From Vicugna vicugna (taxonomy: Eukaryota), in contig MU058065.1 in assembly GCA_013265495.1 (NCBI GenBank), positions 5,702,302 to 5,766,301 on the forward strand: a stretch of 64,000 nt of DNA. The letters run 5' to 3'. Under the pieces are notes generated by a model that saw only the letters and a list, made by a program, of their open reading frames with translations, searched no databases and was not told the DNA's origin. Made by a program: the position numbers and the translations under genes. This document shows, piece after piece, positions 1-64,000 of the stretch. The number at the start of each line of letters is the position of its first letter. Position 1 is the stretch's first letter.

Positions 1-3000
1 CGGAAGGAGAGCGAGGCCACGTGGGGTTTCCCCCAGCGCTCCGTCTCTTCCTCCACGTCCTCCTCAAACTTGATCCAGCGGGCCGTCTCCCGCCAGTGGG
101 GCTCCTGGCTGCGGTCCAGCATCAGCTCGTTCAGCTCCACAAACACCTGGGGTGGGCGCCGAGGGTGAGGGCCTGGGGGCCACCAGGTGGGACCAGCTGT
201 CTTATGGACATTGTGATGGGGCCAGGCGAGGAGGGAGGGAAAGGGAAAGGGAAAGGAGAGGCGAGAGGAAGCCAAAAGTCCACCCCCTCAGGGTCCTGTA
301 CCTCATGAGGCCTCCGGTCCAGCTGCTTCTTCTTCTTCTTCCTGCGCAGGATGGGGGCCAGGCCACCAGGGCTGCCCCTCCCACCCTGCGTCCGAGATGG
401 CTTCTTCACCAGGTGCCGCCGCACACCAGGGTTGTCCTCCAGCCGGTGACCTGCAGAGAAGGTGGGCTTGGCGGTCCCAGGACTCCAGCTCAGGGCCTCA
501 GGGCCAGCCCCTCCAGCTCTGCCCAGCCAGCCTACTTGGGGGGTGGCCCACAGTCACCCAGGGGCCATGCCAACAAAACTACATCATCCAGCGTGGCCAT
601 TTCCTAGATAAGGAGACTGAGGCCCAGAGAGGGGAAAGGACTAGTCCACAGTCACATGGGGAACCACTGGCTAAGCCACAATAAAAATACAACCCCCAAC
701 TCAGTCCACAGCCCCTGCCACAACCACTGCTTCTCACTCTGCACTGCAGGGAGCCACGTTAAGTGGCCGGGCCCCGAGCCCGCGGCACTCTCCCTGCACC
801 CCCTCAGCACCCATGTCTCCCCCATGGGTACACCTCCAGGCAGACTCAGGCTGAGTTTCCCTCCCTTCTTCCCCATCTGCCCCTTTCAGGCTAGCAGCTG
901 TGGGGAGGCCAGCAGCCAAGTTACTCACAAGGCAGTCCCCCTGCCATGGGGCTCAGCTCGCCCCTGATGGATTCCCATAGGTCATAGTCCTCGAGGTCCA
1001 GCACAAACATCTCTAAGTCCTCTGAGGCCAGCGAGTCTCGAGGGCTAGGAGAGCTCCAGCCCTCAGCGTCCCCAGGCCCAGGGCTCAGTGCCCCATTGGC
1101 CTCTGTGACCTCCTCCAGCAGGCTTGTCATTCCTGGATGGCTGTGGCCTTGGCCCCTGCTCCCTCCCAGAGCCCTGGCTCTCTTGAGAGGTGGGAGCCTG
1201 GACAGGAGTGGTCTCTGTCCAACCAGAGCTGAAAGTGGCTGGGCCTCCCGATCCAGACTCCCCAGGTCCCCAAATCTGCTCCCTGCTGCTTCCAGCCCTG
1301 ACCTGGGTCTGTAAACACACCCTCCCTCTGACCCCACCACCATCCCACTGCCACCGCTGCTGCTGCTGCTGTCATCGGATTGTTCCTGTCCCTGTCCTCA
1401 GGCCCTGGCAACTTTCCATGACGTACTGAGCTCAAAGCCCTCCCCTGCACCCCCCACGCACAAAGTGGTTCCAAGGGGGAGGAGGGCGGGGTCAGTGATG
1501 CCCCTGGCCTGGGCACAGAGCCCCATGGGTGATGACAGGTGGCACAGAAACCAGGGCACTGATAAGATGGAAGGAATGTGCCGAGATCACAGCCAGGCGT
1601 GGCCAAGGGTGGTGTGGTGGGAGTGGGGGACCCTGACATAGGGAGATGCAGAGCCTAGAAGAGTGGTTTCAGACTCAGGGAGCTGGTTTGAAGTGGGTAA
1701 GCATTTGCCCCGAGAAGAAGAGCCTCAGGGGAGGGGGACACGATGATATCTCCAAACGTCACGTGGAAGAAGGGCTGCTGTATTCCGGGGGTGACTCAGA
1801 GGACACGATCAGGATGGAAGGGCAGAGGTGCAGTGTGGGGAACTCTCAGCTCTGGCACCCGAGGCGTGGCTTGGTGAAGTAGTGAGCTCCCTGTCACTGG
1901 CCACATTCCAGCAGAGAGGGATACTACAGAGGGGCTCAGCCCTGGGCTGGGGAGAGCACGGGGCCTCTCCAAGGTCTCTCACAGGCTGGGCACCCGTGGG
2001 AGTGGGCCGTGGGGGCTGCCACAGGATGTCACTCACTCTTCATGTCATCCAGATCGGCGGAGCCCAGCATCTGGGCCTCCGCCTCGTCAGTGGGCACCTG
2101 CTGCTCTGGGCCACCCAGGCTGCCCAGGGCACTGCCTGGGCACAGCCGCTCCCGCAGGTCATAGCTGGCCGATGGGCTCCAGGGCCGGCTCTTCTCTCCA
2201 GTGACTCGGGAGACACGGGCCCGGGGACTTGGGGAGCTGAGGAGGCAACATGGCAACCTTGGACTTGGCAGAGAACCTCCACAGACACGGGCCAGGTTAG
2301 GGGTTCTTCTGCCCTCTGTCAGAGACTAAACACAGGCTCCTCCTGGGCAGGAAAAAGCTCACTTTCACCTTCCCACCCCTGTCACACTGGTCCCCAGTTC
2401 CTCTCTGTCCCCTCTTCACCCAGACACCCTCACTCTCCTGGAAGACTCTTTCCCTGTCAGCCCTCTGGTTGTCTCCTTGTCAACTACCAGCACACCTCTT
2501 CCCACCTCCTCTACATCCTCTCCTCTCCTCCTCGCTTCTCTGGGGTTGGAACTGGGGACAGTCCTCAGGGTCAGGAAGGAGCCCGGGACCTGCTCCAGGC
2601 TGGGCCAGAGGCCAGTACCTGACCGAGTGCTGGGGGCTCTTGTCGGAACTCAGGCCCACTGACGGCAGCGAGGGCTTGGTGAAGGCAGCCCTCCCTGAGA
2701 GGCCGGGACTGTCATCCTCGTCACTTCCAATGGAAAACTGTGGATAAACCACACGTGCCCTGGGTCCCTGCCCCAACCCCCCAGGCAACCCCGCCTTGCC
2801 TGCCCCGCTCCCCCACTCCCCGCTGCTGTGGCCTCCCCCCCTCTCCGCACCCCTCCTTGAACAGCCAGCCCTCCTTCGGGTCAGATCCTACCTTTGCTTT
2901 TGGTGGGGACCCTGAGGGTGGGGGCTCCATGGGTTCTGCCTCAGATTCCCCTTCCTCTTCCTCCTCCTCTTCCTCCTCCTCATCCACTCCGGCTCCCCCC

Positions 3001-4322
3001 TCCTCCTGGATGGGAGGGGTCCCCTCAGAGGGAGGAGCAGAGGTTTTTTCCTTCTTTCTCTTCCTCCTGGTTTGCCGGGCAGAGGTGGGGGGCAGTCGCC
3101 GCAGCTTGTGGGGTGGAGGCAGGCGCGCCGAGAGCGGGTGGTGGGTATGGTGGGATGTGTGCCGGTGAACTGAGGGTGCAGGAGAGCCTGTTGGGACCCC
3201 TACAGCAGAAGAGGGCCCCTTGCCACCCTAGTGGCACACACCTTATTCTAGCTCAAGGCCTCAAACAAGTGCACCCTAGTCCTTCCTCTAGAGCCAGGCT
3301 CCCCCCAACACCTGTGTCTGTGTCCTGTCATTGATAAGGCCTGGGAGAGTAGGGGGATGGAGCGATGGAGAGGGGAGGTCATGGTGGGGATGGGGGGACA
3401 TGATACAGCGAAGAAAGGGAAGGTAAAGTCAGCAGAGCTCAGAAAGGGAGGGGAGGTGGCAGACAGAAGAAAGCAAGGCCAGAGGTATGACAGAGCCTTA
3501 GAGAAGATGAAGGTCACCAAGGGAGGCCTCAGGCCCATCTCTCTACATCTCCCCTATGTCTGGGGCCCAGCGCCCCTGGCAGGCAGACAGGTGATGGGTG
3601 AGTGAGGCAGGATGACTTAACATGGCATGGTGGCCCAGCACAGCGTCCAGCACAGCATCCAGCATAAGATGGCACCGGGTGACCAAGCCAGTGGAGAGCA
3701 CGGTGATGGTGGCAATGAAGGTGATGGTGGTGAGGGCGGCCACACTAGGGGTCCCCAGGCTACCCACACTCAAAGTCCCGCTCGCTGTAGCTGCGGCTGG
3801 GCTTCTCGGGGTCCCAGGCCGGGGGCTTGCTGATGAGGTCCCCAAACCTGCTCACAGCCAAGGTCTTGCCCAAGTCATCGTCCTCCTCCTCCATGTCTGG
3901 GCTCAGAGGGGGCTCCTCCAAGGGCACCCGGACCTGTAGACTCAGACAGACTCTCCTAAGGACACTTGACCCATGTACGCCCCACACCCACCCCAACTCC
4001 AAGCCGTGGGTGGGGATAGGGGAGCCAAACTCCATCTTCTACTCCCTGTGCCCCAAGCTGATGTCAACCTCCCAGGCCCCCAGGGCTTGGAAGGAGTGGG
4101 GGCAACAGATCCAAAAAATACCAAAAGACCCCTTCTTTCTCCATATTCCCCGCCTAGTTCCAACTCTGGATGGGGGGGTGGGGGGGCGGCCAGGGTCGAC
4201 CAGAAGACGCCCCTCTCCTCCATGAAGTCCCCTCCCCCTCCTCTTCTCCCACCCCCGCGAGCGTCAGTCACCTGGGGGAGGGGGGAGGCGCCCCCGGGCG
4301 GCGGGATCACTCCGTTGGCCAT
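1..4322 (-). CDS. SLC4A3: Anion exchange protein 3 (AE3), brain/full-length isoform, 5' part; the gene continues off the left edge
   Basis: Coding exons (GT-AG, phases consistent): 4322-4272, 3933-3768, 3169-2892, 2737-2619, 2236-2037, 450-302, 146-<1. They splice to [26 protein letters not shown]...RDFEFHRHTSHH...FSIGSDEDD...[25 protein letters not shown]...[39 protein letters not shown], the AE3 N-terminus. Confidence 0.97.
929..1130 (-). CDS. SLC4A3: Alternative first coding exon of the cardiac AE3 (cAE3) isoform
   Basis: ATG at 1130 gives [24 protein letters not shown]...[33 protein letters not shown], ending at a GTGAGT donor after 929. Its 202 nt (phase 1) splice in frame to exon 450-302 (C-HRLEDNPG). 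Matches the recalled cAE3-specific N-terminus within intron 6. Confidence 0.85.
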
Positions 4323-5060
4323 GTCCGGAGAGGCGGTTTGGGAGGCTCTGACTCACTGAGGGATCCGTGACCCGGGTGAGAAGAAGGGGGCGCTGACGGG
4401 ACCTAGTGGGGAGCTCTGGGGGAGGAGGGCGGGGTCAAGAATCTCGCGCGGCCGCCCCCTCCCCCTCCCCCTCCCCGGAGCCGGATCTCCCGCCCTCTCG
4501 TGCGCCCATCGAGGTCCCGCCACGCCCGGGACATCCCCGGGCCCGGCCCGCCGCGCCCTGCACCGCCCTGCGGTACCTCGGGGGCCCGGAGCGTGCAGGA
4601 CCCGAGCCGGCCGCCGCGCCTCATCTCCCTCCCGCACTCGCTCCGGGGCCTGTCACTGCGCAGGGCCGGACGGCCGGGGGCCGCCCGCGGCCGCGGCGAG
4701 CCAGGGGCGCCAGGCGGACGCAGGCGCCGGAGCCCGCACCCCGCGGCTCCACCTCCTCGCGCTCGGCTCCGCTGCTCCGCCGCCGCCGCCGCCGCCGCCG
4801 CAGCCGCAGCCGCCGGGCCGCACAATGGGAGCGGGCGGGCGTTGACTCACCCCGCCCCGGCCGGCCCGGCCCCCACGCGCGGGCCCCCGCAGGACCCCAC
4901 CTGTCCCGCAGCCCCTTTTCCGGCGCTCCACGCGTTGCCGGGGGCGGGTGCGCCGCCCTCCACTCCCACAATCCCCAGATTCACGCACCACCTTGCTTTT
5001 AGCTTCCCCTCCCCGCAAGAGCCCTGGAGGCGACCCCTCCACAGACGCCAGCCCCGCCAG
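4180..5060. promoter_or_regulatory. CpG island / promoter and non-coding first exon of SLC4A3
   Basis: Very GC- and CpG-rich stretch around and upstream of the SLC4A3 start codon, with GC boxes; acceptor of the first coding exon at 4415. Confidence 0.8.
4777..4815. repeat. (CCG)8 trinucleotide repeat followed by CAGCCG units
   Basis: Directly visible at 4777-4800 and adjacent bases. Confidence 0.9.
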
Positions 5061-5699
5061 CCTTGGGAACTGAGCTCACAGACCCGGGGAAGCACCCACC
5101 ACCTGTCCCTTCAGTCCGAATACAGCCCCAGATGTCCAGCTTCTACCACCAGGCACCACCCAACGTTTGACCTTGGCACGTTACCTCCCCTCCCTGGGCC
5201 TGGGTTTCCCCATCGTAGCCAGCGGGGTCTGGGGAAAAAGTGTTCCAGAGTTCTATCCAGCACTAAGCTTCTGTGGCTCAGTTTTCACACGCCTTCTCCA
5301 CCTCTCCGGACCCTGAGGTCATGTCCTCTTTTCCAAGGGCAAAGGTCTTTGGAATGAAAGACCAGAGCCCTATTTGACCCTTTGGGGTCTCGCTGAAACT
5401 GGGCACCTAGCATAATGCCATGTCTATAACAGGCCCTCGATAATACCTGTTGAAGCCACAACCCTAAATCCTCAGAACATAGGAGGGTGTCTGGGGAGAA
5501 CCCAGGATGGAGCTGAGGGCAGGGGAGGGTGAAAGCGGCCAGGCCAGGCTCAGGAGAGAGAAATCAACTCCTGGGGAGGGGGACAGGGTGATGGGCACCA
5601 GGGGTTCCGTCTGGGGAAGAGGCTTAACCCTATGACCTTGGGCATGTAATTTACCCTCTCCCAGCCCTGCCCTTACCTGGGTCTCAGCTCAACCCATCC

Positions 5700-6006
5700 T
5701 GGGTGGAGTGGGCTCCTTTCCCAGAATGAATGGTGTCCTTATAAAAAGGGGAAATATGGGCACAGACGTACTCGGGGAAAACAACATGTGAAGATTGGAG
5801 TGATGCTGCCCCAAGCCCAGAAGCTACCAGAACGTGGGAGCAAGGCCTGGAACAGATCCTTCCCTAATGCCTTTGGAGGGAACACGGCCTTACTGGCATC
5901 TTGATCTCCGACTTCCAGTCTCCAGACCTGGGAGACAATAAATTTGTGTTGTCTAAGCCACTCTGTTCGTGGAATTTTGTTATGGTGGCCCCAGCACATG
6001 AATGCA
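5700..6006 (+). mobile_element. MaLR LTR (MLT1-type) fragment
   Basis: Diagnostic motifs: GGTGTCCTTATAAAAAGG, GGCCTGGAACAGATCCTTCCCT, ACAATAAATTTGTGTTGTCTAAGCCAC...TTTGTTATGG. Confidence 0.8.
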
Positions 6007-6462
6007 CGTCCCAGTCCCTTATCACTCTGAGCCAGGTAACTCAGTTCCGAGTTGAGCCTTGAATTCCCCAGTTGGAAACATTTCTGAGGGCTCTGGCCTT
6101 CAGTTTACCTTTGATACCTTGGTCTTGCTCATGGCCCTAGTCCCTTTCTTTTAGCCAGTAAAATCAGACAGGCGGTCCTTTCATACCAAGACAGCCTGGG
6201 GAGAGTCGTGCCAACCTGGGCCCTGGACACTGATGCCCAAGGGCATCACACAACTCATCCCTCTGAGGCCCCACCTTCCCCAGGGAACACAATGAGCACA
6301 TGTTTCCCACTCAGATCTCCTGGCATCCGAGAGGCTTTTCCTCACTGTCCCACTGCCTCCAGTGCACCTGTAATTGTCAGTCTCCTGTAGAGTGTTCCCA
6401 ATGGGGTCTTCATTCCCGTGACAAAAGAGTGCTCCTTGAATGCACAAAGAATGACCACTCTT

Positions 6463-6518
6463 TGTGTGTGTGCGCGCGCGCGCGTGTGCGTGTGCGCGCG
6501 CGCACATGCGCATGCGTG
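6463..6518. repeat. 56-bp perfect alternating pyrimidine-purine tract, (TG)n(CG)n mix
   Basis: tgtgtgtgtgcgcgcgcgcgcgtgtgcgtgtgcgcgcgcgcacatgcgcatgcgtg. Confidence 0.9.
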
Positions 6519-6929
6519 GTGGAGGTTTTGGTGCCCAGTTATAGAAGATAGACACTCTGGCAGTGTGACTGATCATTATTCTCAGCTCTCTCTTCCTCCC
6601 CAAAGTACCACCTAATATTCATTATTCCCTTTAATAAATTCCTTTCCAGCTTAGAGTAGCTGTTGTTTGCAGCTCGGCATCCTGACTGATACAATCAGAG
6701 AGATGGGCTCTGAGTCCAGGGCACAGGCTGAGTGGGCACCAGGCATTAGTGGTACCAATATCAGGGAGCTGGGAGAGAGCAAGTGAATGAGCATCCTATT
6801 AGCAGGCCCGGGTAGCCCCTACCTCTCTTATTCTTACATCATTCCTCACCATCTCCATCTTTTAGTCCTAAAGATAACAATCATGATCATGCCACTACCT
6901 TAAATTTAGGTAGAAACCATTTTGATATT

Positions 6930-7090
6930 CATGAGCACACAACAACCCCCTGAGACAGAGCATCTTAATCCCATTTGACAGGTGAGAAAAATGAGGCTCA
7001 GAAAGTTTGTGACTTGCCCAAGGTCCAAGGCTGGTAGGCAGCATAGTGGAGAATTGAACCCAAGGGCTTCTGGCTTCATGTCTAATGTTT
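6930..7090 (-). mobile_element. MIR SINE (one of many MIR/L2 relics, e.g. also ~28290-28530, 46630-46810, 52600-52830, 53860-54050)
   Basis: MIR core CCCATTT..CAG.TGAGAAAA.TGAGGCTCAGA..G....GTGACTTGCCCAAGGTC. Confidence 0.7.
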
Positions 7091-10000
7091 AGCCTCATAT
7101 ACTACAGTGCTCCCTGTCCCCTCAACCATGCCTTGATGCCCTCCCGCAAGTGTTAAACTTTCCATGCCATGAGCATAAACTGAAACATACCACTCACTTC
7201 CCGAATTTCTAAGGAGGCTCCTAGAAGCCAAAGGGGGAGTGATTAAGAAGCACAAGTTCATAGCCCAGCTCTGTCATTGATAATTGCATGACCATGAGCA
7301 AGTTGTTTACCCTCTATGGGCCTCAGATTCCCTATCTGCAAAATGGCAATAAAAACAGGGTTGTTGAGAGGCTGACATGATTTCATCCACGTGAGACACT
7401 TAGAACAGCGCCTGGCACGTAGGAAGTGCTCAGCAAATGTCAGCTGGTATCAATACTACTACAAATGGAAGAGCCGCAGAAGCCCTCGGGTAACTTGCAA
7501 TTTGAAAAATGATAAAATGTACACACACGAAATAAGTGGAAGCTGGCTTACATCTCAAAGGGCAGTAAGTCTTCCTGCCAAATTGAAGATCCCAGCCATG
7601 CCAATTCAAAGACAGAAAGATCCAGGACAGCTTTACCTCCACCAGGGTAGATTCTGACGGTACTTGGCCAATGGACCAATCTTTGCATTTGTAATCCTAA
7701 CTTGGCAAGCTGAAGAGTTTCTGGAAGACAGTAGGGTGTGGGTTCAGGTAACCCCAGGTTGTCACTTAGACTGGCCTGGAATTCCCTCTTGCCATCTTCT
7801 CCCTGCTCCCCAGAACAGAGCACCCAGTGGCATATGCTGTTGTTGACTGGACTTGTGGTGAGTAAGACCTTATTTTACGAGAGAAGTAACATGGCTTTGA
7901 GAAAGAGACCAGATTCTGGAGTCAGAGATGCTATATATAAATACCAGCTCGATGCTTGGCACAGAATAGGTGCTCAATAAATGTCATTCTTCTTATTTGC
8001 TATTGTTGTTACTCTGCCGTGGTTTATGTCGTCATAATCTATGTGTCCCTCGGTAAACCTGGACTCAGCTTTGAAACAGACCCAATCCCAGGACAGCATG
8101 GCCTACATCTGAAGGTTCTCTCACCCCTCTGGGGAGCCTACCTTTAAGCTCCAGAGATTCAGTTCATTTGTGCTAGGATGACATTTTGACATGAGTCTGG
8201 GTCCTTTCACTCTCCTCCTCCAACCCCACCGGAGCAGGTAGCCTGCTTTGGCTTTTGTTGTTTGAGGGGAATGGGTGGGATAGAAAGCTAGCAAGCCTTT
8301 CTGCTTTTCTTCATGCAGAGCCAAAGTCTCAGGAAATCTAGGAAGGTTTGCAGAGGAGGAAAAAGAAAGTGTTTGCAAGACCCGCACTGTCTTGACCAGA
8401 AGCTAGGGAGAAGGTGGAAGAGTCACCCCTTGCCCTCCCCAATCAGCAAAGAAGAAGGAGTTTCCCTCCAAGATGGGAGGGAAGGGTGAGATCAGGGGAG
8501 CCCTACCAACCCCTTGGGATGGGGGCTTGAAATAAAAGGTGTTTTGAAAATCTAACAGTTTAGGCACTCGCAAGTGTGTAACCAAGATCCACACATTCAC
8601 TCTACACTCTACCAGTGCCAGGTGTTGGATATACATCAGTGAAAAAAACTTGACATGGTCCCTACCCTTGGGCAGCTTACAGACTACAAACAAGCAAAGA
8701 CATAAATTTATAATTATGAAATCTGGCAAGCGCCATAGGGGGAGAGCACGTTTACAGGGAACATTCAGGTTGCATAGTTAAAGATGTGAGCTGTAAGGAG
8801 GGGACAATTAAGCAAGGACCTGAAGGGTACAAAAGAATTAGCCATGCACTGAGGGGTGGGTTGGGGAAGCAGGAGAGGGGCCAGCATTCCGGGCAGAAGG
8901 AAGAGCTCAGGAAAGGCCCCCTGCTGGAAAGAACGGGACCTGCATGGGTATTTGGGGGCTGAGGATCTCAATGGTGTTTTTCGGGTAGGATGTGGTATCC
9001 CTGGAACCTGGTACCACAAAGGGACAGATTTAAAAAACTAGAGGCTGAACCAGGGTGGGCATTTTAGAAGATCTAAGAGGCAATACGGCTTCAGGGAAAG
9101 AGAAACAGGGCCCCAGCCTCCCCTTGGTGAGAATCCCCTTTCTTAAGAGCCTCAGCTTTCTCACCTGTGAAGTAGAGATCACATTTTCCCTTTAGAGTTG
9201 TACCGAGTGCAGTCATGTCAATGAAATGATTGGTACAAAGTAGATGCTCCAAAATGGCCATTACGATGCTCACCTCCTACTGAAATCTTTCCCATCCTCC
9301 TGACCCAGCTCCAAGGTGCCTTTTCCCACCACCTCCCTGGGCAGTAAGCTCCCCAAGAGCCAGAGCATATCTGGTTTATCCCTACCTCCCACCCGTCTTC
9401 TCACAGAGAGCCTGGCACACTTTAAGAGCTCAATAATGTCTGTGGCATTGAAGGCGAGTGCACAAGTAATTATAGTAACTAATAAACTGAGAAATGTTTT
9501 TGTGGAGGGCATAGAAGTCACTGAGTCCGAGATGATCAAGTGACCGAGGATAGGCCAAGAAAACACATGCCATGGCCTGTTCGCACCCCCGGAAGTGTCT
9601 GGGGTTGCCTCGGAAGCACCCTGGAGAAACAGCCACTCATAAACACACGGGCAGTGAGATGCACGCTATCCCTCTCTGGTTACAGAGGGCATCTCTAGGC
9701 AACAAAGCAGGTTGTAATAACTAACAGGCAGAGGGTTTTTTTTTAAACCAGCATTTATTTAACACTTTCTGGTTCACACGGTGCTTCCGTGTACATCATT
9801 GCGCTCAACAATTTTGTGAGCTGGATATGTCATTGATTGGTCTCATCCCTCACTGGAGACGAAGGAGCCACAGAGCAGCAAGGGCATGTTCTTGCCTGTG
9901 GTTAAAGAGCGAGATGCAAAACTAAGGCATAATCTTTGGAATCTAAATCTCCTGTGCCTCTTCCTCTATGACCGTCACACACACTGACTCTTGAATAGGT

Positions 10001-13000
10001 AAACGCGAAATACTGCATGCCCCCAGAGATAGGCGAAGCAGCCACACAGAACTGTGGCTGAATTTCAGCCACAGCTAACCAATCTGGGCCAGGTCTTCTT
10101 AGAAGCTACCGCAGCATCCTGGTAAAGGAGGAGGAAGGATGTCACCCCTCACTCCACGTGAAATGACCCATCAGAGACACACTTCCTGCTGAGAAAGAGG
10201 GATGGGTCTTCAAGCTCACCTGCTCCCCTTCTTTCTAAGTCTTAGGAATCAAGACTTATACCACTCAGTTTGGCCAATAACCCCCACCCAGGACCTTATA
10301 TAAATTTTTAATATAATTTTTGAATCATAATACATTGAGAGTTTTAATATCTTTTTCATCTAAAAAGTAAAAATACAACCCTCAATACCACCCCCTCCCT
10401 CTTCTGCCTTGTTCTCATCTTCATCCCTCACCACCAATATCTGTTTATTCCCTCCAGAATCTGTTCACAGAAAGAGAAGCAAATGTGAATATATATTTTG
10501 CCCCCTCCCACCTTGTTTCTACAGAAAATGTAGCATAATGCTGTTAAGTACAGTTTCAGGGAGTGAATCCTGTCCCTCCACTGCCTCAGGCCTCCACTGC
10601 CAGCAAGCCCAAGGCCAGACAGGCGATCGATAAGCACTCGTTCGAGGGGAAAGGCCAGAATGAGCGGACAGATTGATCTCTGGGGTCAGTCCAGGGTATG
10701 GAAGGCAAGTCCTGCTGACGGACATCTGTGCACAAGTGTCAGAGGCAGAGCAGCCCCAGTAGCTCAGAGGGTCTGAGAAGGAGGTGCGCCCTGGCACCTC
10801 CCCTGGGTGAGGTGCAGAGCTGAAGGTCAGACACTCCCAGGAGTGGTAATGACCTGGGCAGGCAACACCAGCATCTCTGTCTTCTGGCTCACCAAACAAA
10901 GAGCACCTGCAGGACAAAGGGTGCAGCGGACTTCGTTGAATTGTTACAGAAAACAGATTTGTGCCCAGAGATTTCAAGCACAAGGAAATAGCAGAAGCTC
11001 CTCTCCAACTGCCCCAGCCTCACACCACTTTCTAGATCATCCTAAAATGACTGGAGATTATTCTATCCGACCAGGCTGACTGTGACCTGGTGGGGCTTCT
11101 GGGAATGTGGTTGTAAACGGGCTCAGCCTCCATGAAAGGGACCTCTGGGCCAGAGGTTGGGGAAGGCCATCTCAGGACCAGCTCTGGCTCTTGTTTGCAG
11201 ATGGTGCAAGATCATTGATCGGGGAGCGGGTTGGGGTGGGGGTGGAGGGTTGCACACTGCCAAGAAAGTGGACTAATATTTTTGGGAAGTTTTAATTTGC
11301 TTCAATTAAAAATTCAGGCCAGCTCCAAGCAAAACAGAAGTAGGTGAACTTATTTCCTGAACCTCTACACCATCCTTTCTGGGCCTCTCCACCCTTCTGC
11401 AGGCCTGTCACTGAGGGACCTCCACCCTGGCCAGAACTTCCCAACTGGCCAGTTCCAAGATTCACCCCGTTTCCTCCCTACTCTCCCACTAGACCAGACC
11501 AAGGCCTTGCTAGGGAGGAGACAGAGAAACCATCTGGCTCCAAGAGACAGGAGAAACACTATTTCTGGGGCCTCAGCGCCAGCCTTCCAGGGATGGGTCA
11601 CATTTATGCACTAAGGGCTCTTTTCTTGAGCTTACTGGCTCTGTATCTTATGATCAAAGGAACATGAGAAACATTTGGGAAGATAAGACGCTTTATAAAC
11701 AATGCATGGAACATAGTAAGGACGCACTGAGCCATAGATGTTAGATTATGACCTTCACCATTATTTAGGGGTGTTCCTCTATAAATCTTCAATGGAGACT
11801 TAAATACTGGCCTCACCACTCCCTCCCCCTCAGTCCTGGCTCAGAGAGAGTAGCTGTTTCGTGGGAGTAGTAGTTTATGAGCCACTGGGGAACCTCTCCC
11901 GCCTTGACATATGGTCTAATGGGCTCTGCGGCAGGACCTGCGTCCTATCAATCTCTGTCAGGTGAAGGAATAAATACATTCATCCATTCAGGGAATTTAT
12001 TAATGAGTACATAATGCACGTGCTTCAGGATAGGAACAATGCTGCCTTACATGGAGGTCAGAAAGGGCAGAGTTGCCAAGAGTGCGCCCTAACCACCTAG
12101 CACCTTCTCCCACCGGGAACCCATCAGTTCTTTTCCCTCCTTAAATCCAGGGACCTTGATGTGGTACTTTGAGTCCTTCATGAGGGCCTGACCTCCAGTG
12201 GCACTGATTCTTTCCCACATGGTTCCATCCTCTCAGGGCCCAGAGTTTGCAGAGGGCTGGCTGGGTCAAGGTTAGACAGGACTCCAGGAGAATTTAGGTC
12301 TTCTCCAGCCTCCTACAACCACCCTCCCTGCAGGAGGCCCCACGTTGGACTTCCCCAGAACGAAGCTTTACAGTGAGACCTGACCAAGTTATCAGAACAT
12401 ACCCCTCTCCCAGGAACCCTGAGTCGAAGGACTTCTAATAGGGGGAAGGAGTCACCCCCCAGACCACCATGAAAGAACTACTTCCCTTCCCCTCTAGAGC
12501 CACACCTTCCAAACCCTCAATGTTGACCATCCCAATGGTAAGAAATAGGAATTCCAGAAACACAGTGGTCCCTGAAGTTCAAGTATGCAAAAATAAAACT
12601 TTTTTCTGTATAACTCAACTTTCTCCTTGTAATAGGTGCCCATTTCTAACCAACAGAAGAGTTAGCCTGGTAACATTCAAGTAAACTCTTCCCAATCAGT
12701 GACTGAAACTCAATGAATTTAAGTCTAATTCGATCACATCCGCATTTAGGGGCTGGGCCTCTCCCACTCCCCTGCAGTGGACCTTCACACTCTCCAGCAG
12801 CCTCTCAAGTGGCCTCCAGGCCCCACCGTGGGCCCACAGGCTCTTCTGGGCCACCTCCCTTCTCCCTGCAAGAGAGATATGGGCAAGTGTCACCAATCAT
12901 ATCCTGCCAGGTCCTTCTGAACTGCCATAGCTCCAGTTGCCCTGGTGGCATGCGGCACATCTGACAGGTCACTGTCCTCCCTAATCCCACACAGGGAGCA

Positions 13001-14609
13001 AGGCACAGGGCCCTCCACCTTGAGAGCCCCTCAGCATCAAAGGGTTGCACCTACACTACCTCTACTACCTTTCTCTGAAAACCCTCCCCCTCCCACTCCA
13101 GACTCTTAACCAGTTATGGTCCCTTCCAAATCTCTTCTTGCAGCTTAGCTCTCTCACTCAGAACTAAGAGATCCAGCATCTTTGTTCACTGCAGTTCAGC
13201 TAGGAGGGGTAGAAACCACCCACGAATCAATACTTCTCCTAACATCTCACTACACTCTGAAGAAAAGAGAAAATTCAAAAATAGCACATCCGGGCCTGCC
13301 TGTGCTGGACAAGTACAGGATTATTCAGAGACCCCCAGCCCAAGGCAGGGTTGGCAATGAGCCTGCTCTAAGTGGGGCTGGCACAGAGGTCCATGCGCTG
13401 CAGGGAAGGGGGAGGCAGTGCGGCCCAGTGGTTTGCTGACAGCCTAGGTTTGAAGTCCTATGAGCCTGGACTCATCAGCTCTCCTCCATTTACTGATGGG
13501 AACTTGGACAAGTCATTCACCTCCTCTAAGCCTCAGTTTCCTCACCTGTAACAAGATGCCACCCACCTCCCATGACCCCTGCGAGAAGACTGTTAGTACT
13601 GAGCTCAGTGCCTGGCAGGTACGTGCTCCCAAAATGAGACCCATCTGTTAGTTCTCAAAATCACACACACTCAGCCAAGCCAGGCTCTGGGGCTCAAAAG
13701 CAGCTTAGCTTGAGTCCTCAGCAGTCCCTCCCCAAGCCCTCTTACCAAGGCCTCTCTACTCAATATGGAGGTCCCACTACTCCCACTGTGTTCATTCTTC
13801 AGTGCAAGAAACAGATCCCCACTCAGGCCCACAGGTCAAGTCAGAATAGGGATGTGTGCAATTAGGACCCTTTCAGTGGCTCATGTTTGACTTAAATCAA
13901 CTTAAGCCAAAAAAGAGAAAAGGAAGGGGTCCTCTTTAGATCACATACCCTAAAATTCCTCTCAGTTCTGTCTCCTTCTCTCTCTCTGCATGGTTGCACT
14001 TTCAGGAAGGCTCTCCCTGCAGGGCCAGCAGCTGCAGGCTCCTCCCCTCAGCAGCCCTCATGGGGGAAATTTGCCTCTTTCTTGGTTGCTCCAGCAAAAG
14101 GCCAGGACCGGGCTTGTTAGCCCAATCCTAAACCGATCATGGTGGCCACGGAGTCAACCCAACCAGGCCCCGGCACTGAGTGAGGCAGTGCTGAGAAGGC
14201 AGGGACGGAAATCACCAGATGCCCACCCCGCAGCCCAGCTCCACACACCCTCTTCTCAGTCACACTGTATTCAGTTCCCCAAGGCCTGAGATTCTCTTTA
14301 GTTCCCAACTGAAATCTGAAAGTGAGACTAACTGGCTCCGCTGTTTGTTAGGCGGTGATTTCCACGCCAGGCCACACGACAGGCGCTGCTGGCTGAGGAC
14401 GGGTGGAGGTGCGGGAGTACTACTTGATCCCATCAGCAAGGGCACAGCAGGGTCAGAGACGGGGTCTCACAGTTCAAACAAGGCTGCTTGGCCTGTCCAT
14501 CAGGGAAGAGCTACGGGTGGGACAGTTTCTGTTAAAAAGAGGCAGCAGACCAGCAGGCCTCAGGAGTGATACCTCCAAGTACACCCCTAACATCTGGAGT
14601 GGAAACAAC

Positions 14610-14615
14610 TTTATT
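14610..14615 (-). terminator. Polyadenylation signal (AATAAA) of STK11IP
   Basis: TTTATT on the + strand about 230 nt downstream of the STK11IP stop codon. Confidence 0.7.
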
Positions 14616-14846
14616 GATACCTGAGAAAAAGTGCAGGACAAACATTCCTACTGATCACTTAGCCCGTCCCCTCGGGCCAGGTCATCCAGAGGCCGACCAG
14701 TCCTTCCGCCCTGCCCTTGAGCTGTGGGTCATTTGGGGCCTCCCTGGCCAGCGCCCAAAGGCGGAAGAAATCCACAGCCAGAGTCTGGAGAGAGAGCATC
14801 TGCAGCCATGGCTCCCGAGGCCGGGGGCGGGGCCTGCACAGCAGCC

Positions 14847-17800
14847 TCACTGGTCAAGGTCTAGACCCTCTTGAGTCACGGTCCTGAGTCCAATGGAAAA
14901 CAATTCCTCCCAGGGCTCCCGGATCCAGGCCAGCAGGGCTGTCAGCTGCTCCGGACACACAACACGGAGTGCCCAAAAGCTCTCCAGCCGGGACACCTGG
15001 CAGACAAGCAGTAGTGAGGTGAGACCCACAGAGGGCCATAGCAGAGCAGGGGGCCAGGGAGGCCTCGGGGACGACCCGCTGCCCTTCCTTGGCTCATGGC
15101 CTCTTCCCTTTCCCAAGCCTGTATCACTCCCTGTGAAAGATCCTGACTCTGAGTTTTTTAAACAGAACCCAATCGACACTGACTGAAGAGCCCCAAAGGG
15201 CTTTCACATTCACCATCTTCTTTGATCCTGTTTCCAGAATGTCAATTCTGGAGTCAATTCCAAGGAATTGCTTGGGGTTCAGTTCCCAGCTCTACAACTT
15301 GTGACTTGGGCACGTCAGTTGACATCCTCAAGCCTCAGTCTCCTCACCTATGATTGGTCTAGTAACTACCTCCTCACGTGGGGGCTGTAAAGATCAAATG
15401 GCTGGCACACAGGCCCAACCAATCACAAACTCAAAGAAGTCAGGTGCTTCACTAGGGCCTCCCAGCTAACCCAAGGCTGGGCAACGAGTCCAGGGTGTTC
15501 CACTGCCTCCCTTCCTGCTGTCCAAACCCCGTGACAGCCCCCCAGCGCCCCACACCCTAATTTTCTGTGTTCCAAATACCACGACTGCCCACGGCAAGTT
15601 CCATACAGCCCCAGTTCCTAGACCCGCTTCCCACACCGCCCACCACCTCCACCCCCACCACACACACACACACTCCCACACCTCGTCATAGAAGACCAGC
15701 CGCAGGTCCTCCGGGGCCACGCGGTAGAGCAGCACGGAGCTCAGGCTGCTGAGCGGCTGCTGCTCCCTGACACGCACTGAAGGGCCTGGCCTGGAGGGCG
15801 GCGCCTTCACAGAGACCTCACCAGACGCTGCTGGAGGAGGGTGCTCTGCCTGGGACCCCGTGGGGTCCTCATCTAACAGGTACAGGGTGCACAGAGTCAG
15901 CAACAAGGACACAGGGCAGGCAGCGGGGCCTGGAGGGAAAGAGGCAGGGTGAGGCCCAAGTGGAAGGCCACAGAGGAGCCCAGATCCCCCAGGGCGGCAT
16001 CCCGGGGCTGCCTGGGAGAATGACCAACTGAGGTGGCCACAACGCGGCTTATGCCTCTGGGGGCCGAGGCCCTCCCTTTCCCAAACCCCAGGGATCTCTA
16101 GCCTCCAAAGCCTCTGAGGCCCAAGACAAAGGGAACCTGCCCCACCACCCATCCGTCAGAAAAAGGACCTGCTCTCGCCTTCGCCAAAAGGATGAGGCAG
16201 AGCAGACCCAGATGATAAGCTTCACATCACAGAAAACCTGGGCCCAAAAGCAAAGGTCTCTGGGCAACAGAGGCCCCAGGGCACCTCCTAGCCCCTCTCA
16301 GAGAGACTGGGAACAAGGAGACTGTTATTCGGGTAGGAAGTCCACATCCCAGCACTGAGAATTGCTACAAGGGCACGGAGAAGTGCTGGGGGACCGGGAC
16401 AGTGACCTCACCTTCAACCAGGAACACCCGTAGGTAAAAGAACCGGGGAGGCTCCGAGGAAGAGTCTCTCTCCAGCAATGGCCTAGGGGGAAGGCGGCAG
16501 GCCCAGGAAGAAGAGATCAGCCGGGGGGTGGGAAGTACGCAAGGGGGGAAGAGCAGAAGGCCAGGCCTGGGTCAGGAGGCATGGGCGGGAGGACAGGTGG
16601 CAGGCCCGGGTGCTCAGGGCGTGCTCAGGGCCTGCCGAGGGCCAGGGCTTGCGGAGAGAGGGCCTGTGCTCCAAGAGCCGCCGCCTGGGCCTCAGCCCGG
16701 CCTCCACCTCCTAGCCACTCACCAGAGCCGGTGCTTCGGGGTCACCTCCTCTTCCGTGGTGCTGACGCTGCTCCTCCGAGTGGGGGGCAGAGACTGCAAG
16801 ACATCTGGACAGAGCCAGCCAGGGACAGGGAGCCCTCAAAGACTCCATCTCTTCCATCCCAACCTCTCAACACCTTCCCAATCTCCGCACTGCTAGATTT
16901 CAGGAACTTCCAAGAGGGACGAGTCCTGTTACCTGGCTGTCTCCATCGTGGGCGCCGCACTTGGGCACTGTGGCCCTCGGCCCCCACCCCACCCTCCCTC
17001 CTCCCCCTTCCCTCTCTCACCAGCGAGCTCCTCCAGGAAGGCCCGGCAGTGCTTGGCATCTCGGGGCAGCAGGACACAGCTGCCCGCCCCAGCCGCCCAC
17101 TCCAGCCACAGGCTCTGTCCTGCCAGGCCCAGCTCTATGCTACTCAGATCCTGCAGGGGGACGGCCAGGGTCAGCTGCAGCCAGCTAGCCGGAGGCCCGC
17201 TGGGGAGACAGTGAGGGCAGAGTGGCAGAAAAGAGTGAGAGCAGAGTGAGACCACGGAGGCCCAGACCCTTCCCTGACCGCGGCCCTGCTCACTCACCAG
17301 ATCTCCCCTGTCACCTTCAACACATAGAGCCTGTGATCAGACACGACCACAAGACACAGAAACTCCCCAGGGTGGCCTGTCAATGCCACTGGCACCTAAG
17401 GGGAAGAGGATGTTGATGAGAAACAGGACTAGGGAGGCAGCTGCCAACCTGAGAGCTGGCTACTCGTGACAGGGCCTGGGCCCAAGTCCTCACGGGTCAC
17501 CCACCCCAGCCATGCTCTCCACCCCACAGCCCCGCCTGCACTCAGACCTGCGTCAGGCTCTTGGCAGGTTTCCCTGCCTGTTATTTTGCCCCCTCCAACC
17601 CATCCTCCACCCCCTGACAGAACGACTGTCCCCAAACACAAAATCAATCAACACCTCCCTGCTTCCAAGCCTTCAGTGGCTCCTGCAGGCCACAGATCAA
17701 GTCCACACTCCTTGGCAGTCACAAGACAATGCTCTGAAACCACCCTTGCCTGCCTGTTCATACTCCTCCGGGACACTTGCCCCCACACCACCCCCAGCTG

Positions 17801-20800
17801 CCCCAATCACGGCCAGTTCTCCCCACTAGCTAATCTCTCAGACCTCCGTGATTTGCTGCTTCCTTTTCCCAGAACATTCTTTTCCTCCCTCCTCTGTAAC
17901 TCATCCTTCAAGACCTGGATTAGCCATCATCTGCAGGAAGGAGAGGCTTCCTGGCCCACTCAGCCTGGACTGACTGCCCCTCCAGGGCCTGAGCCCGACT
18001 CCGGCACTTTCACACAGCATCACAGCTGTCTGCTCCTCATGCCAGGATAGAAGATGGAGGGCCAGACTGATGTACGCTATCTCCCTAGTGTCATGCCAGT
18101 GCTAGGAGTGCCACGAGAGGGTCCGATAGCCGTGTGTATTCACAGTAACAGAGGAGGCCCCGTTTACTGAGCCCCAGGGGCCTCGCTAGGCAGCCCTCAG
18201 ACATCAGCTCTCACATGTGTTCCATACTCCTTTACTGTAGCTATTATCATCCCCGTGGCAGACAGGAAACAACAGAGACTCAAGTACCAAGGAGCATGTC
18301 CACAGCCACACTGAGAGCAACTGCCAGGGTTCAAGCTGGAAGCCAGACTGGGTGGCTCCAGAGTGACTGCTCAGACATAGTTGGCTGCAGTGGAAACAGA
18401 CAGACACCCTGTCATTTGGGGGCACAGAGCAGAGCCAGGCTGGCACAGACCTTGAGGCAACACTGGAACTCCTCCTGGGCATCGGTGAACACCTCGACGT
18501 CCAGGAAGAGCCGGAGTCGGTGGTCCACAGAGCGAAGGCCACAGCGCTCAGAGGCTGGGGGCAAGTGGTGGGCCGTCAGTCTGTCCCCACTGCCCCGGTC
18601 CCAGCTCCCTCCCCCAAACAGCACCCCTGTCTCTCTTGGCCTATACTCACGGGGGCTGAGGCTCCAACTGTGGTGGTCATGGGAGACTGGAGCCTGAGAT
18701 GGGGCACTGCTGGTGTGGTCGCTGTGGCCAGGAGGGTCATGGACAGCACTGGGGGACTGTGAGGGGGCTGGAAATTGCTCTCCCGGTCTCTGCTCCCCAC
18801 TGGGGGTTCCCCGGGACACAGCCAGGAGAACCACGTGATCACTACCACAGTTTGGACACACAGCAGGCGATTCTGGAGGGGAAATGGGCATGGTCCCCAT
18901 GAACCCCGCTGTGTGTCACCACACCCCCTACCATGCTCATAACACACACACACACACCCCCACCCCACTCTTAGGCCCACCTGGGCCCACATTTTCAGCT
19001 TCATATACCACCCACCTTCCTAAACCACCTGATGACCTCCACAGGCCCAGCTGTTGACCAGTCGCTCCCCAGCCCAGTGAGGGATGAGCAACCCAAAACC
19101 ACAGCCCACAGCCTCCTTAAAATACACTCATCCTTCTCATTTCAGGCCCTCTAAGGAGTGGGTCAAACACAGACAAGCCCTGCTCTAGGCCCCTCCCTCA
19201 GCCTTGGGCTGGGCGTGTACTTGATGTCTGAAAGCCCCAAATCAACAGGTGGGGAAGGCAGGGGGCCAGATAAGGGTCCAATTCCAAGCTCCGTCTCTTG
19301 AATGCTGTCATCTAAGCAACTGTGACAAGTCACCTAAGCACTCTGTGCCTGGCTTCTCATCTGTGAGATGGGGATGATGACAGTGTCTATCCTGGACGGT
19401 GGTCAGGATGAGCAAATGGAATCAGGTAATGGAATCCAGGACACGGATCAGCGACAAGACAGGAAATATTCTTTGAGAAGCTACGACAAGCTGGGGACAG
19501 GCTAGACCTTTTGACAAAAACTCCCCCAATTCCACATTGCACATGAGGAAGATAGATGACATCACTAACGCACCCACCCAAGACCACAGGTCTAGGGGTC
19601 GTGGTGGCAGCTGCCATCTGCGGAGGACCTTGGTTCTGCGCCAGGCACTGTGCCTGGTGCCGTTTAGTCACATTTAAACCTCCTAACATCACAGGGCACA
19701 TTCATTCTCTTTCTTGCTCAGACAGAGTAACGAAGGATCAAATCAAAGGAGAATGGAGCACACAAGAATGTTCACAACTAATGCCACCATCAAAGGGACC
19801 CCGGGGCCACATGACGCATGGAGTACAGACAGGGTCCGGGACGAGGTGGGGCTATTTCTGTTGCACACTCTGTGCCACCGGGCCTCAGGAGCCTGTGGCC
19901 ACCCGGGTAGGTTCAGGGTCAGGAAGGGAGAGGGCTGTTTTCTGGGTAAAATTTAAACCCTTGCTCTATTGGCTGCCAAGAAGAGAAAAGTGAATAACAA
20001 AAATCATACATTTCAACATAGGTGTTATCAAGAATACTTCTTTCTTCCTCAGTGTCTTCTGAGGACGGTTTTTTGACTGGTCTACAATGGAAAATCTCTC
20101 ATCTTGAAGAATAGAACAAGAGATGCCCCGAGGTGCTCCTCGGTATCAAGTAGCTCACAAGGTCAGTCAGGGAGGACAACCTAAGCCGACTCCCAGAGCA
20201 TCCTACTCAATGGCCAGACAGCCCAGCACTGCAGGGAGGGCTCACTGGGCTTTATGCAGTTTCTGAAATATTAGCCAGAAAAGGGGGGAAAAGCCTCCAA
20301 GTTATGAAAAAATAATGAGTACACTTGAACAGCTACAGAGATTGTATTTCCTGACTTTTAGTGGGGAGAAGATGTAATTTTTTCTTTTTTTTGTTTTTTT
20401 GTAAATGTGGCAGGCAGATGGTTTTAATTTTTCCTCCAGGCAGAAAAGTTGGTCTCCGTCCTTTTCTTCCCTAGGGCTCCCCCTCCACACTCCCTCCCTC
20501 GAAGCCATTTTCCCAGAAGCAGCAGGAGGCGTGCGTGGGGAGGGAGGTCAAGGGCAGGGCCTGTACCTGTCTTCTGGAACAGAGGTCGCCAGCCTTCTTC
20601 ACTGTTCAGGCCCTGCCTGGGCTCCTCTGCCTTGAACTCACGGCCACAACGTAGACATTGGAGTCTGCCCTCCGGTGGATCCCTTGTTCCCCCGAGCTGC
20701 TGCTGAGCTGAGGTGGCTGCTGGGGTCAACACAGCAAGCAGCTCCTGAAAAAGGGTGGGCCAGACCCAGCTGTGAGCAGGACCCCAGCCCTCAGACTTTC

Positions 20801-23800
20801 AATCTCCCCCCGGCCACCTGGGCCCCTGCGCTAGGCCCCGTCACCTGGATGGCTGCCTGGGCATCTGGCTCCAGCACCACATAGCGACGCAGCTGCCGAT
20901 CGGGGCAAATGTAGGAGAAGCGCAGAACAAGGATGGGGCCCCCCGGGCGTGGGTCTGAGCCCTGCTCAGGAAGAGGGGGTCAGAAGGACTCAAGTTCTAC
21001 TGAGAGCATGGAGGAAAACAACCGCTCCGGACTCTGTTCAGATGCTTTTGCTGACAGCCACGCTCTGGCCCAGAAGCTTGCTCCTCAGCCCAGCCTCCCC
21101 AGCCACCTGGGGACCTGCCTTTGCCCCGCAGCTCCTCTCCCCGGCACCAAGCTCAGCAAGAGACCGTGGGAGACGCCCAGCCCGCACCTGGCACCCGACG
21201 CCATGCTGTCGGAGTCGGCTCCTGAAAGAAGCCCAGCACCTCTTCTGGAACCCTCGCTTCCCCTGCTCACCTCGGGCGCTGCTTCTCTCTGGGTCTGGGT
21301 CTCCGCCTCTATGTCAGCTGCCTCCAGACTCTGGAGCTCAAGCCGTTCCAGGGTCCGAGCCGCTTGGAGTTCCACCTCAAACAGGTGGCCAGAAGTGACC
21401 CAGAGAAAGCATTCCCTCCCCCGCACGCCCCCGGGTCCCTCCAGGGGACACACCAACATGGGGCGGCAGAGCTCCACTGAAGAGAGACCAAGAGGGGAGC
21501 CCCGTAAGAAGGGTGACATACCCAAGACTGCCCTCCTGTAGGGTGGCCATCCATCCAAAAGGGGTCAGGTGCCCGCACCTGGGTTCTCCTAACCCTCCCA
21601 GACACGCCACCAGCACCTGGTCCCAGCCTCCCCCGTGGTCACCGAGCACTCACCCTCCACTTCGTTGTGCTCCTGCTCCTCCTCCTCTTCCTCTTCCTCC
21701 TTTCCTCCCTCCTCTTTTCCCTGCTCCTCCACCACCTCCTCCTCCTCCTCCTCCAGTGGCTCCGGCTCCACCCTGACTTCCTCTGCCACTTCCTCTGGAG
21801 ACTCCCTCTCCAGGGGCAGAGAGCCTGGCACAATCTCAGGGCTCGGGACATCCAGGGGCAGGGTGCTGAGGGCAGAGGTCTCAGAGGTCACCAGAACAGG
21901 GGTCCCAGAGGCCTCCAGGTGATTCCTATACTGCAGCCAGTCACAGCCAAATCGTTCTCGGAAACTGTTCATGAGTTCAAGTTCCCGATGTTGCTGCACA
22001 AACCATCCTGGGCAGGTAGGGAAGCGCACAGGTAAGCAAGCCCAGCCCCACCACAACCCTGACAACCCAGCCTCTTCAGAGCGTGCTCCTCAGAGTGAAG
22101 TAAAGGGGGTGTAATGGCAGGGGGAGAGGGAGGTCAGAGAAAGGCCAGAGGCCTCCCCTCGGCAGCATGTCCCAAAGTCTGTTTTACAGAACCCTGCGGT
22201 CACGTGCAACCCTGGAGTGGGCAGCACCTGCTGCTTGGGAGAGTTGAGATACACAGTAGCACGTTTAATGTCCTGAGATGTCCTGGAGGGAGGACACCTA
22301 CATAACCCTGTTTACCCTAGCTTTTCCCAAGCTGATCGAGTCACGGAATCCTCTCATTATATTACCTTCTGACATCCCACAAAATTAACATTCCATGGAA
22401 AACCCTTTGGAAAATGCTGCTTGGGGACAGTCTCTGCTCCTTTCCCCAGACTAAAAGGAAAGAAGAAGGACTAGGAGAGCCGCCACAACGCCCCACTCCA
22501 CCAAAAAGAGAAGTCCTCCTGACTACAAGACTGGAGAGTGCTGGACTGGGGCAGGGGGCAGGACTGACTCACCAGCCGGGGAGGGGTCCAGAGTCCGGGG
22601 CTCCGGGTCTGTATCACTGGGTTCCGAGATACTCGCCCGCCTCACACGGACTCGGCTCTGAGGTTGGGTAGAGGGACCACATTCTATGAAACCCAGGGCC
22701 TCCCACCCTGCCATCTGGGGCCACCTACCTAACTACCCAAAAAATTCACCCACAAGCAAAGATAAGCCCTTACCATTTCCAGCACAGCAGCAACCCAGAG
22801 CCCTCGTAAAGGCAACCAACCCCTAGCACGAGGCAGCCTAGGACACCAGTTACCTTAACCTTACGAACAGGAGGCTGGGCCACAACGCCTCCCGATGAGG
22901 GGCTGTCACTCAGGTCGGGGCCGCCAGAGGTTTCGGTGGTACTCCCCACTGGCCAAGGCAGAGGCAGGGCTGGGGGCCCAAGCCCTGAGGATGTGGAGGC
23001 CTGGCGTGGGGTGACAGGAAGGAGAAGGAGGTTGGAGCCAGGAGAGCACCTCTGCCCTGCCCAAGCTCGGCCTACTTTCCAGCTGACCAAGAAGACCCTG
23101 ACCTGGACAACCGTCTGTTTCCCTCAACTAGCGCCCTCCCTTCATGTCCTCCCAAATCGACTCCACCCCCTTCACTCCCACCACACGAACCTGAAAATCA
23201 GTCAGTGACAAGGCCTTTCCATCAAGAAGGAACTGAGCAAAGATAAAAGGGGAGAGGCGTTGTCAGTGGGGGAGCGCATGCCCTAGAGAGCCTCAAGCTG
23301 GGGCTGGGAGCCCTCCTAGTCCTATAAGGACCACCAGGCTTGGTGGGTGTAATGGCTTAATAAGCAGCGGGATCAAGGCTTTGGCCCTTCACCTAAGGGT
23401 GGGGTGGGGTGGGGAGGGGCAAGAGGGCGCAGGGGTGGGGAGAGGCCTGGGCAGGGAAGGGAAAGCAGAATGGACTCAGAAAGACCACTCACCCCGGCGG
23501 CGGCATCCCTGGCCCGGGGTGACAAGTACTGGGCAGTGGCTGCTCGGTGTGCTGGGTGGAACCACAAAGGATTCCCCTCCAGGTAGAGCTGAGGGGCAGT
23601 AAGAGACTGAGGTGGGCCATGGGCCTCCCTGGGTGAGGAAGGGTGCTGAGCAACTCAGCATGGGAGAGAGGGAAGGAGGGGCATGAAGCCCACCCCCAGG
23701 TCCTCACCTTTCGAAGCTCAGCCAGCAGCCATAGCGGCGACAGCTCCCTGTGTCTTTCCAGCAAGTTGTAGGCCACATCCAGGTGCCGCAGGTTCCGCAG

Positions 23801-26800
23801 CTGCTCCAGGCCTGGGACAGAAGTGAGAAAGGACGGACAAGTGGGCGAGCGAGGCTGGAGGGGGTGTGGGACAGGGTGGGGGCGTGCTGCAGGAGAGCGC
23901 AGCAGAAAGGCCAACCTGGGCATCTCAGACCTGCCCAAAAGCCTGCATGAGGCTCTGGGGGACACACGGGTCCCAGGCCACCCTGAGTCACACAACACTC
24001 CCATCTCCACCCCTATCTGCCCCGCTCCCCCACCCCTTGGCCTCCCCTCTCCCCCACCACATGGCCTCACTCACCATGCAGGCTCTGGAGCTCATTGCCT
24101 CGCAGTATCAGGGTCCCCAGAGCAGCCCCTGAGGGGCCCATTTTCGGCACCAAACGCAGGTGATTATAGGAGATGTCCAGATGGCAGAGCTCAGACAGTT
24201 CCTGGGAGTGGTGGGGGTGATGAAGATTCTCTCCTTGACCAAACTCTAGCCAGGCTCCTCTGAACCCTCTTCTCGACTAGGCCTCAACCTTGACCTATCA
24301 AGACTGCAGACTCTCAACACAAATGATTTCAACCACTCTTCTACCCACTACCTTCACACTAAAAGACTTAAACAAATCTACCACAGTTTCTAATGGCTCC
24401 AGAATGACAACTCCAGCCCCCTGACATTGCTGCCCAGAAAAACTCGAGGCTGCCAGAATTTCATTTGTTTCAGCCAACACCTGAAGAGAGGGCCCCTGTC
24501 TCCCAGCCTCCATGGGAGGGTAAGAGTCTAACTTTGGCAAGTAGCAGCAGGCAAACCCAGACAGGTTTCACGTGGACTGATGCCCCCTTCCTGCTTTTTG
24601 TAAATTTCCACTTCCCTGACTTCAGAGGAACCTGGCTAGAGTTTGGTCACAGAGAGAATCTGCTCAAGGCCCTGCCGTCCACCTCCCCACTCCCTCACTC
24701 TCCCTTGAGAACAGCGGGTTACCTCTGCACAAATCAAACTTGAGTTCAACTCATGCTGAACAGTTTATTACAGATTAGAATAGTTTTACCACTAGTTAAA
24801 TATCATGACAGTTTATTAACATTTTAACTAGTATCCGCTTTTAGCCCTGACAGGGAGACATGGGAGAAGGGTTTTTCATCTTCACCACAAAAGCTACTCT
24901 TTTCTGAGCTAGGTGCTGGGCTAAACAACATCAGATACTCTTCACAGTCATCTTAACACCATAAAAGTAGATACTACTATGATTTACTTTACAGATGAAA
25001 GAACTGAGAGATTAACTAATTTGTCCCAAGTCAAACAGGGATTAGGAGTTGAGATTTAAATGCTGGTTTGTCTTATGTTAGAGTCTGTGCCTCCAAACAG
25101 TACTGCCTCCCCAGATGTGGCTCTATGTGGGGCGGAGTAGTGGGGAGATAGGCAAGAGCAAGTTTAGAGTAAAACCAAGTCCAAGAGAGAGGGTCAGAGG
25201 AGAACAATCAGAGGCCCGTGTGGCACCAGCTCAGCCAGGCTGCTCATACCCACCATCAGGAAGCCCTCGCAGTCCTGGACTTGATTGTGGCTCAGGTTCA
25301 AGAAGCGCAGAGCCGACAAGAGACGCTTGGGGGATGGGAAGAAAAATCAGGAAATTAAACGTCCCTGGGCAGCCAGCTGGCCCTCCCCACTAAAGGCCCA
25401 TCCCTGTTGTTCCCCAAAGCCCCTTCTGAGGCTCACTCACCAGCGAGCTGTCTAAGGCAGTCAGTGCGTTGTAGCTAAAGTCAGCGGAGAGCAGAGCCAG
25501 CCAGGGCAGGGCAGAGCAAAGGTCACCACCGCAGGCTGAGAGGAGCTCCTGAGCAGACAGACGGGGGCTCTTACCTCCACTCTCCCCTCCCCCGATGCCA
25601 AGGCCATGGTCTGTCACCTGCCCAATCATTCACTCTTTAAATACTAAGCTCAGTTGGGAGATGCAGGTTTAAAGAAAGCCCAGGGCCCCAGCCCCAAGGA
25701 GTTCACTGTGGGGAGAGTGGGGAGGCAGACATGAGAATATGGACTACAATATGCTAGGTGGGACTGTAAATATACGGACAGGCACAGAGAGCAGTGGGGG
25801 CACAGCAGAGGGGGCAAGGACACTGTCCAGAGGGAGGCAGGAGGCAGGGAAGGTTGCAGAGAAGGGAGAACGTCGGAACTTGGTCCTCAGTGTCCCTCAG
25901 GACAAGGCATCTGGGCCCATCCCTCACCCTCCTCACCTCTAATGCCTGGAGGCTCCTGCTGCAAGTCAGGGTCTCCAGCTGGGAATAGATACCACGGAGG
26001 CCACGGAGGCAGTGGAGGGGGACACCTCGGAGCTAGGGCAAGGCAAGGGAGGGAGGAAGACTAAAGCTCACAGAAGACAGAATTTTCATCCCCACTTCCC
26101 CTGACAGGGAGGATGGAAAAGATGACAGAGCCACCAATGGTTCAGGGCAGCATTAAATGGAAAAGGGCATGGGTGCCCCATCACTGCAAATCAACGAGCA
26201 CACTCAGATCTGCCCGCCTAGTCCCCAAACAAAAGAGGCCATCTCTCTTTCCCCTCTCTAAAAGGCTGATGGAGTTTTGTGCACCAACATCCCCCATCAC
26301 CCCATACCTCCAGCCGCCGAAGGGACTTGAAGGGGAAAATCTTGATGGGCCCTGGGAGGCCAAGATCTGGGACATGGACCAGCTGAAAGAAAAAACCCTC
26401 AGGTCACAGAGGCTGGGCACATGTCCCCTTCCTTGGCCTCTCTTCCTTAGCACAGCCAGTCACACACACATAGTCTGGATCTGGGCCCTGCAGGCTTCGT
26501 GCATTCATGCCGTACCCCCAGCCCTACCTCCACTACTCTCTTGGGCTTTTTGTACATTCCCACCCCAGAACCTTGAGTGAAAGCGTTTTCTGCAGCACAT
26601 CGAAGAGGAACTGAAGCTGGAGGATGACGGGGGAGTCGGCAGGGTGGGAGGGCAAAGCCACAAAGCCTGTCTGGCCAGGGCCCCATGGCCCCAGGTGCAG
26701 CTCAAATACTTGATTCAGCTGCTGCAGTGTGGCAGTGAACAGGCTCAGTGTGCTACAGCCAGACAGGATCACATCCCCTGCAGGGAGAGGGGCAGACAGG

Positions 26801-28914
26801 AGAGAGACATATATTTATTCTAAGACTTGTGACAACAGGATACACCCACTCCAATTCATACTGTAGATCCTCCACTGCAGGATCAAACTTTCCATCTTTT
26901 CCTCACTCAAAAGTCTTCAACGGCTCTCCTCTATCTTCAAAGAAGTCCTAGCTTTTCAGCCTCATATATCAGATTGCTTCACTACAAGACCCTGACTTTT
27001 CTAAATTTTCCTTCCCCTTCTGCTCAAAACAGCCTGGTCTACTCACAGTGCTAGAAATACAGCTGACTTGGTTGCAGTCCTCTCATTTTCTGACACAACT
27101 CCTTCTACTCTGCCCAGCTCAAGACCTACCTTCTCCAGGAAGCTTTCTCAACACGTAACACTGCTGGACTTTTCGCTATAATCACTCACTTTACATAAAA
27201 GTTGACTGGGTGTTTCATCTGTATTTCTTTTTCTGATTGCAAAAGTAGCACGTACACTTATAGAAACTTTCAAACAACACTAAAATGCATGCCATAGAAA
27301 GAATAACCACTCATTATAGCACTAAGGTATTGGTATTACTGTCACCACTGAGACTGTCATCCTTGAGAGCATCTTTTGGTATTCATTACTGCATCTAAAA
27401 AGAGTACAACTATAAGGTAGGCATGCAGAAATTTTTTTTAATTTTTTTGAAAACACAAGCACAGACTAAAAGGATGCTGCAGAAATAGTACAGAGAGATC
27501 CCCTTATACCCTTTTGCACCCTTAAAATGACCCCCCAATGGTTATATTTTATATGGAGTACAATATCAAAACCAGGAAAACTTAGTTCTATGCCATTTTG
27601 TCCCATGTAGATTCCTGTAACCACCATCACAATCACAAAACTATTTCACCACTGTAACACTCTCCCTCCTGCTACCTCTTTGGTCACTTGCACCAGTGCA
27701 CCCACACACTCACACGCAAACACCCATGCACACACACACGCACGCACACAATCATCCCTAATCCCTGGAACCAAGTCAGATTTTTGCTGAATAAATTATC
27801 AAATCTTAAAACCTTGTATTAAGGTTTTTCTATGTACTAGACACAGGATAGATACAGACATGATTCAAGGACTCTACCCACCCTCAAAGAGCCTCCCAGT
27901 CTAGAAAAGGAGATAGTACACGTGCACAGTTAATATTACAAGCCAGAAAGTAAAACTGCTATAAAGAGAGATTCCACAGATACCATCAATAGGGGTACAG
28001 AGTGATGGAAGGCAGTTGACATTAACTAAGCAATATGGGCTAGACATATGTTACTTCATTTAAATTTTATCAGAATCTTCTATAAAGCACTGTTAAACAC
28101 CTCTTACAAATACGGAAACTGGAGCTCAGAGAACTTAAAAATCTCAGCTGAGATCATATAGCTGGTAAGAAGTTGCTACTTCTGTCTGATCTCAAAGTGA
28201 GGACTTGTTCTGCCACAACTAATGCCAACCACTACTGAACAACTACTATGGCTCCACTCTGCCCAGGATCTGAAGGAAGAAATTATGATTACTACCAATT
28301 TTGAGCACTCACTACGTATGTAAACACTGTACTAAATGCTTTATATGAATTAAAATTAACCCCCATAACAACCTTTGAGTTAAGTACAATCATTATGCCA
28401 TTTTGCTGGAGAGGAAAACTGAGTCTCAGAAAACTTAAACAACTTGGTCAAGTTTGAAAGAGTTGGGATTCCAACCCAGGTGGGGTCTGACTTCAAATCT
28501 TGTGCTTTTAGTTATACTTAACGCTATGCCACAGAACAATGATTATAACCACTTCTTGGTCTCGAAGGGTTAACAGCAGAGTAACGACCATTTTCCTCTG
28601 AGAGAATCAGGGAACGCTGGAAGGAAGTGGCCCTCGAATTTGGCCTGGAAAGATGGCTATGGTTTAGACTGTCAAAAGACACAGGACACCAGACCGAACA
28701 AACCCCGGAGGAGTGAAGAAATGAACTGTTTGACACCCAAACCCTCGTGACCTTAAACAGCTGCAACTCCATGACTTCTAAAGGGAAGTGACTCTGGAAG
28801 GTAGGAAGCACCCCATCTTGCCCTAGCATCAGCCCACCCGGAAGTCCACTCACCGGACTCCCGCAGCAGCCACGCGAGCTTCCACACCAGGGAGTCCCGG
28901 GGGGCGGTCGTCAT
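14847..28914 (-). CDS. STK11IP: Serine/threonine-protein kinase 11-interacting protein (LIP1), complete CDS, 1075 aa
   Basis: 24 coding exons, all GT-AG and phase-consistent: 28914-28854, 26777-26572, 26382-26308, 26032-25937, 25548-25441, 25325-25254, 24201-24075, 23811-23708, 23588-23493, 23232-23191, 23000-22854, 22657-22573, 22007-21654, 21476-21271, 20961-20845, 20744-20567, 18872-18651, 18554-18451, 17395-17298, 17199-17021, 16804-16723, 16482-16412, 15929-15682, 14996-14847 (3228 nt). Protein starts [21 protein letters not shown], has leucine-rich repeats ([32 protein letters not shown]), a Glu-rich region and CxxC motifs, and ends ...GLDLDQ*. Confidence 0.96.
21670..21755 (-). repeat. 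Glu-coding (GAG/GAA) low-complexity repeat in a STK11IP exon
   Basis: (CCT)n arrays on the + strand translating to [26 protein letters not shown]. Confidence 0.85.
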
Positions 28915-29460
28915 GGCCACAGGACGCTGGGGGCGGAGCCTAAGAAAAAGAGGAAGCGGAAGAGCTTCAGGTGGGTGGTAGTGCCAAAAGGCCAGGACGT
29001 TCGCACAAAAAGACACGGGGAGAAAAGAGCATGAAAGAGCAAGAAAGAGCACCTCCATGGTGCCCTTCCAAGGAGTAAAAGGCCCGGTTCCAGCCGACTC
29101 ACCCTCGTATGTGATCCTCCCACCAGCTCTGCAGCCCGACGCCTATCAATAATGGAGAGGAAGTCCCGCCCCGGAAGGGAGGCGCTCCGGAGGGGCGGCC
29201 GGAAAGCAGGACACCGCTGCCGGAAACCACGCCCTAAGTCGTGCGAAAGTGTCGGTTGGGGGCGGTGCCCGCTGATTCGCGCGGGGGCGGCCCTTCGGCT
29301 TTTGCAGCTGCTGGGGCCCCGACCCCCGCCCAAAGCTGGACCCCTGTGGCTGCCGCCCCTTTGTGGGCCCCGCGCGGCCTGGGACGCTCTCTGCGCTCGC
29401 CTGGGGCCCCTCCCGGCTAGTGAGGAAAACTTGACTCGTTGTTTGCAGACTGGGCGGGGA
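28850..29460. promoter_or_regulatory. CpG island promoter of STK11IP with a short non-coding first exon (~29147-29103)
   Basis: CpG-rich, multiple ETS-type CCGGAA motifs and GC boxes; GTGAGT donor after 29103 and acceptor before 28939 on the minus strand. Confidence 0.75.
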
Positions 29461-30829
29461 AGCAAAGTTTGGAGAAAAGGAATTTTCTGTTAGGAAAAGA
29501 CCAGTCCAAAGCAACATTCGTTTTCCAATTAAAGGAGAGCGTGTCCACCATAGGAAGGAGTTTTTCGACATCTGTGTGAAAGAGCTGGGGCTGGTGGAGG
29601 TGCCACTTTTGAAGTTCCTTTGACGATTTTTCCTTAATCTCCCTCCAGACTCGCTTTTCTTTTTCCTTCAGCAATGTTGGGCTCTCATATTAGCGATTGG
29701 TAACTCTCCACATGCAGCTCGTCCTTTATTTTTACTGTGTTTAATCTCGTAACACCCGGTTTTAAAAGTTGTTACTGTTTCGGGTTTGAAAATGAGAAAA
29801 CAGACTAACAAAGCCTGAGTTACTTGCGAAGGTCGTTCAATTAGTAACAAATAGCGTCAAGATTGCCAAAATTTTTTTATTCTAAGATCCCATTGCAGCT
29901 TTCACCTAGCTCTGGGTCAAAAAGGACATCTATTACAGAACTAGACTAAGTAAATAATAATGTCTCCTACCAGAATTTCTGGTTTTCAGGGAGGTGTTGG
30001 TTAGTTGCTTCTTTTTTTTTAATGTAGTGCCCAACTTTCTGATTTATTTTCAAAATGAATCGTAAGCCAGTTGAGAGTAGAATTAAGATCAGAGTCATCT
30101 TTATCCCAAGTTGCAAAATTTGAAGGATCTTATTTTCTAAAGACAAAATATTTGAAATGGCAATATATATGCCACTAAAGCACAAAGTTTGGCGATTATG
30201 TCATACTATGTGTGAACTGAGCAGAAAGCCCAAAAGGGAGTGAACCGGACTAAGAGGAAACACATCAAGAACAGGAAAGCAGTATACAAATGTAAAGTAA
30301 AAGTAGGACCTTAAAATACTTTTGTAGAATTATTAATCCCAGAAGAGTGATGATTGTCAGTCCCTGTTTATCAGTCACTCAGAAGTAGGGAGGGCAGTTC
30401 TCCCAAACTCTTACTGCTAATTCTAACCTTTGTAGACAAGAAGAGACAGATTCTTTTAAAGTTTCTGACACTGCAATGCTTTGAAATCAGTGTCGGGGTG
30501 CCTCCAGAGCCCACAGTTTGTCACCATATGGGTAGCCCCTGTAGCCAGATTTGTTCTGCAGCCCCTTGAATGTGAAAGGGGGACAAAGAGCAGCAAAGAA
30601 AACTGAACTGCAGAGAGAGAAAACATCTACTGAGAGAAGCAGCAACAAGAGACTATACAGTTCTTTTTTCCAGCCCTCTGGGAGGCCCACTCCCCTTTCT
30701 GCTCTTGGCCTGCAGAGGAGGCCTTGGCCACCTTCCAAAGAATTCTCCCCACCCCATCCCCTTTTTTCCCCTAAGTTAGTTTCCATGTATTTCTGTAAAG
30801 TGCTACCATAAGAACCTGGACTAAGACAA

Positions 30830-31450
30830 AACCTTTTCAAAAACTTAGAGAGTGAAAGGAAAAAAAGTTATTCCGTTCACCATAACAGAAACAAGAAAGA
30901 GAGAGTATATACCTAGAACATTTTGAGAAATAAGCCATATCGATACTAAGAAAATCAGAAAACTTTAAGGACATTAGAAATGGCCTAAGTAAATGAAAAG
31001 ATAACATGTTCCTGATGAGAAGATTCAATATTATAGTAATGTCAAATTAATGCAATTTCCGTCAAAATCTCAATGGGAAGATTTTGGAACTTGACAAGTT
31101 GATTCTAAAATTCCTCTGGAAGACTAAACACACAAGCACTGCCAAGAAACTTTGTGGAGGAAAAAAGCACAAGAGGCACTTCTTGCCCTGTCAGATAGCA
31201 AACTGTCCTATAAGGCCACAATAACCAAAGCAGCATGATACTGACAAAGAAATAGACAAATATTGACAGAAACAACTAAGATTACATGGCAATTTTTTTG
31301 TTTGTTTTTACTATCCACAATAAAATTGACTTTAATAGTTTAAATGAGTGTTCAGTAGTTTTGGAACAACTAGCTATGCATCAGGAAAAAAACTAAGCTC
31401 CTTCCCTTATATACACCACACACATTAAATTCCAGGAGGATTAAAGAGAT
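30830..31450 (+). mobile_element. Old L1 ORF2 3' fragment (L1M-type)
   Basis: Degenerate ORF2 motifs (AAGATTCAATATTATA..AATGTCAA, GACAAGTTGATTCTAAAATT, TATAAGGCCACAATAACCAAAGCAGCATG). Confidence 0.65.
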
Positions 31451-33446
31451 AAACATTGTTTTAAAAATTAAATCTAAGGACTCTTTGAAGTTTGAAGTTC
31501 AAATTCACCTCTTAAAGAATTATTATCTTTAAAAGGCATGCAATGCTATTTTAAAGAAATTGTCCTTAAAAAGTAATATGTGTATGCCCTACTACTGCAC
31601 AATTTCATATTACCATGAATGAAATTGTGTTTCTCAAATAAATGCCATGATATCTTGCTCTTACACTCTTTTGAGTTTTATTCCCAAAGAATAACACTCC
31701 ACCTAAAATCAGAAATGCGCATCAGGCTTCACCCCCACGTTATTGTGTGAGGAGAGAAGTGAGTTGTAAGCAGCTGCTACTGGTAGCTTCCCTGCCACCC
31801 CTAAGTTTCCTGGGGTAACATCTGCAAAATGCTTGTTACCAAAGGGGTAAGGGAAGGTGTGCTGGTTACTAGCTTAGGCAACAGGGATGGAGGGAAAGGA
31901 AGAAAGAGTGTCTTGACACAAGAGCAACTACCAGAGAATATAAACTTCAGCATCCTGGTCCAAATCTTGCTTGTTCCTGCTACCATAGAACATGCAATCC
32001 CCTGGACTGTTGCCCACAGGGGAACAGAAGTAATAATTCATTTCTAGGACATGAGCCATTGTCTTGGATCTGGACCTCACCACTCTGGAGCAGATCGAAT
32101 GACTGAGATCTAAGGATTTCTCCAAAATGAAAAATTCACACTTGAAATTTCTTTGTAGGAAGGGAGGATGAAATTAGATCATTTACTTGTTCAGTCAACT
32201 AGGTATCTTCATGGAGCAGGAAGGAGGGGGCACATGGAAGAGAATGAAGAGGTGTCGGTATTACCTCCAAAATTAGATTTGATAAAACAGTTTGTACTAG
32301 AGAGGAGGCCATGTGCCTGGCCCCAACAGCCCCAGGATTGAGTGATCAGAGGCAGTTCTGTCTACGTAAGTAACCACACATCATGTCTCTCGGTTCTGCT
32401 GCCAGACCTAGCCACAAAAGATTGGCCCAGGAATTGGCTGAATCACCAAAAGCAAATCAGCAGCATTGCAGGAGATCTAGCATGAGAGCTCTGCACTGGA
32501 CCGTGACCAAGCAAGCCCATCCAGCCTGGTTCCGGGAGAGACTGAACATGAGGTGCACAGAGGGAAAGCTGGAGAGGCAGAAGCCAAGTTCAGTGTGAAA
32601 TCAGAGAAGCTGGAGCCTGAGAGTGGCTGACTGAAAAGCCACAAAATAACAATATTTCAGTGACCCAGAGGCAGATGTGGTCACCTAGCCCAAGAGGAAT
32701 TTGCAGTTCTGCACAAAATACACTGAGGGATTCCCTGAGTGGCTTCATAGTAAACCTGAGGTCACCAGAGAGTGCCTTTAATTGTCTACCCTGGAAACCC
32801 ATGAAATCATCTGAGAAAGGGGTTAAGAAGGGCTATAAGAAAGATCGGCCATGTTCTTAATTCAGAACACAGAAAGAAAAGGATGAGATGAAAAATACAT
32901 TCCCCATTCAAGCTGATAGGAAAAGAGCAAAAATCTGATAGGAAATGTGAGTGGAGGCACCTATGGAGAAGAGAAGAAAGCAGGCAGAATCTCGGGGAGG
33001 AGGAGAAAGTCACTGTTCCAGGCATAACCCAGGGAAGGCCAGTTGGCAAAATCAGGTACCTATGTGACAAGTGTCTTCATCTCAATTCTGCCTACACACA
33101 GGGCTGGAGAGAGGAGAGAAACGGTCCATGACAAGAGAAACTGCAAGTGAAATAGCAATAAAACCTGCAAAGTGAAACAGGATACGAGAGAGATCAGAGG
33201 GCTTAGGGTCTCCAGGACCAGGAGAAGGGGAAAGGCAGAGGCTGCTTTAGAATCTCAGTCTTTGTAGAACCTCAAAGTTAGAGCAGCCTTTCATTCTTTC
33301 ATTCTTCAACAAATATTTACTGAGCCCTGAATATGTGCTAGATTCTGTGCTGATTCCGGGTAAATACAGGCAATGACAGTATGCCTCTTGTTCTCAACGA
33401 GCTGGCAGTGTGGTGGAAGAGATGGCAGCGATCACATCCCAACATT

Positions 33447-34024
33447 GTATCTGCTTCCTATTACTGCTGTAACAAATTACACCAAACTTAGTTACTTAAG
33501 GCAACACACATTTATTATCTTATAATTCTAAAGATCAGAAATCCAAAATTGATCTCACTGGGCTAAAATTAAAGTGTCAGAGTGGCTTTGTTCCTTTCTA
33601 GGGGTTCCAAGGCAAAATCTGTTTTCTTGTCTTTTCCAGCTTCTCGAAGCTGCCTGCTTCCCTAGCTTGTGGCCCCTTTCCATCTTCACAGCCAGCAATG
33701 ACTGAGTGATTCTTTCTCACATCGCATCATTTTGACACTGACTCTTCTGCCTCCCTCTTCCACATTTAAGGATTCTTGTGATTACATTGGGCCCACCTGG
33801 AAAATCCAAGATAATCTTCCTATTTTCAGGTCAGTAGATTAACAATTTGTAGATTCCATCTGCAGTATTAATTCTCCCTCCCCATATAGCATAACATATT
33901 TACTTGAATAAATTTGACATGTAACATTGTGTCAATTTAAAATGTACATATAACATTTGCACAGGTTCTGGGGATTAGGATGTAGACATCTTTAAGGGAA
34001 GTGGACATTATGCTGCCTATCACA
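33447..34024 (-). mobile_element. MaLR LTR (MLT1D-like), solo
   Basis: TGCTGTAACAAATTAC..AAACTTAG..CTTAA..CAACACACATTTATTATCTTA at one end and CAGGTTCTGGGGATTAGGATGTAGACATCTTT...CTGCCTATCACA at the other. Confidence 0.8.
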
Positions 34025-34752
34025 AATGTGATGCATGGTAGAGACAGTGCGATGGGAGATGGTTCTGGTCCAAAACTGAATACATGCTGCAGCCTCTCCC
34101 TCCCATCCCAAAAGGTTAGAAATAACAGAAGAGATGTAAAAATGAGTAGATAAATTCATAATCATCCTGGACAACAATGAGAACCCTTGGTGGACCAGAA
34201 ACCATGAGGTATCCCTAAAAGAACGATGGCAGGTGGAAACTGATCAGAGAAGAAAACCACAGCCCAAAATGTGCACAGCAGTAGAATGCCACAGGAGTTG
34301 AAAACAGCATCAAGGGCCCTCCATGCCCAAAGAGGGTGGGTCCTGGAAGCTCCTGGGCTCAGGAGCCACCAACAGGGCACTGATTATTCAGCATGCCACA
34401 GCATGTCAACCACTCAACATACACTCCCCCTTCTTGTCCAATTCCAGCAGGATTATTTGCCTTCAGGTGGGAGCAGTAGATATAAGATCTTTAGATGGAG
34501 AGAAAGGACAGTGTTCCTGGTGACTAGATACATAGGAGGAAAAGGAATCACCCACTTGCAGAAGATGAGGTAACAAAACAGCCCCCCATAGCAGTTACTG
34601 ACAGAAGAGTATGATATACATCATGACATGCTCTCATTACCCTTTTGCTAAGAAATGTACAACGGAGAGAACAAACGGTCAAACAGAAATCTGAAATAAA
34701 GGATAAGCTTCCAGCCAATAATTACCAAACGTTGGGAGAAAGTCAACATCTT

Positions 34753-34884
34753 TGTTTTTGTTTTTTTGGGGGGAGGTAATTAGGTTTATTTACTTTTTTA
34801 TTTGACTGGAGGAGCTGGGGATTGTACCCATGACCTCATGCTTGCTAAGCATGCACTCTACCACTGAGCTATAACCTCCCCACA
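34753..34884 (-). mobile_element. tRNA-Ala-derived camelid SINE (vic-1 type) with a 16-bp target-site duplication
   Basis: Minus strand reads GGGGAGGTTATAGCTCAGTGGTAGAGTGCATGCTTAGCAAGCATGAGGTCATGGGTACAATCCCCAG...TAAATAAACCTAATTACCTCCCC plus an A-rich tail. TSD AGAAAGTCAACATCTT at 34737-34752 and 34885-34900. Confidence 0.85.
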
Positions 34885-34904
34885 AGAAAGTCAACATCTT
34901 AAAG

Positions 34905-35805
34905 GACATATCAAATCCAATGCATAGAAGAACTTTCATGCAGTGAAATAAATCATAGAGCAAGAATAGGACTTCAGTATAATTATTACATTCTTGGATA
35001 GAAAAGGATATCACAATGATTTTTTTAAAAAATCAACTGAAAAATTGAACATGAATATGAAATAACAAGAACCCCTCAAAAGAATGATCAGAATGAGCAC
35101 AGCTAAAGGGGTACATGCCTGACTGGGAGGGTTGAGCAAGTATATTTTTCTATCACATAACACAAGACAAAATATGCAAAGTATTTTATTTTTGAAAAAG
35201 CTAAGATACACAGAGGGTTGATCTAACACTTTCAGTATCAGTTAATATAAAGTTCTGAAGGAGAATAAAGAAAGAATATGAAAGGAAGTTATCCTCAAAT
35301 AAGTAAAAGAACAAAATATCCCAAAATTGAAGAAAAAACATGAATCTTCAGTTCAAAAGGGCCCACCAAATGCCAATTAGAATCCCTTTTTCAAGCTAAC
35401 AATGTGGCTCTATTATGGTGCAATTTCAGATGCCATGGTAAGGAGGAAATCTTGAAAGCTTCCACTTAGGAGATGGGGGCAGGGGGAGCAGATGAACTAT
35501 AAAGGTATGAGAATCGTATACACATTAAGTCTCATTGAAAAACAGGATACAAGAAGCAAATGGAGAGAATTTTTCAAAATTCAGGGGAAAAATATCTTTG
35601 AATCTAGAATTGTATACACAGCCCAACCGCCATTCAAGTGTGAAAATAAAAAGACTTTTTTCAGTTACAGGGGACTCAGAAAGTTTATCACCTGCAGACT
35701 TACTCTGAAATAAGCAGTAAAGGAGGAAAACGATACTAAGAAAAATGAGCCCAAGAAAAGGGAGAGGCCAAAAGCAATGGTGAGCAAAGACTTTAGTAAA
35801 TTTGT
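34905..35805 (+). mobile_element. Old L1 ORF1 remnant (L1ME-type)
   Basis: Degenerate ORF1 motifs (CATGAATCTTCAG.TCAAAAGGGCCCACCAAATGCC; GAATCTAGAATTGTATACACAGCCCAAC..CATTCAAGTGTGAA). Confidence 0.6.
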
Positions 35806-35901
35806 TCAAGCTCAGGGTAGGACAAAACAGGAAGGAAAAAAAGGGGGTGAGGTGGGTGGGGAGAAACATTGAAGGCATAAGAAGGCAGGGAGCTGGCAGA
35901 G

Positions 35902-37121
35902 ATGGTGAAGGCAGCACCTAGTCCACAGAGTAGAAAAGGAGATCTTCAGGGCTGTGACCCTCAAAAGCACAGGATTTGCAGAATTTGATAAGAATGTGAA
36001 GACCTTGCAAAGAAATCTGAAAATAACCAGAGTGATGATGTATTGAGAAATAAATTGACCTTGGCAGAAATGTATGAAGATGAATGGAAATGCAAATCTT
36101 CTAAATATGATAGACCTAGAATTACGGTCTTTAAAAGCACATGAATACCACCTCAAACATTTTCCCACTATTGGGGAGATGTTCATTTATTTGCTTGATG
36201 TGCTGACTACCACATCACTCCATTGTAAGGTCTGGTCAAGTGAACATGGATACAGTGGATTACATATAATTTGACCTTCCACTGGGCAAATTGTGAATGA
36301 ACTTTGCAAAGAGGCAAGGGAACATGGGACTGTTCCTCTGCATTTAGCCTCAAGAGCTTCAGGTGGTAACAAATCTAACTCATCTACAGGTGGAGGGTAC
36401 AGATTGGATTATTCCTTTTGTAAGCGGTCTGAATACAACAATGAGAAAAAAAATTAGCTGCGAGATGTTCAGATTCTGCTTAAACTGTGACGTAACAGTT
36501 TTAGTTTAGATAATGGAGAACTGAGACCTTACAGTCACCCAATAAATGTTCAGTATCTTGAATTTGTTAAGAGAAGGGTGGCTCTCTTTGCACACATGCC
36601 TGAAACTCAGCAACTTATATTAGAAATTTTTTAAAGTGGCATTATTGATGGCAGAAGATTTCAAAAGAAATTCTCCTGGAGCTTCTGCAACTGGTTCAGG
36701 GTGACCAAGTGAATTTGGATATGCAGGGTCATCAAAATCAAGAATACATACAACCTAGAACAAAGCTCAAGGCTTTTTAGTAGAGAAAGCAAAAACTTGG
36801 AAGCCTTACACCTGAAATTGTCAGTACGTCTTCCTCCCCAGAAGCGAAGAAGAACTCAGTACTTAATGCAGTTGTTCCTGCGGACGCTACAGTGCCCGTG
36901 ACAAAAATTCATATCAGGTTAGCAGCTGAGAGTCACTTGATACAAAGATTCAACAGTACACACAGAATCCTAGATGTTCCCGGCTTTATTGTACATTCCC
37001 ATCCTGAATTTGCAACTCTTGACTTCGTTCTTGTGTCTTTGTTTCCAGAGAGCCCACAGATGAAAGCCTGATACGAGAAGCAGGTATTCCTAATGCTGTG
37101 ATACTCCAGCAACTAAAATAG
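35902..37121 (+). pseudogene. UBXN2B: Processed pseudogene of UBXN2B (UBX domain protein 2B / p37), full CDS with stops and frameshifts; 3' UTR-like sequence continues downstream
   Basis: Intronless segments translate to ..RRSSG..AQDLQ / LTLAEMYEDEWKCKSSKYDRPRITVFKS / SSEHGYSGLHII*PSTGQIVNELCKEAREHGTVPL..TGGGYRL..FCKRSEY / DVQILLKL*RNSFSLDNGELRPY / KLGSLTPEIVSTSSSPE..TKIHIRLAAESHLIQRFNSTHRILDV..NAVILQQLK*. These are collinear with the recalled UBXN2B SEP-UBX protein, with several in-frame stops. Confidence 0.92.
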
Positions 37122-37745
37122 CATTGTTCCGAGCCATGCAGTAGCAGATAGGAAAGGTGATGTGCCACGTTAATAAGGAAAATACTTCCAGCATGAACAC
37201 AATCAAATTATTTTTATTACTTTTCCAGATACATTTTTGGTTTATTCTATCTTCCAGCCTTAGTATAGATACATTTGGACTAGGAATAGCTCTTGAGATA
37301 AGTATGTTTTGAATTTTTAGTTGCAAGTCTGGCTTAAGTTGATAACTTTTGTACATCCAGCCAAACCACTTTGTTACATGCTCAGTGTTAATGTAACAAC
37401 ATTCTTGGGCAGAAACAAAAATGAGCAAAACCCCTTTTTGATAAATCATTTGGTAAAATTTGCATTTCAGTTTCTTGATGCTGCATTGACCAATAGCCAT
37501 TAAGAAATCTTTTTGTCAAATAAGTTGAAAGGTTTTTGTCATATACACTGAAAAGTATTTACATTCTGATTTTGAAATAGTTTGATCATATAATACTTAT
37601 TTCTCCTATTAAGATTTTATGCATCTTTTAAATTATTGATTTAGCTATATTACTAGTATCAAAAAATACAGCTTGGCATTTTGGAGGAGGGTTGCTGAAA
37701 AGGTTTTTATTATTAAGATAGCATTATTTAAGGTAGGTTTCTGAC

Positions 37746-38905
37746 TTTTTTATACATACACATACTTGTTTTTGTATTCTTTTTCATTATAGGTTAATAC
37801 AAGATATTGAATAGTTTCCTGTGCTATACAGTATAAACTTGTTATTTATCTATTTAAAATATAGTGGTTAGTATTTGCAAATCTCGAACTCTCAATTTAT
37901 CCCTTCCCACCTTCCTCCCCACCAGTAACCATGAGTTTGTTTTCTATACCTGTGAGTCTGTTTCTGTTTTGTAAATAAGTTCATTTGTCTTTTTTTAGAT
38001 TCCACATATAAGTGATGTCAATTTTTCTTTCTCTTTCTAGCTTACTTATCTTGGAAGACAGTTTCCAGGTCCATCCATGTTGCTGCAAATAGCATTATTT
38101 TATTCTTTTTTATGGCTGAGTAGTATCCCATTGTATAAATATACCACAACTTCTTTATCCAGTCATCTGTCGATGGACATTCAGGTTGTTTCCATGTCTT
38201 GGCTATTGTATATAGTGCTGTGCTGAGCATTGGGGTGCATGTATCTTTTCGAATTAAAGTTCCCTCTGAATAGATGCTCAGGAGTGGCATTGCTGGATCA
38301 TATGGTAAGTCTGTTTTTAGTTTTTTGAGGAATCTCCATACTGTTTTCCATAACGGCTGCACCAAACTACATTCCCCCCAGCAGTGTAGGAGGATTCCCT
38401 TTTCTCCACACCCTCTCCAGCATTTATTGTTTGTGGACTTTTTAATGATAGCCATTCTGACTGGTGTGAGGTAATACCTCATTGTAGTTTTGATTTGCAT
38501 CTCTCTAATAATTAGCAATATTGAGCAGTTTTTCATGTGTCCATTGTCCATTTGTATTTCTTCATTGGAGAATTGCTTGTTTAGTTTTCTGCTCATTTTT
38601 GGACTGGGTTGTTTGTTTTTTTTCTTATTAAGTTGTATGAGCTATTTATATATTCTGGAAATTAAGCCCTTGTCAAATATTTTCTCCCATTCCATAGGTT
38701 GTCTTTTTGTTTTCTTTATGGTCTCCTTTGCTGTGCAAAAGTATATAAATTTAATTAGGTCCCTTTTGTTTATTTTTGCTTTTATTTCTATTTCCTGGGT
38801 AGACTGCCCTAGGAGAACATTGCTTAGATTTATGTCAGATAATGTTTTACCTATGTTTTCTTCTCAGAGGTTTATAGTGTCTTGTCATATGTTTAAGTCT
38901 TTAAG
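37746..38905 (-). mobile_element. 5'-truncated L1 (ORF2 C-terminus plus 3' UTR), relatively young
   Basis: ORF 38042-38596 encodes [59 protein letters not shown], the L1 ORF2p C-terminal cysteine-rich domain. T-rich tail at 37746. Confidence 0.92.
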
Positions 38906-39329
38906 CAGCTTGGCATCCTTATTTATAGAGTTGTGACCATCATAAACTAGAAACAAAAAGACGTTAAGATCAGCAGTCCTTAGGAAGATGTGTTAAGTAG
39001 CACTTTAAAATCAAGTAGTACTGTCCCCTTTAGAGCCTGTCTTGATCACATTAATTTATTCATTCAGCACATTTTTCTAGGAGATCCACTATATATATTT
39101 AACACTATTCTAACTGCTCAACCCAGAGTATATTCTACTCTGAGACAAAACTAGTACATAAATCCAGGAATGTATTTTTTGTCAGACACATGGGATCTAA
39201 AGAATGACCACATAAATATTTGAAATTCTACTGAATTTCATATTTCCTGGATGAGGTAGGATATATCAGGAATGATAGAGAAGCTTTTTCTTCTTCCCAG
39301 ATACCACTTCATCTTTGGTCACTATTCCT

Positions 39330-41760
39330 GGTAGTTTTCTATTGTTGCCATAACAGATTACTACAAATTTAGTGGCATTAAATAACACAGATTTATGATC
39401 TTACAATTCTGTAGGTTAGAAATCCAACTCACTGAAATAAAATCAAGGTGACAGCAGGGCTACATTCCTTTCAGGTGGCTCTAAGGGAGAATCGTTTCCT
39501 TGACTTTCCAGCTTCTATAGGCTGCCTATATTCCTTGGCTTTTGGTCCCCTTCTCCCATCTTCAAAGCCAGCAACATTACCTCTCTGTGACTCTTCTCTG
39601 TCATCACATCTCTCAGACAACAGCCAGGAAAGATTCTCTGTTTTTAAGGACTCGTGTGATTAGATTGAGCTCACCAAATAATCCACAATTACCTATCCCC
39701 ATCTTAAAGTCTATAGTAACCTTAATCATATTTGCCAAGCCCCCTTTGCCATGTAAAGTAACATATCACAGGCTCCTTCTGGAGGCTCCAGGAGAAAATC
39801 TGTTCTTTGCTTCTTCCAACCTGTAGAAGCTGCTGGCATCCCTTGGCTCATGGCTCTACCTACCACTCTAATCTCTGCTTCTGATCTAACATCTTTCACG
39901 ACCAGCTTTGGTTCTCCTGCCTCCCTCTTAAAAGGAACCTTGTTATTACTCTTGGCCTACCTAGATAATCCAGGATAATCTCCCTATCATCTCAAGGTGC
40001 TTAATTTAATCACATCTGCAAAGTCCCTTTTACCATGTAAGGTAACATGTTCACAGATTTGGGGACTAGGAAACAAACATTTTTGGAAGGCCATTATTCT
40101 GCATGCTGCAGTCCATCTCTGCCCCACACATTCACTCCATACCAAATAAATTCACCCTCTTCCAAATGTGTTTAAAAATTTCAGTCCATTATAGCCTCAA
40201 CTCAAAATCCAAAACCTTATCTGAATCTCACTAGGTTAAAAGTCCCAAATCTCATGATTTAAATTATCTAAATCAAGTATAGGTGAGGATTTGGGTATGA
40301 TTCCTGGGGCACAATACCTCTCCATCTGTGCACCTGTGAAACAAATTACCTGCTCCCAAATACATTGGTATGATAGGCATAGGCTAAAAGTTATAGATAT
40401 TCCCATTCAAAAACCAGAAAATGGAATGAAAAAAGGAACTACCAGTTCCAAGAAATTTAGAAATCCAGCCAGGCAGACTCCATTAGGTTTCAAGCCCTGG
40501 AAATAATCTCTGGCTTGCAGCTTCATCCTTTGGGCTTTGACTCCCTCCCAGAACATCTTTCCTTTTTCATGAGAGGTGGCACATGCATGTAGATGATTAG
40601 TTTTATCAGCTTGTTTCTGGCCTGTAGAACTGGTGGGGCAGGGAGTGGGGTGGAGATGGGTCCAACCACCTTCTTTCATTTCATACTCTCTCTGTCCCTT
40701 TCCATTTAAGAGGTGGCGTTTCTGCTGGTATAACATTCTCAAGAAAATTGTGGGTCTCCTATGTGTGTCATGGGAGACAGAAGGCTCCTCCGTGGATCTT
40801 TCCTGGATAATATTTTTATTTTTGGCTTTTAATGAGATGGCCAAGGGGATCTATGAGTCACACCCTCAAACTCTTCAAGGAGCTTTTTGTGTGACCGAAT
40901 ACTCAGACCTTCTGATTTTTTTTTTTTTTGAGAAATTTGGAAAAGGTTGTACAGCTGTACCCATACCTCTTTCTACAGAGCAGGCTTTCCTGACAGTGAG
41001 TCTCTTATTTTAGTCCCTTTTGCCATTTGGGTAGGCTGAGAATTTCCCAAATCATCAAGTCCTGGTTCCTTTACATATTTTAATTGAATGTTTTATTGAG
41101 GTATAGCTGATATGCAACATTATATATGTTTCAGGTATACAACATAGTGATTCACAAGTTTTAAACATTATATTTCATTTATACTTACTGTAAAATATTA
41201 GCTATATTCCCTATGTTGTACAATATCTCCTTGTGGCTTACTTACGTTATACATAGTTTATTTAGCAGGTTTTTTTCTCCATTTATCTATCTCCGCCAAC
41301 ATTTTACTGTAATCAGCAAGAAGAAAGCAGGCGGCATTTTCCACATTTCTCTTAGAAATCTCCTTAGCTAAATATCTAAGTTTGTCACTTACAACTTCTG
41401 TTTTCCACGTAACTGCAGGGCACAATTCAGCTAAGTTTTTTGCCACTGTATAACAAGTTTCCATGGCATGTTCCTCATGTCCTTCTGCACCCTCACTGGC
41501 AGTGCCTTTAATGTTCTTATTTCTACTAACAGTCTGTTCACAATGATTTAGATAGTCCCTGTGGTGATTGGGTAGGTTCCTTACTTCCTTTGAGCTCTCA
41601 CTGGCATTAGCTTTCATATATCTGCTAAGGTCTATTCAAAGCAATCTTGGCTCTTTCTGTGATGCTCCTCAAAATTCTTCCAGCCTTGAGTCTAGTTCAG
41701 AAGCCACTGCCACAGGTTTGGTATTGGTTACAGTAAGTAGCACCGCACTTCCAGGTATCT
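39330..41760 (-). mobile_element. MaLR element (MLT1E-like LTR ~39330-40110 plus internal sequence); 5' LTR missing
   Basis: LTR motifs at 39330-40110 followed by MLT-int-like sequence ending GTTACAG..AGCACC.CACTTCCAGGTATC at ~41760. Confidence 0.7.
41078..41260 (-). mobile_element. L1 3' end fragment inserted in the MaLR internal region
   Basis: TTTTATTGAGGTATAGCTGATATGCAACATTATATATGTTTCAGGTATACAACATAGTGATTCAC is a typical L1MA-type 3' terminus. Confidence 0.75.
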
Positions 41761-42199
41761 AGAAAAGCCTGTTATACTCACTGCCAGCTGACTTGAATGT
41801 GCTGATAGGAGATTTGGAATTCATCTTTCTCCAGGGGCCTCATTATTTCAAGGTGAATATACCTGTTCTGGGTGTTTAAATACTGGGAGTGCTCCCAACA
41901 CAGGACAGAAGTGTTGATCCCATGACTACAGAGAAAACTTTTTTCTCAGTGTCGTAATATAGAGTAAGAAGATGATTCTTCTGTTCCCCTCAGTATAGGA
42001 AACCTTGATCCTTTCCACTTATTGAAAACAATTTTGATAATATATAAACAACAGTCAGTCCGAGTTCCAAAAGATTGCCTGAAATAAATTATATTTTCAC
42101 AAAAGCAAAATCATCTTCCTAAGGGAACGATTTATGGAAAGAAATTAATACTTGAAATAAAAGGGGATTGACCTGTTTTGGATTAACAAAACAGGGTGA

Positions 42200-42545
42200 G
42201 GGGATCAACACACACATATATATAACTGAATCACTATTCTCTACATCAGAAATAAACACAACATTGTAAATCAACTATATTTCAATTAAAAAAAAATAAT
42301 AATTTCCCTTTAGTGTGTAAATTGGTGCAGCCAGCTAGGGAAAACAGGATGGATGTTCTTTAAAAAACTAAAAATAGAGCTACCATATGATTCAGCAATC
42401 CCACTCTTGGGCATATATGCAGAAAAGATAAAAAATCTCATTTGAAAAGATACACACACCCCAATGTTCATAGGAGCACTATTCACAGTAGCTGATACAT
42501 GGAAACATCCCAAGTGTCCATCAACAGATGACTGGTTTAAGAAGT
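42200..42545 (+). mobile_element. L1 fragments (3' UTR end with A-tail at ~42200-42297; ORF2 3' fragment at 42310-42545)
   Basis: ATAACTGAATCACT..ACACAACATTGTAAATCAACTATATTTCAATTAAAAAAA; AAAAACTAAAAATAGAGCTACCATATGATTCAGCAATCCCACT. Confidence 0.75.
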
Positions 42546-43554
42546 GGTGATTAGAATGACCAAATTTTTATTTTGTTAACTAAAAACTGAAAAATATACC
42601 AACCCCCCCACAAACCACTACTTTCTACCATCACCATAATATCATAAAAAGAATAACACTTTCACACACAGAAAGAGACAAAGAGAGAGGAAGGGTAACT
42701 TTAGAATAAAGAGCAGCCCTTTAGAAAGAATACCTTTGGCTTTGGGAAAATTGCTATGCTGTACTCACTTCTCCCACTCTGTCTCAGATAGGGGAAGACA
42801 TTTCCCTAGCAACACCAGTCTGCTAACTGGCTTAGTGGAGAACACTGTGCCCCTCAGTAGAGTGTCCCCAGCCCTCAGGTCTTATCCACATCCCCAGGAC
42901 AGGGAAAAGTCTGGACCTCACAGGGTCATAGGCAGCCCCAGCAGGAAGATGGAGCACCCTAGCCTAGTAGGAGGATTGAAGATCTTGGGGACAGGCCTCG
43001 CTCAAGGGAGGGGGTATCTGGTGAAGGAAGCCAGACAGGCAGAGAGTGGTGCTCAGTCGAGCTTGGGGATAATCTCTCATTCCCAACCAGCCCTCTCCCC
43101 AGTCCCCTGCCTGAGTTGGGAGCCCAGGGGCCTGAGCAGACTGGTTGTAATGCTGGGTCTAGGTGAAGGTGCTGGGAGAGACTTAAGCTCATGAACAGGC
43201 ATATTCCCCCCTCCAGAACAGTGGCAGAGCCTCCTGGGGAATTCAGCATCAGCAGAGACTGGGGGAGCACCAGAGTGTGGAATGGGCTGCTCTGGGGGCT
43301 CTAGTGCTGTAAGGAACAATAGCTCATTCAGCTCAGCTCACACAGGGAGAAGGTGTTAGCCTAGGGGTGACAGGGTGGGTTCTCTCCCCTCCACACCACC
43401 TTCCTAGGGCAGGCACTTACCAGCACACCTCATACCCCATACATCTATCTAGGTTAATTGAGGGGAGTCTTGCATTAGCATATAAATACACACTTCAGTA
43501 TCAGAAAGTGCTTAGAGTTTCAGTCTGAGGGACCTGAACATCCCAACCCTTCCC

Positions 43555-43558
<4 letters not shown>

Positions 43559-43590
<32 letters not shown>
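43559..43590. repeat. (AC)16 microsatellite
   Basis: Directly visible. Confidence 0.9.
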
Positions 43591-43592
<2 letters not shown>

Positions 43593-44538
43593 CTTAGAAG
43601 GAGCCTGGATGAAACTTACTGGCTGAAAGCCAGGACCCTGGGGCAGGGTAGGAGGATAATAAAACCAAGGGGAGAAGGAGGAGAGTGAAGAAAGCAGACA
43701 GGAATGCCAGGGAAGCGGGGGACCAATCAAGGCGGGACTGGAAGAAAAGGACTCTTTGCATCCGGCTGTGGACTCTCAGTGCGGGCATAAGTTCACACAA
43801 GAGCAAATGTTTTTCTGACAGTAGGTTCTGCCTTTCCACCCTCTGACATTAAGGTCTGAGTTAAGGGGTTACACATGGCACACTGAGAGAGCCAAAGATT
43901 TCAAGAACCCGAATCCCAGTACAGCCTGTCCTCTTGGAATCTACATCAAGAGCTAATGAGAGATTTGAAGGTGTCCCAGGATCCTCAGCAAATTGAAATC
44001 CTCACATCTTCATTCTTTTGTCTCTCTCCCTTTGTCGACTTTCAGAGGCTGACAACTCATACATCTTTCCCTTACTCCCCACTCAAATTCCTGACCAGCT
44101 CTGAACATCTGTTTCAGTGGGACCCTCAAAGCCATGATCTCTGGCCAGTCTATGAATCACCTGACCTGGAGCTAGGTGTCCATCAGCTAGGGCAGATTGT
44201 GGCAGGGGAGGGGGTTATGCCCACTTAGATGTAGGCACTGTGAGGTGTGGCAGGACAGGCAACCCAATTGACATATCAGGTCCGGCTTGTATGAGAGCCA
44301 ATTCAGTCTCCAGAGAGGCAGCCCGGAGCTTCGAGCACATTTTCATCATCCCCAGCTGTTGTAGCTTCCCAGCAGATACACATCCAGTTACAGCTCGTGA
44401 ACCCCAGATTTCCGAGGTCAAGTGAGGCTGAGTGACCTGAGATCCCACTACCCCATGTTCCCCAGGGCCCAGATCTCCCACATACACACCATATAAGAGA
44501 AGCCTGAGGATGCACACCAAGTTGTATGCACCATGTTG

Positions 44539-44544
44539 TTTATT
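44539..44544 (-). terminator. Polyadenylation signal (AATAAA) of INHA
   Basis: TTTATT on the + strand about 140 nt past the INHA stop codon. Confidence 0.75.
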
Positions 44545-44682
44545 GTCATGTCACCTGTGGGATGGGGTGGGGAGGGGAGCCTCCAGGCAGAAGGAGAGGG
44601 GAGGTGGGAACCATCTATTTTCTGAACTCTGCCCTTCTTCCAGGCTGGTGATGGTGGGGGCTTGGCCACCCTCTGGACTCCC

Positions 44683-47115
44683 TTAGATGCAAGCACAGTG
44701 CTGCGTGAGAAGGTTGGGCACCGTCTCATACTTGAAAGAGTAACCTCCATCTGAGGTGGTGCGGACACTTAGGGGCCTCATGGTCCCCGGGAGAGCAGCA
44801 CAACAGGGCTGGGCTCCTGGCACCAAAGAGAGGGGCTGGACAGGGGTAGGAGGAGTCCCGGGGACTGGCAGGGGCAGGTCTGGCAGGGTGGGCAGCCCAC
44901 AGCCCCCGTGACAATAGTGGAAGATGAAACTGGGAGGGTGCACGATCCACCGGTCCCAGCCCAGCTCCTGGAAGGAGATGTTGAGGGCCGCTCTGTGGCA
45001 GTCGGCAAGGGCGGCGGGTTCCTCTGGAGGCCTCTGTAGCAGGCGCAGTGCAGCAGGAGACCAAGGCCAAGGCAGCGGGGAAGTGGAGCGTCGGGCTCTC
45101 TCCCCTCCACTGGGTGGCCTGGCCCGTGTGTGTGCCACCAGGAAGGGGGTGGCCTCAGGCCGGGCCGAGCAGGAACAGAGAGGACAATGAAGCAGTAGCA
45201 CCAGGACAGGGTGGGTCAGCAGAGGGAAGGCAGAGGCGGCCAGGTGCAGCACAGCCCAGCGAGAAGGTGCCTGGCCCAGCGACATGGGCACAGCCACAGG
45301 GCCCCCGGATGACAGTGCCAGCAGACCTAGCAGGGGCCCAGAGCTATTGGCAGCTGCTGTCTCCTGCCTGTCCAGTCCTGTGTGGAACCACAGCTGGGCC
45401 GAAGTCACCTGGCGGTTGCGTGTGTGCTGAGATGGCCGGAACACATATGTGAAGAGGCCCTCCTCGGCCTCCTGGGCCAGCTTTCCAGCAGCTGGCTCAT
45501 CCCCACAGCTGGCACCTGCAGGAGGTAGAGGGAAGGCAGAGGACAGCCCTGACTGGCAGAACCCAGGACCCCTCCTCCTCAGCAGGAAGGATACAGCTGC
45601 TCTCCACGAGCCTGCCACTCTACTGAGACTCCTCCCATCTAGGGAGAATTGACAGAGGCTCCCCTTTTGTTACTTCTTCATTAAAGGACTTTAAAAATAC
45701 CAGACATTGCCAACTTCTCCCTGAAGTGGCTTTGCCAATTAATATTCCCATCAGCGGTGTGTAAGAGGCCTTGCACTCTCTTCCTTCACCAACACCTAGA
45801 ATTGTTAGTTAGATTTAATTTCTGTTCATCTGATACTGTGAAATGGTACCCTGAATGGTGTATACACAGGCATTTGTTATATTACTCTTTATAGCTTTTT
45901 AGATGCCAGAAAAATTGCATAAGAAATTCCTTAAAATAATTCCACTTTAAAAAGACAGGTTAACACCAAGAAAGAGGAAAAGGAGGAGAAAGGATGTAGC
46001 TCAGAAAAAAGGAGTGTGCATTCTAAGAAAGTGCAGGTGGCATCCTTACCCTGACAGTTACATAGATGGCACCAGACAATCATGAAGCAGTACAAGTTGA
46101 GCAATTAGGGCTGTACCATTACATGGATTATCTCATTATAAACCTCACCAAAGATGATCCATTTTGCAGATAAGAAAACTGAGGGTTAGAAAGATGAAGT
46201 GCCATTTAACTATTAAGTGGCCAGGCTGGGATTCTGCCTGATCCCAAAGCCACACTTTTACTCACTATACTGCATAGGGACAAAGCACAGGGAGGTGAGG
46301 GATCCTTTCTGAGAGAAAAGGGGGCCAGATTACAAGAAAGTCCAGCCAGAGGAGGGCTTTACTCATTAAATCAATGGAACATGGGGAGGTGAGAAGGGAA
46401 CTCATGAGAAGACAGACTAGTTTTGAAGTTTCCCAACTAATCTTTCTCCTGCATCCCTGATATCTTCCCAAGTCTCAACTACTTTGGGCTAAAGAAACAA
46501 TGTTTGGAGCAGGAAGTAAAAGCAAAGACAGGAGGAGAGGTGGCAGGAAAGAGCCCATGCCCAGATACCTCTGTCCCTAGAGACCCCTGGGCCCCTAGAC
46601 CACTATCTCCCAAATGCCTCCTATGAGCCATACACTCTAGATACACCATCTCACTTAATTCTGAGAAGCAGGCATTATGTCCATTTTACAGATGAGGAGA
46701 CAGAGGCTCAGGGAGGTTTAGTAACTGGCCCATTGCTGCAAAGCCAGTTAAGTGACAGGTCTGGGATTCAAATCCTGACCTGCCCGGTTCCCAAGCCCAA
46801 GCTATACCACACTGTTTCTCAAAGTTGAGATGCCAGTTCCCCACCCCCATTACCTGTAGCCGGGAAAAGGATGGCCTGGGAGACATCCTCCTCCTCGGGC
46901 TCAGAGCCCCTGTGCTTGAAGCCCCCCACAGCGTGTCTTCGGGGCAGGCGCCTGACTCCAGAATCCCCACGTTCCCCAGTCACCGCTGGGGGTCCCAAGG
47001 CATCGAGGAACAGGGCCCTCACCTTGGCCAGGACAATTTCCCTGTCCAGCTCTGGCCCTTGGCAGCCATGCCCACCCCGTGGGGCCAGCAGTAAGAGGAG
47101 CAGCTGAGGCCACAT
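44683..47115 (-). CDS. INHA: Inhibin alpha chain precursor (TGF-beta family), 364 aa, two exons
   Basis: Exon 1 at 47115-46854 ([26 protein letters not shown]...QAILFPAT) and exon 2 at 45515-44683 (..[67 protein letters not shown]). Furin site and cystine-knot cysteines are intact. Confidence 0.98.
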
Positions 47116-47307
47116 AGCTTGCCTGGCCCTGCCAGCGGTGAAACCACACTCTGCCCTGTTTCCCTTCTGTCAGGGTCTGCCCTGGGCCTCCCCACTCTCC
47201 CCTCCCCATCCCACCACCTGCCCTCTTCTACCCTTCTCACCCCAGTCTTCCCCAGTCCTTCCCACGCCCTGCAGTCCAAGTTGCCCCTGCCCATGGCATT
47301 GAGACCT

Positions 47308-47348
47308 CCTATCTCTGACGCAGATGTCTGTGGCCCTGAGCCTTATCT
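47308..47348 (-). promoter_or_regulatory. INHA proximal promoter module: GATA - SF-1/NR5A - variant CRE - GATA
   Basis: Minus strand: AGATAA (47348-47343), TCAGGGCCA (47339-47331), TGCGTCA (47322-47316), AGATAG (47314-47309). This is the arrangement known for mammalian inhibin-alpha promoters. Confidence 0.8.
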
Positions 47349-47434
47349 CCCACTCCCGCCAGGAATGTGGGGGAGAGGGCTAGCGAGGGTTTCACCCCAA
47401 GTGACCCGACCCACACATACAACCCCTTCCCCCT

Positions 47435-47457
47435 ACACACACACACACACACACACA
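47435..47457. repeat. (AC)n / TG repeat in the INHA promoter
   Basis: Directly visible, about 320 bp upstream of the INHA ATG. Confidence 0.85.
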
Positions 47458-47799
47458 GTCACAACCCAGCACCCAGCACAGAGGTGACACCAGGTGGGAC
47501 AGGAGCCTGGAGGCTGGGGTCTGCCAGCTCCTAAAAGTGTTATTTGTCAGAGAGAATGCGGCAACCCCTCAGACCTTCTGGGGCCCCTTTCAGCCAAGCA
47601 GCTGCTGGGCCAGTCATGGAGGGGAATGGCTGGGGAGGGGGCTAGAACTGGGGCTAGGGGTTGGGGGCAGGTGGTCCCGCCTGCTCTATACTTAGACTGG
47701 GGAGCCAGTCTGGGCTCTTGTCCTCCAGCTGTGTCATCAGAGAATATTTTGGGGATTGGCAGCTGCAGGCGCCTCTGCCACTCAGGCCCAAGCCTGGCG

Positions 47800-49220
47800 G
47801 GCGGTTGGGGACCTGGCGGCTGGAGGTGGGAGGGAGGAGGGGAAAGAGGCCCTGGCTGTGGGAGGGGGCTGGGAAGACTGGCTCTCCGGAGCAGGAAGCC
47901 AGGCCGCAGGCAGGGGAGGCTGCGGGGCCCCTCGCTGTGCAGGCAAACAGGAAAGACTGCCCTCTGAGCTCCGGGCCCCGGGCCCGGGAATTACCGCCGC
48001 CTCAGAGTCGCAGCTCCGGGCCGAGGGTAAGGAGGCGAGCCGGGAGCGGGCGGCCAGGGGAGAGCCCCGCGGGTCCCAGCACCCGGTCCTCAGACGCGCC
48101 CCGCCTCCTGGCCTCCCGCCGCTGCTCCGGGCCTTCGCCCGCGCCGCCGCGATGAAGGCAGGCTCGGGGGATCAGGGGAGCCCCCCGTGCTTCCTGCGCT
48201 TCCCGCGGCCCGTGCGGGTGGTAAGTGGCGGCGAGGCCGAGCTCAAGTGCGTGGTGCTCGGGGAGCCGCCGCCCATTGTCGTGTGGGAGAAGGGCGGGCA
48301 GCCGCTGGCGGCCTCCGAGCGCCTGAGCTTCCCGGCGGACGGCGCCGAGCACGGCCTGCTGCTGAGCGACGCGCTGCCCACCGACGCGGGGGTCTATGTG
48401 TGCCGTGCCCGCAACGCGGCCGGAGAGGCCTACGCGGCGGCCGCCGTCACCGTGCTGGAGCCTCCGGCCCCCGAGCCCGAGCCCCAGCCTGCTGAGCGCC
48501 CGCTGCCGCCGCCTGGGGCCGGGGAGGGAGCCCCGGTGTTCCTGACGGGGCCCCAGTCCCAGTGGGTGCTACGGGGGGCGGAGGTGGTGCTGGAGTGCCA
48601 GGTTGGGGGCCTCCCTGCACCCACGCTGTACTGGGAGAAGGATGGGATGGCGCTGGACGAAGTGTGGGACAGCAGCCACTTTGCGCTCGAGCCGGGCCTC
48701 GCCGAGGGCCGCCCGGGCGCGAGCCTGGCGCTGCGCATCCTGGCGGTTCGGCTGCCCGACTCGGGCGTCTACGTTTGCCACGCCCGCAACGCGCACGGCC
48801 ACGCGCGGGCCGGCGCGCTGCTGCAGGTGCACCAGCCCCCCGAGAGCCCGCCCGAGGACCCCGACGAAGCCCCCAGGCCCGTGGTGGAGCCGCTCAAGTG
48901 CGCGCCCAAGACCTTCTGGGTGAATGAGGGCAAGCACGCCAAGTTCCGCTGCTACGTGATGGGCAAGCCCGAGCCCGAGATCGAATGGCACTGGGAGGGC
49001 CGCCCGCTTCTCCCCGACCGCCGCCGCCTCATGTACCGCGATCGCGACGGCGGCTTCGTGCTCAAGGTGCTTTACTGCCAGGCCAAGGACCGCGGGCTCT
49101 ACGTGTGCGCGGCACGCAACTCCGCGGGCCAGACGCTCAGTGCGGTGCAGCTGCACGTCAAAGGTACCGCGGCGCCCCCGGGCGGCCGGGGCTCTGGAGA
49201 GGGGCCTCCAGCGCCCTCCT
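47800..49220. promoter_or_regulatory. CpG island covering the OBSL1 promoter and exon 1
   Basis: Dense CpG and high GC content. Confidence 0.8.
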
Positions 49221-52200
49221 AGGCCCTCCTAACTCCAGCCCCACTCAATGCCCAGAAGATGGTGGGCGTAAGGGAGGCTGAATATTGAAATGCCATTTCC
49301 CACCCACCTCCCAGACTCCCCAGGGATTCGGATTTAGTAGGTCTCCAGGGTACCTACTCTGGGAAATTCTTGGCAAACTCCCCAAATGATTCTGAGGCAG
49401 ATGGTGTAAAACCACCCTTTGATAAAGGGCTTTAATGAATGATTGATGTACAGATCAAGAGGGGCCCAGAACTCTTGTACTCCAGTGGTTTTCAACTTCT
49501 TTGTTAGTTTACCACCTGCCCCCCCCCCCGCCAATGGAAATCCCATCTAGGGCCCCGATGTATAAAAGACAGATAAAAGGATCATTTTATGGATGTAAAA
49601 TTCCAAGTCCTTATTTACAACTTACAAAGTCAATCAGTGAAAACAAGGGGTCTATTTTATTTACACACATTTTAGGTGGAGGCTGCATTCATAACCAAGT
49701 CTAGTTTGTGAGCCTCCTGGGGAAGGCCTCGTTGCAGGCCTCACACTGAGAAATTCCTGACTCACACCAAAGGTCAACTTGAGGGAAAGAAAAAAAAAAT
49801 GCCCCACAGTTTTTACTATCCTTTCATTAGACTGCTCTCCAGGTTTGCAAGAAGAGGAAGGTGAAGGAGAGGAAATTTGTTTCCAAGTTGAGTCCCCAAC
49901 AGTATCTGATAAATGCTTACTTTGCTCATAAATAGAAATTCATGGGTGAGGGGGGAGGAACACCCCAAACTCACACTGGAAGTGAAAGTCCCCCAAAATA
50001 GGAGTTTATCACAACCCACAACATTGTACCTTCCCTAGTTATCACCCAACTTTTTCCCTCAGAGGAAAAAATGTTGGCAAATCTCCTGATCCCTGCCTGG
50101 CATGCAGTCAAGCATGTGGCACCTGCGCAGTGGTGGTGGCCTCCTGGGTACAGTTTGATGTGCACAAACTGGCCAGGCAGGGCTAAACTCTATCCTCCTG
50201 AGACGAGAAAAGCCCAGCGGGAAGGCAAAGCTTCCCAGAGGTGCTGGACAAGACAGGTGTGCTTCCCTAGCAGCCCAAGTGAACCCACTGGCCCTTTCCA
50301 TTGTCAGGCTTTCTTTTTGTAAAATGCAGTTTTGAAAATGGTTAAAGTACTTTCAAAATGAAATTCAGCTCAAACCCTTATAGAATTTTGTGGGCTACCT
50401 GTGAGGGGCTCCAGAGAACAATTTGAAAATCATGAATGTGGTCCAAGCCCTTCCATCCCTTTAGGCCCAGGGTCATGAAAACGGCTTTGGTCAAGGTGAT
50501 GTGAGGGCTTGTGAGTGTCAGGGTCAGATGAGAATTTGGGCCATCTGACTTCTCTCCCTGTGCTTTCTCTGATTCCACAATGCCTGCTGGCTCTGGGAGA
50601 AGAGCAAACGGCCTGAGCAAAGTGGGTTTAGGCAGTTGATGATGGGAGGAGAGTCTCCTGGGCCGGCCCTCTCCAGAGCCCTCTCTGGTCTCTCCCTTCT
50701 CCACAGAGCCCCGCCTCCGCTTCACGAGGCCCCTGCAGGACGTGGAGGGCCGGGAGCATGGGATCGCGGTGCTGGAGTGTAAAGTCCCCAACTCCCGCAT
50801 TCCCACGGCCTGGTTCCGCGAGGACCAGCGGCTGCTGCCCTGCCGCAAGTACGAGCAGATTGAGGAGGGCACGGTCCGGCGCCTCATCATCCACAGGCTG
50901 AAGGCGGATGACGATGGCGTCTACCTGTGCGAGATGCGAGGCCGCGTGCGCACCGTGGCCAACGTGACAGTCAAAGGTCAGCTGGCCGGTGGGAAGAGGC
51001 CGAGACCGAGGCTGGTAGATGCCCAGACCCTGGGCTGATGGACTACCGTCCGTATCTCAGGGCCCATCCTGAAGCGGCTACCCCGGAAGCTCGACGTTTT
51101 TGAGGGAGAGAACGCAGTGCTGCTGGTGGAGACACGCGAGGCTGGGGTTGAAGGGCACTGGAGCCGAGATGGGGAGGACCTGCCGGCCACCTGCCAGAGC
51201 AGCTCCGGCCACATGCATGCCCTGGTCCTTCCAGGGGTCACCAGAGAAGATGCTGGCGAGGTCACCTTTAGCTTGGGCAACTCCTGTACCACCACTCTGC
51301 TCAGAGTCAAATGTGAGGCCATGAAAGCCCCTAGCAGACTTCTCAAGGGCTGGACAGGAGAATCAGGGCAGGAGGGTGACCAGATGCCCAGAATCTGGGT
51401 TGGCAAAGTGGACTTAAGGTCTGAGGGCTGTGGGAGGCTGGAGCAGGGCTCGGATGCAAACCCTGCCTCTGTCTTAGGCGTCAAGCACAATCCCCCGGGA
51501 CCCCCAGTGTTGGTAGAGATGTTCAAGGGCCACAAGAACACAGTCCTGCTGACCTGGAAGCCTCCCGAGCCAGCCCCCGAGACGCCCTTCATCTACCGGC
51601 TGGAGCGGCAGGAGGTGGGCTCGGAAGACTGGATCCAGTGCTTTAGCATTGAGAAGGCTGGGGCCGTGGAGGTGCCTGGAGACTGTGTGCCCTCCGAGGG
51701 TGACTACCGCTTCCGCGTCTGCACGGTCAGTGAACACGGCCGCAGTCCTCACGTTGTGTTCCATGGATCTGCTCACCTAGGTGAGTTGGTCCTTCCTGGC
51801 TGGCCAGCAGTGGTACTCCAAGTAGCACCCTCCCCTCCGCCTTCCTCCCTTCCCCAGCCCTTGGTCCCTGTCCTGTAATATGCCTTCTACCTGCCAATCT
51901 CTGCCCTTTGCCCCGCCCTCCCCCCTGGTTCTCACGGCTGTGCTTTGTCCCCATCTCAGTGCCCACAGCTCGCCTGGTGGCAGGTCTGGAGGACGTGCAG
52001 GTATATGATGGGGAAGATGCTGTCTTCTCCCTCGATCTCTCCACCATCATTCAGGGCACCTGGTTCCTTAATGGGGAAGAGCTCAAGAGTAATGAGCCAG
52101 AGGGCCAGGTGGGGCCTGGGGCCCTGCGGTACCGTATAGAGCAGAAGGGCCTGCAGCACAGACTCATCCTGCAAGCTGTCAAGCACCAGGACAGCGGGGC

Positions 52201-55200
52201 TCTGGTTGGCTTCAACTGCCCAGGTGTGCAGGACTCGGCCGCCCTCACCATCCAAGGTTCGTGCTGGTGGGGACCAAGGTGGGCAGATAGGTTCAAGACA
52301 CAGAATTCCTGTTGGGAAAATGAGGCAGATGCTGTCTTGCTTCTCACATCTGGGCCAGGAGAGTAAGGAGCATCCGTGGTGAGCTCAGATAGAGGGCTTA
52401 GTGATCCAGAAGTCTGATTTCAACCCATGCACAGCAGATAAGGGACCCTTTATTATCTTTTGTCAGCATCATATCCAAATTCTCCGGAGTACTTTGTAGT
52501 TTGCAGAATTCTGTCATGTTTGTCATCTCAGACAAACGGCCCCTGGCCCCCTAGTGCCTGACTGCTTCCTGCCCTGTCATGTAATCGCTAACACTCTCAG
52601 AGCAACTTTCTGGGTGCCGGGCCCAACCCTAATCACTTTACATACATTGATTAACACAATCCTCTTAACATCCCTATGTGATGGGTTCTTTTGTCACCCC
52701 AGTTTATAGATGGGCAAACTGAGGCCCAGAGAGGTTCAGTGACTTGCCCAAAGTCACAAAACTAATGAGTGGTGCTGCTGGATTAGGAACCCAGGCAGTC
52801 TGTGTCCAGAATCACACTCTGCCACCTGGAGAGACAGGGGAGGAGAGGGAATGAGGCTTCCTGAGGAGGACAGTTCTTGGTAGGGATCTGAAAATTCAGG
52901 GACCATGGTAACATTTGCCATTGCACTGTTGCTGGAGTTTATAAGGCCAGTCAAGGAATTCCTTGGTGCCCAGGCATGAGGCCTTGAGGCAGTTAGCTGC
53001 AGCATCCCAAGAGGAGGACAAAGTAAGCAATAGCCAGAGCAGTGTTCCTAAAATACAACCTGGTTCACCAACATCGGAGTCATCTTTTGGGGGCTGGTTG
53101 ACAATGCAGATTCCTTGGCCCTTGCAGGGAGGGACATTTTTACCAGGCTCCCTAGGAATTCTTATGCACACTAAGAGTTGGTGTGTGAGCCCAAAACTAT
53201 TTTTTAAAACTCCAACGAATGTGTCAACAGCCATCATCTGACCTGACGTGCTCACCCTCCCTACATTGGGCACGTGCACCAGAGAGGGGTGCTTACTGGG
53301 GTTAGACTAGGATGCCGCCCGTGACTGTGCTTCTCACTGTGCAGAGAGCCCAGTGCACATCCTGAGTCCCCAGGACAAGCTGTCGTTGACCTTCACGACC
53401 TCGGAGAGGGTGGTGCTGACCTGTGAGCTCTCTCGGGTGGACTTCCCAGCGAGCTGGTACAAGGATGGGCAGAAGGTGGAGGAGAGTGAGTCGCTGGTGG
53501 TGAAGATGGATGGGCGCAAACACCGCCTGATCCTGCCCGAGGCCGGCGTCCAGGACAGTGGCGAGTTTGAGTGCAGAACGGAAGGGGTCTCAGCCTTCTT
53601 CAGTGTCACCGTTCGAGGTCAGGGACCACAGCAATCTGGGCTCATTCCAGCTGAGACTGACCCTGAGGGCTGTGTGAGCCCTGCCCCCTGGTCTGCCTGC
53701 CTGGGGGTCCCTTCCTGGGAGGGCCTAGTGGGCCAGGGGTCACATGTTTTGAGATCCCGCTGCCTGTGCACCACCCTCCAGTACATTTGGCCCCCACATA
53801 CCCGCTGCTGGGGGAGTGTGGGGGGAACTCAGTGCAGGTAAGGGAAGAAGAGGCAGGAGCTAACATTTGTTTGGCACTTGCTGGCCAGGTCTTGTGCTGA
53901 GTACTTCACTTTCATTTAATCTCCATGACTATATGAGGACCAGTACCTCCATTCACAGATGAAGAAACTGAAGCTCAGAGAGGTTATGCATCTTGCCCAT
54001 TATCACACAGCCAGCAAACACCCTAGCTGGGTTCACACCCAGGAGTGCTTATCCCACCGCCCCAGGAGGCCAGGGTCAAAGGGAAGCTTTAGGTGCAGTG
54101 GTCCAAAGGCTCTCAGAAGTCAGCCCACATTCTGGCTGCTTCAGAACCACCCTGGAAACCTGTCATTAGTGCATAGCCCTAGGCTCCTGTGGCCTCCAGA
54201 GCCAGAATATCCAGGACAGAGACTGGGGATCCACTCTGGGAGGACAGCTCAGGAACCAGTGATCCAGCTCAATCAATCTTCTCACTTTGAGCGCAAATCC
54301 TGTTTCAGCCCCATTGCCAGGAGGTCCTCTGGCCCCTGCCTGAATGCACCCAGGGATGAGGAACTCACTACCTTTAGGGAGCACTGCCCCATGGTGGCAC
54401 CACTAAGTCATTACCACCTCCTGCCCATCCTGGGGCCATGCAGCAGGGGCTTTCTCGTGAAAACAGCAGCAAGCACCACCCTGATGTGTCCTGTGATAGT
54501 GACCTCCTCTCTGCCTAGACAAAGGCCCTCTGTGTCCCCACCCAGTCCCCTCTGATCCTCTGGAGACTCACAGCACTCAGGTGCCACATGATCTCCTGTC
54601 ATGCCTCACCTGCCACGCCCTCAGTGTTCCACGTCATCGCCCCAGAGCCCCCAGCACAGCTGGCCTCCCTCCCAATGTCCTCCTGGGAGGAGACTCTCCT
54701 AGCCAAGTGGCCAGTACAGACTCACGTCTCCCATGAGTGGGTGTCTGTGTGACCCCATCTCTGCTGCCCTCCAGACCCCCCAGTGCACATCCTGGACCCC
54801 CGTGAGCATGTGTTCGTGCATGCCATAACTTCGGAGTGCGTCATGCTGACCTGTGAGGTGGACCGGGAGGACGCCCCTGTGCACTGGTACAAGGACGGGG
54901 AGGAGGTGGAGGAGAGCGACTTTGTGGTGCTGGAGAATGAAGGGCCCCATCACCGCCTGGTGCTGCCTGCCGCCCAGCCTCTGGACGGGGGCGAGTTCCA
55001 GTGTGTCGCCGGGGATGAGCGGGCCAGCTTCACCGTCACCATCACAGGTGGGGCTCTAGGTGGGCTGTGGGACATGGAAGGTGTACCCTAACCCCACCTG
55101 GGCAGTCGTCACATTCCTGGACCATGGTTCTCAGCCCTTGCTTCCCTCCCCCAAGTTGATCACACACCCCACCCCCTTTCTCCTCTACCCATGGTCTGCA

Positions 55201-58200
55201 CCCTGAAGTTCAGTTACCAGCTGGAAACGTGTGGTCACAAGCACACCAGTCACAGCTGCACAAGTGACAGGGAAGCCCTGCCTTCTCCATTCTCCTGAAG
55301 GCCCCTGCCAAGAGGGAACTTTAGAGCTGGCAACACTACCACAGGGCAGGGTCTAGTGGGGGTGGGCCCAGGCACTAGGGAGTCAGAAGGTCTGAGGCCA
55401 GCAGGAGACCCCAGCTCCATCTGGGCACCCAACCCTCCTCTCCCTAATCTTACCCTTCATCCTGTCCCTGTCCCAACCCAGAGAATGTAGTGTTTCTACA
55501 GCTGAGGCTGACACCACAGTTCCCACTGTGCTGCTGTGCCTCTGATGTGCTTTGGTGACTGTGGTCATGCCTCCACCTGTGGGTGACTGTCCGAGCAACT
55601 GTGAGTCACAGTCCGAGGGAAAGCCTTCTTCTTCACCATGCAGCCCACTTTCCAGGAGCCGGGAACAGGCATGGATCAGTCAGGGCAGCCAGGCACCTCA
55701 GCCCCAGCTGACATCCAGCCATGGCTGTCCCTGTCCTGTAGATGTCTCCTCGTGGATCGTGTACCCCAGTGGCAAGGTATACGTGGCAGCCGTGCGCCTG
55801 GAGCGTGTGGTGCTGACCTGCGAGCTGTGCCGGCCCTGGGCTGAGGTGCGCTGGACCAAGGACGGCGAAGAGGTGGTGGAGAGTCCGGCGCTGCTCCTGC
55901 AGAAGGAAGACACTATCCGCCGGCTGGTGCTGCCTGCCGTCCAGCTGGAGGACTCCGGCGAGTACTTGTGTGAAATCGACGATGAGTCTGCGTCTTTCAC
56001 CGTCACTGTCACAGGTGTGGGTCCACCCCAGCTGCCCAGGGTTACCAGAGTACGGTCCTGAGCCCTTGGGGGAGTTGGCCACAGAGTCCTTAGCTAGCAT
56101 GTTGGGGAGGAGAAAGGTGGGACTGTGGGTGCATGTACTGGGGGTCCCTGCCTGAAAGAGCCCAGGGTCCTTGTTCGAGTAAGCAAGCTCCTCTCTGGCA
56201 CCCAAGGCCGGAAATAGCTGTGCTCCACCAGCTCATTTACTGAGCACTTCCTATGTGCCAGGCCCCGGGACAGTTGCTGTGGGTCACTGGTGTGTAATGC
56301 AGACACAGTCCCTGTTGTCAGAAAGCTGCCAGTCTAGTTGGGGAGGCAACTGTTAACCAGGGGTCGCAAACGGGCAGTCCCTAAGGTCCCATACAGCCCA
56401 CAGATGTGTTTTGTTTGGCCTGCAGAGTCTTACCAAAGTCAGGACAGTTCAAATAACAACCCGGAGTTATGCGTCCTCTTGAAAAAGCCGAAGACCCGGC
56501 GGCTCTGGTCCCGCTTCCCCCCATGGCGACGGACAGCTGGCGCTGAGTAGTAGCTGACCCCATAAGACGGGGCCCACATTCTTCTGTCCCACCCTCCCCA
56601 CCGTTTCTGCCTCCCCACAGACCACTTCAGCCACTGACCTTACCTTACCTGGCCCCCGTGGGCATCTGAGTTTGCGACCCCTGTGTTTAACCAATAAACA
56701 CACAAATAAATGTACAGTGACACCTTGTGACAAGTGCTGTGAGGGGTGAGGGCTCAAGAGAGCAGAGCAGAAGGTTCAGGGAGAGCCTCGGGGAAAGTTG
56801 CCATGCCACCCACAGGAGCCAGCTGGGCTGGACTCTGAACACTGAGTAGCACTTAGACACACATGCTTGTCTCCCCCCTGAAATACACAGCCTGGCAGGA
56901 AAGCCAGACACATTAGAGAACTGTAGAGTGTGGGTGGCCGAGTATTGCAATAGCGTGCAGTGGGAGCCCAAGGCTGGGGGCTGCTAACCTGGTTGGCAGG
57001 CAGGAATTGCATTCAAAACAGATATTTGAAGCAGGGACTGTGTTAGCTAAGTGGGGGTCGGGGTTTGGGCTAAAGGTGGGGGGAGAATGTTCAAAGCAGG
57101 AAAGCACAGGACAGCTGTGGAAGTGATGTTGGTTCAGTGCCGGAAACTTTGGGGGTGCAGCTCACAGCGCCAATCCCAGTGTGTCTGTGATGTGGGGCAG
57201 GGGGTGTAGGACCAAAACAATACTAGGTGGCACAAAAGAACCCCACTGGCTGCACTTGAGAGACCATCCTGCTGCTGGCACCATCTGGTTGCCTCTCCCC
57301 TGCCCTGCCCTAGAATAGTGCCTCAGCCTAGGCCCCCCGACTCCATGCACCCCAGTTAGTGCAGCCTGGTGCACACAAGCCACAGAGAGGCCTTTCTGTA
57401 CACCTTCTGTCCTGTAGTGACTCCCTTCAACCTCTCCAGCCCCAAGCTCTGGCCAGACATAATGGCTGTGGCCACACACACTCCAGCCCACACTTGGCCT
57501 CCCCACAAAACACCGGATTCTCCACGGGGAAGCTCACACAACACACCACCTTGGCCATGGACCAGGAGAATCAAGTCTGATGCCAAACTGAGGTCCCGCA
57601 GCTCTGCAGACACCCCAGCCCCATTGCTGCACCCTGTGCTCATTCCACTGCCTCCATCACCACCCCTCATCCCGCAAGGCCCCAGAAAACCAGCCTACAT
57701 TTTCTAGACTCTTGGAACAAGTCCATTTAGGGAGGCAGAGGCAAGGGCTGAATGTTCACGGGTGGCCACATCTGCCACGCGCACCTCTTCAGAGACCTAG
57801 ACCAAAAAGCTAGCAGTTCCCCAGTCCAGCCACAAGGGGGCCAAATGCTAAAGGAGCACTAAAGGGGCCTGGAGACTTGATTTTGGGAGACCTCCCAGGT
57901 GCATGGAAGCATGGGCAGGCCCAGGCTCAGTGCTCTGGTCACCTCCAATATTGACATGTCTCCTTTCTGTGAAAGACCGACCACTTCAGAGCAATTGGAG
58001 ATGAACTCCTGGAACCAATGTTTAACATCCCCAGGGAACTTAGTCATGTGCAAAACTCATTACTGAGTTTCCTGCAAACTTTGATTTGGAATCCCTACCA
58101 CTGCTTCCAGAGTTTGTTCCCTTTAACAGATGGTAGTTCTTCCTCCTGCCCTCAAGTAGGTATGAGGTATGACCTTAAGAAAGTTGCTCAACCACTCTGT

Positions 58201-61200
58201 GCCTCAGTCCCCTCATCAGAAAAATAAGGATAAATCAATACGTATGTCCTAGGATTGCTATGAGGGTGTAAAATGCTTATGACAGTTCCTGGAGCTTTAG
58301 GAAGAGTTATGTAAGTACTTGCTATTACAGATCCACCATCCCTTATCTACAATTCTGATTTTTTTTAACAAAAGCTCAAAATCAAAAGGCTTTTTGTAAG
58401 TTAGGTGTTAAAAGTCAATTCAGTGAAACCTGAGCTTAACTCTGTGAAACTATTTCTACTTTTTAATTACCCTGCTTAGAGTGAATATATCTATATGTTA
58501 CACTGCAGAAACGTTAATGTGACTGATTATGGAGGTACCACCGTGGGGGCTGAGGGGGGTATGTAATATATGATAAGTGTACCATTTCAGGAATCAGAAG
58601 CATTCTGGATTCTTTGACACCTCTGGCCCCAGGGATTTCAGAGAACAGATTGGGGACCTCTTATTCCTTGTTATTATTATCTTTATTACTCTTGTGATTG
58701 TGGGCAACAGGGACTTCATGATGCCAGATGGCTCCAGTGAGTTTGTGACAGCCTGTGGTTGTCCCTGCTCTGCAGAACCCCCCGTGCGCATCTTATACCC
58801 CCGGGACGAGGTCACCTTGGTCGCTGTGAGCTTGGAGAGTGTGGTGCTGATGTGTGAGCTGTCACGGGAGGACGCCCCCGTGCGCTGGTACAAGGATGGG
58901 CTGGAGGTGGAGGAGAGCGAGGCCCTAGTGCTGGAGAGTGATGGGCCCCACCGCCGCCTGGTGCTGCCCGCTGCCCAGCCAGAGGACGGGGGCGAGTTCG
59001 TGTGCGACGCTGGAGACGACTCAGCCTTTTTCACTGTCACCATCACAGGTGGGCAGTCTCTGGGACATCCTGGGCAGGTAGAGAGGCAGGAGGCTGAGGG
59101 ACCCTCCCACTTCCTGCACATTCAGGGACCCTGCCTGCTGCACACAGCTTTCTCTCGTCCCCCAGCCTTCTCATTCTCAGCTGTCTGAGAGGCCTGGCTT
59201 GCCCGGATCAGGTCAGAACAGTGACCAGAGGTCTGGTGGGGACAGCCCAGCAATCAGGAGCACTAATTCATTTACTCAACAAATACGTGCTCAGCTCCAT
59301 TCTGGATGCTGAGGGTACAGTAATGAACCAATGAGAAAAACCTGTCTTCACGAAACTTGCATTCTCGCTAGAGCGAGGCAGAACAAATATGTAAAATAGA
59401 TGGTTTTTCAGGTTGTGATCAGTGCATCAGAGGCAAAACAGGGAAGGAGGGTAGGAAGTGGGGGCGGGGTAGGGGAGGCCACGCACTCGGGTCAGATAGA
59501 TCTGACTGTTAGTATGGGTCTACCTCCCTCTGTCCATGTGACCTTGGGCAAGTCAGTTCCCTGTAAAGAAGCTTCAGGTCCTCATCTATAAAGTGAAGCC
59601 AAAAATAGGGAGTGTCAGGAGAAGCTGGGAAAAGAGCTGCAGTGTGCTTATCATGGCACCCAGCACACAGTAAGTGCCCATGGATTGTACGTGGCACCAT
59701 TCCCAAGAGCTGTACTGCAAATGGAGAGGGCTGAGAATCTAGTGGTGAGGCAGGTAGAGGCCTACTGGCTGAGCCCACTCACCTCCCCCTCTCTGTCCAC
59801 CCTCCAGCTCCACCAGAGAGGATCGTGCATCCAGCCGCCCGTTCCCTGGACCTGCAGTTTGGGGCTCCAGGGCGTGTGGAGCTGCGCTGTGAGGTGGCCC
59901 CTGCTGGGTCCCAGGTGCGCTGGTACAAGGATGGGCTGGAGGTGGAAGCATCGGAGGCCCTGCAGCTGGGTGCCGAGGGGCCAGCTCGCACCCTGACCCT
60001 GCCCCACGCTCAGCCGGAGGATGCTGGGGAGTATGTGTGCGAGACTCGTGATGATGCCGTCACCTTCAATGTCAGCCTGGCTGGTGGGTGTTCCCGGCCA
60101 GCATGGGTACGGGAGGCAGAGGCAGGCCCCAGCTGACATCTCCTCTCTCTGTCTAGAGCCCCCAGTGCAGTTCCTTGCCCCAGAGGCAGCCCCTAGCCCA
60201 CTTTGCGTGGCCCCCGGGGAGCCAGTGGTGCTGAGCTGTGAACTGTCCCGGGCCGGAGCCCTTGTCTTCTGGAGCCACAATGGGAGGCCAGTGCAGGAGG
60301 GTGAGGGCCTGGAGCTCCGCGCCGAGGGCCCCCGCCGGATTCTCTGCATCCGGGCTGCAGACCTGGTCCATGCAGGCCTCTACACCTGCCAATCCGGGGC
60401 AGCCCCGGGGGCCCCCAGCCTCAGCTTCACCGTCCAAGTGGCTGGTGAGTATAGCCTGGGCTGGCCGCCTGAGAGTTGTGCCCCTAAACCCACGAGTCTC
60501 CCCTTTCTCTAGTACCCCTTGCCCAACCCTTGGCCCACTGCTCTCAGTCCCTTTCCCCATCTTACCTCCCACCGCCCTCCTCCTAGCCCTTCACCCCAGT
60601 GACCCCCAGCTCTGACTCCACAGAGCCCCCCGTGCGGGTGGTGGCCCCCGAGGCGGCCCAGACGAGGGTTCGCAGCACCCCAGGTGGGGACCTAGAGCTG
60701 GTGGTGCACCTCTCCGGGCCTGGGGGCCCTGTGCGCTGGTACAAGGACGGGGAGCGCCTGGCAAGCCAGGGGCGGGTGCAGCTGGAACAGGACGGGGCAA
60801 GGCAGGTGCTGCGGGTGCGGGGGGCACGGAGCAGGGACGCTGGGGAGTACCTGTGCGACACGCCCCAGGACAGCCGCATCTTCCTCGTCAGCGTGGAAGG
60901 TAACAGTGCACCCCTCACACCCTTGGGGCCCTGGCCCCCTAAGGACCACACACCCACACCGTTCTGGGCCCCATTGCCCCCACCCCCACCTCACTGCCTC
61001 TGGCTCCAACCAGTGCATGCACAGCTATTTCTTGGATGAGGTGTCAGGGATCCCTTTTCCAGGAACCCTCAGATAGGAGGAGGCACAGCCCAGCGCTTAA
61101 AAGCAGGGCTCGAGAGTCAACCGTCCCTCCCCTAGGTTCCAATCTGAATTCAGCTTCCCAATAGCTGTGTAATACTGGCAAGTTGCTCAAACTCTCTGGG

Positions 61201-63458
61201 CCCCAGCTCCAAAGTGGGGGGTAGTGCTTGTCCTATAGGGCTGTTGTGACATTTAAATAAGATAAATAGGGACCATAGTGAATGATGTTATTATTAGGGA
61301 GTCATAGAGGTAGGTGCCAGGCCCGCATTGAGAGGAGTTGGCTAGGAGTGTCAGGGAGTTGACATCTTGTCCTTTGAGACACCCCATGGCTGACGCATGA
61401 AAGTTCTGTTCAGTAACTGGGAGATGAGGACCCGTATCCGGAGGAGGGGATGAGGAGGAGGGAAGGGGAAAGACCCAGCCCACCTCACTGCCTAACCTTG
61501 CCCCCCAGAACCACCGGTGGTGAAGCTGGTCTCGGCGCTTACACCGCTAACTGTCCATGAGGGTGACGATGCCACATTCCGGTGTGAAGTCTCCCCACCA
61601 GACGCCGAGGTCACCTGGCTGCGCAATGGGGCCATTATCACTCCAGGGCCCCAGCTGGAGATGACCCAGAATGGGTCAAACCGCACGTTGACCGTGCGAG
61701 GCTGCCAGCTCGAGGATGCGGGGACCGTGACTGCCCGAGCAGGGGGCACAGCCACAAGTGCCCGGCTCCATGTTCGAGGTTTGGTCCTAATGGAGAGAAA
61801 GTAGTCTTGGCCCGGAACCTATTCTCCAGGCCCCAGCCCTAGCAGGGGGAAAGATCCCTGAGAGGGAGCAGGGGGTCAGCCTCCAGCCCCTACCAGGCTC
61901 CATGGCCCCCTCTCCCTTTCTCCCCAGAAACGGAGCTGCTGTTTCTGCGGCGGCTGCAGGATGTGCGGGCAGAGGAAGGCCAAGATGTGTGCCTTGAAGT
62001 GGAGACAGGCCGAGTGGGTGCAGCGGGGGCTGTGCGCTGGATTCGGGGTGGAGCACCTCTACCCCCTGACTCCCGCCTGTCCATGGCCCAGGACGGCCAT
62101 ATCTACCGCCTCTTCATCCACGGCGTTGTGCTGGCCGACCAGGGCACCTACGGCTGTGAGAGCCACCACGATCGCACCCTGGCCAGGCTCAGTGTAAGGC
62201 GTGAGTGCCCTGTCCTCTCCTAATGCATCGCCCACCCCATGGCACAGCCTCTCCTGGCTGGTCCAGGGCCCTTCAGACCCCCACCAAAGTGCCCCTTGCC
62301 GCAAGGCAAGTCAGCTCTGGCCGACCCCCAGGAGTGTGACCTGAAGCAGCCTGCCCAAAGCAAAACTTTTCTTTTTCTAATATTTTCTATTTACCTTAGA
62401 AGTCCATGTGGATTTTGCATTCCATTTCATATGTCCAAGTTGGCTTTGCTATAAACGTAAATGTTATACTCCAGAAAGATGTGCTGGGTTTATCTTTTCA
62501 GTTACCTGCCCCAGGATGCATGGGCCCATCTGACAAGCAGGAAGCAGATAGCACCCCTACCCTCAAGCCCTCTATGAACTGTGTGACTTCATACAAATTA
62601 CTTAACCTCTCTGAGCCAAATCTTCCTAAAAATGGAGCGGATGCCTATTTCAAGGGTCTTTGGGAACATTTGAGAAATAGCCACACAGAGCTTGGTAAAT
62701 GGTTGTTGGTGGTGATATATATTCTCTTCTAATTTTATTTCATTTATTTAATCACAATAAACCTGCGTCTCAATGCTATTAGCCTTGTACAGTTGGAGAA
62801 ACTAAGGCCCAGAGAGGTCAAGCCATTTGCCAAAGGTCACACAGCACACAAACTGTGTGGCAGAGCTAGGATCAAGTCCAGATGGTCTGATTCCAAATTC
62901 TGTGCTCCTTCCAGTGTCACAGCACCCCTCACCCAACCTCTTCACCCCCTAACCACACATCACCCCCTTTATGTGTCCCCTCCTCCAACTCCAGTAAGCT
63001 CCTCTCTCACCCAGGTAAGGCCAGCTCTGCTCCCTTCTTTCTGCACCCTGGTCCTGTACTTTGTTCAACAGAACCTTACTAGATTGGGTGTTAGGGTGGT
63101 GCAGGCAGAGCCAAGGGGTGTGCAGGTCCCCCAAACCCCTGGCCAGATTTGGAGCCCTCATCCTTCCTCTTTCCTCATTTCCCCCCACCAGCAAGGCAGC
63201 TTAGGGTACTGCGGCCTCTGGAGGATGTGACCATCATCGAGGGGGGCAGCGCCACCTTCCAGCTGGAGCTGTCCCAGGAGGGTGTGACTGGGGAGTGGGC
63301 CCGAGGTGGAGTCCAGCTGCAGCCAGGGTCCAAGTGCCAAATTCATGCAGAGGGCCACACTCACCACCTGGTACTCAGTGGCCTGGGCCTGGCAGACTCA
63401 GGCTGCATCTCCTTCACTGCGGATGCCCTGCGCTGTGCAGCCAGACTGACTGTGAGAG
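48152..63458 (+). CDS. OBSL1: Obscurin-like protein 1, exons 1-15 of the long isoform (continues off the right edge)
   Basis: ATG at 48152 (MKAGSGDQGSPPCFLRFPRPVRVVSG). Exons: 48152-49163, 50707-50976, 51061-51312, 51478-51780 (Fn3), 51960-52256, 53345-53617, 54775-55047, 55742-56014, 58776-59048, 59808-60083, 60157-60444, 60624-60899, 61509-61778, 61928-62200, 63192-63458. All introns are phase-1 GT-AG; the exons encode tandem I-set Ig domains (C..WYKDG..DxGxYxC). Confidence 0.97.
56426..56550 (+). CDS. OBSL1: Alternative terminal exon of a short OBSL1 isoform (1025 aa)
   Basis: Acceptor TGCAG at 56421-56425, phase 1; encodes ESYQSQDSSNNNPELCVLLKKPKTRRLWSRFPPWRRTAGAE*. Twin AATAAA at 56693 and 56705. 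Confidence 0.85.
58328..58660. mobile_element. Tigger-family DNA transposon relic (MER46C-like)
   Basis: Degenerate TIRs CAGATCCACCATCCCTTATC...GAACAGATTGGGGACCT, preceded by TA. Confidence 0.65.
62201..62223 (+). CDS. OBSL1: Read-through C-terminus (RECPVLS*) of an intermediate OBSL1 isoform (1543 aa)
   Basis: Skipping the donor at 62201 gives R-ECPVLS-TAA; AATAAA at 62756-62761. The length agrees with a recalled human isoform. Confidence 0.55.
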
Positions 63459-64000
63459 GTGCGGCCTCTGGAACCATCGCCTGCCTGCTAACTGCTCTGG
63501 GTGTGACCATACTGACATCACTACCTGTGTGTCTCCCACTCACCTTGCCTGTCCCAGTGTGGCCCTTATTGACCTCCCTGCCAGAGTGTGACTCCCTTGA
63601 CCCTTTGGCCACGTGTGGCATCAGTGACTGCCCTGCCTGAGTGTGGCTCCACTGAGCCTCCAGTCCCTGTGGACCACTGGCTGTGCCGCTGTAAGATGCC
63701 TGTGCTAGGGTGGTCCCTGTTGCCTGCCTGCCTGACCGTGGCCCTGCCAACCACTCTGAAGGTGAGCTCACTGATTATGCCTGCTGCAGCCCCCTCTGCC
63801 TGCCTGAGTGTGCCCTTGTGACTACCCAAGTCCCAGTGATCCACTGACCATGCAGGAGGGTGACTCCACACCAGCAACTCTGCTTCAGGGTCCCCCAGTT
63901 TTGCTTTCAGCCCCAGTGTGTTTCCCAATGACCACATCAGCTCTAGGGTCCCACCATTGTTCCTCTAAGCCCATGGTGTCCCCACTGGCCAGTTTTTCCT

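What the first reader, a model, noticed from the sequence alone, without database searches (positions are those of the whole stretch)
35902..36700. UBXN2B retrocopy preserves three extra segments at exon junctions: a fossil of an alternatively spliced p37 mRNA
Seen: the pseudogene is collinear with the UBXN2B CDS but has three inserts, at 35982-36054 (73 nt, between DLQ and LTLAEMYED), ~36159-36228 (~70 nt, between PPQ and SSEH) and 36577-36665 (89 nt, between VKR and EILLEL). None has a poly-A tail, a TSD or a repeat-like sequence. Inference: these positions correspond to parental exon junctions as I recall them. The reverse-transcribed germline mRNA would then have included three cassette exons at once, two of them with premature stops. 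This would be an ancient record of splicing or NMD regulation of a p97/VCP adaptor.
Basis: partly seen in the sequence, partly recalled or inferred. Interest (0 to 1): 0.7.

Follow-up and report, generated by a model that had tools for sequence, protein, structure and literature searches.

The report
UBXN2B retrocopy with three poison exons
An old, dead DNA copy of the UBXN2B messenger RNA kept three short optional exons that each wreck the protein; all three match optional exons of the parent gene in other mammals, so it is a tidy fossil of a rare unproductive transcript rather than a new kind of element.

Summary
A decayed, intronless UBXN2B copy between STK11IP and INHA carries three inserts at parental exon junctions: 35982-36054 (73 nt), 36159-36229 (71 nt), 36577-36665 (89 nt). 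Each matches an alternative exon of UBXN2B in another mammal. Insert 1 matches a hominid isoform N-terminus (14/21 residues) and has the length of a 73-nt human poison exon between exons 1 and 2. Insert 3 matches the tail of human isoform 2 (13/18) and corresponds to a 91-nt human NMD exon. Insert 2 matches a beaked-whale exon (49/65 inferred bases); I found it in no human catalogue searched. All three shift the frame. The copy shows none of 10 camelid or cetartiodactyl-derived residues, so it is probably old. Parental introns and reads were not seen. Retrocopies as fossils of splice variants are known, and two of the exons are already catalogued. What is new is three such exons in one molecule, and hints that other UBXN2B copies (apes, seal) also derive from unproductive isoforms. 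Likeliest reason the transcript survived: its first stop is start-proximal and exon-junction NMD is weak in male germ cells (inferred, untested).

The parts
35902..35981 (+). Remnant of UBXN2B exon 1 coding part (ATG at 35902, frameshifted, ends at DLQ)
   Evidence: tblastn block 35928-35981 with human isoform, 61%; translations
35982..36054 (+). Cassette exon '1a', 73 nt, frameshifting; stop 95 nt after the ATG
   Evidence: 14/21 residues to P0243 (orangutan/Hominidae model), score 75 vs shuffled maximum 41; 73-nt NMD_in exon between human exons 1 and 2 in PMC13078869 Table S5a
36055..36158 (+). Exon 2, 104 nt
   Evidence: Same length as human exon 2; tblastn
36159..36229 (+). Cassette exon '2a', 71 nt, frameshifting
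   Evidence: Matches Mesoplodon densirostris isoforms X1, X3, X4 in two frames; 49/65 bases identical to the 67-nt exon inferred from those frames, both ends in register
36230..36576 (+). Exons 3-5, spliced without inserts (347 nt), with stops and small indels
   Evidence: One tblastn block, 70-71% to camelid proteins; length
36577..36665 (+). Cassette exon '5a', 89 nt, stop at 36632
   Evidence: 13/18 residues to the tail of human isoform 2, NP_001317464.1; 91-nt NMD exon between human exons 5 and 6
36666..37121 (+). Exons 6-8 coding part, spliced, with two stops and a frameshift; ends TAG
   Evidence: tblastn 67% over 127 aa plus C-terminal block; match to the UBXN2B chain of PDB 8b5r
37122..37740 (+). 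AT-rich tail, probably copied 3' UTR; true 3' end not defined
   Evidence: Position only; no parental UTR to compare; no poly-A signal or TSD found
37745..38905 (-). L1-like fragment that hides the 3' end of the copy
   Evidence: Recognised from memory; part of it (38145-38371) recurs inverted at 42316-42549, 77%

Best explanation
A processed pseudogene made by L1 machinery from one fully spliced UBXN2B mRNA with the order 1-1a-2-2a-3-4-5-5a-6-7-8, inserted between STK11IP and INHA in a germ cell long ago and decaying since. Shown: collinearity, junction positions, homology of each insert to a parental alternative exon, disablement. Inferred: L1 as the agent; one template molecule; age before most camelid and cetartiodactyl amino-acid changes. 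Inferred mechanism for survival of such a transcript (about 50%): ribosomes stop in exon 1a about 95 nt after the start, where NMD is often inefficient, so the later poison exons add no new trigger; weak exon-junction NMD in male germ cells would help. The copy itself most likely does nothing.
For: Insert 3: 10 of 12 hits end in the same tail; at least 35 of 277 fetched proteins carry it, from human, horse, peccary, bats, carnivores, squirrel and sloth. Insert 1: P0243, and horse and donkey models that begin RNR before exon 2. Insert 2: 3 of 277 proteins, all Mesoplodon, and the DNA inference. Junctions: exon lengths in supplements; other exons and skips at the same points in horse, squirrel, echidna and primates; a distant p47-like gene has a 110-nt exon ending at the same point before GT (L006, L007). 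The other four junctions are cleanly spliced and the human introns are 5.4 and 5.1 kb. Age: 163/238 residues identical to the camel parent, about 0.18-0.19 substitutions per site in a simple simulation; 0 of 10 diagnostic sites derived, 5 ancestral. NMD context: passages in PMC12776119 and PMC5803779; human 1a scored 0.126 and predicted non-NMD.
Against: No parental DNA was obtained: no genome is held and the metagenome scan gave 8 loci of 33-67% identity, none a mammalian UBXN2B. No read evidence. At protein level insert 2 alone is marginal (scores 46, 43, 39 vs shuffled maximum 44 in 60 shuffles), and its support comes from automatic models of one species. No poly-A tail or TSD found. Neither human exon rose significantly under cycloheximide after correction (1a +0.10, FDR 1; 5a +0.09, P 0.023, FDR 0.20). 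The pre-cetartiodactyl date rests on 2 of 4 sites; the other 2 are neither state, and one leans derived. The start-proximal safe zone ends at about codon 21-23 in LMNA and HBB, short of the roughly 32 codons here.
Confidence: 0.9

Rival explanations
1. Mosaic copy: the three exons never sat in one mRNA but were combined by template switching between isoforms during reverse transcription, or by later conversion with cDNA.
For: No transcript model with all three exons was among the 277 proteins; three independent low-level inclusions would be rare.
Against: No duplication, gap or inversion between the blocks; needs two extra events; the whale X4 model already shows 2-2a-3 joined as here.
Confidence: 0.05
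2. Same anatomy, no special escape from decay: a chance capture of a noisy transcript (possibly before its first translation) among the many retrocopies of a genome. This competes with the survival mechanism, not with the identification.
For: Earlier notes on this genome describe other retrocopies with extra exons (STYX, calmegin, unchecked). The finding was picked because it is odd. 4 of 6 human NMD-related supplements searched do not list UBXN2B (vs 53, 64).
Against: Two other UBXN2B-like copies also look like unproductive isoforms, though this is inferred from protein models only.
Confidence: 0.4
3. The inserts are later insertions (transposon fragments, captured DNA) into a canonical retrocopy.
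For: No repeat library could be searched.
Against: All three lie at exon junctions and match UBXN2B alternative exons of other mammals; no TSD or A-tail.
Confidence: 0.01
4. DNA-level duplicate with shrunken introns, or a partly spliced pre-mRNA with retained intron pieces.
For: No poly-A tail or TSD found.
Against: Inserts lack GT..AG ends; human 1a and 5a are internal cassettes within 5-kb introns; four junctions are exact.
Confidence: 0.02

Closest known systems
Processed pseudogenes as fossils of splice variants (Shemesh et al. 2006, PNAS 103:1364; title seen in a reference list; text not held; content recalled)
   Same: A retrocopy records an isoform of its parent, including exons missing from the main mRNA.
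   Different: Here three frameshifting exons are in one copy, and the copy appears to predate camelid-specific changes.
Human UBXN2B isoform 2 (NP_001317464.1, E5RJ36) and NMD exon chr8:58434858-58434948 (PMC7347940, PMC13078869)
   Same: Same position between exons 5 and 6, same reading into a stop, 13/18 residues.
   Different: 91 nt in human, 89 nt here; annotated alone, not with 1a and 2a.
Human UBXN2B cassette chr8:58413299-58413371 (PMC13078869 Table S5a) and Hominidae model A0A8I5ULH0
   Same: 73 nt between exons 1 and 2; 14/21 residues with the hominid model.
   Different: The link between the 73-nt coordinates and the hominid peptide is by position and length; the human DNA was not seen.
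Mesoplodon densirostris UBXN2B isoforms X1, X3, X4 (XP_059971781, XP_059971783, XP_059971785)
   Same: Exon between 2 and 3 with 75% identity over inferred bases and matching ends.
   Different: 67 nt vs 71 nt; automatic models, one species; in the whale the main frame runs through the exon without a stop.

Membership tests
Processed pseudogene (L1 retrocopy) | Parental exons joined without introns | tested here: met
   Collinear blocks and matching exon lengths
Processed pseudogene (L1 retrocopy) | Lies away from the parental locus | tested here: met
   Flanked by STK11IP-type, TGF-beta (inhibin alpha-like) and Ig-repeat exons; gene names INHA and OBSL1 assigned from recalled gene order
Processed pseudogene (L1 retrocopy) | Disabled reading frame | tested here: met
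   Stops and frameshifts in all parts
Processed pseudogene (L1 retrocopy) | 3' poly-A tail | tested here: inconclusive
   None found; 3' end undefined and followed by an L1-like fragment
Processed pseudogene (L1 retrocopy) | Target-site duplication | tested here: inconclusive
   No shared word of 8-14 nt between 35841-35905 and 37131-40000; old copy, ends uncertain
Parental cassette exon | Falls exactly at a parental exon junction | tested here: met
Parental cassette exon | Homologous to an exon spliced there in the parent gene of some mammal | tested here: met
   1a; 2a; 5a
Parental cassette exon | Present in the parental intron with AG/GT flanks | not testable with these tools
   No genome held; no mammalian locus in the metagenome scan
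Poison (NMD-inducing) exon | Inclusion gives a stop more than 50 nt before the last junction | tested here: met
   Stops at 35997, 36196, 36632 with exons 6-8 downstream; human 1a and 5a flagged NMD_in
Poison (NMD-inducing) exon | Inclusion rises when NMD is blocked | tested here: inconclusive
   Published cycloheximide data: 5a +0.09 (FDR 0.20), 1a +0.10 (FDR 1); 2a not listed
Poison (NMD-inducing) exon | Inclusion is regulated and tunes protein level | not testable with these tools
   5a appears in the table of dynamic human-brain events; no functional test seen

The most novel reading that the evidence does not exclude
Exon 1a acts as a master switch. Its start-proximal stop shelters the transcript from NMD, so germ cells accumulate stable, non-coding UBXN2B mRNAs loaded with further poison events, and these are what L1 tends to copy. 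It fits the camelid copy (1a+2a+5a) and an ape copy that seems to have 1a plus a skip of exon 3; a seal copy seems to have 5a without 1a. Retrocopies across mammals would then be a dated record of isoform-level NMD escape in the germ line, and of a long-conserved way to turn down the p97 adaptor p37.
Probability: 0.2. Interest if true: 0.62.

Novelty: new member of a known kind. Interest (0 to 1): 0.38.

Why it matters
The copy gives single-molecule phasing that short reads cannot: three unproductive exons on one ancient germ-line mRNA. It shows that exon 2a, so far seen here only in whale gene models, is old, and that 1a and 5a were already spliced in an early relative of camelids. It suggests a cheap genome-wide test: are retrocopies from NMD-class isoforms enriched for a start-proximal first stop? 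As an element it is an ordinary pseudogene.

Tried and rejected
Whole-genome search: none held. Metagenome scan for the parent gene: 8 loci from 183 candidate stretches, none mammalian UBXN2B. Sequencing runs: 14 DNA or unlabelled runs of organism A hold 97-100% of the words and 6 RNA-type rows hold 5-39%; none was laid, so this says nothing about expression. Search of 50% representatives with the 5' part: 4 hits, none covering a full insert. PDB search with the 5' part: no real hit. Rfam: nothing credible. I considered that insert 1 or 2 is the in-frame exon that echidna and reptiles have after PPQ: scores are within the null, rejected. The horse and squirrel extra exons at that junction are a different sequence. 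I considered the GT after the whale exon in model X3 as proof of a donor site: not claimed, since it could be the start of the next exon piece. Supplements without UBXN2B: PMC9882217, PMC13187750, PMC10123112, PMC8091538. PMC2718932 (abstract) and PMC2584115 (passages) did not bear on it. Earlier findings by relatives, sequence, first word search and near place: nothing.

Full report
Observation. The region is a decayed UBXN2B coding sequence on the + strand from ATG 35902 to TAG 37121. tblastn with camel, alpaca and human proteins gives collinear blocks broken at three places. The inserts are 35982-36054 (73 nt), 36159-36229 (71 nt) and 36577-36665 (89 nt). None has an A-tail, a flanking direct repeat or GT..AG ends, and none has a long match elsewhere in the window. 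No repeat library was available. No genome is held for the window. The copy lies between STK11IP-type exons on one side and an inhibin-alpha-like exon and Ig-repeat exons on the other (60 of the 92 long ORFs listed were scanned); the names INHA and OBSL1 are from recalled gene order.

Insert 3 (exon 5a). Read on from exon 5 it gives 18 residues and a stop. Ten of the 12 hits end in this tail, including human isoform 2 (NP_001317464.1), horse, peccary, bats, carnivores, hedgehog, squirrel and sloth. Identity to human is 13/18; 0 of 300 shuffles reached the score against 277 proteins. Lim et al. 2020 (PMC7347940; two supplement rows; passages) list chr8:58434858-58434948 as an NMD exon-inclusion event. 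PMC13078869 (supplement rows; passages) places this 91-nt exon between exons of 110 and 138 nt.

Insert 1 (exon 1a). In the frame of exon 2 it matches the N-terminus of UniRef A0A8I5ULH0 (orangutan, three Hominidae), 14/21 residues, score 75 against a shuffled maximum of 41. This is 1 of 277 proteins; horse and donkey models also begin RNR just before exon 2. PMC13078869 Table S5a lists a 73-nt NMD_in cassette between exon 1 and the 104-nt exon 2; both lengths equal those here.

Insert 2 (exon 2a). Three Mesoplodon models contain an extra exon after PPQR, read in two frames. At protein level the match is marginal (46, 43, 39 vs a shuffled maximum of 44). The two frames fix the whale exon almost uniquely at 67 nt; it matches the insert at 49 of 65 informative columns with both ends in register, 0 of 2000 shuffles reach that score, and the best local score elsewhere in the window is 38 against 59. 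The two human tables that list UBXN2B show no such exon. Table S6 of PMC13078869 (GENCODE events) does not appear to be among the held files and one file was cut when stored; these could bear on whether 2a is known in human.

Junctions. Other species add, skip or swap sequence at the same three points, and a distant p47-like gene has a 110-nt exon ending at the third point before GT. The other four junctions are joined exactly. Human introns 1 and 5 are over 5 kb, so the inserts are not retained introns.

Age. The copy is 68.5% identical (163/238) to the camel protein over the four pieces aligned, which leave out part of exon 3; a simple neutral simulation without a CpG term puts this at about 0.18-0.19 substitutions per site. 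Of 10 sites where camelids differ from the outgroups, the copy has the derived residue at 0, the ancestral at 5 and neither at 5. Of the 4 shared by Cetartiodactyla, 2 are ancestral and 2 neither, one of which leans derived. An origin before the camelid-specific changes is likely; before the cetartiodactyl radiation is plausible on two sites.

How it works. Shown: a spliced copy of order 1-1a-2-2a-3-4-5-5a-6-7-8, now dead. Inferred: L1 reverse-transcribed one such mRNA in the germ line. Poly-A tail and TSD were looked for and not found. The puzzle is why a transcript with three frameshifting exons was there to be copied. The first stop lies 95 nt after the ATG. Stops within about 200 nt of the start are often poor NMD triggers, with boundaries from about 21 to 100 codons by gene (PMC12776119, passages), and human 1a is predicted non-NMD (score 0.126). 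[quoted passage not shown] I put about even odds on escape of this kind against plain chance capture. Against regulation: neither human exon rose significantly under cycloheximide after correction, and 4 of 6 supplements searched do not list the gene.

Other copies. Ape models P0170 and P0212-P0214 diverge from the parent and read DLNKL at the 1/2 junction; removing a 70-nt GC-AG pseudo-intron from this window's exon 1a gives the same reading, which suggests that they carry 1a. They also run from exon 2 into exon 4, the exon-3 skip that Lim et al. list as an NMD event. A seal 'UBXN2B-like' protein on another contig than the main gene ends in the 5a tail. These are inferences from protein models; no DNA was seen.

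What could not be seen. Parental introns and splice sites and any read evidence of expression or co-inclusion. One search lists runs that hold the stretch, but none was laid.

Comparison. Retrocopies as records of splice variants are known (Shemesh et al. 2006: title seen, text not held, content recalled), and earlier unchecked notes of this scan report similar cases. Ten literature searches (listings only) showed no paper on a UBXN2B retrocopy or on co-inclusion of these exons; most subscription papers are not covered. Passages seen on UBXN2B isoforms in pig (PMC13063549) and exon skipping in rat (PMC12337383) give no exon structure.

Verdict. A new member of a known kind; interest 0.38, or about 0.6 if the exon-1a shelter model holds.

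Noticed in passing
P0170, P0212-P0214, P0015 (ape and human-like proteins): A separate hominoid UBXN2B copy that appears to include exon 1a and skip exon 3, both NMD-class events; annotated as a protein in chimp, bonobo, gorilla and gibbon.
   Followed up: partly
P0021 (Phoca vitulina, XP_032267674.1): 'UBXN2B-like' 195-aa protein on a different contig from the main gene, ending in the exon-5a tail; possibly a young retrocopy of isoform 2.
   Followed up: no
P0095, P0091, P0113 and other echidna, reptile and bird proteins: An in-frame exon of about 24 codons after PPQ that the placental and marsupial proteins fetched lack; horse (P0076) and squirrel (P0053) models have yet other exons there. 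This junction seems a hotspot of exon gain and loss.
   Followed up: partly
L006:461-570, L007: Distant p47-like gene with a 110-nt exon equal in length and end point to human UBXN2B exon 5.
   Followed up: yes
window 15469-21564 (-), 44686-45669 (-), 47696-63637 (+): STK11IP-type exons, an inhibin-alpha-like exon with intact frame, and an Ig-repeat gene (probably OBSL1); the retrocopy is intergenic and antisense to the first two.
   Followed up: partly
window 35400-35880 and 37745-38905: Old L1 ORF1-like sequence upstream and a younger L1-like 3' fragment downstream (both recognised from memory); a 10-nt word at about 37670 recurs at about 38906 and may be that fragment's TSD.
   Followed up: no
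   Followed up: no
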